Assembly (NCBI RefSeq): GCF_964204645.1
Contig: NW_027437461.1
Coordinates: 1 to 64,000, forward strand
DNA length: 64,000 nt
DNA from: Tubulanus polymorphus
Lineage: Eukaryota; Animalia; Nemertea
Reading direction: 5' to 3'
In this document: positions 1-64,000 of the stretch, piece after piece
Layout: every line of letters begins with the position of its first letter
How positions within the stretch are numbered: the stretch's first letter is position 1
Notes under the pieces: generated by a model
Database searches by the model: none
Told to the model about the DNA's origin: nothing
Seen by the model: the letters and a program-made list of their open reading frames with translations, nothing else
Translations under genes and position numbers: made by a program

Positions 1-46
1 GACAATTAAAAGAATAAAAAATAAATTAAACAATAAAAGACCATAC

Positions 47-3000
47 ATGGAAGATGTAAGAAATTATATTAATTCATTAGATAATAAAAAAGATATAGAG
101 ATAACCGAAGCATTTAAAAGTGATATTGGTCCAGCAGCTATCGAGTTTAAATTTCATAAAGGTAAAACATTAGAAGAAAATAAAAAACATTTAGAAAATA
201 TGAAAGAAATAATAAAAATAATTACAGATGTTGAATATCCTAAAATTAGTATATCAGTTAAAGTAAAGTTTATAAAATCTGAAGATAAACCAATATATAA
301 TATAAATTCTCATTCACAACATATTATATCTAAACAACATATAGATGATAAATTAGAAAAATGTTATAATGAAATAAAAACTAAAATAGAAGAAAAATAT
401 TTTGAAGGATCTGGTTTAATATTTGATGAGATAATATTTATAACTTTACATGTTTATAACACAAAATATAATAAGTTAACTAAATCAAAACCAATTGATG
501 AAAATAATTTATCATATTATAAAGATGATAGTATAAATGGAACAAGTTATATTAAACTACCATTTAAAACTAATGCTGTAATAAACATACAAAATGAAGA
601 TGATAAATGTTTTCTATGGGCTATAATAAGTTGTTTACATCCAGTTGAAGATTATAATAAACATACTTATAGATTAACTCATTATAAACCATTTGAAAAT
701 AATTATAAGATAGATAAGTATCCTGTTAGAATTAAAAACATCCCCAAAATAGAAAGAGATAATAATCTTAAAATAAATGTATTTGATTTAATTAAATTAC
801 CAAATACAAAAGGAAATAATATTAAACATTATACATTAGAACCTTTATATCTATCAAAAGATTATGATTCAAACGATGTTATAGATATATTATATTATGA
901 GAATCATTATATGTGGATTAAACAAATAGATTTATTTTTTAGAACAGAAAGTGATCACCATAATAAAATATATCTATGTAGAAAATGTTTACATAGATTT
1001 AGTAATGAAAGTACATTATTAAATCATAAACAACTATGTGATAATCATGATTATTGTAAATTAGTTTTACCAAATGAAAAGGATAAAATATTAGAATTCA
1101 AAAAATATGATTACAAAAATAAAGTACCATTTGTAATATATGGAGATTTTGAATCATTAAATAAAGAATTAACAGATAAAGATAGAAAAGATATATATTA
1201 TAAAAGAAAGAAATTAAATTCTAATGAAAGTGATTATTCAGATGAACCACTAAAAACAAATACAATTAAAAAGATTCATCAATCAGCTGCTGCTTTCGGG
1301 TTATATATTAAATCTAATTATCCAGAACTAATCGAAAGTGAATATTATAATTATAGAAATGAAAATGTTATCAATCATTTTTGTGACTTATTAATTGAAT
1401 ATGAAATAATATTTAGTAAATTATTGAATACAAATAAAGAAATAATTATGACAGAAGAAGATAAAGAAGAATTTGAGTTTGCAGATAAATGTTATTATTG
1501 TGAAAAGATATTTAATTATAAAGATAAAAAAGTAAGAGACCATGATCATTTGAATGGAAAGTTTAGAGGCGCAGCGCATGAGAATTGTAACTTACAAGCT
1601 AAGAAAATTAACTTTGTACCAGTTATATTTCATAATCTATCAGGATATGATGCACATTTATTTATCAAACAGTTATGTCATAAAATAGAAGAAATCAATA
1701 ATGAAATAGAAATATTAAATTCAAATAAACCAAAAGATAAAATACCAACTTATAAATTTAGAATGTTAGCTAAAACATCTGAGAATTATATATCTTTCCA
1801 ATTTGGATGCTTAAGATTTATAGATTCATATAGATTTTTAAGTAGTTCATTAGACAATCTATCAAAATCATTAGTTGATTATGAATTAAAGATATTAAAA
1901 GAATATTACCCAAATTATGATGATTTTAAATTAATGAGATATAAAGGAGCGATTCCATATTCTTTCTATAAAAATCATAATGATTTTAATATAACTGAAT
2001 TATTAAAAGAACAATTTTATGATGAATTAAAAAATGAATATGTTAAAGATGAAGTTTATAATAGAACATTGAATATTTGGAATCATTTCAAAATAGAAAA
2101 TCATGGTCAATTAGTAGATTTATATTTGAAATCAGATGTATTATTATTAACTGATATATTCGAAAGGTTTAGAGATGTAAACCTAAAATATTTTAACATT
2201 GATCCTTGTCATTGTTATTCTAGCCCAGGATTAACATGGGATTGTGGATTAAAATTTACAGATATAAAAATGGATTTGTTAACAAATATAGATCAATTAC
2301 TATTATTTGAAAAATCTATAAGAGGAGGTGTTTCAGGTGTATTAGGGGATAGATATTTCAATGTAAATGATAACCCTGGATATAAATTATTATACATAGA
2401 TGTAAATAATCTTTATGGTTGGGCAATGATGGAACCACAACCTTATGGGATGTTTGAAATAACTGAAGTTTTACAAATTGATAAATTTGATTGGAAGAAA
2501 AGAATTCTAGATATTGCAGATGATTCAGATACTGGTTACTTCTTTGTTGTAGATTTAAAATACCCCGAAAATATTAAATTCAAATCTAGAAATCTAGCAT
2601 ATTGTCCCGAACATAAAACTGTTAAACATGAAGAATTATCAAATTATCAAAAAAGAATTAAACCCGATAATCATATTCATACTGAAAAGTTAATGGTAAC
2701 TCAAGAAGATAAATATAATTACGTTGTGCATTATAGAATGTTGAAGTTTTATTTGAATCAAGGAATGATATTAAAAAAAGTACATAGATATATTTCATTC
2801 AGTCAATCTAAATGGTTAGAAAAATATATAGATTTTAATACTACACAGAGAACTAAATCTAAAACTGATTTTGAGAAGGATTTCTTCAAGTTAATGAATA
2901 ATGCATTCTATGGTAAGACTTGTGAAAATATTAGAAATAGAAATGATATTGAGTTAGTTAGTAATGGTAAAAGAATTAGGCATTTACAATCATATCCTAA

Positions 3001-3394
3001 GTTTATAGGTAACAGAATATTTGATGAAAATTTAGCAGCAGTTAAAATGAGGAGAACTTCTATGAAGTTCAATAAACCTATTTATGTTGGTGCATCAGTT
3101 CTAGAAATTTCAAAGTTATTAATGTATCAATTTTATTATAACATATTACAACCCCATTTTGGAGAAAAACACATAGAAATCTTATATTTTGATTCTGTAA
3201 CAGCTGACACCCCAATATTTTTAAAATATAATAATCAAATGTTAATTAGAAGAATTTCAGAAATAATTCCAAAACAAAATGAACTTTATATTTCATATGG
3301 TGAAAAAGAATTAATACAAATAAATGGATTAATGGATGTTTGGACAAAAAATGGATGGGTGAAATTAAAGAATATAATTAGACAAAACGAATAA
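47..3394 (+). CDS. polB: Protein-primed family B DNA polymerase, N-terminal part (true start upstream of window), running into intein N-terminus
   Basis: Exonuclease motifs YGDFES, FHNLSGYDAH, YLKSDVLLL; polymerase motifs YIDVNNLYG, KLMNNAFYGK; YFD just before the intein. Embedded CxxC...RDHDH...GAAHxxCN (endonuclease VII-like) domain. Frame is open before the ATG (TIKRIKNKLNNKRPY), matching copy 2 ORF 51931-52476. Confidence 0.95.
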   Translation: MEDVRNYINSLDNKKDIEITEAFKSDIGPAAIEFKFHKGKTLEENKKHLENMKEIIKIITDVEYPKISISVKVKFIKSEDKPIYNINSHSQHIISKQHIDDKLEKCYNEIKTKIEEKYFEGSGLIFDEIIFITLHVYNTKYNKLTKSKPIDENNLSYYKDDSINGTSYIKLPFKTNAVINIQNEDDKCFLWAIISCLHPVEDYNKHTYRLTHYKPFENNYKIDKYPVRIKNIPKIERDNNLKINVFDLIKLPNTKGNNIKHYTLEPLYLSKDYDSNDVIDILYYENHYMWIKQIDLFFRTESDHHNKIYLCRKCLHRFSNESTLLNHKQLCDNHDYCKLVLPNEKDKILEFKKYDYKNKVPFVIYGDFESLNKELTDKDRKDIYYKRKKLNSNESDYSDEPLKTNTIKKIHQSAAAFGLYIKSNYPELIESEYYNYRNENVINHFCDLLIEYEIIFSKLLNTNKEIIMTEEDKEEFEFADKCYYCEKIFNYKDKKVRDHDHLNGKFRGAAHENCNLQAKKINFVPVIFHNLSGYDAHLFIKQLCHKIEEINNEIEILNSNKPKDKIPTYKFRMLAKTSENYISFQFGCLRFIDSYRFLSSSLDNLSKSLVDYELKILKEYYPNYDDFKLMRYKGAIPYSFYKNHNDFNITELLKEQFYDELKNEYVKDEVYNRTLNIWNHFKIENHGQLVDLYLKSDVLLLTDIFERFRDVNLKYFNIDPCHCYSSPGLTWDCGLKFTDIKMDLLTNIDQLLLFEKSIRGGVSGVLGDRYFNVNDNPGYKLLYIDVNNLYGWAMMEPQPYGMFEITEVLQIDKFDWKKRILDIADDSDTGYFFVVDLKYPENIKFKSRNLAYCPEHKTVKHEELSNYQKRIKPDNHIHTEKLMVTQEDKYNYVVHYRMLKFYLNQGMILKKVHRYISFSQSKWLEKYIDFNTTQRTKSKTDFEKDFFKLMNNAFYGKTCENIRNRNDIELVSNGKRIRHLQSYPKFIGNRIFDENLAAVKMRRTSMKFNKPIYVGASVLEISKLLMYQFYYNILQPHFGEKHIEILYFDSVTADTPIFLKYNNQMLIRRISEIIPKQNELYISYGEKELIQINGLMDVWTKNGWVKLKNIIRQNE

Positions 3395-4256
3395 GAAAAT
3401 CTATAGAGTTAGAACTAAATTAGGATTTGTTGATGTTACTGAAGATCATAGTTTAATTAAACGAAATGGTGATGAAATAAAACCAACTGATATAAAAATT
3501 GGAGATGAATTATTACACAACAGATTTTACCCAAGAATGAATCATATGTTATTTGATAAAATAATTGATAATATTTATAATATAGAACCCGAAACATTAG
3601 AAGAAAAAGAATATTTTATCAAAGGATTTTTTATGGGTGATGGTTCAGCAGGTGTGTATAATTATGTTAGTGGAACTAAATATTGTTGGTATTTATGCAA
3701 TCAAGATTTGAAATTATTAGAAAGAATTAAGAAATACTGTGAAGAAGTTTATTCACATAAAACATTTAGAATCATGGATGTTATGAAATCATCGCAATGT
3801 TATAGAATACATGTGAATAATCCTAAAGATTTTGCTACAAAATATAATGATGAATTCTATATTCATGCAATAGTGAAAAGTAATACTTCAACAAAAGAAA
3901 AGATAGTTCCAGATTATGTATTAAATGCAAAATATGATTTAAGAAAATGGTTCTTCATTGGATTTTATGCTGCAGATGGTTCAAAAAAATATACAAAACA
4001 GAAAACTATATCTTTGACACAAAAAGGAAAAGTTGCTATATCAGGATTAAATATATTATGCAATTCATTAGGATTTAATATGTTAGTTAATATTAGAAAA
4101 GATAAACTAAATGTATTTCAATTAACGCATGTAGAAAATGAACTAACTGAAGAAGCTACTGATTTATTTGAAATATACAATCCTACAGAATGTGTTTATG
4201 ATTTAACAACTGAAGATGGTACATTTAATTGTGGATTTCCATTAATCATAAAAAAT
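3194..4256 (+). other. Intein with LAGLIDADG homing endonuclease in the pPolB YxD|TDS motif (2-nt frameshift near 3385)
   Basis: Block A SVTADTP directly after YFD; block B FVDVTEDHSL (shifted frame, ~3426-3455); LAGLIDADG motifs FIKGFFMGDGS and FFIGFYAADGS; block F VYDLTTEDGTF; C-terminal IIKN followed by extein T(DS). Copy 2 reads YFDTDS uninterrupted. Confidence 0.93.
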
Positions 4257-4787
4257 ACAGATTCTTACATATTAAAGATAAAAACTGATAACATAACAGA
4301 TGATTTAAAAACATTAAAACACCATTTTGATTTTAGTAACTATCCTAAAGATCATGAATTGTTTAGCAATGATAATAAAAAAGTTCCAGGGAAGTTTAAG
4401 GATGAATTAGGTGGTGAAGAAATGATAGAGTTCATTGGTATTAGATCTAAAATGTATTCATATAAAACTAAAACTCATGAAGCTAAAAAGTTAAAAGGAA
4501 TTACCAAAAGTGTAGTAGAAAAGAATATTCATTTCAAAGATTACATTAATTGTATATTTAATGAAGAAGTTAGAAAACATAAGATGAAATGTTTAAGATC
4601 TGAGTACCACGAAATGTTTATTGAAGAAATAGAGAAGATAAGTCTAAACCCATTTGATGATAAAAGATATATTTTAGATGATGGAATCCACACAGTCGCC
4701 TATGGTTGCAATTTAGATGAATATATAAAATTCAAAAGAGAAGAAACAAAAGAAAATGAAATCATGAAAAGGATTCTAACGTGTTAA
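3537..4787 (+). CDS. polB: Intein endonuclease/C-terminal splicing region plus pPolB C-terminal extein (same gene as 47-3394)
   Basis: After IIKN: TDSYIL, FDFSNYP, VPGKFKDE, RSKMYS, LNPFDDKRY, typical of a pPolB C-terminus and near-identical to copy 2 41812-42340. Confidence 0.92.
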   Translation: MNHMLFDKIIDNIYNIEPETLEEKEYFIKGFFMGDGSAGVYNYVSGTKYCWYLCNQDLKLLERIKKYCEEVYSHKTFRIMDVMKSSQCYRIHVNNPKDFATKYNDEFYIHAIVKSNTSTKEKIVPDYVLNAKYDLRKWFFIGFYAADGSKKYTKQKTISLTQKGKVAISGLNILCNSLGFNMLVNIRKDKLNVFQLTHVENELTEEATDLFEIYNPTECVYDLTTEDGTFNCGFPLIIKNTDSYILKIKTDNITDDLKTLKHHFDFSNYPKDHELFSNDNKKVPGKFKDELGGEEMIEFIGIRSKMYSYKTKTHEAKKLKGITKSVVEKNIHFKDYINCIFNEEVRKHKMKCLRSEYHEMFIEEIEKISLNPFDDKRYILDDGIHTVAYGCNLDEYIKFKREETKENEIMKRILTC

Positions 4788-4815
4788 TCGATTTCAATAA
4801 AAATTTGTATAATAA

Positions 4816-5157
4816 ATGGAGAGTAAACAAGTACACAGTGAATTCTTAGATAGAATTAAAGATACTTCAAGCGTCAAATCTGTAGATTATAAATTTAAAA
4901 AACTAACTGAGTTAACAATTCACAAGAAATATTTAATTACTAACATTGAAACAATTACTAATAAATATGGAGATAAATTAGTAATTCATTTAGAATATGA
5001 AGGATTAAAAGGAAATAAATATAAATTCAGAACTTATTTACCAGATAGATTTCATAGATTATCAAGTGAAGATTTAGAAGAATTATGTTCTGGAGATTTC
5101 TATTTCGTATACAAAGGTAAGAATGAAAAAGGGCACCATGAAATAGATTTCGAATAA
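4816..5157 (+). CDS. Conserved Polinton protein, 113 aa (possible OB-fold ssDNA-binding protein)
   Basis: Intact in both copies (41441-41782) with TAAATG start. Beta-rich pattern KKLTEL..KKYLI..TNKYG..YLPDRF. Fold is inference only. Confidence 0.75.
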   Translation: MESKQVHSEFLDRIKDTSSVKSVDYKFKKLTELTIHKKYLITNIETITNKYGDKLVIHLEYEGLKGNKYKFRTYLPDRFHRLSSEDLEELCSGDFYFVYKGKNEKGHHEIDFE

Positions 5158-5174
5158 GAAAATATGTAAAATAA

Positions 5175-5933
5175 ATGGTGGAATTAAAAGAATACAGAAT
5201 ATTTGTTGATTCTAGAAAACTTACAAATTATAAATCACATAATTTATTAGTACAATTAGACAGAGAATTCAAGAATTGTGTAGATTTAAAATTAGTTAAT
5301 ATAAGTTTATGTAATTCTTTTCATAATATATCGGATAAAAGTTTTGATCATAGAGACTTTTTAATTCATATTAGAAATATAAATAAATGGTTTCAACTAA
5401 TTTTAAAACCAGGATTATATAATTTAGATACATTAGCACAAGAAATTAATCGGAGAGCACGATTAAAACTTAAAAGTGAAGATAAATTTTCAATTAGATT
5501 TATAAAAAGTGATAGTTCTAATAAAATTAAAATAAAGTTAGATGATGAAAACAAACATGCATTTATGGTAAGGAAACCTTTAGCTAAACTGTTAGGAATT
5601 AAACCACAAACTGTTACAGGAAACGTAGACGGTAATTCAAATATAATACCTTTTACACATTTTTATATTTATTGCAATTTAATTGACCCAACAAAAACAT
5701 TCGAAGCAACTAAAGATACAACATGTAATTCTAGTATATTAAATATTTTACCATTAAAAAATGTTAAACAATTTGGAACGCAAATAAATTATAATTTAGC
5801 TGAATGTGATTTCAAACCTTGTATTCCTCAATTTAATAATTTTAAATTAGAAATAAGAAATCATAATGGATACTTAATTGATTTGAATAACTTTCCTGTA
5901 ATTTATGAATTAGTTATAAGATGTAAAGAGTAA
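5175..5933 (+). CDS. Minor capsid protein (penton, single jelly roll)
   Basis: N-terminal IFVDSR, PGLYN, FYIYCNLI and C-terminal EIRNHNGYLIDLNNFPVIYEL, the pattern of Polinton/virophage minor capsid proteins. Confidence 0.8.
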   Translation: MVELKEYRIFVDSRKLTNYKSHNLLVQLDREFKNCVDLKLVNISLCNSFHNISDKSFDHRDFLIHIRNINKWFQLILKPGLYNLDTLAQEINRRARLKLKSEDKFSIRFIKSDSSNKIKIKLDDENKHAFMVRKPLAKLLGIKPQTVTGNVDGNSNIIPFTHFYIYCNLIDPTKTFEATKDTTCNSSILNILPLKNVKQFGTQINYNLAECDFKPCIPQFNNFKLEIRNHNGYLIDLNNFPVIYELVIRCKE

Positions 5934-5949
5934 TTTTTCACCTATATAA

Positions 5950-6297
5950 ATGAATATAACTGTTGGACCGAGTATATGTTTTGGGTTTGATTTTAAACGT
6001 GAGAAAGAAATGAAATTTAACATTTATGATGTAATAACACATATCAAAAATATTGCATTTTCTAATGAAACAACATTTGAGTATGAAACAACAATTGATA
6101 AAGAAACTTTTAATATAGAAAAGATTACCGAATCTTTAAGATTTTATGAATTAGATGAAGATTTTATCATCGATGATATTAAAAACATATTATCCAAAAT
6201 ATATGATAATCATAAAACTAGTAATGAAATAAATGTTGAATTAATCATAAATAAGTTAACTAAATATTTTGATGATAGTAATTTTTTTGATAAATAA
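5950..6297 (+). CDS. Polinton hypothetical protein, 115 aa
   Basis: TAAATG start; ortholog at 40294-40653. Confidence 0.75.
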   Translation: MNITVGPSICFGFDFKREKEMKFNIYDVITHIKNIAFSNETTFEYETTIDKETFNIEKITESLRFYELDEDFIIDDIKNILSKIYDNHKTSNEINVELIINKLTKYFDDSNFFDK

Positions 6298-6519
6298 ATG
6301 AGTGATAATAAGTGGATAATAACTGGATTATATAATGGCGCATTACTATCAGTTGGAACTGTTGGTTATTCAATGGTATTAAAAAAAGTATTCAAAATGG
6401 GAAGTGTTAATGTTGATAGATTTGATATAAATGATATTTTAAAGTTAACATTAGCAGTTACTTTATCTAATTTAACAATTGATTATTTGGAAAAACAAAA
6501 ATATATTCCTCCCATATAA
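6298..6519 (+). CDS. Small hydrophobic Polinton protein, 73 aa
   Basis: Two hydrophobic segments; nearly identical intact ortholog at 40076-40297. Confidence 0.8.
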   Translation: MSDNKWIITGLYNGALLSVGTVGYSMVLKKVFKMGSVNVDRFDINDILKLTLAVTLSNLTIDYLEKQKYIPPI

Positions 6520-6542
6520 ATGCATAATTTTTTGCTAAATAA

Positions 6543-6965
6543 ATGGCTTCTGCAATTATAACTATTATAGGATCAGCAATTGTTAACGCTTTAGCATTTA
6601 CTGGTGGTGGTTATTTATTTAAACATATTGATAAAAATGGTTCATTAACAGAACAAAAAAGACATAATTTAGCGTTAGAGAAATATAATAAAGATGCAGA
6701 AGAATATAGAGAAAAGAGACAAAACTATATGGATTACATCAATAAAGAATTATATGATCAGAAGATTTCACATAGAGATTTTCAATCAGTCGATGATGCA
6801 ATGAGTTTATATAACGCAGTAACAAATAAAGAAAAATTACATCTATACAAACCTAAATTATCAGATTATTATACCCCAAGTAAAGAACAACAGAAATATG
6901 AAATAATTTGGATTTTAGGTGGAACAGTTATTGTTATATTTGTTGCTTATAAGTTTACTAATTAG
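6543..6965 (+). CDS. Polinton membrane-associated protein, 140 aa
   Basis: Hydrophobic N-terminal helix MASAIITIIGSAIVNALAFTGGG, charged helical middle, C-terminal TM segment; ortholog 39629-40051. Confidence 0.8.
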   Translation: MASAIITIIGSAIVNALAFTGGGYLFKHIDKNGSLTEQKRHNLALEKYNKDAEEYREKRQNYMDYINKELYDQKISHRDFQSVDDAMSLYNAVTNKEKLHLYKPKLSDYYTPSKEQQKYEIIWILGGTVIVIFVAYKFTN

Positions 6966-6984
6966 TAATTTTTATTCTAAATAA

Positions 6985-7419
6985 ATGGAAGATAAAGTTG
7001 ATAGTATTGATATTATTCCTCATGATATAAATAAAACTAAATTAAAAATATATTTAGAAAAACAAATATTAGAATTTGAAAGTGACTTAAAGATAAAAAA
7101 GAAAAAATATTTAAAAAGTAAAATTATATATTATTTGATTATAAGTGGTTCGGTTACAATTAGTTCTGTAATAACATTTCTAGCAATATTCAGCCCATTA
7201 ACACCTTTAGCTATATCGATTGGTGTGTTAGGATTAAGTTCAAGTGTTTTAACTGGTATAAGTTCAAAATTAAATATAAAAAGTAATAAAGAAAAAATTA
7301 AAACTAATATAAAAGAAATAAATAAATTAAAGAACACACTAGATTATATAATAAGTTTAAATGGTCATATAACAGTTGAAGAACAAGATAAATTATTAAA
7401 AGAATTAATAAATTATTAA
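6985..7419 (+). CDS. Two-TM Polinton protein, 144 aa
   Basis: Hydrophobic hairpin flanked by basic coiled segments; ortholog 39175-39609 differs at two residues. Confidence 0.8.
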   Translation: MEDKVDSIDIIPHDINKTKLKIYLEKQILEFESDLKIKKKKYLKSKIIYYLIISGSVTISSVITFLAIFSPLTPLAISIGVLGLSSSVLTGISSKLNIKSNKEKIKTNIKEINKLKNTLDYIISLNGHITVEEQDKLLKELINY

Positions 7420-7435
7420 TTTTTTAATTATATAA

Positions 7436-8737
7436 ATGGGGTTTCCAAAAGCTTTCCAATATAATAAATCAATTAAATATAATATTCCAGCAATAGATTT
7501 TAAGAAAAATATTACATATAAAAATATAGTTTTAAATTCATTAACTAATTTAGAAATTTATGTTAATGAATCACAGTTTTTTATTTCTAAAATGGAAAAT
7601 ATATTTAATACATATGAAGTTACTTTTACTCGAGATGAATATCATAAATATAAAGTAAAATCTAATATGAAGTATTGGCAGAACCAATTAGATTTTGCTG
7701 TTTATTGTGCAACAACAGGATGTGGAATAAGTTGGAATGATCATTTAAATAACTTAGATAAAAATTTGAAGTATTCTGATTTAAAATTAATTCACACAAT
7801 ATTTAGATTTCACTCATATTTTCAAATCAGAATAATATTAAATGAATTAGAATGTCCTTTACCCGGGTCTAAATATTTTAAAGAATTAGATAATAATATT
7901 AATATATCCAAGTTTTATAAAATATGTAATGAATTTAATATAAATATTAATTCCGATTTTAGAGCGCATGGTAAATTGCAAGGTGTTGGTGAACAGTATG
8001 AAATAAAAAGAATTGATTATATGCATAGAATTGGAGCTTATCATAATTATAAAATTGATAATAATAATGGTTGGGTTAATTTCATTTTAGAAAATGGTGA
8101 AGGTTTTACAAAATCAGGTATAGAAAGAATAAATCAATCTATTAGAACTTATTTGATATGTATTCTAGGCGCCCAAGTTGAAACAAGATCCCCAATAATT
8201 GGAAATGATAACACTTCATTCGATGCGCAAAAACAATTCAAAGTATTATTTGAAGATTCCATACATGATGATAAAAATAGATCGATTCCAGAAAACATTA
8301 TAAGATATCAAAATTATTTAGATAAATCTCATGTAAGACTAAATTATTGTATAGGCCCTAATCTATTAATTATTTCTAATGATTTAGTATTAAAGATGGG
8401 AAATATAATTGGTTATAATAATCTAATTAAAACTGCAACAATAAATAATTCATTTGGATTAAATGATATAAATAAAAAGATTATTACTGCTCCAAAATTA
8501 ATGGAAGGTGAAAAAAATAAAAAACACATTCAATCAACAGAAACTAAAACTAAGAATATTAAATTGGTTAATGATTCCAAAATAAAAGATTATAATACAT
8601 CAGAAAATATAAAAACTGATATTATTCAACATGATATAATTAAACTAAATGATGATAATAAATCCCATGAAAATACTAAATTAGCTATAACTTGTATAGG
8701 AATTGTAATCGGAGGAATATTATATTTTAAATTTTAA
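7436..8737 (+). CDS. Conserved Polinton protein, 433 aa, with C-terminal membrane anchor
   Basis: YWQNQLDFAVYCATTGCGISW motif; C-terminal LAITCIGIVIGGILYF; ortholog 37774-39158. Confidence 0.8.
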   Translation: MGFPKAFQYNKSIKYNIPAIDFKKNITYKNIVLNSLTNLEIYVNESQFFISKMENIFNTYEVTFTRDEYHKYKVKSNMKYWQNQLDFAVYCATTGCGISWNDHLNNLDKNLKYSDLKLIHTIFRFHSYFQIRIILNELECPLPGSKYFKELDNNINISKFYKICNEFNININSDFRAHGKLQGVGEQYEIKRIDYMHRIGAYHNYKIDNNNGWVNFILENGEGFTKSGIERINQSIRTYLICILGAQVETRSPIIGNDNTSFDAQKQFKVLFEDSIHDDKNRSIPENIIRYQNYLDKSHVRLNYCIGPNLLIISNDLVLKMGNIIGYNNLIKTATINNSFGLNDINKKIITAPKLMEGEKNKKHIQSTETKTKNIKLVNDSKIKDYNTSENIKTDIIQHDIIKLNDDNKSHENTKLAITCIGIVIGGILYFKF

Positions 8738-8753
8738 TTTTTTTATTATGTAA

Positions 8754-10220
8754 ATGGCAGAAGGTGTAGAAGATATTGGAATGGATACTTTTGATAAACC
8801 CAGCATAACTGAAGAACAACAACCTAATTTAAATGAAACAAGTTTTAATGATGATGGTAATGAATCAGCTTATAATTCTAATTTAGCAAATAGAGGTTAT
8901 AAAGTCCCATCAACAGATGAATTTGATAGAAGAACTAGATCGAGAATACCTCCTGAAAATTTAGACCCATATTTAGAAAGAGAAAATTTAGAAAAAATTA
9001 GATTTTTAAGTAAGATTAAATATGATTTTAAAAAATCTGAATATAATATAAATGACGAAGGCGCCAGACTTTTAGCACAAGATTTAAAGTTTTTAGATGG
9101 TGAATATTATTATCATTTATCCTATGATTATTATATTGATATCTCTTATAAAAAAGGAGAAAAAATATTAGCAAAATCAACTTTGCTTAAGTCTGACTCA
9201 TTACTATCTAGAATTAAGAAAATCAATAATGATGTTATAACTGATTTAACACAAACAGAAATGAATAAATATTTAATAGTATTTAAACAAAGAATTAATG
9301 ACTTATTTAAAATAATCAAAAAGAAATCGGAAATAGAAACAACTTCTAAACAGAATATAACTTCCAAAACTAGTAAACTTAAATCAAACACTGAAGTTCA
9401 AACTGAAAAACTTTTACCGAATGGATTACTTGATGCAACAGATCAAGAAATAGAAGCTTTAAGTATGTTTTCTAAAAAAACAATTAGAGAAATAATAGGT
9501 ATACGAAATGAAGCCGATAAAATTGCTCGCGAAAAACATATTAGATATAATAAAATTAAACCTTTAGAAAATAAATTATTTGACACCAGAAAAGAATTAG
9601 AACAATTAAAATTAGATAGAGAATTTAAAGTTATTGAAGAAATTGAATTTAAAAAAAGAAATGCATATTTAGAAAAAGAAATTGATGATTTAAAATATAA
9701 CATAGAATTTCAGAAAGAAAAAATGAAATTATTATTAAAATCATATGATTATTGTATTAATAGATTAAAAGTTGTTGTTAAAGAGTTAATACTAAAACCA
9801 AATTCTGACATATCATTAAAAGATAGAATAAAATTATTATTTAAGTTTGAAGGAATAACAATTCTTTCAATTCTAACAGCTGTAACTATGGTATTTACAA
9901 CAATAGGTTTAGCAATATCAAATGCTTTAAAATCTACTCCTACTCCCACTCCTAATAAACCAGATAAACCTCCAGGCAATAATTCTATACAAGATAAAGT
10001 TAAAGATGGTTTAAAGAAATTAGCAAAATATTTATGGGAACTATCAAAGAAATCTGTTGCAGCTTTACCAGGAGTTATTGCTTCAATTGTTGGTTTTATA
10101 TTGAAATCTGCAGGAAACATTATTAACTTTGCTGCTGAACATATTATTTTATTTTTAATTACAGTTGTAAGTGCTATTATTTTTGGTTTAGTGAATATGA
10201 TATCAAAAAATATCAAGTAA
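8754..10220 (+). CDS. Coiled-coil protein with hydrophobic C-terminal helices, 488 aa
   Basis: Acidic N-terminus, long coiled coil, TM-like EGITILSILTAVTMVFTTIGLAI and C-terminal amphipathic/TM helices; ortholog 35331-37757. Confidence 0.8.
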   Translation: MAEGVEDIGMDTFDKPSITEEQQPNLNETSFNDDGNESAYNSNLANRGYKVPSTDEFDRRTRSRIPPENLDPYLERENLEKIRFLSKIKYDFKKSEYNINDEGARLLAQDLKFLDGEYYYHLSYDYYIDISYKKGEKILAKSTLLKSDSLLSRIKKINNDVITDLTQTEMNKYLIVFKQRINDLFKIIKKKSEIETTSKQNITSKTSKLKSNTEVQTEKLLPNGLLDATDQEIEALSMFSKKTIREIIGIRNEADKIAREKHIRYNKIKPLENKLFDTRKELEQLKLDREFKVIEEIEFKKRNAYLEKEIDDLKYNIEFQKEKMKLLLKSYDYCINRLKVVVKELILKPNSDISLKDRIKLLFKFEGITILSILTAVTMVFTTIGLAISNALKSTPTPTPNKPDKPPGNNSIQDKVKDGLKKLAKYLWELSKKSVAALPGVIASIVGFILKSAGNIINFAAEHIILFLITVVSAIIFGLVNMISKNIK

Positions 10221-10259
10221 ACATGATAAAAAATAAATAATTAATTTTTTGTTAAATAA

Positions 10260-11498
10260 ATGAGTGGGAGTTATATAAGTCCCTCTAAGATTTCTAGAAT
10301 ATCTAATGCTATTAAAGCAGAAAGATCACATCATATAATTACTCATAACCCTTCAAATATTAATCCTGATGAAACTTTATATGTTAGAATTCCTAGATTA
10401 ACACAAAATACTTTTTATGTTCCAAACAGTATTTATTTATCCGCTGATATAAAAGTAATCGGTAATAATAACAATTATGTCGTTGATAATGTTGGAAGAT
10501 ATTTAATTAAAAAGTTAACAAGATTGGTCCAGACAGTCTCATTAGATGATTATAATTTATTTATGCATTATAAAGATTTATGGTTAACTAAAGAAAATAG
10601 AAATAATATGATATTTCAAGGAATTCAATCAGAAAACCAAAATAAATTAAGATCAGAAGCTAATAGCGCAATATTAACAAATGATGTAGATAAATTGATA
10701 AAAAGTATATATGGAAGCAAATATAAAATTCCATTAGACTTTGAATTGATAAATAATAATGCACCTTTATATAAATACGCAATTCAAGAAGATATTATAT
10801 TTGAGATAACATTTGCTCCTGTAAATGAAATTGTATTATCTAGCGTTAATAAAGATATGAGTTATAAATTATCGAATATATGTTTAGAATATGATACAGT
10901 AACTGATGAAAATATTTCAAGTATAATTCAAACTCAATACAATCAAGGATTTTCATTATTATATGATTATATTGATAAATTTAAAACTGTAACTATTAAT
11001 GCAAATGATGAAATAATAAATGAGAATATTAACTTTCCTAGAAGATCTATTAAAGGTATATTAATATTTTTTACTATTGGAACATATACTAATGGTGCAA
11101 TAAATGTTGATAATTATTATAATCCTGAAATAACAAAAGTAGAAATAACTATTGAAGGAATAGCAAATAAAATATTTTGTCAAGGAATGAGAATGATAGA
11201 TCAATGGGTAGAAATTAAAAAACATTTTATGAATGAAAAAGTAAAATCATTTGAAAATTGTAACATTAATCAAATTGATTATTATACCGGTAATAAATAT
11301 GCATTATGGTTAGATTTTAGAACAACAGAAGATAATTCATTACATGGTTCTGGGAAAAAATTACAAAATACAAAAGATGGAATACAATTATTCATGACAA
11401 AGAAAAAGGGAATCAAAAATTTTAAAATGCACATTTATATTATATCTGACGCGCAATTAAATATTGTAAATTCACAATTAGATAGTGTTATGTATTAG
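10260..11498 (+). CDS. Major capsid protein (double jelly roll)
   Basis: Size and beta-rich sequence (HNPSNINPDETLYVRIPRL, YKLSNICLEYD, YALWLDFRT) fit a Polinton MCP; highly conserved with copy 2. Confidence 0.82.
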   Translation: MSGSYISPSKISRISNAIKAERSHHIITHNPSNINPDETLYVRIPRLTQNTFYVPNSIYLSADIKVIGNNNNYVVDNVGRYLIKKLTRLVQTVSLDDYNLFMHYKDLWLTKENRNNMIFQGIQSENQNKLRSEANSAILTNDVDKLIKSIYGSKYKIPLDFELINNNAPLYKYAIQEDIIFEITFAPVNEIVLSSVNKDMSYKLSNICLEYDTVTDENISSIIQTQYNQGFSLLYDYIDKFKTVTINANDEIINENINFPRRSIKGILIFFTIGTYTNGAINVDNYYNPEITKVEITIEGIANKIFCQGMRMIDQWVEIKKHFMNEKVKSFENCNINQIDYYTGNKYALWLDFRTTEDNSLHGSGKKLQNTKDGIQLFMTKKKGIKNFKMHIYIISDAQLNIVNSQLDSVMY

Positions 11499-11530
11499 AA
11501 TTTTAACTTTAATAAAAATGTATATAATAA

Positions 11531-12580
11531 ATGGAAGGTAAAGTATATAAACATATTCCTTACATCGATACACATGAAAATAATGATGGTTTATATTATG
11601 TAATACCTTGTAATATAGCTTTGATATTTGATCCTATTTTTAAAAATTATAAAACTAAACTGATAGAAATCGATAATAATAAAAGTGGTGTTGTTAATAA
11701 TTTAAGTAATGTAATTGATAATAATGAAATACCTTCTACATTAAATAATATAATACCTTCTACATCTGTAATACCTTCTACATCAAATAATATAATACCT
11801 TCTACATCAAATAACATAATACCTTCTACATCTAATAACATAATACCTTCTACATCTAATAACGTAATACCTTCTACATCTAATAACATAATACCTTCTA
11901 CATATAATAATGCAATAATATTAAATGTTAGTGAAAATAGAAATTATTGTGGTTATTGTAATGGTGAATTTTCAAACGCTCCATCAAATTGGAATAAACA
12001 TATGAATACAAATTCACATATTACTAATGTTATAGAACGTGTTGGTTTAAGAGAATTTATAGAACACCCATTTAGATATGTTACAAAGTTTGTTTCAAAT
12101 AAAAAAGTAAATGGTGAAAAAATATATGAAGATTTATTATTAGCAACACCTAATAAAGATGAATTAGATTTAACCGATGCTAATGAAATATTAGGATCAA
12201 ACACTGTAAATGAAATATTAGGAGTAAACACTAATAAAGATGATAATGAAAATGATGCCATAAAGCACCCACATGATGATATAGTTACAGTTAAACATAT
12301 TGATAATAAAGATTCTATAAAACTTAAAGTAGAAAATAATAATAAATTTGATTGGAAGAATAAGTTAAAAAATGAAACAACTATTGATGATGAGGTAAAA
12401 AAGATAAAAAAGGAAAAAAAGGTGAAAAAGGTGAAAAAGGTGAAAAAAAATTATAAAGATGTTGATGTAGATTCGGTAGAGCATTTAAATATGGTGTTAG
12501 AGTCATCTGATAGTGAAAGTGATTCAGAAATTGATAGTGAAAGTGATTCAGAAATTAATTATCTAACACTCAAAAAGTAA
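11531..12580 (+). CDS. Polinton protein with IPSTSNN tandem repeats and a C2H2-like zinc finger, 349 aa
   Basis: 24-bp coding repeat ~11728-11910; CGYC...HMNTNSH; basic and acidic tails; intact ortholog 33132-34025. Confidence 0.8.
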   Translation: MEGKVYKHIPYIDTHENNDGLYYVIPCNIALIFDPIFKNYKTKLIEIDNNKSGVVNNLSNVIDNNEIPSTLNNIIPSTSVIPSTSNNIIPSTSNNIIPSTSNNIIPSTSNNVIPSTSNNIIPSTYNNAIILNVSENRNYCGYCNGEFSNAPSNWNKHMNTNSHITNVIERVGLREFIEHPFRYVTKFVSNKKVNGEKIYEDLLLATPNKDELDLTDANEILGSNTVNEILGVNTNKDDNENDAIKHPHDDIVTVKHIDNKDSIKLKVENNNKFDWKNKLKNETTIDDEVKKIKKEKKVKKVKKVKKNYKDVDVDSVEHLNMVLESSDSESDSEIDSESDSEINYLTLKK

Positions 12581-12638
12581 TAAAGGTTGAAAATTGTATA
12601 AAATAATAGTAAATAAAAAAAAGGGTTTAAATTATTTA

Positions 12639-12708
12639 AGGTATCTAATAGGGTAACAGGTATTAGGGTATCAGGTATTAGGGTATCAGGTATTAGGGTA
12701 TCTAATAC
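12639..12708. repeat. 15-bp GGGTATCAGGTATTA tandem repeat between convergent gene blocks
   Basis: Seen directly; a rearranged version lies at ~32995-33075 in copy 2. Confidence 0.8.
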
Positions 12709-12724
12709 ATTGGTATACAAATAG

Positions 12725-13336
12725 TTATTTTATAAATTTATATTCATATGGAAATTGTAATCTCATTAATAATTTTGAACCTTTATTATTCTTTAATTTA
12801 TTCATATATTCATCATGTAATTCAGGAGGTATAATTTGATTTTCTTCTAATGATTGTTGCATAGATTTTCTATCTTTGTTATAAAATAAAACTAGAAATC
12901 TTATATTCTCTCTAAAATCTTTCACAATTGAATTATATTTCTGATTTAAAACCCAAGTTGTTATCCCAAAATGTCTACCAGAGAAAGCTAAATAACATAA
13001 CTCACTTTCTCTAATTTTAGAATCATGTAAATTTGCGCAATCATCTATAATGAATAATGTATTTGATCCTTTAAAAATATCTAATGCAATTTTAATACAA
13101 TTATCTAAATTTTCTTTTACTGTTTTAGGATCTAATATAATAAACTTTTTTATCTTAACTATATCTCTATTATACGTTTCATTCATTTCATATGTAGGAC
13201 AGAATAATATTATATTATCAAAATGATTCTTATAAATAGTTTCTAACAAATCTAATATGAAGTGTGTTTTACCACAATTTGTAACTCCAGTAACTAACAT
13301 ATTATGTGGTTCAAATATAAATAAATCTTTATTCAT
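12725..13336 (-). CDS. DNA packaging ATPase (A32/FtsK-HerA family)
   Basis: Walker A GVTNCGKT, Walker B LFIIDD, arginine-finger motif SGRHFGITTWVLNQ. Confidence 0.92.
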   Translation of the reverse strand: MNKDLFIFEPHNMLVTGVTNCGKTHFILDLLETIYKNHFDNIILFCPTYEMNETYNRDIVKIKKFIILDPKTVKENLDNCIKIALDIFKGSNTLFIIDDCANLHDSKIRESELCYLAFSGRHFGITTWVLNQKYNSIVKDFRENIRFLVLFYNKDRKSMQQSLEENQIIPPELHDEYMNKLKNNKGSKLLMRLQFPYEYKFIK

Positions 13337-14444
13337 TTATTCTTTTAATTTTACTAGATAAAATCCATTCATTAAATTTATCATCATATCCTTTATATTT
13401 CACCAAAGAATACTTTTTTCCTTTAAGAGTTTTTGTTTTCAATACTTTTTCTATTTTGTATTCTATTTCATCTGGATTTGGTACTAATGATAATTCTTGT
13501 TCATAGAAATAACCTAATATTTCTTCATCTTTTAGATCTTCTAGTTTATAAACAAATGGTTTAGTTAATATTATCTTTTTAATTTTAAATATTTCTTCAG
13601 TAAAATTAGGGGTATAACCTTTATAAAATGTTTTTCGATATTTAGATATTCTAACATGTTGTCCTATTTTAAATTTAGGTTCTCCAAAATCGTGTGTAAC
13701 AAATGCGCCATATAAATTATTCCAAACTATTTCCGAATTATCTTCTTTTCTAGCTTGTATAGGTTTCATATTTATAGAACTATGTTTAGAATTATTATAA
13801 CCTTTAACTAAATCATCTAACACATTGATATATTTATATGTTTCATTAGCAGTAAAATATTTCCACATTCTAGTTTTCAATGTTTTATTAAATCTTTCTA
13901 TAACGGATGCTTTTTTATCTGAATGTGTTGAAAAATATTCTACATCGTTATCAGATAATAGTTTTTTGAAATGTTTGTTATAAAATTCCTTACCTTCATC
14001 AAATTGTATCTTATCTGGAATAGCTTCTTTAAATATAGATTTAAAAGCATTTGTAACTTCTATACCAGTTTTATTTTTAATCGGGATACTCCATGCGTAT
14101 CTACTGAATATATCTATAACATTTAATATCCAAAAATATCCTTTGTTATATTCTTCTAAGTTTTTCATATCAATTAAATCAGCTTGCCATTGTTGGTCAA
14201 TATATGAAACCATTACTTTTCTTGTTAAATATTTTTTATCCATCTTTTTATGAATTTGATATGTGGGTTGATTTTGTAACCATGATTTTAATTCACTATA
14301 TTTTATACCACCATGTGGGTGCCGTACGGCACCATCACTATTATCAGATTTAATTTTATTCCATAATTCTGAAACGTTAGAATATGATACTTCACTTTCT
14401 GGGTTATAATATAAATCTCTCAAATATTGTTCTTTTTTCATCAT
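13329..14444 (-). CDS. int: Retroviral-type (RVE) integrase with C-terminal chromodomain
   Basis: WQADLIDM, IDIFSRYAW, IQFDEGKEF, VIERFNKTLK (DDE); C-terminal YKIEKVL...LVKYKGYDDKFNEWI. Confidence 0.95.
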   Translation of the reverse strand: MMKKEQYLRDLYYNPESEVSYSNVSELWNKIKSDNSDGAVRHPHGGIKYSELKSWLQNQPTYQIHKKMDKKYLTRKVMVSYIDQQWQADLIDMKNLEEYNKGYFWILNVIDIFSRYAWSIPIKNKTGIEVTNAFKSIFKEAIPDKIQFDEGKEFYNKHFKKLLSDNDVEYFSTHSDKKASVIERFNKTLKTRMWKYFTANETYKYINVLDDLVKGYNNSKHSSINMKPIQARKEDNSEIVWNNLYGAFVTHDFGEPKFKIGQHVRISKYRKTFYKGYTPNFTEEIFKIKKIILTKPFVYKLEDLKDEEILGYFYEQELSLVPNPDEIEYKIEKVLKTKTLKGKKYSLVKYKGYDDKFNEWILSSKIKRINE

Positions 14445-14447
14445 ATT

Positions 14448-14837
14448 TTAATCCATTAATAATATTTTAGATTTATTTTCATTTGATTTATGATTTGACT
14501 TATTTTCTGGTATAATAGGTTTATTGTCTGTACACGGATAACTAAGTTTCCGATCATCATTGGAATCATCTTTATCATCAGATTTGAATTTTGATTTATA
14601 TATTACACCGGATAATATAATAACTGTTACTAATCCAATTGTAATATATAATTTATAATTACTTCCAGCATTAGAAGAATTAGATGGATTATTATTTGAA
14701 TCAATACCATCAGATTCATTTATATCAGATAATTTCTTTTTCTTAGCTTTTTTTAATTCTGATGATCTTTTACCTAATTCTCTTGCCCATTTAATTTGTT
14801 TCTCGGATCTAGCCTTTTTCTTAACTCCATCACTCAT
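14448..14837 (-). CDS. Polinton single-TM protein, 129 aa
   Basis: Basic N-terminus, TM LYITIGLVTVIILSGVIY; ortholog 30915-31283. Confidence 0.75.
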   Translation of the reverse strand: MSDGVKKKARSEKQIKWARELGKRSSELKKAKKKKLSDINESDGIDSNNNPSNSSNAGSNYKLYITIGLVTVIILSGVIYKSKFKSDDKDDSNDDRKLSYPCTDNKPIIPENKSNHKSNENKSKILLMD

Positions 14838-15438
14838 TTATTTTAGTTAATTTTTGTTCTGATTCATTTTCTGTTTCGACATTTGGTTGTAGTACAGCGT
14901 CATCTGTTTCGTTCTTACCTGATTTATATTCCATAGGTTTGATGTTCGAAAATGTTATAACTCCAGTAGAAATCAATGTCATAACCGATCCTAATTGAAA
15001 TGAAGCATAACCAACCCATTTTTGTAATTCAGTCATAACTAAATAGTCATTTTTCAAATCATTATATAATTTATTTTCATCATCAATTGGTATTAACTGG
15101 TTACATAATTTTGATTAACATTTGACAATACCATTAGAAATAGAATCATTTATTCTAGCTAATCTTGACTCTTCATAAATCTTAAAATATTTTATTACTT
15201 GATCGGGTTTCATAGCATCTAGTTCTTGAAAAGTTATTATTTTTCCCAAGAAATCCTTAGATTTCCCGCCAGCAATTAATAATTCAAGATGATGCTTACA
15301 ATATAAATAGTATTCATAATCTATATTGTTATTAACTTGAATAGAATTAGAAACAACTGTATCCTTATTATCACTAATACCTAAATCATCTAATGTTTTT
15401 TCAATATCAATACTATTCTTACTCGATTTCTTTGACAT
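14830..15438 (-). pseudogene. Polinton hypothetical gene (~202 codons) split by one in-frame TAA at 15115-15117
   Basis: ORFs 15115-15438 and 14830-15057 are in one frame and read through as ...IVKC*SKLCNQLIPIDDENKLYNDLKNDY...; ortholog 30370-30922. Confidence 0.75.
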
Positions 15439-15741
15439 TTATATTAGAGGAAAAAAGCAAAAAAATATTATAAGTATTCTTCAAATGATACTAGCTAGTT
15501 AAAGTTAAAGAATTCTAGTATTGACTACTGATACTAGCTATTTGAATTTAAAGAATTTCTATTCGGATCTATTCAAAATATAAAGTATTCTCTTTTTGAA
15601 AAGAAAATATTAAAAATATAATAGAATTCGATAGCTAGTTGAAGTTATTGTTTTTTAAATACTTTTTATTTAAATTAGGATTTGATATCTCACTACTTTT
15701 GTTTATCTATTAGGAGCAGTAGTTATAACTGTCCAGATAAG

Positions 15742-16416
15742 TCATTTCGGATCCTTGATATCAAATTCCTCAACGTATCGTTCATTATTTGGATTATTGT
15801 TCCATTGATCAATAAATTTCTTTGCCTTTGTTAACTGTTCTAAATATAACTGTAAATCTAGTTTATTAGATTTGATTTGATTTTCTTTCTTTTCTAAAGG
15901 TCTTAAATTTTTCCAACCCCAAATAAGTTTCTTATTGTATTCATCATTCATTTTAAATTTAGATATTGGTAACACGTGATCAATATGGTAATAATCCCCA
16001 TAATTATCTATATTCATTTTATCATCGAATTGAAATATAATCCATGATTTGAGAAATTCATCTGAACAACCCAATAAATTAGATAGTGTTTCTGAATATG
16101 TTTCTTTGTTGAATAATTGTGTTAATCTAGACCTTAAGCATTGTTTCAATCTAAAATTAAGATCTGTTTGATATCTTTCTCTCATATATTCTGTCATATA
16201 ATCATTATAAGATTCTCTATTATCTTCTCGGTATTGTTTGGTATATAGTTTAATGCAAGTTTTACAGTAATATTGAAAACCATCTTTGCTAATCTTACGC
16301 TTACTAAATTCTGTTAATGATTTATCTAATTCACATTTAGAACACTTTTTGTAATATATGTTTATAACACCAGTGTTATTTGTAATATTGATAATTTGTG
16401 GTTGTTCTGGTTCCAT
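15742..16416 (-). CDS. HNH-family endonuclease with N-terminal zinc ribbon
   Basis: KKCSKC...CKTC; YHIDHVLP...NLRPLEKKENQIKSNK, an HNH-like pattern seen in phage and large-virus nucleases. Confidence 0.8.
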   Translation of the reverse strand: MEPEQPQIINITNNTGVINIYYKKCSKCELDKSLTEFSKRKISKDGFQYYCKTCIKLYTKQYREDNRESYNDYMTEYMRERYQTDLNFRLKQCLRSRLTQLFNKETYSETLSNLLGCSDEFLKSWIIFQFDDKMNIDNYGDYYHIDHVLPISKFKMNDEYNKKLIWGWKNLRPLEKKENQIKSNKLDLQLYLEQLTKAKKFIDQWNNNPNNERYVEEFDIKDPK

Positions 16417-16555
16417 TTATTATACGTATTTTTTTACTAAATTGGTTAATATTTTAGAATCCTCTTCCATTTCTTCGATCAGCGTCATACTTTTTCATTC
16501 CTCGCTGCTTTTGATAAGTTGTTTCGATTCCTTGATATCTAAATAATACCACTGG

Positions 16556-16898
16556 GCAAAACCGCGCATTCATGCGCGCTTTTGCTTAATGCGCATGCGT
16601 TAATCATAATTATATATTCATTCTGTAAATTCTGTGAAATAGAAACAACTGAACATAGAAAATTCAAACGTATGTACACTAAGCAAAACCGCTCTTATAG
16701 GAGCGTTTTTGATCAATGCGCATGCGCTAATCATAATTATATATTCATTCTGTGAAATAGAAACAACTGAACATAGAAAATTCAAACACATATGCATGAG
16801 GCAAAACCGCTCTTATAGGAGCGCTTTTGCTTAATGCGCATGCGCTAATCATAATTATATATTCATTCTGAATAGAAACGACCGAACATAAAAATTCA
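16556..16898. repeat. Three ~120-bp tandem repeats, each with a hairpin and a GCGCATGCG motif
   Basis: Units start at 16556, 16683 and 16801; a single unit in copy 2 at ~27565-27655. Confidence 0.85.
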
Positions 16899-16969
16899 TC
16901 AATCAGATTTACACAATACATTATACAAGTTGTTCGGCCGTTTCTTCTAATACATCATTTGATTTCTAT

Positions 16970-17190
16970 AAATACAATTTATAATTACAAACATTTTTTC
17001 AATTGCTGGTAAATATTTAACTACATCAACAAATGTTAAACTTAATCATTGGAGTCTTAATGTTTTTGAAATTCTTATATAGTTTCTTCGACGATCTTTT
17101 GGCGATTCTATTGGTTTGATATCCATTGCTGTTGATTCCTCAGTCAGAAAGAGTATCTTGAGTTTCTCTATCACTTCTTGATGCGTATGG
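16970..17190 (-). pseudogene. Internally deleted remnant homologous to the copy 2 accessory gene 28798-29528
   Basis: Minus strand reads LSLTFVDVVKYLPAIEKM vs LGLAFSEVVRYLPEIEEM; GATAGAGAAACTCAAGA vs GATAGTGAAACTCAGGA near the 5' part. Confidence 0.55.
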
Positions 17191-17598
17191 CGTTTTATTA
17201 ATCTAAAAGATATTAGCGGCAACTCTAGCCATCTAAAAGATATACTAAATACACTTAAATATATCTAAAGGTTTCATATTTAATAGCCCTAATAACTACA
17301 ACAAACAGTACTTACATTTAGATTTATAATTGTAAACTATAAACTCCTTATTTCGTTTCGAAAGATAGAATATCCTGAGCACAATATTACAGCGTATGTC
17401 CATTTCCGAGGCGATTTCTAGAATGAACATGTTGATTATGCCACGTCATCTAGTTCCGGCACGCCTTTCTAGAATATTCTACACGTTTCTGATTATGATG
17501 CGTCATCTCCATTCAGAGTTCCAGCACAATTTGTAATATTATGAGTCATAATGTCTCGTTGTTATAGTAACAACTGTAACAGCTGTGAATTTATCGAT

Positions 17599-17859
17599 TT
17601 ATTCTATAGCTCTGTACATTGAATGTATATAGGCTAAAATAGAATCATTTTCTAGTATAAACATCATATCCTCAACGTATTGTTCATTATTTGGATTAGT
17701 GTTCCATAATTCAATAAATTTCTTTCCTTTTGTTAACTGTTCTGAATATTCTAATTTCAATTTATTCTCTAAATGTGTTATAGTTTTATTGTGTCTTGCT
17801 TTTTGGGATTTATCTATACTTATCTTACATGTTGGGTAGTAGTATTTATTTGCTTCCAT
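17599..17859 (-). CDS. Chimeric mini-ORF: pPolB N-terminal zinc finger (in TIR) fused to a duplicated HNH C-terminus
   Basis: MEANKYY...HLENKLKLEY matches the pPolB start (52476); SEQLTKGKKFIELWNTNPNNEQYVE matches the HNH C-terminus. Confidence 0.55.
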   Translation of the reverse strand: MEANKYYYPTCKISIDKSQKARHNKTITHLENKLKLEYSEQLTKGKKFIELWNTNPNNEQYVEDMMFILENDSILAYIHSMYRAIE

Positions 17860-18126
17860 TTTAATACTATATTTTTTATTAAAATTGATTTTAGAAGTTC
17901 AATGATTTAAATGTTATTCATTTATGTGAATATTTTAAGAGTAATAGGGATAATAGGCTTTCGTATCAAAGGTTGAAGGGGCGAGTGAGTAAAAAAATGA
18001 AAATAATAATAATTTACAGTTGAATTAGGAGTGTGCGCGACTAATTCAACTGTAAATTATTATTTTCATTTTTTTACGAGCTCGACCCTTCGACCTTTGG
18101 TATGAAAGCCTATTATCCCTATTACT
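17746..18126. repeat. Right terminal inverted repeat of copy 1, with terminal 187-bp palindrome 17940-18126
   Basis: Homologous to copy 2 TIRs; AGTAATAGGG...CCCTATTACT fold-back. Confidence 0.88.
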
Positions 18127-18419
18127 TATGGCCCGTAACGTGGCGCCACCTACTGTATGTTGATATGCTAATGAGCAGGTGATGACGTCGCTGTAACGTT
18201 TCCGCGCGTCCGCGGAGCGGATTTTTCAGCATTACGCGAGCGTATGCTGAGTAAACTATCGCTCATAAATGAAAACAAAAACAACTTTAGTGAAAATTGT
18301 TGTTTATTTCTGAATGCAAATTCTTCACTGAACAAATTGATGCGTAATAAAGGTAGATAAACCGATTATTAACGAAATTACAGACCAAAACGTCGCACGG
18401 AGAGTAGGTGTGACAGACA

Positions 18420-18805
18420 GTAGGCATTAAGTACAATGATCATTGCTTCACCGAGTAGGCCTACTCATTTGCTACCATACTCATATTATTAAAGAAATCA
18501 TTTAATACATTCCCTGGTTAACGGATTCTCACCTTAAAATACATAAACTCCGCTGTCGTTGTCATCGATCCGAGTCGTCAACTGAACGCGGAAGTAAAAT
18601 TCCGTGTGAAAATTCCTACAATTTCTGTCCATATCACGTTGATTTGACCCCGAAATCTTCAGGAAATGTAGCCAACGTAAATAGATTTACGAATAGAATT
18701 AATCAATTGACTCATTTTAGAAATCATGGTTTCGTGAAATTCATTAAAGTCCTAAAACTCGCGATAAATTTAAGCCGAAAATGATTTCACCCATCCACCA
18801 TGTTG
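18420..18805 (-). repeat. Interspersed repeat fragment shared with the interior of HINE 23904-26130
   Basis: Reverse complement aligns by eye to ~24297-24700. Confidence 0.65.
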
Positions 18806-18856
18806 TTTCATTAATAAAACAATTGTTGCGAGCCGGCGCTGTACTGTGATAATGCA

Positions 18857-18929
18857 TGGTTTCACTAGGATTCGAACCCTCGACCTCTCGGTTGGGAGTC
18901 AAACACCTTATCCACCATGCCACAGGACA
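18857..18929 (-). pseudogene. tRNA-like sequence (Gly-CCC-like anticodon loop): SINE head or tRNA pseudogene
   Basis: Minus strand has A box GTGGCATGGTGG, loop ACTCCCAA and B box GGTTCGAATCC; the acceptor stem does not pair. Confidence 0.55.
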
Positions 18930-19065
18930 GGGCGCTGTTTTTATCGTTAGTGGGAGTACCGGACGGAGCCAGTCGCGATTGCTACTATCATCCGGTGTTA
19001 TCTTTCAGTAAGTAATTTTAAGTTTAAAATAGGACGGAGAGTGCATAGATATAATCTACGCGGAG

Positions 19066-22034
19066 TGTAACCGAATAGGCCAGGCACAGTAACCGACTGG
19101 CTCTCCGGGCCAGATTTTCTCACAACGGCTGCGCCAGACAATATACCGCCGCTCAGTACTGGTCTACAGCTTGGCCTCCCTCACGCACGGGCCGGACCAA
19201 ATAACTTCGTCGGGGATCCCCTCTACACGTCGTGCCTCCTATCGATTCTAGGTGGGTCTTCGGGTCCAATCGTCCTTAACCTGAAGGCGACCAACAACAA
19301 CTCGGACTCCTTCGTTCTGGGTAGCGCGTCCTTATCGGTTCCAGAGTTGTTCCCGAAACTGGTTGAACTGACTCGGACTCAGAAATCCACTCAATAAAGG
19401 TATAAGACCGTTATTCGTAAAACGTAACGTTAGACATGTTTATTGCCTCAACAACGCAAAATTTATAAATGGAATGTTGCTCGCTACTCGTAGTGCTCAG
19501 TCGTAGTAATTCTTTTTATACTCGTAATACTTGTAATACCTTTAATACGCGTAATACTCTTAATACTTTTAATACTCGTAATACTAGTAGACCCCTAGGA
19601 TAAGGTCACAATATCTCACTAAATGACGGCTCGTCAGCCTAATCATGTTCAACTAATATTTCGTACGAAATGTGGTTAACTCACGCTATGAAAGAACATC
19701 TAGGGGGAGAGAGGGGTGAGAGGTACAACTATGGAATTAAATAAATAAAAGGCTTGAGTCTGAAGCGGAAATGTCAGTGACGATGGACAGATCCCAATAT
19801 CTGAACCCGGCCCCAGGGCCGACTCGATTACGCCTCCTCTTGAACTACCACTACAGGGATTCTTCATCTTGGTTGGAATTCGCCTTTGCTGGTGGTCCGA
19901 CGCAGGGACTGATCAGTTCCCTGGCCCTCCATTCTTTCTTCGGGACACTCATCTCCGGTCCTCTTAGGAAGTAACACATCAAGGGAAGACTTGGTTTCGA
20001 CCTGGACTACCACTGGCAGAATGGCTAATCGTCATCCGACAAATTCCGAGACTCAAGAGGTTTAGTGAAACGACCGTATTATAATGCAACTGGAATGGTA
20101 CTCTCACACCTTTCTCTCATTTAATAGCTCGAAAAAAAAATACCGCACGCAGCTTTGCTTGCGGGTATAAATGCACTAAGGCCATTGACGGCACCCGACT
20201 AAAATAATAAGGGGTTAATTCTACCCATATGATATATACGCGGATTGATGAGAGGAAGCCCGAACGGTTAGATCCCGCAGGTTCATAATACTAACGGACA
20301 GGTGGTGGCTAAACCGCCTGATTGTCACAAGTTTGAACTAGACTAGCTCGGAATATGAGCGACTGGGAGACGGAGAGGGATAACCCTCGCCGTGTCCCAG
20401 CATCACAATGATGTGGCGACTCAATAATAATACTTAATACTTTGCAGTTTAATACTAAAACAGTCGATTGTCGATCGATAATACTATACGAGATATAGGA
20501 CAGATAAGCCCCGAATAACAAAGGAAGGATTAAGGTAAGAGGGGGGTGGGTCTAGCGACAGGGTCGGTACCCGGCCAGCCTGCAGAATCTGCAGAATCTC
20601 GTCGGACATCAGTCGGTGGATAGCGTAGGTCAGCTTCATTCTTCGTCGTTCCAAGGATCAATGAACCATTCGAGTCAGCGGTTGAATCTTCCACACCAAA
20701 CCTCATCTTACCCCGGCAAGTCCCTCAGGGCGGCTGTACCATCCACACCAGTAGCCATCGTCTTCCATCTAGTACCATCGGCTGAAGGCAACCGATACTG
20801 CGAGACATCTACCGAACGCCAGGCACCGTCGCCAAAATCCACCCACCCGGGACAGTAATTCCACTTAGTTTGAAATTACAAGGTCGTCATTAGGAGCAAC
20901 CCTTGATAAGACATTCTAATAATGATAGATTAGGATAAGGAATTTGGATAAAAGAACATGGCGGTAACCGCAAAAACCGGGCAATCAAGGCCGCGGCAAG
21001 GCAATAATAATAATATATCAACTATCTTAACTGTAGTAACAAGTGATCACATCCCCTAAGACGGGGAGGGTCCCTATCGGGACGTAAGAGGTAGCGCTTA
21101 CATAGTGTCACGTATAATTATCTGAAGTCGATCGAAAGTCGCTTGTTAATCTCACTAGTATATTTCTATTTTTCCGCGGCGATGCCAATCGAAAAAGAAT
21201 CCTGAACTAGAGTTCGGCGCGCCTTATATAGGGCTCCCAGTCCCTGACGTTTTGATTGGATGGAAGTTTTTGTCCCCGATGCCCTCCATTGGTCAGAGTT
21301 CTTTGTCCCCGACGCGCCTCATTGGTTAAAGGTCACGAGGAACACGTGACGTCACGATCACGCGTGATTAAGTTTGTCAACAACGACGCTTGATCTAACT
21401 TTTCCATCATAAATTAGTTAATAAGAATTCCGGCCTGAACCGAGTTTTAAATCTTAAAAGGAGGGATTTATTACCCGTGAAAGGATTTATCGTTCGAATA
21501 GTTGAAAAATAACCGCCAGAAGGGGGAGCACCCGAACGGACCGCACCGCGGAGTGCCGAATTGAACCGGGCCGAAAATATGGGCGACTCGGCCTTCAGAT
21601 CGGAATTCTATTTCACAATATAATTTGACGACTAAAATGGTCTAGTATAAGAAGATTCAAGAAATAAGGATTCTATTCCTCACGCGGTCTAACAACTGCG
21701 GAAAAGTGATTCCCCCGATAGTTTAAAACTCGGTAAGAACATAGTCTGGGTGAAATCCTTAACCGAACACAACTCGACCGGACGCGAGTTCGTGCCGCAG
21801 CATAAACTGGAAATTTGGCCCGGATATATAACAGCCATAAAGGAACAAGATGGATGATTAACGTTTGATAAAGTAGTTACATGTATAACATTATGACATT
21901 ATGACGCTATCTGTGGCGATTATTTCGTGACGCTATCTATGGCGATTATTTCGTGACGCTATCTATGGCGATTGAAGGAAAATTGATTTTGAATTTGGCG
22001 CTCTCGGCGCAATCACAGGGGAATTTCCGCTACA
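19066..22034 (-). mobile_element. Solo LTR (~2.97 kb) with 5-bp TSD CGGAG
   Basis: TGTA...TACA ends, CGGAG at 19061-19065 and 22035-22039. Minus-strand CCAAT boxes (~21255-21325), TATA (~21225) and AATAAA (~19440); 26-bp tandem repeats at ~21902-21972. Confidence 0.75.
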
Positions 22035-22144
22035 CGGAGCGAATGCGTGTTATATTCCTATCAGAATTCTACATTTCAATTAGAAGCAGTTAGTTGTCGA
22101 ATCTGATAGAAGATGAATTTTATGTGCGAAAAAAAAGTGGAAAA

Positions 22145-22211
22145 TATGTAAATAATAATAATAACAATCCACAGAATTACAAAAGGGTTTTCGACGAAAG
22201 TCAGAAAACCC

Positions 22212-22307
<96 letters not shown>

Positions 22308-22412
22308 GAAACACGCGAATCTCAATAGGGTTTTCTGTGATGTAACAGAAAACCCTAATAATAATCAACAGGAATACAAGAGGGTTTCTGCGAAAGCAGC
22401 AGAAACCCTAAT
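22145..22412 (-). mobile_element. Nested Helentron/HINE 5' ends around a (TAA)n tract
   Basis: Reverse complement of AGGGTTTCTGCTGCTTTCGCAGAAACCCT at 22381-22409, plus variant AGGGTTTTC...GAAAACCCT hairpins at 22184-22212 and 22327-22356. Confidence 0.65.
22212..22307. repeat. (TAA)n microsatellite, about 32 units
   Basis: Seen directly. Confidence 0.95.
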
Positions 22413-22659
22413 AATGACAATGGAAGCATGATGGATCCGGCCATCCACATAGTGAGCGGGTGTCGGGTGATGGTAAACGGATATTAGGCTACCTCTCAAT
22501 TCCATTAAAAAATTGCGAAGAATACTTACTGCTTAGCATAGCCACATTGAAATCGGAAAAGGTTTTCAAAGCAGTCATCGGTAAAATGGCGATAACACAA
22601 CGTGGGTCCTGACTTCGTAGTAGTAGCAGCAGGAGGCTTCCAATTCATTCGCTTCGTAC

Positions 22660-23593
22660 GGACGAAACGAATTCACACCGATCAGGAGGCTAATTTTGAA
22701 AGCCAACTGATCAAAGAGTTGTGTAGTATTTTTGGTATCGAGAAAACTCGTACCACACCTAATCACCCTCCGGGAAATGGGGCCAGCACTACCAGCTCAT
22801 GATGATGCATTCTGTGGGTTAAATTTGTCAAAATACACTACCAGCTCAGTGTACGTGGTTAAGAATTCTATTTCAAAGAAACGAAAAACGTTACATCGTA
22901 ATTTGCGCATGGTTCTGTCTGTGCCTTTTCGGGAATCTGATACTAAAACTATGAGTTATACTGAGTTTTAAGACCAGAGAAGTAAAACGCTCTGAAAATA
23001 GTGTTCGTCCTGTCAAAAACTCAGGTTTCGACAATCAGTTACCTCTGATCGGGGATCCAGCCTTAGACATGTCAGAAACTTCTGATAGCGATTTAGACAA
23101 TTTCGTTGTCATTGAGAGAAGTGACAATTTGATAAATGCGAGAGACGTTGGGTCAAAACATGGTCGGTCAGATGCGATGTCTGGTCCTCCATCCGAAATC
23201 CTGACCGAGTTGAATTCCATTTCTTCTCTCCCTGATAAGTCTGTTATCGATGTACGTAGTTGTGGAAAATGTTGTGGATTCATAGGGGGTCCGAGTCGAT
23301 GGAAAAATCAGATGATTTGTCTGGTTCTCATAGAGAGAACTGTTTCTGGTGTTAATATTGACACTAGTGCTTCTTTAGAAAGGAATAATTCTTTGAATGA
23401 GTCTGAAATCAGACCTAGGCGTCCACAGCGCGTTCGCAGGTTGCCTGCTCATCTAGATAGTTTTATTGTCGGACAGACTCAGGTTCAGGCATCGTGGGAA
23501 CGAAAGATGGATATGCTTTTCGCTGCTGCGAAGGATTCGAGTGTTAATTCTAATCCGGGAATTATGGCAGCCATTTTAAAACTGTGTGAATAA
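22660..23593 (+). pseudogene. Gypsy/Ty3 integrase and pol C-terminal remnant
   Basis: IHTDQEANFESQLIKELCSIFGIEKTRTTPNHPPGNG core; later TLHRNL and RRPQRVRRLPAHL motifs; deleted and frameshifted. Confidence 0.75.
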
Positions 23594-23659
23594 CATGTTA
23601 GTATAGGCTTGTGAAAGCACTCTGGAAATGCTGTCATTTATGTTATTGCTTCATGTATG

Positions 23660-23770
23660 TTACTTTGTGTCATTTATGTAATTGCTTAATGTATATTGCT
23701 TTGTGTCGTTTATGTAATTGCTCAATGTATGTTGCTTTGTGTCATTTATGTAATTGTTTAATGTAATTAG
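23660..23770. repeat. ~36-bp tandem repeat (TGCTTTGTGTCATTTATGTAATTGCTTAATGTA), 3 units
   Basis: Seen directly. Confidence 0.75.
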
Positions 23771-23903
23771 TCTTGTATCATTGGTACATTTACTTAATGT
23801 AGAGTTATGTAATGTCTTTCTGTTTGTGTCTTTGTCCTGGGACAGTACAGTTTTCTCCTGTGTGGGAGAGGTTGAATGGAGTTGGTTGTGGGATATTGTT
23901 ATT

Positions 23904-26130
23904 AGGGTTTCTGCTGCTTTCGCAGAAACCCTCTTGTATTTCTGTTGATTATTATTATCATTAATGGTCCACTTTCCAGCCAAAAATTTTTCATAAAATG
24001 TAACTCCACTCAGATTCGACTACCAACAGCTTATAAACGTAATTTTAAATTCTGTCAGAAATATAACTCAGCGCCTGACCATTTCGAATTTGCGTATAGT
24101 AATCCATTATGAATTAAGCCCGTGTAATAACCCGGTCTAAACAGCGACTAGAATAACGCAAAGCATTGTCATCCATTGATAAAAGTACATCCCGAAAAGC
24201 CTACGAATTACCGGACGACCTCGAGCGTCAAACTCAACCGCGAATTCAGACTTACAATTAGTCAGGATCCGTCATTTACTGCGGACAATATGCAGCCAAC
24301 ATGGCGGATGGTTGAAATCATTTTCAGCCTAAATTTATCGAAAATTTATGGCGAGTTTTAGGACTTTAATGAACTATGATCCCTAAAATGAGTCAATTGA
24401 TTTAATTCTATTAGTATATCAATTTACGTTGGCTACATTTCTTGAAGATTTCTGGCGCAAATCAACGTAATATGGACAGGAATGGTAGGGATTTTCCTAT
24501 GGAATGTTACTTCCGTGTTCACTTGACGGATCGATGACAACGACAGCAGAGTTTATGCAATTTAAGGTGAGAATCCACTAACCAGGGAATGTAAGACATG
24601 ATTTCTTGGTCTAACTGCAGTTAAGGTTACCTTTTCACTGGGTGGTGCTATGATATGAGTACTTATGATAGCAAATGAGTACTCGGCAAAGCAATGATCA
24701 TTGTTGGCTACCTACTTGCCTAGCTTTTTGGGGGATACGCCTAGAATAGATTTAGGCCCTTAATTAAGTGTGTAGAGCCATTGGAAAGCCTTAGTAGTTA
24801 GTAAGGGACTGGTTTACACTTATGTATACAACTATTTATTTCGATTACTTTCTTTCCAGCTATTAATCGTGGAATGAACTGGTCACTATGGTCTTCAATT
24901 CCTTTGCCGATTCTTGCAGCTGGTGGGAATATATTTAAACCACAGTGTGCAAGTGTACGTTTCAAATTAAGCGTCTCAGATGCTGTAAGTACTTGACGTT
25001 TTGTGTAATTGTTTTTTCCTAATGTCATGTTTAAAATATTTGGATCAGTAATCAGTCGTGCTAGTGTACATGCAGAATTGGATTCATTGTTATTATGGGA
25101 TGATAATTCACGAGCATCAAGAGTCCTACGATATACCCTTGATATGAAGCTTTTAAAAGTTTATCAGAGACTTGTTTTGGAGTAAACCGAATAGCCCTTA
25201 AAATACCAATTCCACATGGCTTAACGGTCGGTGTCTATGCTCTGCGAGACAGGAGTAATAGATGTTTCACGACAAACGCACCATTTAAATATTTATTATG
25301 CTTTCGTTCACTCCTCTATTATATTACATAACTGAGTAATTCTTACATTAGATTGCTTAATTACAGGTGGAAAGAGGTCAGATGGCATGAAAATCGACTG
25401 TGGCTGACTAATTGACGCGCGCAGATAAAGCGTTGAGGTTTCAAAATTTAGCCAAAATGCTTGTATCATCAGGGGTAGACAAATTATCCGAAGATAAATG
25501 AAAACTCCACCTTGTTGATCGTCAGTTGATTTAGCAGTAATTATTTCGTCTGGATCAATCGACACATAATTCATTTCAAAATATGTGTTCAGTTGAATTT
25601 CTTTCAATAAAATAAGAATCTATTTGACTAATTTTTTAGTTATGTATTCAGGAGTGAATTTTAATTGATCTCAAAACCAGAGAAAGCATTCTTCAAAAAT
25701 TTAGAAAGTCCTAGACTCATAATCAAATTCTGTGAAGTCATTTAAGGTCTTTTGCTCGAATCAAGCCAAGGGCTCAGGTGGCTAAAATTCAATTCCTCAC
25801 TGCCCTGTAACGCCGAGTACGACTGAGTTTACACACTGAAAAACGTTGCGCTGTGTAAGTGTAATTTGGATAAGTCAGCAATATAATGACGGCCCTGCCC
25901 CGCGCGCTCTATCTGAGACATCAGAAACAAGTTGGACTGTATTGTTTCGATGCTTTGACAAATGGACTCCTAATATCCACATATCCAGTATAATGTTGAC
26001 CCAGGTTGCGCTTCTTGGCAATAGTCATATGTTATGGGCTAGAATTATTTCGATGAAATCTTCATACGCTTCCCAGTTCGACATATGAACCAATTAGGCA
26101 GAAACCCGTCATCGCTGCTATGCAGCTATA
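23904..26130 (+). mobile_element. Non-autonomous Helentron (HINE/DINE-1-like), 2.2 kb
   Basis: 5' AGGGTTTCTGC...GCAGAAACCCT hairpin then (TTA)n; 3' subterminal GCAGAAACCCG plus stem-loop GCTGCTATGCAGC; T-rich flanks; same ends as 44016-50638. Confidence 0.8.
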
Positions 26131-26282
26131 TTTATCATTTCACTTCGGTTGTCCGTCATGTTTTGTATGATGGTGTTGTGTTGTCTGTGGGTTTTGTTTT
26201 TATTACAAAAAAACTGGGGGTCTAGGGACACCATGTCCACTTGGGAAGTGGTTTCAAATGCTCAACAATCTAACAATTTCAA

Positions 26283-26890
26283 TGTTCAACGCCCCCAGGT
26301 GACCATATACAAAAACCAATGACCTTGAAACTCCCCAAAATCATAGTACATGTCAGCAGCTACGATTTTGTAATTGACAAAATTTGTAATTTTGCATAAC
26401 AAAATATGCCAATACTGATTTAATGAGGAAATGTTAAGTTATTCTACTATTCAGCGCCACCTGGTGACCATATGCAAACCCCAATGACCTTGAAACTCAC
26501 CACAATTATAGAACATGTCATGAACTACAACTTTGCAATAGATCAAGGTAACAAAATATGCCTTGGTACCAATCTAATAAGGAAATACTAAGTTTACTAT
26601 TCAACACCCCCTGGTGACCATATAGAATAACCTATGTCCTTAAAACTCACCACAATCATGGATGATGTCATGAGCTACAACTTTGAAATTGTTTGTGGTA
26701 ACAAAATATGCATAAGTAAAAATATAATATACATGTACTAAGTAATTGTATTATTCAACGCCCCCTGGTGGCCATAGAAAAAATCCAATGATCGTGAAAC
26801 TCACCAAAATCATAGAACGCGTTATGAGCTACAACTTTCCAATCGATTGTGGTAGCACAATATGCTTCGGTAGCAATATAATGTCGAAAA
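26283..26890. repeat. ~155-bp satellite-like tandem array, 4 units
   Basis: Units at ~26285, 26449, 26599, 26753 (TTCAACGCCCCCTGGTGACCAT...GAAACTCACCACAATCAT...). Confidence 0.8.
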
Positions 26891-26980
26891 ACTTTTCTCC
26901 CACCTACGAATCAGTACTGATGACAATGGCCGTCCATTGTGTCATAATTGGCTGATAAAAAATACCTGTTCATGAGCAAC

Positions 26981-27442
26981 AGTAATAGGGAATATCTTGT
27001 TTCATACCAAAGGTCGAAAGGTCGAGCTCATAAAAAATGAAAAATATGAAAATAATAACAATTTCTATTTGAATTAGAAGCGAAACTCATATAAAATGAA
27101 AAATAATTCTCGCACACTCGAATTTATTTTTCATTTTATATGAGTTTCACTTCTAATTCAAATAGAAATTATTATTATTTTCATATTTTTCATTTTTTAC
27201 TCACTAGCCCTTTCAACCTTTGATATGAAACAAGACATTCCCTATTACTCTTAAAATATTCATATATATGAATAAAATATAAATAAATAACTTCTAAAAT
27301 CAATTTTAATAAAAAATTTAGTATTAAAATTGAAGCAAATAAGTACTACTGTCCAACATGTAATATCAATATAGATAAATCCCAAAAAGCAAGACACAAT
27401 AAAACTAAAACAGATTTAGAGAATAAATTGAAACTAGAATAT
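26981..27442. repeat. Left TIR of copy 2, with 269-bp terminal palindrome 26981-27249
   Basis: Reverse complement of 52363-52817; includes the first ~38 codons of pPolB (ATG mutated to ATT). Confidence 0.92.
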
Positions 27443-27790
27443 TTACAGTTATATTCAGAACAGTTAACAAAGGCAAAGAAATTTATTGAATTATGGAATA
27501 ATGATCCAAATAATGAACAATACGTTGAGGAATTTGATATCAAGGATATGATTTAGATATTTCATGTCGGTTGTTTCTATTTACATAATGAATATATAAT
27601 TATGATTAACGCATGCGCATTGAGCAAAACCGCGCATGAATGCGCGGTTTGCTCAGTGGTATGATTTAGATATCAAGGAATCGAAACAACTTATCAAAAG
27701 CAGCGAGGAATGAAAAAGGATGACGTTGGTTGAAGAAATGGAAGAGGATTCTAAAATATTAACCAATTTAGTAAAAAATACGTATAATAA

Positions 27791-28437
27791 ATGGAACCAG
27801 AACAACCACAAACTATCAATATAACACTGGTGTTATAAATATATATTACAAGAAGTGTTCTAAATGTGAATTAGATAAATCATTAACAGAATTTAGTAAG
27901 CGTAAGATTAGCAAAGATGGTTTTCAATATTGCTGTAAAACTTGTTTTAAACTATATACCAAACAATATCGAGAAGATAATAGAGAAGCTTACAATGATT
28001 ATATGACAGAATATATGAGAGTAAGATATCAAACAGATATCAATTTTAGATTGAAACAATGCTTAAGATCTAGATTAACACAATTATTCAACAAAGAAAC
28101 GCATTCAGAAACACTATCTAATTTATTGGGTTGTTTAGATGAATTCTTAAAATCATGGATTATATATCAATTCGATGATAAAATGAATATAGATAATTAT
28201 GGTGAATACTTTCATATTGATCACGTGTTGCCGATTTCTAAATTTGACATGAATGATGAATACAATAAAAAACTTATTTGGAATTGGAAGAATCTAAGAC
28301 CTTTAGAAAAGAAGGAAAACATAATTAAATCCAATAAACTAGATTTACAGTTATATTTAGATCAACTGGATAAAGCAAAGACATTTGTTGAATTATGGAA
28401 TAGCATTTCACAGAATCAACCGCATTCTGAGGTTTAG
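27791..28437 (+). pseudogene. HNH endonuclease, copy 2 (7-nt deletion near the start, replaced C-terminus)
   Basis: Ortholog of 15742-16416; ORF 28003-28437 retains FHIDHVLP...NLRPL. Confidence 0.8.
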
Positions 28438-28797
28438 ATCAGTGGTTAGAAAGCTGGCAATTCTATTTGAGCTTTGTATGTATATAATACATAGCTTTTG
28501 CTTACTACTAAAACATATGTTGCCAAATATATCTTGTTTTCAATTCTAAAGAATTAATTAACTTCATCATAAAGAACATCTGTGCAGAAGTAATTAGTTT
28601 GGTCGAACGTGCGCCACGTCGGCAGTTAGAAATCAACTTTCACATACATAGTACGTATTGGATATTCTCTCTCAAAACACAGTTTACAGTTCTAAATCTA
28701 AATGTAAGTACCGTTTTTTGTAGTTATTATGAAGTAGGGAAACCTTTAAACATATTTAAGTACAGTAATTCATTTTCACGACATCTTTTAGATTAAA

Positions 28798-29528
28798 ATG
28801 GAATACAGAGATCAACCAGAAATTCCAAGCCAACCAACGGATGAGGAACCAGAAACGATAGATAGTGAAACTCAGGAATCAATAGAAATGGAGGATGAAA
28901 CTCTCGTAATTGACGAACAAACTTCACAAACATTACAAGAACATTTGGACTATCATCAAGAAATGGTGAAATACATAATAGTGATGTAATACATAATAAA
29001 CAATTACCGCGCGAACTACAATTACCAAAATTACCAGCAACGCGACTTAAATTGCTGTTGGGACTCAAAGAATCGAAAACTAAGAAAATGAGTGGAGAAG
29101 AGTTGAACGAGTTTTTAAAATCTAAATTAATCATTGACACAGAACATTTAAACTTTCCGGAAATACAAAGTGTAGAAGTTATTTCATTTGCTGAAATTAC
29201 TGATATCTTAAAAAAAAGTTATAAAACCATATTAAATAGAAAAGCAAATCACCTATGGGACCACATCATTTTCGGGGGTTATCTAAATATAGGGTTTACA
29301 ATGTTTGATAAAGAAACTGCGGGGATTTCTTGGGGGCTGTGGGTTAAAAAGAACATAGATATCAGTGCTGGTTTTGAAAGAAAACTGAGAAGAGTAGGTA
29401 GATTAATAAAATATGAAAAATTCAAAATATTAGGATTAGCATTTAGTGAAGTAGTAAGATATTTACCAGAAATTGAAGAAATGATTGGAAACAATCCAGA
29501 AATTAAAGAATTCTGGACAAAATTATAG
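28798..29528 (+). pseudogene. Accessory gene (acidic N-terminus plus helical domain), one frameshift
   Basis: ORFs 28798-28989 and 29052-29528 join by a frameshift near 28970; remnant homolog in copy 1 at ~17000. Confidence 0.6.
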
Positions 29529-29599
29529 ATTATAACACTGAAAGTCTTTGTAATATAGATATCAAAAATGTAATCTCGATTGTATATATCTGTTTTAAT

Positions 29600-29958
29600 A
29601 TTGTATTGTTTACTGTTAACTAAGTATTGCGCAATAACCGGTCCGATTGAACCGCTTTTCTATTGTTCTCCATTGTTCTATTATTGATCGTTGTTAATGG
29701 CGGCGGTTGTTCTGTATTGATTGTTTACTGTTAACTGTGTATTGCGCAATAACCGGTCCGATTGAACCGCTTTTCTATTGTTCTCCATTGTTCTACTATT
29801 GATCGTTGTTGACTGAAACAGCTGCTCAATATTGATTGGTTACAGTTCTATGTTTGAATGTTGTAGTTTACAGAATAAAAATATAACTGTGTATTGCGCA
29901 ATAACCGGTCCGATTGGACCGCATTTCTATTGTTCTCCATTGTTCTATTATCGATCGC
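29600..29958. repeat. Three imperfect ~115-150-bp repeats containing TATTGCGCAATA
   Basis: Palindromic cores at 29625, 29740 and 29892, each followed by ACCGGTCCGATTG(A/G)ACCG. Confidence 0.85.
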
Positions 29959-30369
29959 TAAAATTTACATAATAAATATATGTGTTCATGAAATAATATT
30001 TCCACCAGTCGTTTCTTTGAATTTATTTTCAGTTTTAGGATTTATTATCGAGAATCCGAAATGACTTATCTGGACAGTTATAGTTACTGCTCCTATAGAT
30101 GAACAATAGTAGTGAGATAATCTAAATCCTAATTTAAATAAAATATAATAAAAAAACAATAACTTCAACTAGCTAGTGAATTCTATTATATTTTTAATAT
30201 TTTCTTTTGGTAATTCTAATTGACATTAGATTGAATAGATTTTGAATAGATTTGAAAAGAAATTCTTTAACTTTAACTAACCTAGTCAATTTAGTATTAA
30301 CCTAAAGAGATACTAGTATCATTTGAAAAATACTTATAATATTTTTTTTGCTTTTTTTCTCTAATATAA

Positions 30370-30922
30370 ATGTCAAAGAAATCTAATAAGAATAGTATCG
30401 ATATTGAAAAGACATTAGATGATTTGGGTATAAGTGATAATAAAGATACAGTTGTAACTAATTGTGCTCAAGTTAATTGTAATATAGATTATGAATACTA
30501 TTTATATTGTAAGCATCATCTTGAACTATTGATTGCTAGCGGAAAGTGTAGAGAGTTTTTAACTAAGACTATTACTTTTCAAGAACTAGATGCTATGAAA
30601 CCCGAAAAAGTAATAAAATATTTTAAGATTTATGAAGAGGCAAGATTGGCCCGAAGTTAATACCAATTGATGATGAAAATAAATTATATAGTGATTTGAA
30701 AAATGACTACTTAGTTATGACTGAATTACAAAATGGGTTGGTTATGCTTCATTTCAATTAGGATCGGTTATGACATTAATTTCTACTGGTGTCATAACAT
30801 TTTCGAATATCAAACCTATGGAATATAAATCAGGTAAGAACGAAACAGATGACGCTGTACTACAACCAAACAGTGAAACAGAAAATGAATCAGAACAAAA
30901 ATTAACTAAAATAAATGAGTGA
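30370..30922 (+). pseudogene. Ortholog of 14830-15438, with internal deletion and frameshift
   Basis: Direct comparison with copy 1. Confidence 0.75.
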
Positions 30923-31283
30923 TGGCGTTAAGAAAAAGGTTAGATCTGAAAAACAAATTAAATGGGCAAGAGAATTAGGTAAAAGATCTGCAGAATTAAA
31001 AAAAGCTAAGAAAAAGAAATTAACTGATATGAATGAATCACAGAAATGATCTGATATTGATTCAAATAATAATCCATCTGATTCTTCTAATAGTGGAAGA
31101 AATAATTACTTATATATTACAATTGGGTTAATCACAATTATTATATTCTCTGGTGTAATATATAAATCAAAATTCAAATCTGATGATAAAGATGATTCCA
31201 ATGATAATAAACCTATCATACCAGAAAATAAGTCAAATCATAAAGTCATTGAAACTAAATCTAAATTATTATTAATGGATTAA
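30915..31283 (+). pseudogene. Ortholog of the single-TM protein 14448-14837, frameshifted
   Basis: Direct comparison with copy 1. Confidence 0.7.
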
Positions 31284-31289
31284 AATAAG

Positions 31290-32373
31290 ATGAAAAAAGA
31301 ACAATATTTAAGAGAGTTATATTATAACCCAGAGAGTGAAGTATCATATTCTAACGTTTCAGAATTATGGAATAAAATTAAATCTGATAATGAAAATAAA
31401 ATATAGTGAACTAAGATTATGGTTACAAAATCAACCAACATATCAAAGCCATAAGAAAATGGATAAAACTTATTTAACAAGAAAAGTTATGGTTTCATAT
31501 ATCGATCAACAATGGCAAGCTGATTTAATTGACATGAAGAACTTAGAAGAATACAACAAAGGATATTTCTGGATACTGAATGTTATAGACATATTCAGTC
31601 GATACGCATGGTCAATTCCAATCAAAAATAAAACTGGTATAGAAGTGACAAATGCTTTTAAATCTATATTTAAAGAAGCTATTCCAGATAAGATACAATT
31701 TGATGAAGGTAAGGAATTTTATAACAAATATTTTAAAAAACTATTATCTGATAACGATGTAGATTATTTTTCAACACATTCAGATAAAAAAGCATCTATT
31801 ATAGAAAGATTTAATAAAACATTGAAAACTAGGAATGTGGAAATATTTTCCTGCTAATGAAACATATAAATATATCGATGTGTGAGATGATTTAGTGAAA
31901 GGTTATAATAATTCTAAACATAGTTCTATAAATATGAAACCTATACAAGCTAGAAAAGAAGATAATTCAGAAATAGTTTGGAATAATTTATATGGAGCGT
32001 TTGTTACACATGATTTCGGCGAACCTAAATTTAAGATTGGACAACATGTAAGAATATCTAAATATAGAAAAACATTTTATAAAGGTTATACCCCTAATTT
32101 TACAGAAGAAATATTCAAGATAAAAAAGATAATATTAACTAAACCATTTGTTTATAAATTGGAAGATTTACAAGATGAAGAAATATTAGGTTATTTCTAT
32201 GAACAAGAATTATCACTTGTACCAAACCCAGATGAAATAGAATATAAAATAAAAAAGTATTGAAAACAAAAACTCTTAAAGGAAAAAAGTATTCTTTGGT
32301 GAAATATAAAGGATATGATGATAAATTTAATGAATGGATTTTATCTAGTAAAATTAAAAGAATAAATGAATAA
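31290..32373 (+). pseudogene. int: RVE integrase, copy 2 (frameshifts and a stop)
   Basis: Fragments 31336-31857 and 31895-32263 are near-identical to the copy 1 integrase. Confidence 0.9.
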
Positions 32374-32978
32374 AGATTTATTTATATTTGAACCGCATAA
32401 TATGTTAGTTACTGGAGTAACCAATTGTGGTAAAACACATTTCATATTAGATTTGTTAGAAACTATTTATAAGAATCATTTTGATAATATAATATTATTC
32501 TGTCCTACTTATGAAATGAATAAAACATATAATAGAGATATAGTTGAGATAAAAAAGTTTATTATATTAAATCCTAAAACAGGAAAAAGAAAATTTAGAT
32601 AATTGTATTAAAATAGCAATTGATACTTATAAAGGATCAAATACATTATTCATTGTAGATGATTGCGCAAATTTACATGATTCAAAAGTGAGAGAAAGTG
32701 AGTTATGTTATTTAGCTTTCTCTGGGAGACATTTCGGGATAACAATATGGGTTTTAAATCAAAAATATAATTCAATTGTTAAAGACTTTAGGGAGAATAT
32801 AAGATTTCTAGTTTTATTCTACAATAAAGATAGAAAATCTATGCAACAATCATTGGAAGAAAATCAAATTATACCAACTGAATTACATGATGAATATATG
32901 AATAAATTAAAGAATAATAAAGGTTCAAAATTATTACTGAGACTACAATTTCCCTATGAATATAAATTTATAAAATAA
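32366..32978 (+). pseudogene. Packaging ATPase, copy 2 (frameshift ~32585)
   Basis: Fragments 32366-32602 and 32688-32978. Confidence 0.9.
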
Positions 32979-33131
32979 CTATTTATATATCTATGTATTA
33001 GATACCCTAATACCTGATACCCCATTAGATACCCTAATACCTGATACCCTATTAGATACCCTATTAGATACCTTAAATACTTAAAACCCCCTTTTTTATT
33101 TACTATTATTTTATACAATTTTCAACCTTTA

Positions 33132-34025
33132 TTACTTTTTGAGTGTTAGATAATTACTTTCTGAATCACTTTCACTATCAGACCCTAACAAGCTATTCAA
33201 TTTCTCTACCGTATCTTCTTCTAATTCTTCATTATTTTTATACTTATTCTTCGCCATTTTTACCGCATCATCAATAGTTGTTTCATTGTTATGCTTATTC
33301 TTCCAATCAAATTTATCTTTATTATCAATGCGCTTTCCTGTATTTTCATTATTATCTTTATTAGTGTTTGCTCCTAATATTTCATTTACAGTGTTTGATC
33401 CTAATATTTCATTAGCATCGGTTAAATCTAATTCATCTTTATTAGGTGTTGCTAATAAAAAATCTTCATATAATTCTTTACCATTTACTTTTTTATTTGA
33501 AACAAACTTTGTAACATATCTAAATGGGTGTTCTATAAATTCTCTTAAACCAACACGTTCTATAACATTAGTAATATGTGAATTTGTATTCATATGTTTA
33601 TTCCAATTTGATGGAGCGTTTGAAAATTCACCTTTACAATAATCACAATAATTTCTATTTTTACTAGCATTTAATATTATTGCATTATTATATGTAGAAG
33701 GTATTACATTATTAGATGTAGCAGGTATTACATTATTAGATGTAGTAGGTATTACATTATTAGATGTAGTAGGTATTACATTATTAGATGTAGAAGGTAT
33801 TACATTATTAGATGTAGAAGGTATAACATTATTATCAATTACATTACTTAAATTATCAACAACTTCACTTTTATTATTATCGATTTCTATTAGTTTAGTT
33901 TTATAAATTTTGAAAATAGGATCAAATATCAAAGCTATATTACAAGGTTTTACATAATATAAACCATCATTATTTTCATGTGTATCGATGTATGGAATAT
34001 GTTTATATACTTTACCTCCTTCCAT
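33132..34025 (-). CDS. Repeat/zinc-finger protein, copy 2, 297 aa
   Basis: Intact ortholog of 11531-12580 with VIPSTSNN repeats. Confidence 0.8.
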   Translation of the reverse strand: MEGGKVYKHIPYIDTHENNDGLYYVKPCNIALIFDPIFKIYKTKLIEIDNNKSEVVDNLSNVIDNNVIPSTSNNVIPSTSNNVIPTTSNNVIPTTSNNVIPATSNNVIPSTYNNAIILNASKNRNYCDYCKGEFSNAPSNWNKHMNTNSHITNVIERVGLREFIEHPFRYVTKFVSNKKVNGKELYEDFLLATPNKDELDLTDANEILGSNTVNEILGANTNKDNNENTGKRIDNKDKFDWKNKHNNETTIDDAVKMAKNKYKNNEELEEDTVEKLNSLLGSDSESDSESNYLTLKK

Positions 34026-34057
34026 TTATTATATATATTTTTATTAAAGTTAAAATT

Positions 34058-35310
34058 TTAATACATAACACTATCTAATTGTGAATTTACAATATTTAAT
34101 TGTGCGTCAGATATAATATAAATGTGCATTTTAAAATTTTTGATTCCTTTATTTTTTGTCATGAATAATTGTATTCCATCTTTAGTGTTTTGTAGTTTTT
34201 TTCTAGAACCATGTAATGAATTATCCTCTGTTGTTCTAAAATCTAACCATAATGCATATTTATTACCGGTATAATAATCAATTTGATTAATATTACAATT
34301 TTCAGATGATTTCACTTTTTCATTCATAAAATGTTTTCTAATTTCTGGCCATTGATCTATCATTCTCATTCCTTGACAAAATATTTTATTTGCTATTCCT
34401 TCGATAGTTATTTCTACTTTTGTTATTTCAGGATTATAATAATTATCAACATTTATTGCGCCATTAGTATATGTTGCAATGGTAAAAAATATTAATATAC
34501 CTTTAATAGATCTTCTTGGTAAGTTAATATTCTCATTAATAATTTCATCATTTGCATTAATAGTTACAGTTTTAAATTTATCAATATAATCATATAATAA
34601 TGAAAATCCTTGATTGTATAAAGTTTGAATTATACTTGAAATATTTTCATCAGTTACTATTATCAGTCATATTCCAAACATATATTCGATAATTTATAAC
34701 TCATATCTTTATTAACGCTAGATATTACGATTTCATTAACAGGAGCAAATGTTATTTCGAATATAACGTCTTCTTGAATTGCGTATTTATATAAAGGTGC
34801 ATTGTTATTTATCAATTCAAAGTCTAATGGAATTTTATATTTGCTTCCATATATACTTTTTATAAATTTATCTACAGCATTAGTTAATATTGCATTATGT
34901 GCTTCTGATCTTAATTTATTTTGGTTTTCTGATTGGATTCCTTGAAATATCATATTATTTCTATTTTCTTTAGTTAACCATAAATCTTTATAATGCATGA
35001 ATAAATTATAATCATCTAATGAGAAAACTGTTTCTGGACCAATCTTTATAGTTAATTTTTTAATCAAATATCTTCCAACATTATCAACAACATAATTATT
35101 ATTATTACCGATTACTTTTATATCGGCTGATAAATAAATACTATTTGGAACATAAAAAGTATTTTGTGTTAATCGAGGGATTCTAACATATAAAGTTTCA
35201 TCGGGATTAATATTAGAAGGGTTATGAGTAATTATATGATGTGATCTTTCTGCTTTAATAGCATTAGATATTCTATGATTCTTAGAAGGATTTATGTAAC
35301 TTCCACTCAT
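34058..35310 (-). pseudogene. Major capsid protein, copy 2 (frameshift ~34660)
   Basis: Fragments 34663-35310 and 34058-34369 match the copy 1 MCP. Confidence 0.85.
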
Positions 35311-35330
35311 TTATTTAACAAAAAAATTAA

Positions 35331-37757
35331 TTATTTATTTTTTATCATATTCACTAACCCAAAAATAATTGCACTTACAACTGTAATTAAAAATAAAATA
35401 ATATGTTCAGCAGCAAAGTTAATAATGTTTCCTGCAGATTTCAATATAAAACCAACAATTGATGCAATAATTCCTGGTAAAGCTGCAGCAGATTTCTTTG
35501 ATAGTTCCCATAAATATTTTGCTAATTTCTTTAAACCATCCTTAACTTTATCTTGTATAGAATTATTATCATTCGGGGGTTTATCTGGTTTATTGGGAGT
35601 AGGAGTAGATTTCAAAGAATTTGATATTGCTAAACCAATTGTTGTGAATAACATAGTTACAGCCGTTAGAATTGAAAGAATTGTTATTCCTTCAAACTTA
35701 AATAATAATTTTATTCTATCTTTCAATGATATTCTAGAATCTGGTTTTATTAGATATCTTTTAAAATCATCTTTTAATCTATCAATATTATAATCATATG
35801 ATTTTAATAATAATTTAATTTCTTCTTTTTGTAATTCTATGTTATATTCTAAATCATCTTTTTCTTTTTCTAAACGTAATTCTTTTTGCCTATATTCTAT
35901 TTCATCAATAACTTTATTATCTCTATCTAATTTTAATTGTTCTATTTCTTTATTTTTATCAGTTAATTCTTTTTCTAAAAATCTAATTTTAAAATCTCTT
36001 ATTTCTTTTTCATGCGCAATTTTATCAGATGCATGTCTTATACTAATAATCTCTCTAATTGCTTTATCAGAAAATATATCTAAATCTTCTAATTCTTGAT
36101 CTGTTGCATCAAGTAATCCCTTCGGTAAAAGTTTTTCAGTTTGAACTTCTCTTGAATTAGGTCTACTAGTTTTGGAAGTTATATTCTGTTCAGAAGTTGT
36201 TTCTGGTTCTAAATTATTATCGATTGTTTCAAATAATTTATTAATTCTTTGTTTAAATACTCTTTCATTTTTAATAATTTCTTCTTGTGTTACATCTTCT
36301 GGTTCATTACTATTTCTTATTCTTTTAATTCTAGATAGGTCTAACTTAAGCAAAGTTGATTCTGCTAATATTTTGTTTTGTTTTTTATAAGAGATATCAA
36401 TATAATAATCATCTTTCAAACGATAATAATATTCACCATCTAAAAACTTTAATTCTTGTACTAAAAGTCTGGCGCCTCTGGCATTTATATTATATCCAGA
36501 TTCTTCAAATACATGTTTGAAATTATAAATATATTCATTATATTCTAAATTTTCCTTTAAAACTCTTCAGTTGGCGTCACCACGCCTCACGTGACAGCTT
36601 AAACAAAGAGACTAGGTCGTGGTCACGCCTCAAGTGACGGTTCCTATTACCCCCGATAGATGGCAAAGTAGTCAAGCCTGGCTGCTGACACTGAGTCAGT
36701 ATGCTCTATAGAGAGCCACTATGCTCTATAGAGAGCTCACAAGCGATTGTATATACTCTACACACACAGGCAGTATGTACTGGTTGTCGTCGGCAACCAG
36801 GAATGTGAGTGTTGTATCAGCGGTTTTGGACCATATTCCTTGTTTCGACATATACCATACCTAGCTCAATTATCGCTTAGAACATATCAATCTTTTAACT
36901 AAACAAACTTGCAAAATGCAATCTTATCACTAAATAAACTCTCAAATTAATGCCTAATTATCTGAAAACCCTGGGTCATCTGGGGGGTCAAGATGACCCC
37001 CAGATGACTCCCTGACACGTTTTATATCAAGGAAATGAGATATCTAGAGGATTCAGAGGATCAACATTGAGGAAACCCAAAGAAACCAAACAACTGAGAA
37101 GTGATTACGAAATCAGCGAAAATTGAGCGATTTTCACTTTTTTGAGACCCTGAGGATTTTTTGAAATTTCGGACCCCCCAAAGAATAAAATGACTGCCCA
37201 GGATGGTTTTCTTGTTGTCCTATGATATTATGAAAGAAAATAGCTATTTACTATTTTATTTGTATAAGATTCTGGCTTCTAAAGTGCAATACAAAGACGT
37301 TTTTGGTTGCGTGACCTCAACTTGACCTCAGGTTTTGGGGGGTCCTACCTTGCACCCGTAGGTCCAAACTTTTTATTACTAACATTTTCTGGTAGAGATA
37401 CCTATTAGCTTCATAACAGATATTGGTTTTAGGAGGGTCTCTACACTGGAAATGTATCTAACTTTACATAGAAATCATAAGACAATAAAGGCCAAAATTA
37501 ATTCCCCACATTGAATGGATAATGAAGAAATATATCCCCAGCGGATTTTCATTTTCAATAGGTATTCTCGATCTAGTTCTTCTATCAAATTCATCTGTTG
37601 ATGGGGCTTTAGAACCACTATCTGCTAAATTAGAATTATATGCTGATTCATTACCATCATCAATATTAGTTTCTGCATCATTTTAATCATCATCAATATA
37701 TCCTTCATTATTATTTCCCATTTCTCCCATTTCATAATCTTCTCCGCCTTCTGCCAT
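35331..37757 (-). pseudogene. Coiled-coil/TM protein, copy 2, interrupted by a ~1-kb insertion
   Basis: 5' part 37540-37757 (MAEGG...RRTRSRIP); 3' part 35331-36560. Confidence 0.8.
36562..37540. mobile_element. Unclassified ~1-kb insertion, GC-richer than the Polinton
   Basis: Absent from the copy 1 ortholog; local hairpins (GGGTCATC...GATGACCC); no clear TIR or TSD; boundaries approximate. Confidence 0.55.
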
Positions 37758-37773
37758 TTACATAATAAAAAAA

Positions 37774-39158
37774 TTAAAATTTAAAATATAATATTCCTCC
37801 GATTACAATTCCTATACAAGTTATAGCTAATTTAGTATTTTCATGGGATTTATTATCATCATTTAGTTTAACTATTTCATGTTGAATATTATCAGTTTTT
37901 ATATTTTCTGATGTATTGTAATCTTTTATTTTAGAATCATTATTTAATTTAATATTATTAGTTTTAGTTTCTGTTGATTGAATGTGTTTTTTATTTTTTT
38001 CACCTTCCATTAATTTTGGAGCAGTAATAATCTTTTTATTTATATCATTCAATCCAAATGAATTATTTATTGTTGCAGTTTTAATTAGATTATTATAACC
38101 AATTATATTTCCCATCTTTAATACTAAATCATTAGAAATAATCAATAGATTAGGGCCCATACAATAATTTAATCTAATATGTGATTTATCTTAATAATTT
38201 TGATATCTTACAATGTTTTCCGGAATCGATCTATTTTTATCATTATGAAGGGAATCTTCAAATAATACTTTAAATTGTTTCTGTGTATCAAATGATGTAT
38301 TCAAATTTCCAATTATTGGGGATCTTGTTTCAACTTGTGCACCTAGAATACATATCAAATAAGTTCTAATAGATTGATTTATTCTTTGTATACCAGCTTT
38401 AGTAAAACATTATTTTCTAAAATGAAATAAACCCAACCGTTATTGTTTTCTTGTTTCAAATTATCATAAAATTTCGGTAATTTATTGAAATTTAATGTTT
38501 CTAAATCCTTAGTTTCTATTTTACCATAACCTAATTTATTATTATAGATATTATAAAAACTATTAGATGGTATGGGAAGTGCACAATATTCTGCAATCTT
38601 TTTAGGGCAAGGAAGTGATCTTATTGTTCCAATTTTTGTTCTAAAATCAGAATTATTTATATCTATATTAAATTCATTACAAATTTTATAAAACTTTGAT
38701 AAATTAATATTATTATCTAATTCTTTAAAATATCTAGATCCTGGTAAAGCACACTCTAATTCATTTAATATTATTCTGATTTGAAAGTATGTATGAAATC
38801 TAAATAAACTTTGAATTAATTTATATTTAGAATTATTCAAATGATCATTCCAACTTATCCCACATCCTGTTGTTGCACAATAAACAGCAAAATTTAATTG
38901 GTTCTGCCAATACTTCATATTAGATTTTAATAACCATTGTTTTTCATCTTTCAATTTTTTAAAATCAATTAAATATACATGAAATATATTTTCCATCTTT
39001 GCATTAAAATTATTAGTTTCAGTAACATAAATTTCTAAATTAATTAATGAATCTAAAACTTCATTTCTATATATAATATCTTTATTAAAATCTATTGCTG
39101 GAATATTATATTTAATTGATTTGTTATATTGGAAAGCTTTTGGAAAACTATCTACCAT
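37774..39158 (-). pseudogene. Ortholog of the 433-aa membrane-anchored protein, frameshifted
   Basis: Fragments 38379-39158 and 37774-38160. Confidence 0.8.
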
Positions 39159-39174
39159 TTATATAATTAAAAAA

Positions 39175-39609
39175 TTAATAATTTATTAATTCTTTTAATA
39201 ATTTATCTTGTTCTTCAACTGTTATATGGCCATTTAAACTTATTATATAATCTAGTGTATTCTTTAATTTATTAATTTCTTTTATATTAGTTTTAATTTT
39301 TTCTTTATTACTTTTTATATTTAATTTTGAACTTATACCAGTTAAAACACTTGAACTTAATCCTAATACACCAATTGATATAGCTAAAGGTGTTAATGGA
39401 CTGAATATTGCTAAAAATGTTATTACAGAACTAATTGTAACCGAACCACTGGTAATAAGATAATATACAATTTTACTTTTTAGATATTTTTTCTTTTTTA
39501 TCTTTAAGTCACTTTCAAATTCTAATATTTGTTTTTCTAAATATATTTTTAATTTAGTTTTATTTATATCATGAGGAATAATATCAATACTATCAACTTT
39601 ATCTTCCAT
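39175..39609 (-). CDS. Two-TM protein, copy 2
   Basis: Intact ortholog of 6985-7419. Confidence 0.8.
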   Translation of the reverse strand: MEDKVDSIDIIPHDINKTKLKIYLEKQILEFESDLKIKKKKYLKSKIVYYLITSGSVTISSVITFLAIFSPLTPLAISIGVLGLSSSVLTGISSKLNIKSNKEKIKTNIKEINKLKNTLDYIISLNGHITVEEQDKLLKELINY

Positions 39610-39628
39610 TTATTTAGAAAAAAAATTA

Positions 39629-40051
39629 CTAATTAGTAAATTTATAAGCAACAAATATAACAATAACAGTTCCGCCTAAAATCCATATTATTTCATATTT
39701 CTTCTGTTCATTACTTGGGGTATATTAATCTGATAATTTAGGTTTGTATAGATGTAATTTTTCTTTATTTGTTACCGCATTATATAAACTCATTGCATCA
39801 TCAACTGATTGAAAATCTCAATGTGAAATCTTCTGATCATATAATTCTTTATTGATGTAATCCATATAGTTTTGTCTCTTTTCTCTATATTCTTCTGCAG
39901 CTTTATTGTATTTCTCTAACGCTAAGTTATGTCTTCTTTGTTCTCCTAATGAACTATTTTTATCAATATGTTTAAATAAATATCCACCACCAGTAAATGC
40001 CAAAGCGTTAACAATTGCCGATCCTATAATAGTTATAATTGCAGAAGCCAT
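39629..40051 (-). pseudogene. Ortholog of the 140-aa protein, with premature stops
   Basis: TGA at 39818-39820 and a further TAA at ~39727. Confidence 0.75.
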
Positions 40052-40075
40052 TTATTTAGCAAAAAAATTATGCAT

Positions 40076-40297
40076 TTATATGGGAGGAATATATTTTTGT
40101 TTTTCCAAATAATCAATAGTTAAATTAGATAAAATAACTGCTAATGTTAATTTTAAAATATTATTTATATCAAATCTATCAACATTAACACTTCCCATTT
40201 TAAATACTTTTTTTAATACCATTGAATAACCAACAGTTCCAACTGATAGTAATGCTCCATTATATAATCCAGTTATTATCCACTTATTATCACTCAT
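40076..40297 (-). CDS. Small hydrophobic protein, copy 2
   Basis: Ortholog of 6298-6519. Confidence 0.8.
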   Translation of the reverse strand: MSDNKWIITGLYNGALLSVGTVGYSMVLKKVFKMGSVNVDRFDINNILKLTLAVILSNLTIDYLEKQKYIPPI

Positions 40298-40653
40298 TTA
40301 TTTATCAAAAAATTACTATCATCAAAATATTTAGTTATCTTATTTATGATTAATTCGACATTTATTTCATTACTAGTTTCATTTGTATATATTTCAATTA
40401 TTATTTTTTTAATATCATCGATGATAAAATCTTCATCTAATTCATAAAATCTTAAAGATTCTCTAATTAAATTAGTAATCTTTTCTACATTTAAAGTTTC
40501 TTTATCTATTGTTTTTTCATACTCAAATGTTGTTTCATTAGAAAATGCAATATTTTTAATATGTGTAATTACATCATTAACGTTAAATTTCATTTCTTTC
40601 TCACGTTTAAAATCAAATCCAAAACATATGCTCGGTCCGACCGTTATATTCAT
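40294..40653 (-). CDS. Hypothetical protein, copy 2
   Basis: Ortholog of 5950-6297. Confidence 0.72.
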   Translation of the reverse strand: MNITVGPSICFGFDFKREKEMKFNVNDVITHIKNIAFSNETTFEYEKTIDKETLNVEKITNLIRESLRFYELDEDFIIDDIKKIIIEIYTNETSNEINVELIINKITKYFDDSNFLINK

Positions 40654-40669
40654 TTATATAGTGAAAAAA

Positions 40670-41423
40670 TTACTCTTTACATCTTATAACTAATTCATAA
40701 ATTACAGGGAAATTATTTAAATCAATTAAATATCCATTATGATTTCTTATTTCTAATTTAAAATTATTAAATTTAGGAATGCAAGGTTTGAAATCACATT
40801 CTGTTAAATTATAATTTATTTGCGTTCCAAATTGTTTAACATTTTAAATGGTAAAATATTTAATATACTAGAATTACAAGTTATATCTTTAGTTGCTTCA
40901 AATGTTTTTGTAGGATTAATTTAATTGCAATAAATATAAAAGTGTGTAAAAGTCATTATATTTGTATAAGTTTCAATACTTGAATAATGTCTATCCGGAA
41001 GTATTCCAAACAGTTTATCTAAAGGTTTTCTTACTAGAAATCTATGTTGTTCATTAGTTAACTTTATTCTTATTTTATTCGAACTATCACTTTTGATAAA
41101 TTTAATTTCAAATCGAGCAGCTGAGCCCATTTTTAAACGAGCTCTTTTATTAATTTCTTGCGCTAATGTTTCTAAATTATATAATCCTGGTTTTAGATAA
41201 AGATGAAACCATTTATTCAAATTTCTAACATAATTTTTAAAGCTAAATGATCAAGACTTTTATTCGATATATTATGAAAAGAATTACATAAACTTATATT
41301 AACTAATTTTAAATCAACACAATTCTTGAATTCTCTATCTAATTGTACTAGTAAATTATGTGATTTATAATTTGTAAGCCTTCTAGAATCAACAAATATT
41401 CTGTATTCTTTTAATTCTACCAT
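40670..41423 (-). pseudogene. Minor capsid protein, copy 2 (frameshifts)
   Basis: Fragments 41217-41423, 40921-41220 and the 3' part match copy 1. Confidence 0.8.
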
Positions 41424-41440
41424 TTATTTTACATATTTTC

Positions 41441-41782
41441 TTATTCGAAATCTATTTCATGGTGCCCTTTTTCATTCTTACCTTTGTATACGAAATAGAA
41501 ATCACCAGAACATAATTCTTCTAAATCTTCACTTGATAATCTATGAAATCTATCCGGTAAATATGTTCTGAATTTATGTGTATTTCCTTTTAATCCTTCA
41601 TATTCTAAGTGTATAACTAATTTATCTCCATATTTGTTAGTAACTGTATCAATATTTGTAATTAGATATTTCTTATGGATTGTTAATTCTGTTAACTTCT
41701 TAAATTTATAATCTACAGATTTTACATTTGAAGTATCTTTTATTCTATTTAAGAATTCACTGTGTGCTTGTTTACTCTCCAT
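41441..41782 (-). CDS. 113-aa conserved protein, copy 2
   Basis: Intact ortholog of 4816-5157. Confidence 0.78.
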   Translation of the reverse strand: MESKQAHSEFLNRIKDTSNVKSVDYKFKKLTELTIHKKYLITNIDTVTNKYGDKLVIHLEYEGLKGNTHKFRTYLPDRFHRLSSEDLEELCSGDFYFVYKGKNEKGHHEIDFE

Positions 41783-44059
41783 TTATTATACATATTTTTA
41801 TTAAAATTTGATTAACACGTTAGAATTCTTTTCATTATCTCGTTCTCTTTTGTTTCTTCTCTTTTAAATTTTAAGTATTCATCTAAATTACAACCATAAG
41901 CAACTGTATGAATTCCATCATCTAAAATATATCTTTTATCATCAAATGGGTTTAGACTTATCTTTTCAATTTCTTCAATAAACATTTCATGATCTTCAGA
42001 TCTTAAACATCTCATTTTATGTTTTCTAACTTCTTCATTGAATATACAATTGATGTAATCTTTGAAATGAATATTCTTTTCTACTACACTTTTGGTTATT
42101 CCTTTTAACTTTTTAGCTTCATGTTCTTTAGTTTTATATGAATACATTTTAGATCTAATACCTATGAACTCTATCATTTCTTCGCCACCTAATTCATCTT
42201 TGAATTTACCGGGAACTTTTTTATTATCATTGCTAAACAATTCATGATCTTTAGGATAATTACTGAAATCAAAATGATGTTTTAATGTTTTTAAATCATC
42301 AGTTATGTTATCAGTTTTTATCTTTAATATGTAACTGTCGGTATCAAAATATAATATTTCTATATGTTTTTCTCCAAAAGTGGTTGTAATACATTATAAT
42401 AGAATTCATACATTAGATATTTTGATAATTCTAAAACTGATGCGCCAACATAGATTGGTTTATTAAATTTCATTGATGTTCTTCTCATCTTAACTGCAGC
42501 TAAATTTTCATCAAATATTCTGTTACCAATGAACTTAGGATATGATTGTAAATGTCTAATTCTTTTACCATTACTGACTAACTCAATATCATTTCTATTT
42601 CTAATATTTTCACAAGTCTTACCATAGAATGCATTATTCATTAGTTTGAAGAAATCTTTCTCGAAATCAGTTTTAGCTTCAGTTCTCTGTTTGGTGTTAA
42701 AATCTATATATTTTTCTAACCACTTAGATTGACTGAATGAAATATATCTATGTACTTTTTTTAGGATCATTCCTTGTTTTAGATAAAACTTTAACATTCT
42801 ATAATGTACTACATAATTATATTTATCTTCCTGAGTTACCATTAACTTTTCTGTATGAATATGATTTTCAGGTTTAATTCTTTTTTGATAATTTGATAAT
42901 TCTTCATGTGTTACAGTTTTATGTTCGGGGCAGTATGCTAGATTTCTAGATTTAAATTTTTTATCTTCAGGATATTCTAAATCTACAACAAAGAAGTAAC
43001 CAGTATCTGAATCATCTGCAATATCTAGAATTCTTTTCTTCCAATCAAATTTATCATTATTTTCATTCTGTAAAACTTCAGTTAATTCAAATACTCCATA
43101 AGGTTGTGGTTCCATCATTGCCCAACCATACAAATTATTTGCATCTATATATAATAACTTATCCAGGGTTATCATTTACATTGAAATATCTATCACCTAA
43201 TACACCTGAAACTCCTCCTCTTATAGATTTTTCAAATAATAGTAATTGATCTATATTTGTTAACAAATCCATTTTTATATCTGTAAATTTTAATCCACAA
43301 TCCCATGTTAATACTGGTGATGAATAACAATGACATGGATTAATGTTAAAATATTTTAGGTTTACATCTCTAAACCTTTCGAATATATCGGTTAATAATA
43401 ATACATCTGATTTTAAATATATATCTACTAATTGCCCATGATTTTCTATTTTGAAATGATTCCAAATATTCAATGTTCTATTATAGACTTCATCTTTAAC
43501 ATATTCATTTTTTAATTCATCATAGAATTGTTCTTTCAATAATTCAGTTATGTTAAAATCATTATGATTTTTATAGAAAGAATATGGAATTGCTCCTTTA
43601 TATCTCATTAATTGAAAATCATCATTATTTGGGTAATATTCTTTTAATATCTTTAATTCATCATCAACTAATGATTTTGATAAGTTATCTAATGAACTAT
43701 TTAAAAATCTATATGAATCTATAAATCTTAAACACCCAAATTGGAATGATATATAATTCTCAGATGTTTTAGCTAACATTCTAAATTTATAAGTTGGTAT
43801 TTTATCTTTTGATCTATTTGAATTTAATCTGTCTATTTCATTATTAATTTCTTCTATTTTATGGCATAACTGTTTGATAAATAAATGTGCGTCATATCCT
43901 GATAGATTATGAAATATAACTGGTACAAAGTTAATTTTCTTAGCTTGTAAGTTACAATTCTCATGCGCAGCACCCCTAAACTTTCCATTCAAATGATTAT
44001 GGTCTCTTACTTTTTAGGGTTTCTGCTGCTTTCGCAGAAACCCTCTTGTAATTCTGTTG

Positions 44060-44101
<42 letters not shown>

Positions 44102-45386
44102 TTTCCCCTTTCCAGCCAAAAATTTTTCATAAAATGTAACTCCTCTCAGATTCGACTACTAGCAGCTTATAAACCTAATTTTCAATTATGAAAGAAATAT
44201 AACTCAGCGCCTGACCATTTCCAATTTGCGTATTATAATTGATTATGAATTAATCCCGCGTAATTATTTGGTCTAAACAGGAAATAAGAATGTCGCAAGA
44301 ATCATCATCCATTGATAAATGTACATCGTGAAAAGCCTGCAAATTACCCGACGACCTTGAGCTTCAAAATAAATCACGGATTCGGATTTATAAATCGGGG
44401 TTCGACCTACGACATCCATTCAATGTTTTCAGATTTCGTGCGCATGCGTCAATTTAGCTCGGACGCCATTTTCTTTATTTTACAACGTGCGACGCCACTC
44501 TACGTTACTTGCATTTTTACGACTTTGTTGTGTGTTTCTGTGACCAATCTTCAGAGAGGTATGTATATATAACGGTTAGGCCTAATATGATGTATTTTTC
44601 CACGTAATCTGACGACTGGTATTAAAAGCCGACCGGAATTCGTCTTGATCCGCGTGTTGTGGTAGCAGTCGGGTCTGGTTGGTGTGAGATCGATATCGAA
44701 TCCCGCATGACTTACGCATAGAAGTAGCTTTTAAAAGGCCAAATTTGGGCTAGGTGTTAAGGTTGACCCAATGCGTATGATTTAATAATAGTGTTTGTGG
44801 TATGGGTAGAAAATATTTAGGCCTATATAGACAGCAGCTTAAATATTGAATAATGGGATTTGAACTGCACTAGTGTGTGTGTGTCTGTGTGCGAGAGCAG
44901 GGAGCACTCCATCTCCCTGACCCTGTGACTTATGATTAAGCCACCCGATTCTGCTGAATGCGAACAAGTCATCAGGTTTTCGTGAATGTGAATAAATACT
45001 ATAAGAAGGGACTGCCAATTTTAATGAACACAGAAATATCTTAATTGAAATCGTATGTCAGCTAATTTCAAATTGAAGGCCTATTATACATAAATTACAG
45101 TACACTCCGCCCACTCATGTCAGACCATTTGGGAGTGTAAAAATGTATCCTGCTTTCTGGATCTGATTCAAGCTTAAGTCTACTGTTTGTATATTCAATC
45201 TACCTAGGCCCATAGGCCTAATTGTGCCTGCCTAATTATTGGGGAAATCGACAATGTCAGGTTCTTGAATTTCTCGACTGATGGCGCTAGTTAGAACTGG
45301 ATATTGGTACCTAAATCTGCCATGTTCTAGTTTATTTGCAATAAAAATCTGGCCTCTCAATTTTTTAGTAGGCAGTAGTTATTTTA

Positions 45387-45781
45387 CTGGATCTGGTCAC
45401 TGACTTCTGAACGCTATTTTGCAAAATATTGTCTCTAAATTGGCTGATTTACTACGCACATGCGCAAAGAGGTGCGCGGCTTAGATAATTGGAAGGAAGT
45501 GTGGAGAACAGAGTTTACCCGGACCAGTGAATTACTAGCCTAGCGTCTTCCTATTAGATCACAGAGCTCATTGAAAACCATCCGAATGTTTTAGCTACAT
45601 TTAGCCTCACCTAACCCTAACCCTATCCCTACTTGTGAAATCGAACCCTGTGGACCCTCTTCTCACCCTCTTGACACTAACCCTATCCAAACCCTTACCC
45701 TAAACCCAATAAAATGATTTAATTGTTACATAATAATTGGATTTGGCAAAATAGCGTTCAGAAGTCGGTGACCGGATCCAG
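45387..45781. mobile_element. MITE with ~36-bp TIRs and internal CCCTAA-like repeats
   Basis: CTGGATCTGGTCACTGACTTCTGAACGCTATTTTGC ... GCAAAATAGCGTTCAGAAGTCGGTGACCGGATCCAG. Confidence 0.75.
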
Positions 45782-46654
45782 GTTAAATATGCACTTCCTT
45801 TTTAGTAAGTGTATTTTACGTACATACATCATCACGTTTAATCCTTTAAGTATGATATCCTGGAAATCTGTTAGATTGGACAAAACGTCAAAAATTTTCC
45901 AAAAATCACAAATTTAGTGAAAAAAAATGCTCATTAAAAACTTGAAGCGAGAGATCTTTATTGCAAATCAACAAAACAAGGTGGATTTAGGTTCCAATTT
46001 CCGGTTCTGACTAGTGCCATCATACGAGTAATTCCAGAACTTGAATTTGTTGATATTTGTATTGGCATCATTCCTTTTCTAAAACGGAACCTGACGACCA
46101 ATTATTCAATTTCCTATTTATTTATTTTTTTAAACAAGACTCATCATGCAGGTATTCCCCGCAACAACAGGTTTCAGAGGGAAGACCACCCTTTTATTTT
46201 TGTTTCAACCCATCTTAAAATGAGCCACCAATCGGTAATCGGGCGAACCATAATAGTGTTCACTGCCTGTTTTAATACTCGTCGTTGCACATTTGTTCAG
46301 GATACTACGTCTAGCCTATGTGGGTTATAGGGTTTATTCCAAAAGTTTGCAAACAAAATCCAGTTAATTTGTTTAGTTTTGGAGACATTTTTGATGCATT
46401 GTTTTCAACACATTTTATTCAATTTTCTTCCAATCTTGCCATCAACCAAACCCAGCGGAGCTATCACAGCTGACAGGCTGCTTGTTCAACACACCATACC
46501 TATTTGTAGCAGGTGTCACCTATTGTTTCGAAATTTTAGAGAAAGTTCCTACAGGCTGATTAATAATGCTGTGATAATGTTTCTTTTGTGATAGGTCACA
46601 TACTTGATACTTGTTGATACTTGAAATAGGATATTGATCAGTACATTACTCATC

Positions 46655-49189
46655 ATGCCTAAAAGGAAAAGAAGAGCTGGTAGCTTTCAGCCGAAGAAGG
46701 TAAGACCCTCTTTTCATAGGCAAATGTTAATCTTCTAGTAAGAAGTATGTAGGCCTTTTTTCCGAGTAAAAAATTCATTAAACTGTTCATCACATGTGTT
46801 AGCTGCGCAATATTTTGGTGCCTGATTTTGGTATTTTATCAGAAAAAACCATATCAGTAAATCATAAACCAGTTGCTTAGAGGGTGTGTAACTGACCAGT
46901 GTCGTATCATCCCTGGTTCTTGTTGAGATAATTATAAGCTATTGAATTGAATTGAACTCATTAGAAAATTCTACGAACGTATAGTGAATGAATTTTTTTT
47001 CTATTTTCAGAAGGTGGAGGTGGTTGGAGTTCCCTCAGCCCTAACTGGACAAAACAGAGAGATGAAAAAAGGATCAATGGAAAAAAATTATGAAAAATCT
47101 CAAGATGAAGACTACAGAAGAGTTGAAAATGAAATCTTAAATGAAAACCTAAAAAACGCTCAAAATGAAAACTTTAACGAAACGCAAAAAGAAAACTCTG
47201 ATAACAATCAAAACAAGAAGTATGAAGTGAAAATCAATGAAAACTTTGAACCAAAAACTAATGAGAACTATGAATTGAATGCAAATGAAAAAGATGAAAT
47301 GAAAATGACTGAAAAACATGGAATGAAAATGAATGAAAAATATGAAATGCATATGAATGGAAACTATGATTTGAAAACAAATGAAAAAGATGAAATGAAA
47401 ATGACTGAAAAACATGAAATGAATATTAATGAGATCTATGATCAGACTATGAATCAAAATTGTGGAACTAATTCGAATGAAGATATGACAAAAAACAAAG
47501 TTGAGACAATTGAAGTGAAATCAGTTTTTTGTGACTTCAATCATGACAACTGTGATACGATTATGCATGACAACTATGATAAGACTAAACAAGGCAACTA
47601 TGATAAGGCTATATATGGAATCTGTGAAAAGATTACACTTGACAACTGTGATAAGATTCAACATGATAACGCTGGTCACAATATACATGAAACCTCATCG
47701 AAAATGAAAGCTGACTCATCTATTCAACCAATTTCGAGTATGATTTCGTGTAGAGATTGTGATGGCAATTTTGGTAACAGTGAGTCATGTTTAAGTGCTG
47801 AGAATATGAGATGTTCATCAATTCATGGAAATTTCCACCAGGGTCATCCAAAATACGATATTCATTCAGGTAAGCAATGTAACAAATGCATTAGCTGCAA
47901 TGATTCATGCATCAAATAAAGCTGTAATAAACTGGATGCCTCATGATATTGATTCAGTATTGAATATTGGAAATGATTTATACGCAACATTGACTAATAT
48001 GAATACAATAACAAATATGTATTTATTGATCAGTGAGCTACCAACTGCTGTTGAGATTGGAAATTCCATTTATAATGTGACTGTTGGATCCCCTCAAGTT
48101 GCTATATCTGAATTATCTGATGAAATGAGAGCTGGAAATTTTGGAATTATCAGTGAACTACATGAATGTTTGCACAATAATCTGCTTAATTACGACACAT
48201 GCTTTATAACATTTGCTGGAAATACATTTTGTGTTTTAAAACAGGATGACATGTACTGGGTATTTGATTCACATTCGAGAGATGCATCAGGAATGATGAC
48301 CGCTGATGGACATGCTGTATTAGTAAGGTACTCTTGTGTTAATTGTATTGTCAAACATTGTCAGAATCTTGCAGCTTCAATGAATCAGAGGCAACCAATA
48401 CAGTATGAAATTACAGTGGCTTCTATCAACCATGAAATTGAAACTACTGTAGAGAATAGCATTATCGAAGCAACGACTACATACTCTCCAAACTACCAAC
48501 AAACAAGTAGTGAAGATGAACTGCCCTATACAAACCCAAAAGTAGATGAATGCGATGTAATTGTTACTAGTGAATCCGTGCAGCATGATGATTTAATTTA
48601 CAACCCACTAGAAAAAGGTCAGTGCAAAACATTATGCTCTATTCTAGGTATTCATTGTCGACCCTCAACTCTCGGATATGAATGTATGCCCAAATATGAT
48701 GGACAACTCTACTCTCCATGTAATACGCAGAAAATTAAAGGCGATGGAAGCTGTTTTTTTCGGGCAATTTCATATTCAATCTGTGGAACTGAGCAATATC
48801 ATCGGGCTATACGCACCGAAGTTTTAAAGCACATGCGGCAGAATTCCGACAAATTCCAACCACATCTGAGAAATCCACAACTTACTATAAATGAGTATAT
48901 TGATGAATCCCGTATGAAATATACAGGTACTTGGGTGACAGAGGTTGAAATTCTTGCAACAGCTGATTTACTGCATGCTGATATATATACATTTGTAGGC
49001 AATGGTTGGTTACGATTCGCTGGTTCTACTTTCAGTGCACCAAATCGTGTGTGTGAATTAAATGGCAACATTTATTTGAAAAATTGCAGAGGTGTACACT
49101 ATGAAGTTGTGTCATGTGTGAAACAATCTGAGGAATGTATTTGCTCTTGGTGTGGCAAGCGACAAAATACTGAAAAAACTAATGAGTAA
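46655..49189 (+). pseudogene. Spliced Helentron gene: NLS, low-complexity region, herpes-tegument-type (C76-like) deubiquitinase and OTU protease
   Basis: Exon 1 46655-46699 (MPKRKRRAGSFQPKK), GTAAGA...TTTTCAG phase-0 intron, exon 2 from 47011. GNFHQG...GKQC/NALAA...FDSHSRD; OTU GDGSCFFRAIS...W...HYEVV. Frameshift at ~47880. Confidence 0.8.
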
Positions 49190-52100
49190 ATACAGTTTAT
49201 AAACTGTATTTACTCATTAGAAAATGAGGTTTTTAATGTTATCGCTTTTATGGTTATTCAGGCAGATTTGTTTATAGGGGAGTTGTGTGCTGGTGCAAAT
49301 GCAGTAAATGTTTCGATTATCAGAGTCTCCTATTTGGATGGGTTTTGTAATGTTATAATATGATAATGTCACAAGTTGGTAATAGGTTTATGTTGTTTAA
49401 TTCTGTCCACTTGTACACATTTGAATTTCGATGTTGTTTGCTTATCATGACACATGTGTAGGAGGTTATGGTACTGGGTTGTGTAAATGTGTATGGGAGG
49501 TTATAATATTTCGTTCTGTAGAGTCTCCTCTGCGAATATATGTCAGAGGGTGACGCGTATTAATGAAGCAGGGTGTTGTGTAGTGGTGTGTATGTAGTGT
49601 ATGTTTTGATTTCGATATGTGGAAACATCTATGTGGATGTATATAGGAGGGTCAGGTGTGTTACAATAGTGGGGTTTTGTATATACAGGCATGTGTAGTT
49701 ATGATTTTAATTTTATGTGACCTTTATGTGAATTCATTTATGAGTGACAGGGTTTATATTTTAGTGTTTTTGAAGATTGTGTGACAATAGTAAATGGGTA
49801 AATTGATGTACCTAGTTTCTAGGGAATGAAACAGTGTGTATTTGGAATTGATATGTTGTTAAGTAACAGTGGTATAAGCTGGGGAAAGTATGTAGATAGT
49901 TGTAATGGGGCATGAATGATATTTGACATTGTGATTGATATGTAGCAATGTAACAGTAAGATATGGTGGTGGATGTATATATCTAGCTGTCATGGGGATG
50001 AAGCAGTCACTGTGTGGAATGGATGTGTTGGAATGTAACAGCTATGTACAGTGTACAAAATGAGTATTATTTCATGCTGGGGGATATTGATGCGTTGTTG
50101 CCATAGGTTTTGATGTGATAACACTGTACATATATTACCACCATTAATATTACTAAACACATATGTACAGTCTTATGAATGATTATGTATGGAACTGTAT
50201 GAAGGATTGTATTGAATATATAGGAAATGGTAATTGATCATGTAGCAATCATTTGTGGCGATGTATGTATTTTGTATTGTGCAGTGAGATAGTATTCAGA
50301 AATGTTTGTAATCAATGTTGTGGGATGAAATATAAATAAAAGGTGGATGGTATGATGATATGTGTTGTGTATAATTATTGTTTCCAAATTTGGTGCTTAT
50401 CCCCATATGCTTGGCCAAGTTCTGATGTCATTTACTACATTGTCCCTGGCAAGGATTTGAGCTTGATGGCATGGCGACTGCCACAGTACAATGGGGTTCC
50501 TGCAGTGCTGCTGTGGCAATTGAGGATTCCACTCATAGCTAGTGACAATCCGCCAGGTTGCTAGTAAGTAGTTCGTCATTCGCCAGTGCGACATATGAAA
50601 GTTAGGCAGAAACCCGTTATCGCTGCTATGCAGCTATATTTTATCTTTATAATTAAATATCTTTTCACAATAATAACATTTATCTGCAAACGCAAATTCT
50701 TCTTTATCTTCTTCTGTCATTATAATTTCTATATTTGTATTCAATAATTTACTAAATCTTATTTCATATTCAATTAATAAGTCACAAAAATGATTTATAA
50801 CATTTTCATTTCTATAATTATGATATTCACTTTCAATTAGTTCTGGATAATCAGATTTAATATATAACCCGAAAGCCGCAGCTGATTGATGAATCTTTTT
50901 AATAGTATTTGTTTTTGGTGGTTCTTCAGAATAATCATTTTCATTAGAATTTAATTTCTTTCTCTTATAATATATTTCTTTTCTATCTTGATCAGTTAAT
51001 TCTTTATTTAATGATTCAAAATCTCCATATATAACAAATGGAACTTTATTTTTGTAATCATATTTTTTGAATTCCAATATTTTATCTTTTTCATTTGGTA
51101 AAACTAATTTACAATAATCATGATTTTCACATAATTGTTTATGATTTAATAATGCACTTTCATTACTGAATCTATGTAAACATTTTCTACAAAGATATAT
51201 TTTATTATCAAAATCATTTTCTGATTTAAAATAAATCAATTCTTTTAATCCACATATAATGATTTTCATAATATAATATATCTATAACATCGTTTGAATC
51301 GTAATCTTTTGATAGGTATAAAGGTTCTAATGTATAATGTTTTATATTGTTACCTTTTGTATTTGGTAATTTGATTAACTCAAATACATTTATTCTTAAA
51401 TTATTATCTCTTTCTATTTTTGGGATGTTTTTAATTATAACAGGATACTTATCTATCTTATAATTATTTTCAAATGGTTTATAATGAATTAATCTAAAAC
51501 TATGTGTAATATCTTCTGTTGGATGTAAACAACTTATTATAGCCCATAGAAAACATTTATCATCAAAATTTTGTACATTTATTACAGCATTAGTTTAAAT
51601 GGTAGTTTAATATAACTCCATGCTTCAATATCTGGTTCTTTATAATATAATACATTATTTTCATCAATTGGTTTTGATTTAGTTAACTTATTATATTTTG
51701 TGTTATAAACATGTAAAGTCATAAATATTATTTCATCAAATATTAAACCTGATCCTTCAAAATATTTCTCTCCTATCTTAGTTGTTACTTCATTATAACA
51801 TTTATCTAATTTATCATCTATATGTTGTTTAGATATAATATGTTGTGAATGAGAATTTATATTATATATTGGTTTATCTTCAGATTTTATAAACTTAATT
51901 ACTATAAATTAATATACTAATTTTAGGATATTAAACATCTGTAATTATTTTTATTATTTCTTTCATATTTTCTAAATGTTTTTTATTTTCTTCTAATGTT
52001 TTTCCTTTATGAAATTTAAACTCAATAGCTGCTGGACCAATATCACTTTTAAATGCTTCGGTTATCTCTATATCTTTTTTATTATCTAATGAATTAATAT

Positions 52101-52362
52101 AATTTCTTACATCTTCCATGTATGGTCTTTTATTGTTTAATTTATTTCTTATTCTTTTAATTGTCTTCTGTTTCTTATCATTATCTTCATCAAAATAATC
52201 TTCACCTAAAATATCATTATTCTTATTTCTAATATGACTTTTAGATTTTAAATGTTCTTTATAATATCTTTTATCACTGAATGATTGATTACATGTATCA
52301 CATTTGTATGTTTCTTTTTCATTCTTTAATTCATCTAATTTAGTTTCTAATATATCATCTTT

Positions 52363-52817
52363 ATATTCTAGTTTCAATTTATTCTCTAAATGTGTTTTAG
52401 TTTTATTGTGTCTTGCTTTTTGGGATTTATCTATATTGATATTACATGTTGGACAGTAGTACTTATTTGCTTCCATTTTAATACTAAATTTTTTATTAAA
52501 ATTGATTTTAGAAGTTATTCATTTATATTTTATTCATATATATGAATATTTTAAGAGTAATAGGGAAAAATCTTGTTTCATATCAAAGGTTGAAAGGGCT
52601 AGTGAGTAAAAAATGAAAAATATGAAAATAATAATAATTTCTATTTGAATTAGGAGTGAAACTCATATAAAATGAAAAATAAATTCGAGTGTGCGAGAAT
52701 TATTTTTCATTTTATATGAGTTTCGCTACTAATTCAAATAGAAATTGTTATTATTTTCATATTTTTCATTTTTTATGAGCTCGACCTTTCGAATGAAACA
52801 AGATATTCCCTATTACT
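52363..52817. repeat. Right TIR of copy 2, with terminal palindrome 52556-52817
   Basis: Reverse complement of 26981-27442, with an 8-nt deletion near the end. Confidence 0.92.
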
Positions 52818-52970
52818 AGCAACATTACCAAAAACCAAAAATGAATTTTGACATTAGGAATCAAAAACCCACCCCTTTACCATCTAGGATCTCACTGGAA
52901 ATTAAAGATTGGTGGCGAGGAGAGGGTTAAAAAAATATCAGTGTCGATATTTTCCCTGCCAAGGGGAGGA

Positions 52971-53465
52971 TGTAACCGGGCTGGTTCGTTCCGGTTGTAT
53001 ATCCTACGGTGCTGCCGCCTTGCCACGTATTTAGGAGGTGTAAAAAGCAGTTTCTCGCAGCAACTGTGTCATTCTTTGGTTGTTGCTTGTCAGGCGACTT
53101 CCGTGTTGCTTAAATAAACATTTTATATCGTTTATTCTGTTTCTGCAGGTATGTAAGAAAACTGTTTTTTGTAAGAGAACAATATGTGTAAAGTTATGAA
53201 ACTCTTTAAGGTGTTTTTAATGAAATGTGTAAAATGTTTGAAGTTGGTCATTCTTTGGTTGTTGCTTGTCAGGCGACTTCCGTGTTGCTTAAATAAACAT
53301 TTTATATCGTTTATTCTGTTGCTGCAGTTTGTTTATCCATTTGTGAGTTTGGAACTCTGGTTGTCTCCAGCTGTATGCCCTCTGATGTAGAGTTCCCCAG
53401 GACTCCAACAAGTGATTCGAGGACCCTTCGACGTCGATTAGAACCAGGGAAATCGTCCGGTCACA
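52971..53465. mobile_element. Possible solo LTR with an internal ~80-bp direct repeat
   Basis: TGTAACCGG...CCGGTCACA ends, AATAAA, duplicated segment at ~53067 and ~53247; no TSD found. Confidence 0.35.
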
Positions 53466-55826
53466 AAAATATTGATAAATCTTGACCCAAATTTTTTTTA
53501 CCTATCGAAGGGAAAGTTTTGGGGGGTTTGTTTGCTACCTACCCCTCAGTACGGGCCTGCGATTGGCGGCTGTAAGCACCAAAGGCTCAAAAGAAATGAT
53601 CTGCCAGACAGTCAGTAGATGAGAAAACAAGTTGAAACCAAATTTACCCCTGGGGATGGGCCTGGTTTCTAATCCGCCAAACGCCCCTAGATTAGTCCTT
53701 GATATTGTTCTGGTGACGTCTGGATCAGTGACATGGTGATATTCTTAGTCTCAGTAGGGCAATGGCAATATCCTATAGAGGTATTTTACCGTAAGGAATT
53801 AGAAGAATAGTGGTACTATAATCAAATAAACTTCAGGGGGGTGCTCTGCGGGTGCAGCACCCCCTTCTATCATACGCCGATACGATGGTCATAAAGATGT
53901 GCCCCAGCTTTAGAGTCATTAATTTTCCGATGCCGACATTCTTCCTGCATCTAAAGCCCGCCGTACGCCTTTGTGATTCATTGTACGATCCCTCTTTGAC
54001 CAGATACAAAATCTAGGTTTATTGTATTATCGTAAAGGTACACTGTGACTTCTGAGCCGACCGCATGTTTCATATTTTTGCATGCAATTTTTCCGCGCAA
54101 AAATAATCGTAAATGTGCGCGGGCTCAATATACTACGTTGTGGATATTTTGACCGAAAGCCATTCAGAATTCACGATGAAGCAGTTGTCATTTGGGCTAA
54201 TAGAGGACCCAATAGATGGTACCTGTCTTGTAATTTGAGGTGCAATCTCCAGTACAGCAGGGCATACCAGATGATATCTGTAACGATCTTCGCTTAGCTA
54301 ATTTTTTCGTGCCCATTTCATTCATTTTCTCACGCTGTTGCCTGACATACGGGTATCAAAATTAAAATTTAATTTGTGGCTGTCTTGCTAGCGCTTTGAG
54401 ACGACCTGGGGATCCATGACAGACCTATACTTTTTCCGTTTGTGCTTCTCCTTGTTTCCCTGTATATGACATCTCCAGGATATTTCAAAATGTATATGGA
54501 TGGCTCAAAACGCATATCGGGGGCAAAATTTAAAAAGATCCCACCCTCGGTATGAGTCCCGCTCGCGCTTTCACAATGACAGCACCCCCTTCTACGAAAT
54601 CCTGGATCAGCGCCTGTAAACATTTATCCATGTACACTGTAGATAATTGAAGAAATACCACAATTTCTGATTTTATATGACACTAGTTTGCCATCTATGG
54701 GGAATCAGAACTAGGCATCAGAATAGAACCTAATCATGAGTCACATACCGGGTATTCAAAAATACCACAGACGCAGATCCAGGTACACTGTCGAGGGTAG
54801 CACAACTTATAACAAGAGCCCCAAGGAGCACTGTGGCCAGCCTTCATGATGCATTCTGTGGGTTAAATATGTCAAAATACACTACCAGCTCAGTCAATAT
54901 CTTAAGTATCTTAAGTAGCCAATATTATAAGTATCTTAAGTAGCACAGACAGCGACTGGATCTGGCAGGAACAAATACCTCAGATAAATCTTTTCCCTTG
55001 GTCTTATTGATTTTAATGCGGAACAGAATTGAATGGCCATTCTGAAATTTTGAAAATCTGCTTTTTGCTGCAATTTCCAAGCAATTAAAGTCCTGACACA
55101 ACGTGCTTTCCAGCAAATTAACAGCATTGAGATGTAGTTTCCAGGTAATAAAGACAAAATCTTGAAGAATAATGTGCTCTTGTTTAAAATTATCTACTTC
55201 GTCCTATAAAAAAGTGTCCTTTTCTAGTTTGGGCATTAAAAAAAGCACGTTTTTTGCGACGGTAGCACATGCCTACGGTGCTACCATCTGAATCTGCGCC
55301 TGCTCTGAAAATGCTAGTTCTCGTCATAACTTGATTCCTTTTACAAGTGAAAAGTGAATGCATTAGTTGCTGGTGAGCTAATTAACTTAAAACACATTAT
55401 AGTGTTGAACAACAAAACTATTTTTAAGCAATCTAGATACAGGGGGTAGCTTATGTATTTTTCACCAGTTAATTTTGGCTGATTCAATTAGATAAGAGGT
55501 ACATATTTTAATCAAGACAAACACTAGTAGGAAGAGGAAAACAAAATCTCTTTATATTCCAGATTATTTATGGAGCATAGATATTTAACACATAGAAGCA
55601 ATTATCAATTAAAAACACGAAATAATTTCATGCATTAGATAGATGATTGGTAAATGTCACATTTGGACATGTCACATGTATTCATTTAAAATTCATGGAA
55701 CAGACATACACCTTCAAGCTATCATATATTAAAGAAGTTACAATTAATTAAATGTCTATTTGTCATTTTAGGTATAACTGAAATCAATTTGAAACATCAT
55801 TGCTGTGGTCATCACACTTTCGCTGC

Positions 55827-55888
55827 TTAAACGGAAGTCAATAGCTCTTGGAGAAATTTGTCTGGATTTGGAATTTCCTCGAGCAAAC
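55827..55888 (-). CDS. Putative terminal coding exon of a host gene
   Basis: Acceptor CTTTCATTCCAG then (C)LLEEIPNPDKFLQELLTSV*; phase-compatible with exon 63576-63672. Confidence 0.35.
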
Positions 55889-56164
55889 CTGGAATGAAAG
55901 ATGGCAATGGGATGTAATCAGCACTAGGTATTAAAGTCAATGCCGCATTAGTTGTAGCCCTCGGGACTGACGATTTTTCTACGACTTACGTGATGTACGA
56001 GTCACGTGTAAGTCGTATTTCTACGAGTTATCTATAAGTCGTGGTTCCATACGAATTCCGCGAATAACCCGTGAAAATACAATAAATATGACGTTCAGAT
56101 TCCAGCATGGTTCGTCATGTTCCCGGTCGTATCCTGAGCTGACAGTGCAAATCCTTATACGATA

Positions 56165-56696
56165 TTTGAAAAACGCCTAATGAAAAACACTGAATCGGAA
56201 AACGCATAACGCCTAATTCATAGTAACATCCAAGAAATTGACCTAAATCCGTACACGCAACATTACATAGTTCACGTAGGGGTGCGTGGAGCCCCGCTTG
56301 TTCCATCTTTGTTTCTACCATCGTTTCTACGATCGTTTCGGTTACACCTTCGAGCAATTATGTTCAGATAATTGCTCGTAGGTTGAACCTACAAGCGTAG
56401 GTTGTACCATATTTATGCATTCCAGTTTTAAAATTCAAGAAAGCCGGTTTATAAGCGCGGCGTTTGTTTTCGCGTTATGTAATTGATTGCTTGCCGGCGG
56501 ACATTCTATCATCATCCTATAATGCAGTTTATAGAGTAGTAGTCTCGTTTCGTGAAGCGTAAAACACATGTAATTTCAAACTGTTCCGTTGATGTGAGTC
56601 TCAGTAGACAGTACAGTAAAGAAATTAGGTCATTTTTCTAGGAATAAGGCATTATGCGTTTTCCGATTTGGTGTTTTTCATAAGGCGTTTTTCGAG
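56165..56696. mobile_element. MITE-like element with ~58-bp imperfect inverted repeats
   Basis: GAAAAACGCCTAATGAAAAACAC...CGGAAAACGCATAA at ~56168, mirrored at ~56640-56695. Confidence 0.55.
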
Positions 56697-57049
56697 AACT
56701 GGATCCTTATATTGTTGAAATCTACCCTGAATCAATCGATTAAAGCTGCCACATGCACCATGCAGACAACATCACAAGAAAATTACATTGTATTTGTCTA
56801 AACACTTAGCATTGATGTGGGCGGTGTATTGGGGGTTGACTGTTATTCGATGACGACTTGTGGGGTTGACTGTATTTTCAATCAACCAAGATCAGTTTAA
56901 TTTCATTTATAAATTAATTCTCCACCGAAGTTTTAATTTCTAATCAATTTACCCATGAGAGAGTTCAACTAAGTCCTATTCATCACTGCCAATGGGTGTT
57001 AAGACGACTGATGCTTCCACATCAGGTGAAACGCCTGAGTATAAAATAC

Positions 57050-57442
57050 ATCCCGAGGTAATGAAAAATACGAAATGGCTTCCGGTGACCTTGACCTTTG
57101 ACCTACAGGACTTGAAATCTAATAACTCCCTCATGGTCTCTAGGGTAACCCATCCATAAAGTTTAACAAAGTTATCTTACCATTTATGAATTAATTACCC
57201 GGAAATTACAATACAAAACAGCTCCTGGTGACCTTGACCTTTGACCTACAGGACCCTAAATTTAATCAGTTACTCACTGTCTCTAGGATAACCCATCCAT
57301 AGAATTTCATTAAGTTATCTTACCGTTTATGAGTTGGAGCCCACTGCGGACAGACGGATGGACAGATGGACGCTACGACAGATGGACAGACAACGAAGTG
57401 AATACAGTATGCCCTCCACTACATGTTTTGGGGGCATAAAAA
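57050..57442 (+). mobile_element. 3' part of a pearl/HINE-like invertebrate repeat
   Basis: Two ~145-bp units with TGACCTTGACCTTTGACC, a GGACAGAC/GGAT microsatellite, and terminal ATGCCC...GGGCATAAAAA hairpin. Confidence 0.65.
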
Positions 57443-58016
57443 ATTACAATTTTTGGAACTAAAATTTGTATTTCCGAGTAGTACTTACCCTTTCCTATGG
57501 TTTTTGCCAATATTTTCTAAATTTGGATTTATCGCCAATGGTTTTTCTATACGACCCGGCCCTGCGGTGTTGCATTTAGCCACCGGCGAAATCCGCCATC
57601 TTTTTACGTCATAGCAGACCAAAAAAAAACAGCTATGCGGGGCAGGTGGGCGGGATTCCCACCATAGGAAAGGGTAAGTACTACTCGGAAATACAAATTT
57701 TAGTTCCAAAAATTGTAATATTTCCGTCGAGTACTGTACCCTTTCCTATGGTTTTTGCTAGACTAGCCTAGCACAAGGATGGTGGGAAAAGTAGATAGAA
57801 AAACCACCGCTCAAACGCAAGGTAAGAGGGGAAAAGAGAGCACTTACCCAAGCACGGAATGGAGCACTGTAGCACAGGGAAGACCGGTTGGCCACAGTGA
57901 GTCCATCCAGCTCAGGGGCCCCCCCAGAATTTTGCAAAATTAATACTAGCAGATATGAGCCCAAACTATGTACAAGGATACACCCCCTGTGATCCTGATA
58001 ATGCCACATAAATATT

Positions 58017-59054
58017 CTACACTAAAGGGTCCGATCGGAAAGAACGGACACCTTGAGCCATGACAACAGGACCAAGTGAAGCTAATGAGCCTAACTGGCC
58101 TGAAACATCCCATAAATAAAATGACGTGAATGTCGACGGTGAATTCCAAAAGGTGGCCCGACAGACTTCCTCCAACGGAGCACCCGAAAAGGCTGCGCCG
58201 GAAGTAGCCATAGACCTCACTTGATGAGAAACCACTCCCTCCGAGGAAAGATTCTCCTTCAATAAAATGTCCTTGATCAGTGAAGAGACCCATCGGGCCA
58301 CTGTGTCCCGCGAAATATCCCCCTTTAGGTGATCCAGCAGCGGAATAAATAACCGCTCCCGTGAACCCCTCCGTGAAGCAGAGCGATCTAAATAGAAACA
58401 CAACGCCCGCACAGGACATTAAGTCCTGTCCGGGATGCCCGGTTCCACTCGATGTTTTAGGGCTTCAATTCGCCATTGACGCCCAACCGAGCCTGGTCGT
58501 TGGTGCTTTGCCAAAAATTCCAAAGCAGGCCGCAGCGAAACAAATTCATTCGCTGGCCCAAAGACAATATGACCTTGTCGGACTGAAAGCGCATGAATCT
58601 CAGAGCAACGGGCCGAGCAAGCCAAGAACAGCAAAAATACAGTCTTTTTTGACAAATTTGCAAATGACGCTGCCGAAAGAGGTTCAAATGGAGCCTCCAT
58701 TAACTTCTTCAAAATTACAGACAGATCCCATGGTGGAACTGTCCTTGTTACCCGAGGCCGGGAAATAGAAAACCCTGCAACCAGCTGGGATATCCGATGA
58801 TCCCCTGCCACATTTGGCCATCCAGAAGCACGCAATGTATGAGAAATCGCGGAGCGGTAACCTTTAATAGTTATGACCTGCAAACCTTTTACACCTTTTA
58901 CGTGAGCATGGATCAATTTCCCCTGCAGCACACCAATCCGCAAAATGACTCCATTTGGCATCGTAAATGGTACTTGTTGATGGCCGCTTAGATCCTGCGA
59001 TAAAGGAGGCAGCCTGTTCTGAAAAGCCTGAAGCTGACAAGGATTGCTGGACAA
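58017..59054 (-). pseudogene. DIRS tyrosine recombinase
   Basis: LACSARCSEIHAL, SHQVRSMATS and FWNSPSTFTSFY (R-HxxR-W-Y catalytic set); disrupted. Confidence 0.88.
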
Positions 59055-59129
59055 TGGCCAGGCGAGCAGATTTAACCACTGGCTGTTTGGATGATGCCGA
59101 AAGTTCCCCTGAGACAGAAGCGATGGGAA

Positions 59130-60920
59130 ATTCGGAAGAATCCTGGGGTTGTCGCACAGTAGGTTGAGAAGTGGTAGGAACCACCGGCCAACATGGTGCT
59201 ACCAGAACTATGTTGCAATTGACTGATCTCTCTATTTGATCCAGTAAGCGCGGCAGGACTGGTGTGGGCGGGAACGCATACGCATGCATCCCCGACCAGT
59301 CCAGAGAGAAGGCATCGACCCCCCACGCTTCCGCGTCTGGAAACGGGGACACAAACAGAGGACACCTCCGATTGAACCGGGTGGCAAACAGATCCAGCAG
59401 CGGATTGCCAAAAATGCCCGAACCCGATCGGCCACTTCTTGGTGGAGAACCCATTCTGTCGCAATAGCCTGACCTCGACGAGACAGAGCATCGGCCATCA
59501 CGTTCCTTTTCCCTGCTAAATGTGCCACAGTCAGGGACACGCCCTTTGTCTGGCACCAAAGAAGAATTTTGGCCGACACACCTGTGAGGGTTTCTGAGTG
59601 AGTGCCCCCTTGGTTCTGAAGGTAAGCCCTCACTGTTGAATTGTCTGTGGCTAACCAAACGTGGTGGCCCTCCACTCTCCTGTGAAAGAACTTCAGGGCC
59701 TTCCACACGGCCAGCATTTCTAGGAAATTTATGTGGTTGGTGGCCTCGTAGCGAGACCATCTCCCGGCTTTGACTCGGTTCTCCAGATGTGCCCCCCATC
59801 CTTGGTGACTGGCATCCGTGAATACACGAACTGGAGCCTCTAACGGGGCTAGTGACACCCCGAGCCGAAGATTCGTAGTTGCCGCCCACCACTGAAGATC
59901 CGGACTTAGATCGGTTGGAGGTACGGGAATCAAGGCCTCCCAGTTGCCCTTCGACTGAGACCAGAAGACCTTCCAATATTGTTGCAAGCGCCTGCTTCTG
60001 AGACGGCCTTAGGGCACCACCAGACCCATGGAGCTGATGGAGCCTAGAAGTCGTGACCAGTAACGAGCTGTTCTCGGGGTTGTGGACACTCCCGCTACAG
60101 CTTCTTGAAGTTTGGCTACTCGAACCATAGACGGAAAGACTTTGCCGATTCGGAGATCGAAGTCCATGCAAAGATAAGTGAACTGTTGGGCCGGCGTCAA
60201 CTGAGATTTTTCCCTGTTTACGCGGAACCCTAGCTGATGGACTAAGTCCAAGACAGGTCATTGCCTCCCGACATTCCTGAGCCGAATTCGCGACTATTAA
60301 CCAGTCGTCGAGGTAAACGAACAGTCGAACACCCCTTGACTGAAGTACCTTCTGAACTGACTTGACCAACTTGGTGAAAACCCACGGGGCCGTACTGAGG
60401 CCAAATGGAAGAGACCTGAATTGGAACTGGCGGCCTTTCCACTTTATCCTGAGAAATCGCCGAGATTTTGGGTGAATTGGAACCTGAAAGTAAGCATCTT
60501 TCAGGCCCAATGAAGCCGCCCATTGACCCGGACGGAGCCCTTGAATCACGTCCTTGGGCTTGGTCATCCGGAACCTTGGAATGTCTAGGTGCCGATTGAG
60601 GGATGACAGATCTATCACTGTCCGTTGACCCCCTGTTGCCTTTGGTACCATGAATATTCGAGAAAACCAGCCGGGAGAAGTTTCGTTGCAAACTGGTTCT
60701 ATCGCTCCCTTCTCGGCCAATTCCTTGAGAGCCGGAGAGATTAAGGCCTCCTGACCTGGTTTTGGCCGCGGTGACCTCATCAGGCGCGGTCGCCTTAGGA
60801 AACGGAGACGGTAGCCACGAGAGATGACCCGGGAGGGCCAACCGTCTCCAAAGAGGTCGGACCAGTGGGTTGCTGCCTGCTGCAGACAACCTCCCACTGG
60901 TCCCAAGAATTCATTTCGAG
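59130..60920 (-). pseudogene. DIRS reverse transcriptase / RNase H / methyltransferase-like ORF
   Basis: LPFGLSTAP, YLDD; RNase H TDAS, HINFLEM, DN, NVMADALSR; MT-like DLFA...YAFPP. Frameshifts; first catalytic Asp reads Gly (SLGLKDAY). Confidence 0.9.
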
Positions 60921-63147
60921 TTTTTCCGAAAGGAAGAGCCCCTTTTTGGAGCCTTCCCCTTGCCTCGATATGAACAGGAACTGTTACGACCGGACGAGGC
61001 TTGACACGATTGTTGAAGTTGCGCGCTAGTTCTCCAACCGGCATCCGAAGCCGCCTGAGAAAGCGCTGAAGTTTGAGATGGTCCTGTTTGCGTCCGTGCC
61101 GAACCTTGCGCCGCCGGCGTCGGACCAGAACGCTTTTTCCACGAAGTTCGGGGGTTGGACTTGGCCTGAACCTCCCGAATCTTCCTCAGCTCTGCGGAAA
61201 CCGGAGCGCACCAACCGGAGAAGAGTCGTGAAGACGTCCCCAAAGGGGCTCTCAGCAAAGCATTGGACACCATATCCGGTAGACGAGTTTTGGAACTGGA
61301 GTCCATCACTGACTGACGGGAGGCTAACACCAGATTAGCCTGACCCCGAACCGACAACGGAATTACATGTGAAACAGACCGAGCCAAAGATTGGATAATC
61401 CGGTCCATTCCCTCCAGTTTTAGGGCAACTGACTCTGGGTCGGAGCCCGCATGAACGGCGGCGTGAGTCTCGCGAAGCTCACCCGTCAACACCTTAAGTG
61501 CCATATCTTGAAACGAACCAACCCTGGTAAGATTGTCCAGGATTGACGTCATGGCCACCAAACCGGACTTAGGCAAACGAATACCCGACTGTGCTGTAAC
61601 GGTATCCGGGCTGATCAAAGTATAATCAGCATCCAGGCAGTTATGACTGTGATCCACAGCACCTGGAGTTGCGTAATACGCCGAGCGAAATGCGCCTATA
61701 GGTGGATCGGTTGAACTAAAATATTTCCCAGATTTCATACCCCGTTCTGGAGGGGGAAATGAAAATGTTCCAGGCCGACATTCACCCCATAATTGCGTAT
61801 CCAATCGAGCCCATTCTCTCGAAACCGCTGACGATTCCCGTAAAACGTTAAGATCGGAGTCCGGAGGGCGATAAGCTTCCATTGACTCACCGACCAGAGG
61901 AGCTGCTGTGGGCTTAGCGCGAGTTGCCCCGTGCTTGACAAAGAACTCACTTATCATCGCTCTAAATGGCATGTCCCCCGCTGGTTCGGATAAAACTGAA
62001 CGGGACGGAGATACATTGCGAGCCAGGGAAGCCCCCATCGTCTGGGGCAACCCACAATTGCTCGCGACAGGAACGACCCCAGAAGGAATTGCCGCTTCTG
62101 GGACCGGATCCTCATTGAAATCAGACCCTACCGCAGCATCCAGGAATTCAGAGTCAGAATTCCGAAAAACTGAGTGGGCTGGCGAACTTCTAACCGGACA
62201 ATCAGGAATTGCTTACCTGTTGTAGAGGTTGCAGCGACTTGTTGCGACGAAGATAACAAGTTTAAAATTTTCTCCTCAAATACATGGAAATCCTTCTGAG
62301 TCAGGTATTTTCCAGTATCCACACGATCATGTCGACTTTGGTGACGGTCTCTCGAACGGGATCGCGACCTACTAGAAGAATCGCTTTCATCGTTAACCAA
62401 CGTCGACGAACGATGAGAAGACCGACGGCGAAACTTCCGACAATAACGATCGTAGTCCCTCTCGCGATCAAACCTTGATCTGTGAGAAGGAGATCTTGCT
62501 CGTTTATTACGCTCACGGCGTCTAAATCTAGTGGGAGAGCAAGCTCTATCCCCGGAGCGACGATCAGAATCAGACGATGAACGTACCGGATGTTTTGAAC
62601 CGGACGACGTCTGGACCGGACCGGTGCCCGGACCGATGCCCGACCCGGTACCGACGTTCGCGACTACCGCGGCGCGCGCTCGGTTCAGAACATGTAGTCT
62701 GAACCGGCCAAACCGGCCGAACCGGTGAACGACCAGAGACCGGTGAATGACCGGTGAACGACCAGAGACCGGTGAATGACCGGAGACCGGTGCCGGTGAA
62801 CCAGCGTTCCTCCCCGGTGAACGGAGTTGGGAAGCCGATCATACCTGAACGACCGGCGACCGCTCCGCTTTACGATAAGAAACAGGATTAGAAACGTCGG
62901 TTGGCACATCGGCCGAAACCGACGAATCCCTGCTAACTCAACGACGATCTCTTAGTTTAAGAGCCTTATCGGCCCGAAGCCAAAGGTCCTCGGACCACAC
63001 GACGCAAATCTTGCAAGGATTGCTCCTTGCACATATTTGACCGGATTTGCGCCTGCACGACGCACATGAATCGTGGTTGTCCCAGGCGCCAAACAAATGC
63101 CCGCATCCCTACCCGCCACGATGCTGACCCTTAGGAGGGGGTGGCAT
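60911..63147 (-). pseudogene. DIRS gag-like ORF1
   Basis: ATG at 63147, N-terminal Cys/His finger CGH...DNHDSCASCR...C...CKICVVW, RS/SP-rich repeats, C-terminal 379-aa fragment; disrupted. Confidence 0.75.
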
Positions 63148-63575
63148 AATTATCAATAATTAACAATTCAATTCAATCAAATTATATTTGTAAATAAAAT
63201 TCTTACGGAAAAAAAGAAACCAGGGATAACCCCCGAAACCGAAAGGACTAACCGCTATGAGAGTGAAACTCCCTAATATCCTAATTCCCAGATTTATACG
63301 GCGAAAAAATCCAACGCGTTCTACTGCGAGAACGCCAAGAAAAAAGAAAAAAGATGACGGATTTCGCCGGTGGCTAAATGCAATACCGCAGGGCCGGGTC
63401 GTATAGAAAAACCATTGGCGATAAATCCAAATTTAGAAAATATTGGCAAAAACCATAGGAAAGGGTACAGTACTTGACGGAAATACAGGATAGCTGGTTT
63501 TGCGGGTACCTCATTGTTGCACTTGTGGTACCTAACTGGTAGTAAATTGGTGCACCACAGGCACTGGAGACTTAC

Positions 63576-63672
63576 AGCTTGCCGCTTTGTTTGTAAATCC
63601 TGTTTTAAGATTGCTGAGATAGCGTCTGAGAGCAGTCTCAGATTTGACCCCTGGATCCGCCACTGGAATGAA
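63576..63672 (-). CDS. Putative internal host exon
   Basis: CCCTTCAG acceptor and GTAAGT donor; open as FIPVADPGVKSETALRRYLSNLKTGFTNKAAS; product not recognised. Confidence 0.35.
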
Positions 63673-64000
63673 CTGAAGGGCATGACCACAGAGTCTAAAT
63701 ATAGATTTTCCAGGAAGCCCTATTACATGTATTCATATCATTGATCTGTTGAATGCACACGGATAGTTTTGAGATTTGAGAGATGGTAGCACCGGTTTTA
63801 TTAGACGCTTTTGTGGTCCGTTCTTTAAGTATGCTACGATCTTAACCCAACTTTTCCCAAGACCCTAAACCCCCTATCATTTTCTCAACAGATCTACATC
63901 AATCTCAGGAATGATAAAAATGGACCTCCAGAAATGGACCGCAGAAATCTGCATTTCCACATAAGATTTTCATCCCTCTTGAATGGGATGATTACTGCTT

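Follow-up and report, generated by a model that had tools for sequence, protein, structure and literature searches.

Inteins in family B DNA polymerases (PolBs) have been described from Mimivirus and from archaea, where they occupy the same site of the enzyme (Ogata et al. 2005, PMC549080), and the same article notes an intein in an insect iridovirus; thus, there is already a case of an intein in an animal virus. One survey lists the inteins of eukaryotes from fungi, algae, protists, and giant viruses (PMC5784728), and they are absent from metazoan genomes according to reviews (PMC8529194). Nuclear scaffolds of algae and of a labyrinthulomycete also encode virus-like DNA polymerases with inteins (Gallot-Lavallee et al. 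2023, PMC10710043); the relevant passages of that paper name no Polinton or protein-primed polymerase. In Polintons, HNH and VSR inserts have been found in the polymerases of nematode elements (Jeong et al., bioRxiv 10.1101/2023.08.22.554363), and these inserts have been suggested to derive from intein invasions (Krupovic et al. 2024, PMC11161782). The main text of the article on Polintons, Mavericks, and adintoviruses with a Beta-type PolB never uses the word intein (Starrett et al. 2021, PMC8502044), and inteins are mentioned only generally in the relevant passages of PMC12220804 and PMC3671162. A literature search, with RepBase, subscription journals, and supplements outside its scope, gave no earlier description of an intein combining Hint and LAGLIDADG domains, whether in protein-primed polymerases such as those of Polintons or in the nuclear genome of an animal.

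The window, i.e., the whole stretch of 64,000 nucleotides that was analysed, contains a Polinton whose protein-primed polymerase is split at YFD|TDS by a 1,063-base insert (354.3 codons). It is quite probable, judging from the sequences, that this insert is a motif-C intein in the polymerase of a worm Polinton, whose uninterrupted copies are predicted to splice and have likely spread by cutting empty sites. As in Mimivirus and other giant-virus PolB inteins, the window intein presents the YxD|TDS site, SVTxDTP, TEDHSL, two LAGLIDADG motifs, a Lys-Asn end, and Thr+1, and it is 40% identical to the Mimivirus intein, both being ~350 residues long. However, the host of the giant-virus inteins is an RNA-primed, delta-like PolB, whereas that of the window intein is a protein-primed Polinton polymerase, within an integrated animal-genome element whose tens of copies coexist with empty alleles. 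Archaeal PolB motif-C inteins (Thermococcales, Methanocaldococcus, and DPANN; L102-L127) share the site and block pattern with the window intein, but are only 23-28% identical and form a separate clade. The algal and labyrinthulomycete cases resemble the window in that an intein was brought into a eukaryotic nucleus in an endogenous viral polymerase gene; nevertheless, their hosts are not animals, and the window carrier, unlike theirs, integrates in many copies, some of which are filled and others empty. The HNH and VSR inserts are likewise endonuclease domains in Polinton polymerases, but they have other nuclease folds and no splicing domain in the published passages, whereas the window insert unites a Hint and a LAGLIDADG domain in a complete motif-C intein and directly exemplifies the suggested intein origin of nuclease inserts in Polinton polymerases. 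With the Beta-type elements of PMC8502044, the window element has in common a weak PF03175 match, an integrase, a packaging ATPase, a capsid-like gene, terminal repeats, and a 6-base duplication, whereas no maturation protease gene was recognised among its scanned frames. What is new is a known intein family in a new type of host enzyme and, via that enzyme, in an animal genome, although the intein sits in a viral or transposon gene and not in a host gene.

Table 1. Features of the window, with the evidence for each.
Feature	Position	Strand	Evidence or remarks
Polinton 1, left end outside window	1..18126	.	Polymerase, capsid-like gene, ATPase, integrase, right terminal repeat
N-side polymerase (upstream extein)	2..3193	+	PF03175 E 1e-16, PF02945 E 5e-5; 4,428 relatives
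Intein with a Hint splicing domain and, nested in it, a LAGLIDADG endonuclease domain with two motifs; frame broken once	3194..4256	+	PF14528 E 1e-7, PF05204, motifs, profiles
Block A with Ser1, SVTADTPI	3194..3217	+	Sequence; Ser1 in 20/20 aligned Polinton inteins
Frame break of window copy (overlap of both reading frames)	3378..3394	+	ORFs
Block B, TEDH (Thr B7, His B10)	3438..3449	+	Sequence, family alignment
LAGLIDADG motif 1, GFFMGDG	3624..3644	+	Acidic residue conserved in 20/20 Polinton inteins
LAGLIDADG motif 2, GFYAADG	3960..3980	+	Acidic residue conserved in 20/20 Polinton inteins
Blocks F and G (VYDL ... KN) and Thr+1	4194..4259	+	Sequence, family alignment
C-extein of polymerase, TDS to stop	4257..4787	+	DNA 94% identical to Polinton 2 counterpart
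Polinton 1 capsid-like gene	10260-11498		Atlas look-alikes 0.97-0.98, low recognition value
Polinton 1 packaging ATPase	12725-13336	-	
Polinton 1 integrase with chromodomain	13329-14447	-	
Polinton 1 right terminal repeat	ends ..ACT at 18126		Sole end of Polinton 1 inside window
Polinton 2	26981..52817	-	~90% identical to Polinton 1; several genes broken
Empty intein site YFDTDS in Polinton 2	42334..42351	-	
OTU / Herpes_teg_N protein inside 6.6-kb insertion in Polinton 2	47810..49189	+	

Two Polintons lie in the window on opposite strands, and Polinton 2 is 87-93% identical to Polinton 1 over most of its length (Table 1). A protein-primed PolB, a retroviral-type integrase, and a packaging ATPase, which define Polintons, are all present, and together with the terminal repeats and the target-site duplication they bear out the Polinton context that the initial annotation had proposed for the polymerase. 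The capsid-like gene is without a Pfam match, and some of its Atlas look-alikes carry capsid families on 10-24% of members. Polinton 2 is bounded by 463-base terminal inverted repeats and a perfect 6-base target-site duplication and is, therefore, integrated in the flanking DNA.

The boundaries of the insert are fixed by this empty second element and by raw reads, and they coincide with those of the ~355-codon insert first proposed from the sequence. The upstream flank, YFD, ends at 3193, and TDS starts at 4257; Polinton 2 aligns up to 3193, resumes just after 4257, and reads YFDTDS there without a gap, while 113 raw reads connect both flanks, skipping exactly 1,063 bases. In Pfam, the long frame 2-3394 matches a family B polymerase of the protein-primed kind that carries an insert similar to endonuclease VII, and the second frame, 3378-4787, contains the LAGLIDADG matches and the end of the polymerase; the start of the insert, SVTADTP, is in frame with the upstream polymerase, and its end, PLIIKN, lies in the different frame. 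One frame break interrupts translation of the window copy, which, consequently, cannot make a full intein or polymerase, whereas 19 stored Polinton relatives are uninterrupted and ~137 of 167-186 reads over this position lack the break. The broken copy would be a dead end for the protein, but it could still act as a repair template. The G+C content of the insert, 24.6%, is close to that of the exteins (26%), and no second copy of the insert occurs within the window.

In class 1 splicing, an acyl shift at Ser1, aided by the Thr and His of block B, is followed by transfer to Thr+1 and by cyclisation of the terminal Asn. By this chemistry, splicing of an uninterrupted copy would rejoin the Asp and the Thr-Asp of motif C and, since the insert separates the two halves of this motif, a filled element would need it for a working polymerase. 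The insert has the corresponding nucleophiles (Ser1, the terminal Asn, and Thr+1) and helpers (Thr B7, His B10, and Asp F4, as defined in the relevant part of PMC4031507), and all the motifs read initially, from SVTADTP and TEDH through GFFMGDG, GFYAADG, and block F to Lys-Asn|Thr, were located as described. As in class 1 inteins, it lies at a conserved site of the host protein and is missing from otherwise matching alleles. Searched as a read-through with X at the frame break, the insert scores 315 bits against a profile of 58 virus PolB inteins, covering all 348 positions (200 shuffles, at most 8.7 bits), and 45 bits against a profile of 11 archaeal PolB inteins, over 263 of 388 positions (200 shuffles, at most 5.0 bits). 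These scores, well above the shuffles, and the profile matches of its relatives uphold the proposed Hint plus LAGLIDADG intein, and the identical insertion point with full-length homology places it in the PolB motif-C (site III) family, in keeping with the proposal that its YxD|TDS site is shared with archaeal and giant-virus PolB inteins. The insert is confirmed, from sequence comparison, as a LAGLIDADG intein belonging to the PolB motif-C family of giant viruses and archaea, and its uninterrupted copies are predicted to splice. Its penultimate residue is Lys and not the usual, although not obligatory, His; the initial annotation had pointed to this as unusual, but Lys is an ordinary state of the family (Lys 77 and His 80 among 167 tallied inteins, with Lys in Mimivirus) and was rejected as a special feature.

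Among longer proteins, the top matches of the insert are other protein-primed polymerases, which carry this intein at the identical position (identities of 65% to 43%); giant-virus PolBs come next, Mimivirus included (40%), and 1,294 cluster representatives match the insert at E 0.001. Within a 90% cluster of 136 members, 15 are listed on contigs of 57 kb to 1 Mb, namely seven filled, six empty, and two too short. The search of Polinton polymerases for filled alleles yielded 20 Polinton inteins, distributed patchily over the polymerase tree. A viral-contig scan with the single insert as query gave no match; the full-length inteins at viral loci recovered by alignment-based scans are all in virus PolBs of the RNA-primed type, insofar as their flanks reveal it, and the single Polinton-type locus, L006, comes from the metagenome scan. 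In a 167-row intein tree, all 20 Polinton inteins form a single clade (FastTree 1.0). A 45-row subset tree comprised eight Polinton inteins, 30 virus PolB inteins, classed as such by polymerase motifs and contig names, and seven archaeal same-site inteins as root; there, the eight Polinton inteins are monophyletic (100/100), join the virus PolB inteins against archaea (100/100), and are nested in the latter by a starred branch (100/96), beside giant-virus genome bins. The virus inteins were held together in none of 200 bootstrap trees, whereas in the AU test the virus inteins as a clade separate from the Polinton inteins were not rejected (p 0.099). Thus, the origin from a large DNA virus suggested at the outset agrees with this nesting, and a giant-virus PolB origin of the Polinton inteins is favoured from the trees, while the AU result leaves the alternative standing.

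A recent direct transfer from a virus to the worm was also considered and rejected, since intein and extein divergences are similar in several Polinton lineages. In five Beta-like relatives, the identities of intein and upstream extein to the window are 0.65/0.64, 0.52/0.48, 0.51/0.43, 0.46/0.44, and 0.44/0.45, respectively; on these values, the intein has long been present in several Polinton lineages and its gain is not recent in this animal. One further relative, P0007, has an intein 47% identical to that of the window, but its extein cannot be aligned with the window extein and is Alpha-like, with a stronger PF03175 match, in the terms of PMC8502044. The similar divergences in the five relatives and the mismatch in P0007 indicate that the gain was old and single and was followed by at least one later jump between polymerase classes, the latter seen in one record.

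A broader reading can be proposed, to which we give somewhat less than an even chance, in which the intein is active in animals: a giant-virus intein would have colonised Polinton polymerases, would home among tens of copies per genome, would have crossed polymerase classes, and would drive an arms race that turns the catalytic motif, usually the most conserved part of the polymerase, into its most variable part as empty copies escape cleavage. Independently of that broader reading, the distribution points to a single old transfer from a giant-virus PolB to a Polinton, probably in a co-infected cell, which would be possible because both enzymes keep YxD-TDS; it would imply that genes passed between giant viruses and Polintons, despite their two unrelated polymerase types, in a cell that they once shared. 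The nuclease would then cut empty sites, and repair from a filled copy would transfer the intein, either during element replication or between integrated copies; homing among Polinton copies, losses, and one jump to the other polymerase class would have followed. Patchiness could also result from repeated precise loss or from ordinary recombination between Polinton copies.

Filled and empty alleles coexist at high copy in one genome, as observed in raw reads. Ten runs share one coded species label, and four of them, from a single study and none registered as RNA, contain words of the stretch. A run from a different study (X5), of which ~12% was read, gave 8,475 reads on positions 2400-5000 at an identity limit of 85%, with a median depth of 568 on 14 extein bins and 207, approximately one third, on 11 intein bins; the remaining five of the 30 bins, at junctions or beyond the gene, were excluded. 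Depth drops to 40-110 in the 3' intein bins, probably because of divergence below the 85% limit. At least 252 reads of this run cross an empty site at the five joints listed, beside which seven further joints exist; the downstream flank is as in the filled copy in 113 of them and changed in the other 139. If the label stands for Tubulanus polymorphus, with a genome size of 313-358 Mb (PMC8468679), these depths translate into about 90-105 copies of the polymerase and 33-38 of the intein in each haploid genome. With filled, empty, and perhaps resistant alleles in a single genome, the family allows both homing and escape of the target site to be tested in an animal. In another run (X7), no record matched the stretch, a result that carries no weight regarding expression.

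The reading that competes best with active homing is that the intein was gained once, long ago, and has since been a passenger, inherited with the Polinton and repeatedly lost or recombined, which splices and no longer homes; it is unlikely, but part of the evidence fits it. The similar intein and extein identities in the five Beta-like relatives agree with long co-inheritance, TDS is kept in 61 of 120 empty alleles, and the filled-type downstream flank occurs in the 113 of 252 empty-site reads mentioned above. However, both acidic residues of the LAGLIDADG motifs are kept in all 20 aligned Polinton inteins, and such intact endonuclease motifs would be unexpected after long disuse if reasoned from the homing cycle; the presence of one intein in the unrelated polymerase class of P0007 also speaks against mere inheritance. 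The distribution of states on the extein tree bears on the same question. This tree, from which the site columns were excluded, started from 163 stored proteins, of which 144 were scorable and 138 long enough, and had 140 rows with the two of the window. Its 19 filled alleles are interleaved with empty ones and require 16 state changes, 10 of them forced by starred branches; the four nearest neighbours of the two window rows all lack the intein. Both filled and empty states occur within each of two sets of rows whose upstream exteins are identical, which argues against a passenger. Whether the filled alleles cluster was tested as well, with little weight in either direction (33 of 500 shuffles were equally low).

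Moreover, the flanks of the site carry marks that speak against a passenger. The filled allele P0004 has a YMD|TDS flank, i.e., the filled type, inside a clade of TDG alleles, a pattern that co-conversion would produce. TDS follows the intein in all 19 filled alleles with both ends, whereas the 120 empty alleles have TDS (61), TDG (28), CDS (14), TDA (14), or others (3); TDA sites are not always refractory, since a filled fragment outside the 19-allele count, P0155, has TDA. Variants other than TDS make up 57 of 69 empty alleles in an intein-rich clade and one of 29 in an intein-free clade, although 29 of the 57 belong to one clade and the Fisher test was, for this reason, not taken as a probability. 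Among the empty alleles of the 136-member family and its two nearest records, none of 467 eight-residue segments varies more than the intein site (0.39, versus 0.03 upstream and 0.05 downstream), which likewise speaks against a passenger. All eight of these empty alleles share 50-60% of residues with the filled ones up to 10 residues from the site and 92-100% farther out, and they have three site types among themselves. Co-conversion from a divergent donor explains the differences between filled and empty alleles; those among empty alleles point to selection for escape, because co-conversion alone does not explain them. One may speculate, from few families, that empty alleles escape cleavage by changes of the DNA, and sometimes of the protein, at the site. 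As for the window copies, four of the nine bases that follow the empty site of Polinton 2 are changed relative to the filled copy, each synonymously (P 0.003 against a 7.5% background, for an interval chosen post hoc). A co-conversion tract between the two copies was considered as well, because their identity dips mildly just upstream of the site, to 0.83-0.88 from ~0.93, and was rejected, as similar dips occur elsewhere. On the whole, the sequences of this Polinton intein family indirectly suggest both homing and target-site escape, and the phenomenon is broader than was first described.

The animal host rests on a neighbouring mobile gene and on reads, since the flanks of the window contain no ordinary host gene in Rfam, tRNA, and Pfam scans; among 193 short flank frames, the only match is the RNase H of a retrotransposon. 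The OTU / Herpes_teg_N protein inside Polinton 2 is identical in 243 of 246 residues to an NCBI protein of the ribbon worm Tubulanus polymorphus, and all three matches in this search belong to that species, on contigs of 16-25 Mb. It is very improbable that the contig or its Polintons derive from a protist, fungal, or viral contaminant, in which case there would be no intein in an animal genome. The lack of an ordinary host gene in the scans would agree with contamination, as would the coded label of the read runs, which may include associated organisms, and five other runs with the same label contain almost none of the words of the stretch. Nevertheless, the 99% identity over 246 residues to a protein on chromosome-scale contigs, the clean target-site duplication of Polinton 2 in the flanking DNA, and the presence of the stretch in two studies argue against it. 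Furthermore, 114 reads of X5 at 99% identity or more give ~6.6-fold depth, near one copy of the Polinton 1 element, versus the 5.4 to 6.2-fold expected for a single haploid worm copy. The integration of an intein-bearing Polinton in a ribbon-worm genome is, thus, supported, in accordance with the animal host proposed initially; among the intein-bearing records, this tie covers the Polinton of the window. An integrating virus-like element of this kind represents a route by which inteins could pass around the metazoan barrier.

Even less probable is the fusion into the polymerase of an endonuclease or Hint-like domain that does not splice, comparable to the nematode HNH and VSR inserts, for which those precedents (bioRxiv 10.1101/2023.08.22.554363, in its relevant passages) and the modest Hint profile scores speak, but the insert parts the two aspartates of motif C, leaving the enzyme dead unless spliced, every class 1 nucleophile and helper is conserved (roles as in the relevant part of PMC4031507), and the predicted structure of a relative has the fold of a full intein. 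On curated Hint models, the pieces of the window insert remain below the cut-off (TIGR01445, E 0.048 on the short first piece) and neither matches PF14890. PF14890 (Intein_splicing) spans the insert in all six uninterrupted polymerase relatives, above the cut-off in P0003 and below it in the other five, and TIGR01445 matches five of the six, three of them above its curated cut-off (P0003, P0006, and P0032). The Hint and LAGLIDADG folds were compared on the AlphaFold model of the natural uninterrupted relative P0006 and not on the broken window copy. This model has a mean pLDDT of 77, with mostly 85-98 within the intein, and its first matches are solved homing-endonuclease inteins, namely TliVMA (E 3e-14), PhoVMA, PI-PkoII, PI-PfuI, and PI-SceI. 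The predicted nuclease part matches I-DmoI with an rmsd of ~3 Å over 177 columns, all fold matches having E values from 3e-14 to 1e-6.

The intein of the Polinton 1 polymerase has relatives from the same family in type II topoisomerases (stored proteins P0094 and P0176), which represent a non-allelic host for this family, and in another Polinton-type polymerase, encoded on a 4.2-kb metagenome contig (L006) and broken within the endonuclease domain of its intein. Moreover, giant-virus-like PolB inteins with 30–44% identity are found at loci L094, L095, L096, L100 and L104, on contigs that are filed under prokaryote genome bins and are probably mis-binned virus DNA.

An endonuclease VII-like domain (PF02945) lies inside the Polinton 1 polymerase, as it does in many relatives, and the polymerase of the window therefore carries two nuclease inserts. 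In addition, a free-standing endonuclease VII/HNH-like gene, matched in PHROG with an E-value of 5e-20, is present in both Polintons and is a candidate for a second homing nuclease of the same element, beside that of the intein. In both copies, short direct repeats adjoin this gene, close to the right end.

The terminal inverted repeat of Polinton 2 contains the start of the polymerase frame, with zinc-finger-like motifs, and thus a stub of the polymerase is duplicated at the opposite end in both Polintons. Between the two copies, the capsid-like frame diverges over a short stretch (..LTRLVQTV.. in Polinton 1 versus ..LTIKIGPETVF.. in Polinton 2), so that decay of Polinton 1 may extend beyond its polymerase. 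A 204-codon frame of Polinton 2, without match in Pfam and PHROG searches, is missing from Polinton 1. The polymerase gene of Polinton 2 is split by a 6.6-kb insertion that carries an OTU/Herpes_teg_N gene and whose end is similar to window positions 22049–24257; genes of this type occur in Helitron-like elements of marine animals.

In the flanking DNA, a short stretch that follows a splice-acceptor-like site and ends ..LLEEIPNPDKFLQELLTSV-stop resembles the terminal coding exon of a host gene; a Pfam search gave no match for it. In the retrotransposon near the window's end, the frame for reverse transcriptase overlaps that for RNase H, and the element is bounded by short inverted repeats; its layout is DIRS-like.

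Coordinates of the features discussed (window positions, except for L006, on its own contig)
Feature	Position	Strand	Source
L006, intein-bearing Polinton-type polymerase	10-4197		
Endonuclease VII-like domain (PF02945), Polinton 1 polymerase	1450-1600	+	Pfam
Free-standing endonuclease VII/HNH-like gene, Polinton 1	15742-16416	-	PHROG
Free-standing endonuclease VII/HNH-like gene, Polinton 2	27775-28437	+	PHROG
Terminal regions with polymerase-frame start or stub	52363-52817 and 17599-18126		
Capsid-like frame, Polinton 1	10260-11498	+	
Extra 204-codon frame, Polinton 2	28914-29528	+	
6.6-kb insertion, Polinton 2	44016-50638		
Candidate last coding exon of host gene	55771-55917	-	
Retrotransposon	57467-63487

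Follow-up and report, generated by a model that had tools for sequence, protein, structure and literature searches.

A two-part TAAATG start signal in an animal Maverick/Polinton suggests transcription by a poxvirus-type helper

Results

Two copies of a Maverick/Polinton element

The window, by which we mean the whole 64-kb stretch of DNA analysed here, contains two copies of an integrated Maverick/Polinton element with a GC content of 20–29% (Table 1). Copy 2 shows the TIRs (462 bp, 96.5%) and the 6-bp TSD (AGCAAC, at 26975–26980 and 52818–52823) by which such elements are recognised, and the gene content agrees, with a protein-primed PolB (pPolB), an rve integrase (PF00665, E=2e-9), a double jelly-roll (DJR) major capsid protein and a packaging ATPase. 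An adenain-like maturation protease, which defines group 1 Mavericks and the adenain-defined adintoviruses, was found neither in the window ORFs nor in 23 ORFs of relatives. Because only 74% of Polintons carry the protease (PMC4028283), membership of the Polintons is still allowed without it. Free-virus relatives were found neither in IMG/VR, using the capsid or 7436 profiles, nor in GTDB contigs. A flanking retroelement has named relatives in a nemertean, a gastropod and a sea star, and the host is probably a marine invertebrate.

Table 1 Features of the element within the window (genes are named by their start positions)
Feature	Position	Strand	Remarks
Maverick/Polinton copy 1	1..18126		left end beyond window; right end ...CCCTATTACT at 18126
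Right TIR, copy 1	17669..18126		mirror of pPolB start (TAAAATG, 17859 minus) and ~190-nt terminal palindrome
Copy 2	26981..52817	-	full-length, inverted, decayed, with insertions
pPolB, broken	47..4787	+	PF03175 E=1e-16, PF02945; frame open to base 2
LAGLIDADG intein in pPolB	3194..4256	+	motif-C site (YxD|TDS); frameshifted in copy 1, missing from copy 2
Gene 4816, 113 aa, no assigned function	4796..4818 (site)	+	A-run class promoter-like site and TAAATG
Family-wide gene 5175, 252 aa, putative penton	5155..5933	+	A-run class TAAATG
Six genes 5950, 6298, 6543, 6985, 7436, 8754	5930..10220	+	each T-run class TAAATG
DJR major capsid protein, start 10260	10240..11498	+	T-run class TAAATG
Repeat-containing gene 11531, 349 aa	11511..12580	+	A-run class TAAATG
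A32-like packaging ATPase, start 13336	12725..13356	-	PF04665 E=1e-11; A-run class TAAATG
rve integrase with chromodomain	13329..14444	-	variant start TAAAATATG
Gene 14837, 129 aa, basic N-terminus	14448..14857	-	A-run class TAAATG
Family-wide gene 15438	14830..15458	-	T-run class TAAATG; premature stop in copy 1
EndoVII/HNH-like nuclease, start 16416	15742..16436	-	PHROG 1035 E=5e-20; A-run class TAAATG

We counted 16 real genes and excluded two ORFs as pieces of others, namely 3537, which is the back end of the broken pPolB, and 15036, in which the 15438 gene continues in frame past its premature stop. The AlphaFold model of the capsid protein (pLDDT 84.8) matched iridovirus and PBCV-1 capsids in Foldseek (E ~1e-16). 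Several of the genes from 5950 to 8754 encode hydrophobic segments. The conserved 433-aa protein of gene 7436 gives a confident structure model that matches no known fold, and its candidate assignments as a protease or polymerase were rejected for want of a match; a homologue of the 115-aa protein gave weak helical structure matches only. The 5175 protein, a putative single jelly-roll penton, is present family-wide and had no Pfam or PDB-sequence match. TBP, TFIIB, VLTF and RNA polymerase had no match in the scanned window ORFs (Pfam, PHROGs).

The earlier note suggested that a large-virus helper would explain access to the PolB intein. In a tree of the 9 of 20 matches whose intein ends were parsed, the intein groups with four pPolB inteins (SH-aLRT 100), apart from five RNA-primed-PolB inteins. 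Its nearest relatives are other pPolB inteins and not those of poxviruses, and we rejected it as proof of contact with a poxvirus.

TAAATG opens nearly every gene

TAAATG stands at 14 of the 16 gene starts, and every one of the 14 positions listed in the earlier note was verified. The same note set pPolB and the integrase apart, which holds for their start sequences (TAAAATG and TAAAATATG); the pPolB start of copy 1 itself, however, lies left of the window, and this start, which falls within the TIR, is seen in copy 2 at 52476 on the minus strand and mirrored at 17859. As background, TAA precedes 60 of the 683 ATGs on both strands of positions 1–16500 (8.8%) and 31 of 396 internal sense ATGs, which gives a probability of 1.7e-13 for at least 14 of 16. 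The motif had also been described as kept in copy 2, where all 14 TAAATG are indeed present and none of the 42 TAA positions has changed; the two copies differ at 9 of 252 positions in the −18 to −1 windows and at 376 of 3052 third codon positions. Gaps between neighbouring plus-strand genes span 0–39 bp, nine of the ten measuring 16–39 bp, in agreement with the earlier estimate of mostly ~15–40 bp.

The motif is a trait of the lineage

We compared 80 related metagenome loci using the same ORF caller throughout. TAAATG was found at 53/60 starts in one capsid clade (clade A, a count that takes in the window itself with 12/14), at 24/25 in a second (clade B), at 4/7 in a small third group and at 5/263 in the remaining 54 loci. 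It persists at higher GC (L005, 44% GC, 3/4; L047, 39% GC, 6/6) and is nearly missing in relatives of 26–28% GC (L043, 0/4; L045, 1/9); in AT-rich relatives it marks 6/58 starts, four of them from the small third group. TAAATG is a lineage trait, independent of GC content. The capsid tree (41 of 56 rows, 15 close relatives having been dropped) needs two changes for TAAATG; a joint clade, which would allow a single origin, is not rejected (p-AU 0.10).

In relatives without TAAATG, a purine occupies −3 in 196/263 starts, in keeping with the Kozak rule. The motif runs contrary to that rule, and the host Kozak context, named beforehand as the alternative, is an unlikely account of it. TAAATG also lies on both sides of nine non-overlapping divergent gene pairs, 14–37 bp apart. 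Relatives without TAAATG show TATA within 20 nt of the ATG at 35/199 starts, compared with 5.5% of all ATGs (GC-rich loci). Since these relatives likewise have divergent genes set close together and a TATA-like word close to the start codon, near-leaderless starts appear to be family-wide. VLTF3-like genes were detected in two of the non-TAAATG relatives (L041, E=1e-16; L009, weak), and a weak search of the TAAATG clades found no homologue.

Outside the family, TAAATG was found at 4/75 starts in AT-rich MAG loci of giant viruses (10 loci) and at 102/1223 starts in 240 IMG/VR loci among the matches listed, both sets having been picked for carrying the motif. Among these 240 listed matches, no IMG/VR locus with at least four ORFs exceeds 50% TAAATG. 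One NCLDV-like IMG/VR contig with a cap methyltransferase, also among the matches listed, shows the motif at 5/14 starts, and TAAATG is therefore not unique to poxviruses.

Two further words were considered. TTTTTNT is depleted in coding strands (5 found, 13.5 expected); it was rejected as a specific signal because the same shortage affects T5 and A-runs, and is seen in relatives without TAAATG as well. AATAAA was rejected as uninformative, since neither the element (65 vs 64.6) nor its AT-rich relatives lacking TAAATG (100 vs 104) show depletion.

Two upstream classes resemble vaccinia promoters

The start signal is bipartite: TAAAT on the start codon is accompanied, in fixed register, by a T-run or an A-run 9–15 bases upstream. 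Of this second part the earlier note had seen AATTTTT, which is correct for the T-run at 8 of the 14 genes (AATTTTT in seven) and incomplete for the other six, which have an A-run in the same register. The T-run class includes the capsid and membrane genes, the A-run class the ATPase, putative penton and nuclease genes, and the copy 2 pPolB start (52476) belongs to the A-run class, in register with its TAAAATG.

We took the vaccinia consensus from PMC11980589, in the accessible part of which late promoters have T at the 10th base upstream of TAAAT, and intermediate promoters have no such T, are rich in A and terminate in TAAA, which TG may follow. In the element's family, T peaks at −12/−13 in clade A (91%/75%) and at −14 to −12 in clade B; the shared peak, the strongest in clade A, is the 9th base upstream, one off the vaccinia position. 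T at the 10th base itself occurs in 11/11 and 4/5 capsid genes, in 0/3 g12 genes and in 0/2 penton-like genes. Genes of one family keep to one class (permutation P=0.0016, for classes defined after data inspection and loci that are related). Judged by these motifs, the two upstream classes appear to mirror vaccinia late and intermediate promoters.

Discussion

A proposed poxvirus-type helper as the best explanation

On sequence evidence, the reading of the two-part start signal as a putative promoter is well supported. The explanation that we favour, with a probability of roughly 0.55, is that the element is transcribed by the polymerase of a poxvirus-type helper and leads a virophage-like life. 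The two-part signal would act as a poxvirus-type late or intermediate promoter, and the RNA polymerase that transcribes the element would come from a large, poxvirus-like DNA virus co-infecting the cell. From poxvirus biology, initiation would be expected inside AAA with slippage, yielding a 5′ poly(A) leader that would replace T by A at position −3. Timing would follow the upstream class: genes with an A-run (pPolB, ATPase, putative penton, nuclease) would be switched on in the intermediate stage of the helper, and those with a T-run (capsid, membrane proteins) in the late stage. By analogy with mavirus, the integrated copy would remain silent until infection by such a virus.

The support that the motif lends to this explanation is correlative, and it is from this support that we infer helper dependence. 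Several points count against it: a literature search by title found no poxvirus from marine-invertebrate hosts, no candidate helper appeared among the matches listed (240 IMG/VR loci), and the element encodes an integrase, which implies a nuclear stage. The T peak one base off the vaccinia position, the presence of TAAATG outside poxviruses, the family-wide near-leaderless starts and the VLTF3-like genes of non-TAAATG relatives weigh on the same side. What stands of the earlier interpretation is the poxvirus-like promoter, which proved lineage-wide, GC-independent, contrary to Kozak, bipartite and present at divergent pairs. The intein, the intronless genes and the tight packing are weak supports: intronless ORFs are general to Mavericks according to the available text of PMC8097293, and short intergenic gaps are shared by non-TAAATG relatives.

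Alternative explanations

The main rival, which seems unlikely, is that host Pol II transcribes the element in the nucleus, steered by a factor from the element or a sibling Maverick, with the pox likeness arising by convergence on an AT-rich initiator. Such a scheme would fit the TATA enrichment near the ATG in non-TAAATG relatives, the three starts that read TATAAATG and the several window proteins without assignment, but none of the transcription proteins searched for matched the scanned window ORFs, and neither the 433-aa protein nor the 115-aa homologue has a structure match that would suggest such a factor. Pol II starts ~30 nt downstream of a TATA box, so that a TATA abutting the ATG cannot serve as one, and T at −3 would give a poor Kozak context if transcribed.

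Still less likely is another cytoplasmic helper, either a nucleocytovirus outside the poxviruses or a linear element of the pGKL2 type that encodes a pox-related polymerase of its own. Slippage on a TAAAN initiator is described for the pPolB plasmids of yeast, but their upstream element resembles pox early promoters (both from the accessible part of PMC6211774). ASFV late promoters share the bipartite layout (PMC5294985, available text), but the match to two classes, late and intermediate, is described for poxviruses in what is accessible of PMC11980589. The NCLDV-like contig with 5/14 TAAATG starts among the matches listed fits such a helper, as do the intein's next relatives after the pPolB inteins, which reside in PolBs of the RNA-primed kind, including a Pol-delta-like one; exact TAAATG on the start codon is nevertheless rare in the giant-virus MAG loci.

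That the motif is a translation or 3′-end signal, be it TAA-ATG stop-start coupling, an AATAAA poly(A) signal or a host Kozak context, is improbable. Position 6297/6298 is a true stop-start junction and AATAAATG is found at 10 of the 14 starts, but 13 of the 14 have a TAA that does not terminate the gene before, and no gene ends just upstream of 16416. The stop-overlap and poly(A)-signal readings are largely refuted because TAAATG occurs at head-to-head gene pairs, and relatives without the motif obey the purine −3 rule. Chance in DNA of such low GC content, or ORF-calling bias, is negligible at P ~1e-13 and with the same ORF caller yielding so few TAAATG starts in the other loci, the AT-rich ones included.

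Implications

To our knowledge, animal Mavericks are abundant and neither a virion nor a life cycle has ever been shown for them. With helper-type promoters before almost all genes, in two timed classes, a virophage-like life of some Mavericks becomes testable. We tentatively extend the poxvirus-type helper to a broader proposal, which we hold at slightly less than even odds: a widespread animal Maverick lineage may consist of integrated satellites of poxvirus-like viruses, with a two-step programme built from intermediate and late promoters of the helper. This would point to pox-like viruses still to be discovered in marine invertebrates and possibly to an inducible anti-poxvirus defence, and TATA-type sister lineages would track other helpers. 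If true, provirophage biology reaches from protists to animal germlines, and Maverick promoters are a fossil record of large DNA viruses unsampled in marine invertebrates.

Comparison with known systems

With animal Mavericks/Polintons (Polintoviricetes; adintoviruses) the element shares pPolB, rve integrase, A32 ATPase, DJR capsid, TIRs, 6-bp TSD and intronless genes, and differs in lacking an adenain-like protease among the window ORFs. No such promoter was described for Mavericks in the literature searched: the word 'promoter' does not occur in PMC11161782, PMC11131425, a nematode preprint or the 2026 PLV framework preprint, and occurs twice in the accessible part of PMC8097293, once about a host gene. 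Entomopoxvirus-associated PLVs, likewise proposed poxvirus hyperparasites of animals, encode an adenovirus-type protease (PMC11296320, available text); in that text 'promoter', 'motif' and 'transcription' do not occur, and the accessible supplement holds no 'promoter' and no promoter analysis, its two instances of TAAATG lying in repeat-sequence tables and not at gene starts.

Vaccinia late and intermediate promoters, as far as covered by the available parts of PMC11980589 and PMC5294985, share TAAAT(G) on the start codon and a T-rich or A-rich class ~10 bases upstream, with a packaging gene in the A class and the capsid in the T class; here the motif is borne by a 16-gene integrating element without a recognisable RNA polymerase. 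The yeast cytoplasmic pGKL plasmids are also pPolB replicons with a TAAA initiator, for which slippage is proven, but they have no capsid or integrase and encode their own RNA polymerase and capping enzyme (PMC6211774, accessible part).

The earlier note's term virophage-like holds for a way of working at most. Virophages (Maveriviricetes/Virophaviricetes) are defined by a virophage-type capsid and a cysteine protease; no protease was found in the window ORFs, and the modelled capsid appears nearer in fold to iridovirus and PBCV-1 than to mavirus, which ranks 45th, placing the element outside that class. Mavirus, Sputnik and the PLV Gezel-14T have protist hosts and mimivirus-type helpers and motifs, and virophages and a PLV share the promoters of their helpers (bioRxiv 2022.07.28.501842, available text); what they have in common with the element described here is a small DJR-capsid element bearing a larger virus's promoter motifs.

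The element, its ends and its host

The element in the window is a Maverick/Polinton, present in two copies. For the 412-aa product of the gene starting at 10260 the predicted fold is a double jelly-roll (pLDDT 84.8), with iridovirus and PBCV-1 capsids as top structural matches (E about 1e-16); no adenain-like protease was found in the element. Few relatives of the flanking GC-rich retroelement are named among the 120 matches listed, and these belong to three marine animals: a nemertean, a gastropod and a sea star; the host is therefore probably a marine invertebrate.

The TIRs end in near-perfect palindromes that fold as DNA at −68 to −99 kcal/mol. Differences between copies 1 and 2 are alike in both palindrome arms, which suggests that one arm serves as template for the other by way of a hairpin; the EndoVII-like domains of pPolB (protein-primed PolB) and of the 16416 gene could resolve such ends. 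The 433-aa protein is found family-wide with invariant Cys/His residues, and its confident predicted model (201 residues with pLDDT of at least 90) has no fold match in BFVD or PDB.

Features of the window and of related metagenome loci (L-numbers)
Feature	Position	Remarks
Copy 1	1–18126	20–30% GC, 16 tightly packed genes
Copy 2	26981–52817	inverted, decayed; 462-bp TIRs, 6-bp duplication AGCAAC
TIR-end palindromes	17940–18126; 26981–27250; about 52550–52817	outer 190–270 nt of each TIR
pPolB		EndoVII domain, LAGLIDADG intein (Pfam)
A32 ATPase	13336 (start)	copy 1 (Pfam)
rve integrase		with chromodomain, copy 1 (Pfam)
LAGLIDADG intein	3194–4256	at motif C of pPolB, frameshifted in copy 1
Intein-free copy 2	compare 42334–42343
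433-aa protein	7436–8737
Insertion in copy 2 pPolB	44016–50638	encodes OTU-like protease and Herpes_teg_N-like domain
Partial repeat of this insertion	near 23948–24257
Flanking retroelement (RT)	58864–62038
T-run class (starts)	5950, 6298, 6543, 6985, 7436, 8754, 10260, 15438
A-run class (starts)	pPolB, 4816, 5175, 11531, 13336, 14837, 16416
VLTF3-like gene, L041	5749–6387
VLTF3-like gene, L009	6543–7049
Deoxynucleoside kinase gene, L008	10343–10981	close relative; start TAAATG
Superfamily 1 helicase, L021	9279–11516	in pPolB's usual place; capsid module the same

TAAATG marks gene starts in two capsid lineages

The earlier note had placed TAAATG at 14 gene starts, and we found all of them as described. 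Because the 15438 gene is cut by a premature stop, with its tail seen as an ORF at 15036, the motif marks 14/16 genes, compared with 60/683 background ATGs (P=1.7e-13). The two genes said to deviate, pPolB and integrase, do so with near-matches (TAAAATG, within the TIR, and TAAAATATG). Conservation in copy 2 also held: TAA positions differ between the copies at 0/42, whereas third codon positions differ at 376/3052.

We scanned metagenome loci with a capsid profile (best 80 of 269 confirmed) and counted starts of conserved-family ORFs by lineage, with 5 near-duplicate loci dropped and the window counted in its own clade. The capsid tree (56 rows) contains two well-supported clades dominated by TAAATG. 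The motif stands at 53/60 starts in clade A, which includes the window, at 24/25 in clade B, at 4/7 in L072 and L074, and at 5/263 in the remaining 54 loci. TAAATG starts are a lineage trait, which in the two clades may have one origin or two. Position −3 is A or G at 196/263 starts of the other 54 loci, as expected for Kozak contexts, and T in the TAAATG clades. GC content does not explain the motif, since it is present in L005 (44% GC) and L047 (39%) but nearly absent from the AT-richer L043 and L045 (26–28%). Capsid homologues in one cluster (P0046, 53% identity) are named Bartonella sp. in NCBI/UniRef; these entries are probably animal DNA inside bacterial assemblies.

Candidate readers of the sites

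Neither RNA polymerase nor TBP, TFIIB or a late factor was recognisable in the element. Transcription by some outside viral-type polymerase is likely. A poxvirus-type polymerase from a co-infecting virus would be the likeliest reader of the TAAATG sites, and slippage on AAA would give the transcripts a poly(A) leader; both steps we infer. Published work describes such leaders as demonstrated for vaccinia and yeast pPolB plasmids (PMC6211774), sharing of helper promoters as documented for Sputnik, mavirus and Gezel-14T (bioRxiv 2022.07.28.501842), and PLVs inside entomopoxvirus occlusion bodies (PMC11296320). Helper dependence, proposed in the earlier note, is the best explanation, with a probability of about 0.55 for a pox-type helper.

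No candidate helper virus was found among the 240 IMG/VR loci listed, which were picked for the motif and carry it at 102/1223 starts; the motif stands at 4/75 starts in 10 giant-virus MAG loci and at 5/14 in one NCLDV-like contig. The literature matches listed include no poxvirus of marine invertebrate hosts. Two relatives outside the TAAATG clades carry VLTF3-like genes, previously reported for coral polintons (PMC11131425). The intein tells little of a present helper. Its four best matches are pPolBs (43–62%), followed by 16 RNA-primed PolBs (31–41%), and at least 4 other pPolBs carry related inteins. The intein is spreading among Mavericks.

Transcription of the element genes by host Pol II is unlikely; that neither TBP nor TFIIB was recognised in the element counts against it. 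Stop–start coupling and a poly(A) signal were rejected, because TAA is the upstream gene's stop in 1/14 cases and in 9 divergent gene pairs that do not overlap, their start codons 14–37 bp apart, both genes begin with TAAATG (in a tenth pair, one gene does). Short divergent gaps occur also in non-TAAATG relatives, many with TATA directly ahead of ATG, and very short leaders therefore look family-wide. In L009, L015, L041, L045 and other non-TAAATG loci, GC-rich members included, TATA/TATAG is over-represented up to 20 nt from the start codons; it resembles the ASFV late initiator, or could reflect another promoter-recognition system.

Two upstream classes and their poxvirus counterparts

T peaks at −12 and −13 relative to ATG in clade A (91% and 75%) and at −14 to −12 in clade B. 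A T lies 9 bases ahead of TAAAT at 57/63 starts versus 35/119 internal TAAATG sites; for a T-run or T+A-run the figures are 54/63 and 12/119. These patterns were picked after inspection, and the internal sites are mostly coding, so that part of the contrast reflects intergenic composition. An upstream T-run, described earlier as AATTTTT at several starts, holds for eight genes, seven of them with AATTTTT itself; the remaining TAAATG genes fall into the A-run class. Across clade A, upstream class tends to track gene family (P=0.0016 by permutation over 57/63 sites, those of singleton families being excluded), with exceptions that include homologues of 4816, 5950 and HNH.

TAAATG tied to Mavericks or PLVs was not found in the literature searched; subscription papers, Repbase notes and preprint supplements lay outside its scope and may bear on novelty. 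Of one set of 32 matches, none of the 20 listed pairs the motif with these elements, and a further 31 listed matches concern poxviruses or unrelated topics. The comparison spanned parts of PMC11296320, PMC11161782, PMC3671162, PMC8502044, PMC4028283, PMC8097293, a nematode Polinton preprint, an egovirus preprint and a 2026 PLV framework preprint.

Judged from sequence, this Maverick has promoters of two classes that resemble those of poxviruses, a feature that is real, lineage-wide and richer than first noted. In vaccinia late promoters (PMC11980589, also PMC5294985), TAAATG is preceded by several T's, of which the one at the 10th base upstream is conserved; intermediate promoters carry TAAA with or without a following TG, are A-rich, miss the 10th-base T and drive DNA-binding and packaging genes. 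Both classes are mirrored in the Maverick element, in nearly identical register.

Follow-up and report, generated by a model that had tools for sequence, protein, structure and literature searches.

The closest described elements are Polinton/Maverick elements of the alpha-adintovirus type, with an OTU-bearing polymerase (described in parts of PMC8097293, PMC8502044, and PMC11071308), and the elements presented here share with them a protein-primed family B polymerase (pPolB) with terminal protein (TP) and vOTU parts, an rve integrase, an A32 ATPase, a probable DJR capsid, TIRs of ∼460 bp, a 6-bp TSD, and AGT...ACT ends. They differ in that the outer 187 to 269 nt of each TIR is a fold-back, in that the end reads AGTAAT and not (AGT)2, and in that no Adenain/Ulp1 maturation protease was detected among 26 ORFs (Pfam) or 13 ORFs (PHROGs), several ORFs having no assignment. 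The word stem "palindrom" is absent from the main text of PMC8097293, PMC8502044, and PMC10748475, with the proviso that supplements or Repbase entries may mention palindromic TIRs, and such ends are not described in the relevant passages of PMC11296320 and 10.1101/2022.07.28.501842.

The one direct precedent that our literature searches found is a preprint on Halocafeteria seosinensis virophages and PLV subtype 4 (bioRxiv 10.64898/2026.07.28.741278), where terminal palindromes are reported in the relevant parts, with hairpin priming proposed; as in our case they are located inside the TIR of an element integrated by an rve integrase, beside its TSD. Those palindromes measure 52 nt in subtype 5 and occur preferentially with non-pPolB replication genes, and section 7 of the preprint contains no analysis of co-variation or polarity. 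The ends described here, in contrast, are 150 to 269 nt long and imperfect, with strand-polarized mismatches and a one-sided motif, and the association with non-pPolB replication genes does not extend to their element, which encodes a pPolB with TP residues.

AAV ITRs and poxvirus telomeres are mismatched terminal hairpins that yield flip/flop isomers, unlike the arms seen here, among which no flip/flop is present. The left-end hairpin of the protoparvovirus MVM, as covered in part of PMC1185569, resembles our ends in that a 3' hairpin carries an asymmetric patch, that one of its arms is active, and that a single orientation occurs; it differs in that here no HUH Rep/NS1 family was found (none among 26 ORFs in Pfam and none in the PHROGs scan), the element is double-stranded and integrating with a putative TP, and each end is a single stem without ears. 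The original prediction took protein-primed replicons normally to use simple TIRs, a premise that is incomplete, since in the TP-capped telomeres of Streptomyces the 3' strand forms a fold that includes sheared G:A pairs, and TP priming is combined with 3' fold-back repair of trimmed ends before the fold opens again for TP priming (PMC5449611, in part), much as we tentatively propose here. Streptomyces telomeres are built from several short palindromes with GNA loops, whereas each end here is one long stem with no such array; they also rely on an internal origin plus end patching, whereas we infer end-to-end strand displacement here, and the proteins are unrelated (a general family scan gave no Tpg/Tap family among the Pfam matches of 26 ORFs). 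We therefore draw the comparison with Streptomyces as one of working principle and not of membership.

The window, by which we mean the whole 64,000-nt stretch of Tubulanus polymorphus DNA that was analyzed, contains two Polinton/Maverick copies of one family in mutually inverted orientation (Table 1), which diverge by 6.2% in the polymerase and by 8.8% in the TIR interior. Their terminal fold-backs are real: they are conserved and strand-polarized, and they belong to a Polinton that retains protein-priming residues. TIRs, a 6-bp TSD, and AG...CT ends, by which PMC8097293 defines Polintons, are all present. The left TIR of copy B consists of the hairpin followed by ∼190 bp carrying the first part of the polymerase ORF. 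At the polymerase end, the ATG of the copy B polymerase, which opens a zinc-finger N-terminus, lies at 52476 (−), 80 bp from the inner junction, and P0001 carries an N-terminus homologous to it. Because the TIR reaches into the polymerase gene, the zinc-finger N-terminus recurs as a short ORF at the opposite end, ∼80 bp from the inner junction (in copy A at 17599-17859, −). The polymerase zinc fingers are candidates for binding of the end motif described below.

Table 1. Positions of the element copies, their termini, and the main genes in the window
Feature	Position	Strand	Details
Copy A	start before base 1, end 18126		18126 is the right end
Copy B	26981-52817		interrupted by insertions; most core genes with frame breaks
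Left TIR, copy B	26981..27442	+	463 aligned columns, 96.5% identity to 52363-52817
TIR at copy B polymerase end	52363..52817	-	
Left TSD, copy B	26975..26980	+	AGCAAC
Right TSD, copy B	52818..52823	+	AGCAAC
Right-end fold-back, copy A	17940..18126	+ (the 3'-end strand)	187 nt; inner arm 17940-18028, apex 18029-18040, outer arm 18041-18126
Left-end fold-back, copy B	26981..27249	+	269 nt; apex 27110-27119
Right-end fold-back, copy B	52556..52817	+	262 nt; apex 52687-52696; outer arm lacks 8 nt
Conserved outer-arm motif	18081..18107	-	spans +20 to +46 counted from the terminus; GGTCGA occurs twice
Inner-arm counterpart of the motif, degraded	17959..17985	+	
Protein-primed family B polymerase, copy A	47..4787	+	PF03175, E 1e-16
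Probable capsid protein, copy A	10260..11498	+	Atlas look-alikes 0.97-0.98 to viral clusters
A32-type packaging ATPase, copy A	12725..13336	-	PF04665, E 1e-11
rve integrase with chromodomain, copy A	13329..14444	-	PF00665, E 2e-9; PF00385, E 8.5e-5
Stand-alone HNH/endonuclease VII-family nuclease, near right TIR	15742..16416	-	phrog_1035, E 4.6e-20

The capsid assignment draws on three Atlas clusters in which Capsid_N/DJR families occur in 10 to 24% of members, with a recognition of 1845 that is below the tool's 2300; the ORF has no Pfam match, and we regard it as a probable DJR capsid. Another conserved ORF (7436-8737, +; 433 aa) has 1,180 relatives at E ≤ 0.001 and gave a mostly helical model from 96 sequences (pLDDT 87.8), and the whole model, searched as a possible hidden Rep or resolvase, had no BFVD match at E ≤ 0.001 and remained below Z 5 in the PDB set, where the last helix dominated. 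The insertions in copy B lie at 44015-50639, 36558-37551, and 28400-30040, the largest of which holds an ORF (47810-49189) in which an OTU domain and also a herpes-tegument-like protease domain were recognized. A host retroelement reverse-transcriptase ORF is present at 58864-61185 (−), and copy A lies in a high-copy host repeat with inverted arms of its own (18127-18423; depth up to ∼2,900) that is probably MITE-like.

All three visible termini are bounded palindromes, and the coordinates and lengths originally predicted for them are exact. AGTAATAGGG begins and CCCTATTACT closes each fold-back, neither occurring at any other site in the window, and all three are flush with the element end (AGT...ACT); in copy B the palindrome lies inside the TIR and adjoins the TSD. 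DNA folding gave −77.9 kcal/mol (z −20.5) for the copy A end and, on segments offset by one base, −98.4 kcal/mol (z −24.5) and −95 kcal/mol (z −24.4) for the left and right ends of copy B, and in each case 0 of 200 shuffles was as stable. No other local fold-back in the window is as strong (E ≤ 4e-46 for these three, with the next best at 8e-19). The apex core GAGTGTGCG is found in the fold-backs, and the 3' end is paired flush in the predicted fold, making it a potential primer as in the rolling-hairpin ends of parvoviruses.

Relatives were sought among 87 loci; in six of them, the bulk of the polymerase is present with an identity of at least 58%, and of the six, three extend to the end region. 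One of the three (L001, polymerase 77% identical) has a complete 257-nt fold-back with AGT...ACT bounds (z −12.9) adjoining a GC-richer flank; this hairpin is homologous to those of the window, comes from an unrelated assembly, and is the only complete AG...CT-bounded fold-back among the 87 loci, one that a scanner limited to ungapped arms and to loops no longer than 30 nt had missed. A second (L004, 77%) starts inside a fold-back. The third (L005, 64%) has an outer-type end with the outer motif and no inner arm (z −0.13), and its polymerase ORF is unbroken at 1,336 aa. In IMG/VR, a single-protein search gave no relative and an alignment search gave 3 distant loci, and two end-motif patterns had no match. 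Several other folds were rejected as termini: a 239-nt, 91% palindrome in L070 (135-373), whose ends are not AG...CT and which lies ∼900 bp upstream of a broken polymerase, is probably a host fold-back insertion, that of L082 is built of repeats, and those in L044, L048, L078, and L080 were likewise discarded. L081 and L083 have long inverted repeats with no definable end and no long fold-back, and have little bearing either way. L001 also carries a second, direct copy of its first 17 terminal bases at about 948-964, just upstream of the polymerase and after a small ORF whose window counterpart (4816-5157) lies downstream of the polymerase, which suggests a rearrangement at an end-like site.

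The proximity of the polymerase ATG to the inner junction, the repetition of the ORF start at the other end by the TIR, and the AT-rich arms would all fit an inner arm kept for another job, as polymerase promoter or packaging signal, with folding secondary. We consider this very unlikely indeed, as L001 and L004 have another ORF between hairpin and polymerase, and a promoter has no need of mirrored arms or strand-polarized mismatches.

Fold-back chimeras are a known artifact, and the palindromes would have been undermined had reads not supported them. Four of five runs were compared over 16950-18750, one of them (X5) consisting of raw reads from another sample and study under the same species label, of which ∼12% of the run was used; the other runs, X1 to X4, are contigs, of which X1 to X3 entered the comparison, and show presence only. 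X5 reads cover the whole copy A hairpin. Together with the three ends, the arm-specific differences, the L001 homologue in another assembly, and the TSD, which is intact on both sides of copy B as had been claimed, this refutes an assembly or amplification artifact, to which we attach practically no credence.

The same reads indicate where insertions end. Beyond 18126, 1,749 X5 reads become loose with an agreement of 0.33, which indicates that the outer ACT is the end point of many insertions. A search for insertions with their end at the inner AGT had also been suggested; no loose end falls at 17940 among the six X5 loose ends listed (the smallest of 568 reads), and the depth steps only from 1,788 just inside the inner junction to 1,893 on the inner arm, so that a small share at most can be solo hairpins or insertions whose end is the inner AGT. 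Depth on the outer arm rises to 2,614, an excess over the 1,893 of the inner arm. A joint at 17996-18070, found in 71 reads (24 with listed letters), defines a 150-nt class that is symmetric, its new stem of 13 bp being perfect and its apex reading GA...GA; in contigs the hairpin measures 152 or 153 nt, with the apex perfected in one case, and collapsed hairpins occur in 22 and 34 reads. A 592-read joint between 18126 and 18222 on opposite strands was considered as a targeted insertion and rejected, as its contig pieces are host-side and match the inverted repeat of the flanking high-copy host element.

When the arms of copy A were aligned with those of the copy B left end, 65 columns were invariant and 18 were mirrored; in 6 the outer and inner arms differ in the same way in both copies, 8 changed singly, and none was crossed. 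The mirrored columns are accounted for by about four events, with 10 substitutions and an indel of 8 nt; the longer arms of copy B, to which this indel also contributes, represent a fifth event, built on a duplicated 19-nt unit at +47 and +106. Both sequence blocks that had been quoted as co-varying are present, and with 18 mirrored and no crossed columns the co-variation of the arms between copies is upheld. The outer/inner mismatches and the apex core said to be retained are also present in the copies, 6 columns keeping the difference. One change absent from the earlier account is an 8-nt loss within the conserved motif of the copy B right-end outer arm, which is unmirrored. Across copy A, both ends of copy B, and L001, 21 of 107 predicted pairs are changed on both sides, in a comparison of four rows of which two come from one copy and in which the apex is poorly aligned. 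Co-variation thus persisted in further copies, by reads and by L001, and the proposal of a maintained terminal structure is borne out by the symmetric 150- to 153-nt read variants and the homologous hairpin of this relative.

Three features go beyond what had been noted before, namely, an intact motif on the outer arm only, a polarity that never flips, and a bias of G.T and G.A mismatches to the 3'-end strand. The motif at +20 to +46 (TTTSATACCARAGGKCGARRGGKCGAG) is common to the outer arms of copy A, the copy B left end, L001, and L005 in exact, ungapped register, while positions +7 to +19 vary among these same arms. The inner arms of copies A and B, L001, and L004 all deviate from it: each of the four has one or more CGA-to-TGA changes, and in A, B, and L001 the C at +27 is replaced by T. 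Judged from this pattern of conservation, the outer motif is likely to be an origin or att binding site. The earlier suggestion that each end offers two inverted origin/att sites is not supported, as the inner motif is degraded, depth barely steps at the inner junction, and the six X5 loose ends listed include none there. Flip/flop isomers, for which a search had also been suggested, are absent from all three window ends and from the four arms of relatives, and the reads set an indirect bound on them: the outer type lies on the outside at every window end (3 of 3) and in L001 and L005, and the inner type on the inside at every window end (3 of 3) and in L001 and L004.

At 12 of 13 non-neutral mismatch sites in the window, the 3'-end strand is favored, with G.T or G.A on that strand and C.A or T.C on the opposite one (the binomial P of 0.003 is heuristic, as sites are not independent events; one A.A site was set aside). 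The 3'-end strand is predicted to fold 9 to 12 kcal/mol better at all three window ends, while in L001 the two strands are equal in predicted energy (−69.4 versus −69.5). GA stands opposite GA at the central bubble (+48/49) and at the apex, and in L001 the 3'-end strand reads C(GAA)G at the apex; two adjacent G-A pairs leave the stability of B-DNA unperturbed (PMC11014236, in the part concerned). Deamination of single strands was rejected as the cause of the polarity: it would predict the opposite, because under end-to-end displacement the 5'-end strand would be exposed longest at each end.

A neutral by-product would be hard to reconcile with these asymmetries. Under that view, an old template-switch duplication of the end has become near-perfect through quasi-palindrome correction and has no function. 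Palindromes do perfect themselves through template switching, and the contig variant with a perfected apex, the 56 reads with collapsed hairpins, the unmirrored 8-nt loss, and the missing inner arm of L005 are all compatible with it. Correction should, however, erase the 6 outer/inner differences common to copies 6 to 9% apart and the +27 difference common to L001, and it offers no reason for the 12/13 polarity; moreover, long palindromes are a liability, yet a homologous hairpin persists in a lineage with a 77% identical polymerase. We therefore judge the neutral reading very unlikely.

Strand-biased folding also brings to mind integron attC sites, imperfect palindromes in which G:T pairs and purine skew let one strand fold better (PMC5027507, in part), which provide a precedent for strand choice by G:T skew; attC is a bacterial tyrosine-recombinase substrate, and the analogy is for strand choice only. 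By this parallel, the fold might be a substrate for integration or excision and not for replication, with the integrase reading a folded single-stranded end and the mismatches choosing the strand. The outer end is indeed the insertion end, by the TSD and the 1,749 loose-ended reads. A DDE integrase also transfers the 3'-end strand, but rve integrases act on duplex ends and need short att sites only. As L005 appears to be integrated without an inner arm, and a stem of 90 to 130 bp is left unexplained, this reading is distinctly unlikely.

The polymerase still looks protein-primed, given the conservation of TP and vOTU residues in alignments and their placement in the model. In copy A it comprises a TP domain, a vOTU (Cys188, His287), an endonuclease VII-like insert, and an intein. 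Its fold matches are to adintovirus/MELD PolB (best E 4e-17), and its PDB matches are weak (E ≥ 0.005) and to Y-family polymerases. In a model of the N-terminal 350 residues (pLDDT 82.5), Ser122 (numbered from the Met at 47) is predicted to lie in a Gly-flanked loop between the second helix (98-120) and the last strand (125-137) of a four-stranded domain, a site that matches the TP linking residue as given in section 7 of PMC11071308. Of 50 aligned sequences, 48 retain Ser122, 49 the vOTU Cys, and 49 the vOTU His, the vOTU residues being as in section 9 of the same source. A LAGLIDADG intein lies in the YxDTDS motif of the copy A polymerase (about 3194-4256, +; frame break near 3380-3394), the site is empty in copy B (about 42334-42343), and the homologues P0010 and P0019 have similar inteins; intein-derived endonuclease insertions in polinton pPolBs are mentioned in PMC11071308. 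Polinton-type polymerases also occur in bacterial MAG records (P0007; L084 to L087), which are probably eukaryotic or viral contigs binned with bacteria.

We hypothesize, tentatively and at somewhat less than even confidence, that the ends are Streptomyces-like 3' fold-back telomeres that protect, repair, and re-present the 3' end for TP priming. The polymerase would start with TP at the outer end and displace a strand, leaving the 5' end TP-capped and the 3' end bare, and the bare 3' end would fold onto the inner arm ∼90 to 130 nt away and not onto the other TIR ∼18 kb away. Such a fold would protect the 3' end, supply a template for refilling, and act as a local duplex origin that replaces the long-range panhandle. 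G.T wobbles and tandem G.A pairs may stabilize the fold of the 3'-end strand, while the complementary C.A and T.C mismatches would weaken the fold of the other strand and, we propose, thereby reduce cruciform extrusion in the chromosome. Trimmed ends would be refilled from the inner arm and local template switches would copy patches between arms, which could together produce the mirrored changes. Selection would retain the outer motif and keep the inner one disabled, confining priming and integrase cutting to the true end, and flip/flop might be absent because TP priming copies the outer arm, apex, and inner arm in order.

Several points weigh against the telomere reading, which is built on integrated copies from which we infer the free genome, the TP linkage, and the folded DNA. 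A flush 3'-OH beside a single-stranded template is a ready primer, and run-on past the inner junction would be expected unless blocked; the fold-back is not universal among close relatives, as L005 indicates unless its contig is collapsed; L001 has no predicted strand energy difference; and refilling alone cannot account for mirrored changes near the apex, beyond retained mismatches. If run-on is real, it would lead to closed ends and dimers and would call for a one-sided nick, as at the MVM left end. This is the core of a second reading, which we consider somewhat unlikely, in which priming is by snap-back (rolling hairpin) with asymmetric resolution: the folded 3' end would prime the second strand, giving closed-end and dimer intermediates, and the rve integrase or the HNH/endonuclease VII protein (a candidate junction nuclease in this putative role) would nick just 3' of the outer ACT through the outer-only motif, preserving a single orientation. 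TP priming would then serve open ends, and the hairpin could start the copying of an integrated, TP-less copy. Flush 3' pairing and 3'-strand polarity agree with snap-back, as do the two nuclease domains and integrase that are encoded, and near-apex mirrored insertions are most easily explained by a stem that is processed as duplex DNA. The fixed asymmetric patch of the stem and its one motif-bearing arm recall MVM, which has its origin on one side and resolves its junction asymmetrically (PMC1185569, in part), and hairpin priming is what has been proposed for protist virophages and PLVs (bioRxiv 10.64898/2026.07.28.741278, in the part concerned). On the other hand, the conserved TP and vOTU residues imply that a second primer is not needed, the 26 ORFs include no HUH/Rep family, the additional nicking specificity is hypothetical, and no outer-arm-to-interior joint is present among the joints listed, in host DNA that is dominated by integrated copies.

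The two readings could also be combined in a hybrid replicon, which is unlikely, whereby a TP virus has its second strand, and the first copy from its integrated form, primed by a strand-selective terminal hairpin, with resolution in one orientation by the integrase (or the HNH/endonuclease VII protein) nicking the motif-bearing arm only. If true, this would amount to parvovirus-left-end logic without an HUH protein and would explain how copying of an integrated, TP-less Polinton starts.

The exit of Polintons from the chromosome and their replication are still a paper model of long-range TIR panhandles and protein priming. The fold-back supplies a concrete, conserved cis-structure that brings its own controls, namely, an outer arm that bears the motif and an inner arm in which it is disabled, a strand predicted to fold well and one predicted to fold poorly, the natural 150-, 187-, and 269-nt classes, and the relative without an inner arm, making predictions on binding, nicking, folding, and end structure testable with natural sequences. 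It also suggests that palindrome finders allowing few mismatches would miss such ends, and it adds a pPolB Polinton to the protist elements, mostly with non-pPolB replication genes, in which terminal palindromes are described.

What the first reader, a model, noticed from the sequence alone, without database searches (positions are those of the whole stretch)
42325..42440. Sister copy is the empty allele, with a synonymously different homing site
Seen: copy 2 reads TTT GAT ACC GAC AGT TAC (FDTDSY) where the copy 1 exteins read TTT GAT | ACA GAT TCT TAC. Three consecutive codons right after the insertion point differ silently (including TCT vs AGT), then sequence becomes near-identical again. 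Just upstream, amino-acid differences cluster (EISKLLMYQFYYNI vs ELSKYLMYEFYYNV) beside an identical stretch. Inference: either a co-conversion tract brought in with the intein from a divergent donor, or an endonuclease-resistant empty allele. Donor and target alleles lie ~38 kb apart in one genome.
Basis: partly seen in the sequence, partly recalled or inferred. Interest (0 to 1): 0.8.

Follow-up and report, generated by a model that had tools for sequence, protein, structure and literature searches.

The report
Polinton intein site: patch-conversion hotspot
A virus-like transposon carries a self-splicing protein parasite (an intein) in some copies of its DNA polymerase gene, and the spot where the parasite inserts is unusually variable in this and related elements, likely because the parasite's nuclease keeps cutting there and the breaks are repaired from differently spelled copies.

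Summary
Copy 2 of a Polinton/Maverick polymerase gene is the intein-free allele and reads ACC GAC AGT where intein-bearing copy 1 reads ACA GAT TCT. Four silent changes in 9 nt is only modestly above a clumpy 6.7% background.

In raw reads of the family, copy 1's junction is common in empty alleles, and some intein-bearing copies carry GAC AG. Both window copies are broken, so their adjacency means little.

The site is a hotspot across relatives. Empty alleles L001/L003 and L002 are over 99% identical but differ by 15 substitutions in a 52-bp tract across the site. In a second intein-polymorphic family, six empty alleles show three junction versions that alter the catalytic motif (TDS to TDA or CDS). 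In 10 of 10 intein-free control clusters the site is less variable than its flanks.

Best reading (0.5): nuclease cutting, then short-patch repair from other copies, with selection for poorly cut versions. No cutting was tested. The intein is related to giant-virus PolB inteins; I found no paper describing it in Polintons.

The parts
47..3193 (+). Copy 1 pPolB N-extein (protein-primed family B polymerase), ends ...YFD
   Evidence: ORF 47-3394; PF03175 E 1e-16
3194..4256 (+). Intein in motif C (YFD|TDS), 1063 bp, starts Ser, ends Lys-Asn; broken by a frameshift near 3380-3395
   Evidence: LAGLIDADG_3 E 4e-8 and Hom_end; 57% and 64% identical to the intact intein of P0001; reads skip exactly 1063 bp
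3624..3644 (+). First LAGLIDADG-type motif (GFFMGDG)
   Evidence: sequence; same motif in P0001 and Mimivirus PolB P0087
3960..3980 (+). Second LAGLIDADG-type motif (GFYAADG)
   Evidence: sequence
4247..4256 (+). Last intein codons; highly variable among intein-bearing copies
   Evidence: depth falls from about 110 to 16 and several substitution sets occur
4257..4265 (+). Copy 1 junction codons ACA GAT TCT (+1..+9)
4257..4787 (+). Copy 1 pPolB C-extein
42334..42342 (-). Copy 2 junction codons ACC GAC AGT; empty insertion point between 42343 and 42342
42343..42506 (-). Upstream stretch of raised silent divergence between the copies (copy 1 3029-3193)
   Evidence: 18 of 55 codons silent-different, top 1.9% of windows; 21 of 58 with the junction
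41812..44015 (-). Copy 2 pPolB 3' part, intein-free, with frameshifts
50639..52165 (-). Copy 2 pPolB 5' part, with frameshifts
44016..50638 (.). 6.6-kb insertion splitting copy 2 pPolB (limits approximate, T-rich ends)
26981..52817 (-). Polinton copy 2: terminal inverted repeats AGTAATAG...CTATTACT, 6-bp target duplication AGCAAC
1..18126 (+). Polinton copy 1 (left end outside the window) with integrase and A32 packaging ATPase

Best explanation
Copy 2 is an intein-free allele of a Polinton DNA-polymerase gene whose sister copy carries a homing-endonuclease intein, and its four silent changes are one of several versions of the insertion site that likely arise because the intein's nuclease cuts the site and the break is repaired from other, differently spelled copies. 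Shown: presence/absence of the intein in the family; several site versions in both empty and filled copies; a sharp 52-bp replacement tract across the site in a relative; excess amino-acid variation at the site in another intein-bearing family but not in controls. Inferred: an intact intein cuts empty copies when elements co-replicate. Repair from a filled copy gives homing with some flank carried along. Repair from an uncut empty copy gives a short patch and no intein. Versions that are cut less (a Ser TCN/AGY switch, Ser to Ala, Thr to Cys) are favoured until the nuclease adapts, so no version stays tied to one state.
For:: at least four site versions among empty reads, and GAC AG in intein-anchored reads and contigs. 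L002 differs from L001 at 20 of 4051 nt, 15 of them in -43..+8, and from L003 at 17 of 3663, the same 15; only the 2 pairs with L002 are extreme among 63 close pairs; in the P0011 cluster 6 empties show 3 junction versions (site difference 0.187 vs flank 0.026); in 10 of 10 intein-free clusters of 3 or more covering members the site differs no more than 0.017 and always less than the flanks; the most silently diverged 58 codons of the window pair end at +9. Precedent for the repair step: PMC7282813 (passages).
Against: No cleavage was tested. In the window pair the junction signal alone is weak (4-6% of 6-codon windows match it) and silent changes are clumped gene-wide. No intein was seen in L002's own cluster of 3, and 6 other close clusters of 2-6 members show no site difference. 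TDA also occurs in an intein-bearing relative (P0130), so it is no absolute block. One intein-free cluster is fixed for ADS (3 of 3 covering). AGY and TCN are both common at this Ser in intein-free clades (54 and 35 of 90 loci). L002 is one metagenome contig and could be an assembly mosaic. Read counts are biased towards copies like copy 1 and are not phased.
Confidence: 0.5

Rival explanations
1. Ordinary mosaic divergence: the two copies belong to recombining subfamilies, and a run of three silent codons happens to fall next to the intein site.
For: Six runs of >=3 silent codons in the gene, two longer than this one; a second Ser class switch at 2222; 2 more switches in 97 Ser pairs of six other genes; symmetric windows of 20-40 codons round the site are unremarkable (12-24% of windows).
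Against: The same site is a sharp outlier in L002 and in the P0011 family and is quiet in 10 control clusters; the junction and the last intein codons vary strongly among reads.
Confidence: 0.2
2. Co-conversion: copy 1's flanks were brought in with the intein from a divergent donor, and copy 2 shows the family's original site.
For: In the P0011 cluster 10 positions from -7 to +44 share no residue between 7 filled and 6 empty members. In the window pair the 55 codons upstream are raised, and contig depth on copy 1 drops over 3035-3208. Known for group I introns (PMC4059233, passages).
Against: Copy 1's +1..+9 is common among empties; at most about 5 of 16 reads that span the intein end look like copy 1 and 72 others leave it at 4246; upstream differences polarise 12 to 10 between the copies, and +4..+8 is derived in copy 2 against L001 and L004; C at 3172 is in only 25 of 616 reads.
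Confidence: 0.12
3. Strict resistance: ACC GAC AGT cannot be cut, which is why copy 2 is still empty.
For: The TCT/AGT switch changes two non-wobble bases silently; copy 2's nine bases match distant L005 exactly; the exact ACC GAC AG version was seen in 40-44 empty-joint reads and I saw no intein-anchored contig with it.
Against: Intein-anchored contigs and reads carry the near-identical ACT GAC AG; about half of the empties keep the copy-1-like site, so staying empty needs no resistance.
Confidence: 0.1
4. Intein loss: patches across the site in empty alleles mark filled copies that were converted back to empty by recombination with an empty copy of another lineage, with no cutting needed.
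For: Would also leave a short tract on both sides of the site, as in L002; copy 1's intein is decayed.
Against: Does not explain repeated amino-acid changes in the catalytic motif among empties.
Confidence: 0.08

Closest known systems
Motif-C inteins of giant-virus PolB (e.g. Mimivirus, P0087; site name 'pol-c' recalled)
   Same: Same YxD|TDS site, Ser start, Asn end, two LAGLIDADG-type motifs; 37-43% identical to the Polinton inteins
   Different: Host is a protein-primed pPolB of an integrating Polinton; the 7 Polinton inteins form one side of a branch (SH-aLRT 99). Green et al. PMC5784728 (passages) has 0 hits for 'polinton'.
Raised exon diversity beside mobile group I introns (Repar and Warnecke, PMC5378118; abstract and section 12 read) and co-conversion tracts (PMC4059233, passages)
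   Same: Variation concentrated at a homing site, explained by mutagenic repair or co-conversion
   Different: Here an intein in a multicopy nuclear element; the patches sit in empty alleles and change catalytic-motif residues
WHO elements of Torulaspora (Coughlan et al., PMC7282813; passages)
   Same: A LAGLIDADG-cut sensitive allele is repaired from a resistant homologue, leaving an asymmetric tract (5-14 bp one side, 106-306 bp the other)
   Different: WHO has no protein splicing and replaces a gene end; resistance there was shown by experiment, here it is inferred
Nuclease insertions in Polinton pPolB (Jeong et al. 10.1101/2023.08.22.554363, passages; PMC11161782, passages)
   Same: Nuclease domains inside pPolB; the second paper suggests they come from intein invasions
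   Different: Those are HNH or VSR domains with no splicing domain described (0 hits for 'intein' in Jeong et al.); this is a full intein with empty alleles

Membership tests
Polinton/Maverick | pPolB, RVE integrase, packaging ATPase | tested here: met
   PF03175, PF00665, PF04665
Polinton/Maverick | Terminal inverted repeats (AG...CT) and 6-bp target duplication | tested here: met
   copy 2 26981-52817, AGCAAC on both sides
Polinton/Maverick | Capsid proteins and protease | tested here: inconclusive
   no Pfam hit for the other ORFs scanned; no fold search run
LAGLIDADG intein | Precise insertion at a conserved motif with empty alleles | tested here: met
   113 reads skip exactly 1063 bp; copy 2 is empty
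LAGLIDADG intein | Splicing blocks (Ser/Cys start, terminal Asn, Thr/Ser/Cys at +1) | tested here: met
   sequence; TIGR01445 weak on copy 1 (E 0.048) and E 8e-5 to 9e-8 on three intact relatives; PF14890 precomputed on P0001
LAGLIDADG intein | Intact reading frame in the window copy | tested here: not met
   frameshift in copy 1; P0001 and P0011 are intact
LAGLIDADG intein | Splicing and site-specific cleavage | not testable with these tools
   needs bench assay
Co-conversion tract | Flank version shared by filled alleles and absent from empty ones | tested here: not met
   window family, +1..+9; met at protein level in the P0011 cluster
Endonuclease-resistant allele | Version confined to empty alleles | tested here: inconclusive
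   GAC AG occurs in filled copies; exact ACC GAC AG seen only in empties but reads are unphased
Endonuclease-resistant allele | Not cut by the cognate nuclease | not testable with these tools
   needs cleavage assay

The most novel reading that the evidence does not exclude
An intein from giant-virus polymerases is actively homing among Polintons inside eukaryotic (likely animal) genomes and drives an arms race: empty copies escape by silent Ser switches and even by changing catalytic motif C (TDS to TDA or CDS), and these escape sites spread between element lineages as cassettes of about 50 bp.
Probability: 0.35. Interest if true: 0.82.

Novelty: new variant of a known kind. Interest (0 to 1): 0.62.

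Why it matters
Why empty alleles persist beside a homing intein is an open question. A multicopy family gives many filled and empty alleles in one genome, with natural candidate escape versions that can be tested on short DNA duplexes. It is a natural model of gene-drive resistance at a site thought too conserved to mutate. Homing between Polintons also implies that copies meet and recombine. A review abstract states that inteins are absent from metazoan genomes (PMC8529194, search listing only); if these hosts are animals, endogenous Polintons are an exception. The host was not established here.

Tried and rejected
No whole genome is held for this window, so all genomic copies could not be collected. 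Viral contigs gave nothing for the intein piece or for a junction DNA pattern. Run X1 (share 0.07) gave 22 short records and was not used. Earlier findings: none by place or by six words; eight unrelated Polinton notes by two words. Polarising the upstream stretch with three outgroups was uninformative (12 vs 10, 2 ties). L029 (filled) against L051 (empty) is too diverged to show a tract. Rejected: that adjacency of the two copies matters (both broken, many other copies); that the Ser class switch alone is special (mixed in intein-free clades). No structure or complex was predicted, since neither would bear on the question. Supplements were not read; they may list Polinton inteins.

Full report
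Setting. The window holds two Polinton/Maverick copies in opposite orientation, 87-93% identical. Copy 2 spans 26981-52817 with terminal inverted repeats and a 6-bp target duplication. pPolB, integrase and A32 ATPase were identified by Pfam. Copy 1's pPolB has a 1063-bp intein at YFD|TDS with two LAGLIDADG-type motifs and a frameshift; copy 2's pPolB is empty, frameshifted and split by a 6.6-kb insertion. Neither copy can act now. The host is a eukaryote that I did not identify.

The observation. The junction codons and the upstream amino-acid differences are as reported. Of 1232 comparable codons (9 more at gaps were dropped), 142 differ silently and 79 change the residue. The junction is one of 3 three-codon windows of 1230 with four silent changes, and one of 6 runs of three or more silent codons, against 1.6 expected. 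The 58 codons ending at +9 form the top silent window (21 of 58), a window chosen after the fact; symmetric windows of 20-40 codons are ordinary. The pair alone gives modest support.

Linkage test in the family. Reads of organism A (run X5, about 12% read) cover the exteins at about 490-790 and the intein at about 80-260, so roughly a third or fewer of copies are filled, with mapping bias. Among empty-joint reads, 113+3 join with a copy-1-like site and 45+86 carry GAC AG; 40-44 of these have copy 2's exact ACC GAC AG, and 81 are inferred to have ACT. Three reads and a contig carry Leu at -2. On the intein's 3' side, 140 empty reads match through +1..+9 and 198 are clipped at 4265. About 110 reads cover the intein end, 72 leave copy 1 after 4246 with mutually disagreeing tails (agreement 0.8), and 16 continue. 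Changes at 4259 A>T, 4262 T>C, 4263 T>A and 4264 C>G occur in 17, 12, 17 and 14 reads and, by matching depths, in contigs that begin in the intein (X2 record 5; X3 records 9 and 15). These contigs have under 31 bases on the extein side, so they fall short of the tool's bridging rule; that the reads are intein-anchored is my inference. Still, copy 1's site is common when empty and uncommon when filled, and GAC AG is found in both states. That goes against both strict readings.

The site in relatives. Of 99 loci fetched, 90 show an empty site, 1 is filled (L029) and 8 gave no call. L001 and L003 differ at 4 of 3732 nt. L002 differs from them at 20 of 4051 and 17 of 3663 nt, 15 of these within -43..+8, turning YFD|TDS into YLD|TDA; near the site L002 is the derived one against L004 (9 vs 2 differences in 30 nt). 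All three are empty. Among 63 pairs at 82% identity or more, only the two with L002 are extreme (P below 1e-26); the next are two pairs with L062 at P 0.004-0.007 (window set from the L002 tract).

A second family. The cluster of P0011 has 136 members, of which 15 were listed: 7 filled, 6 empty, 2 not covering the site. All filled ones read LHCHYMD|intein|TDSF. The empties read QCQYFD|TDAM (3), QLHYTD|CDSM (2) and QYHYGD|TDAM (1). Ten positions from -7 to +44 separate filled from empty without overlap, which looks like co-conversion. Among the empties the site differs at 0.187 against 0.026 in the flanks (10 non-independent pairs), which looks like escape. In 10 intein-free clusters with 3 or more covering members the site differs at 0-0.017, always below the flanks. 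Among 119 empty hits that I scanned, 113 read TDS, 1 TDA, 1 ADS and 4 gave no call. Against this reading: six other close clusters of 2-6 members show no site difference, one intein-free cluster is fixed for ADS, and the filled relative P0130 has TDA.

The intein. Its relatives are motif-C inteins of RNA-primed-type PolB (PF00136), including Mimivirus. In a quick tree of 119 rows (117 cut by pattern from 129 proteins, some with wrong starts, plus two DNA-derived rows), the 7 Polinton inteins form one side of a branch at support 99. P0026 shares 40-46% intein identity with the other Polinton inteins, but its exteins give no BLAST hit to theirs, so the intein has moved between pPolB classes.

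Mechanism. Shown: intein polymorphism, several site versions in both states, a sharp tract across the site, and motif changes concentrated in intein-bearing clades. Inferred: cutting by intact inteins in trans, repair from filled copies (homing with flank) or from uncut empty copies (patch only), and selection on cutting efficiency. The repair step has experimental precedent in WHO elements (PMC7282813, passages), and the population pattern in fungal introns (PMC5378118, abstract and section 12). Copy 2's nine bases are best read as one such version; whether it resists cutting is unknown.

Novelty. Nine full-text searches found no description of a splicing intein in Polinton pPolB beyond a one-line suggestion (PMC11161782), and none of escape versions at such a site. 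I also read passages of PMC12220804, PMC5718144, PMC5784728, PMC5371798, PMC10710043, PMC4059233 and 10.1101/2025.01.02.630785. The library lacks most subscription papers and Repbase notes, and supplements were not read. The processes are known; the host element and the amino-acid-level escape would be new. Verdict: observation confirmed, interpretation partly supported, new variant of a known kind, interest 0.62.

Noticed in passing
window 4247-4256: The last codons of the intein vary by multi-base changes among filled copies while 4195-4246 is conserved; unexplained. Lys in place of the penultimate His is normal for this intein family (65 of 117).
   Followed up: partly
P0026: An intein of the same clade sits in a pPolB class whose exteins show no BLAST similarity to the others: transfer between Polinton groups.
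   Followed up: partly
window 44016-50638: The insertion in copy 2 holds an OTU-like protease ORF (47825-49189, PF02338 E 3e-11, weak herpes tegument hit); its left end recurs at 22049-22414 and 23894-24257.
   Followed up: no
window 17940-18126, 26978-27252, 52556-52817: The Polinton terminal repeats are themselves imperfect palindromes.
   Followed up: no
L002, +428 to +459 from the site: A second small cluster of 3 differences from L001.
   Followed up: no
L029:3070-4089 and L051: A filled/empty pair of related elements with TCA vs AGC at the same Ser; L029's intein has two in-frame stops.
   Followed up: partly
cluster of P0369: Motif C reads D-ADS in 3 of 3 covering members with no intein seen.
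   Followed up: no
window 58864-62050 (-): Reverse-transcriptase-bearing retroelement (PF00078).
   Followed up: no
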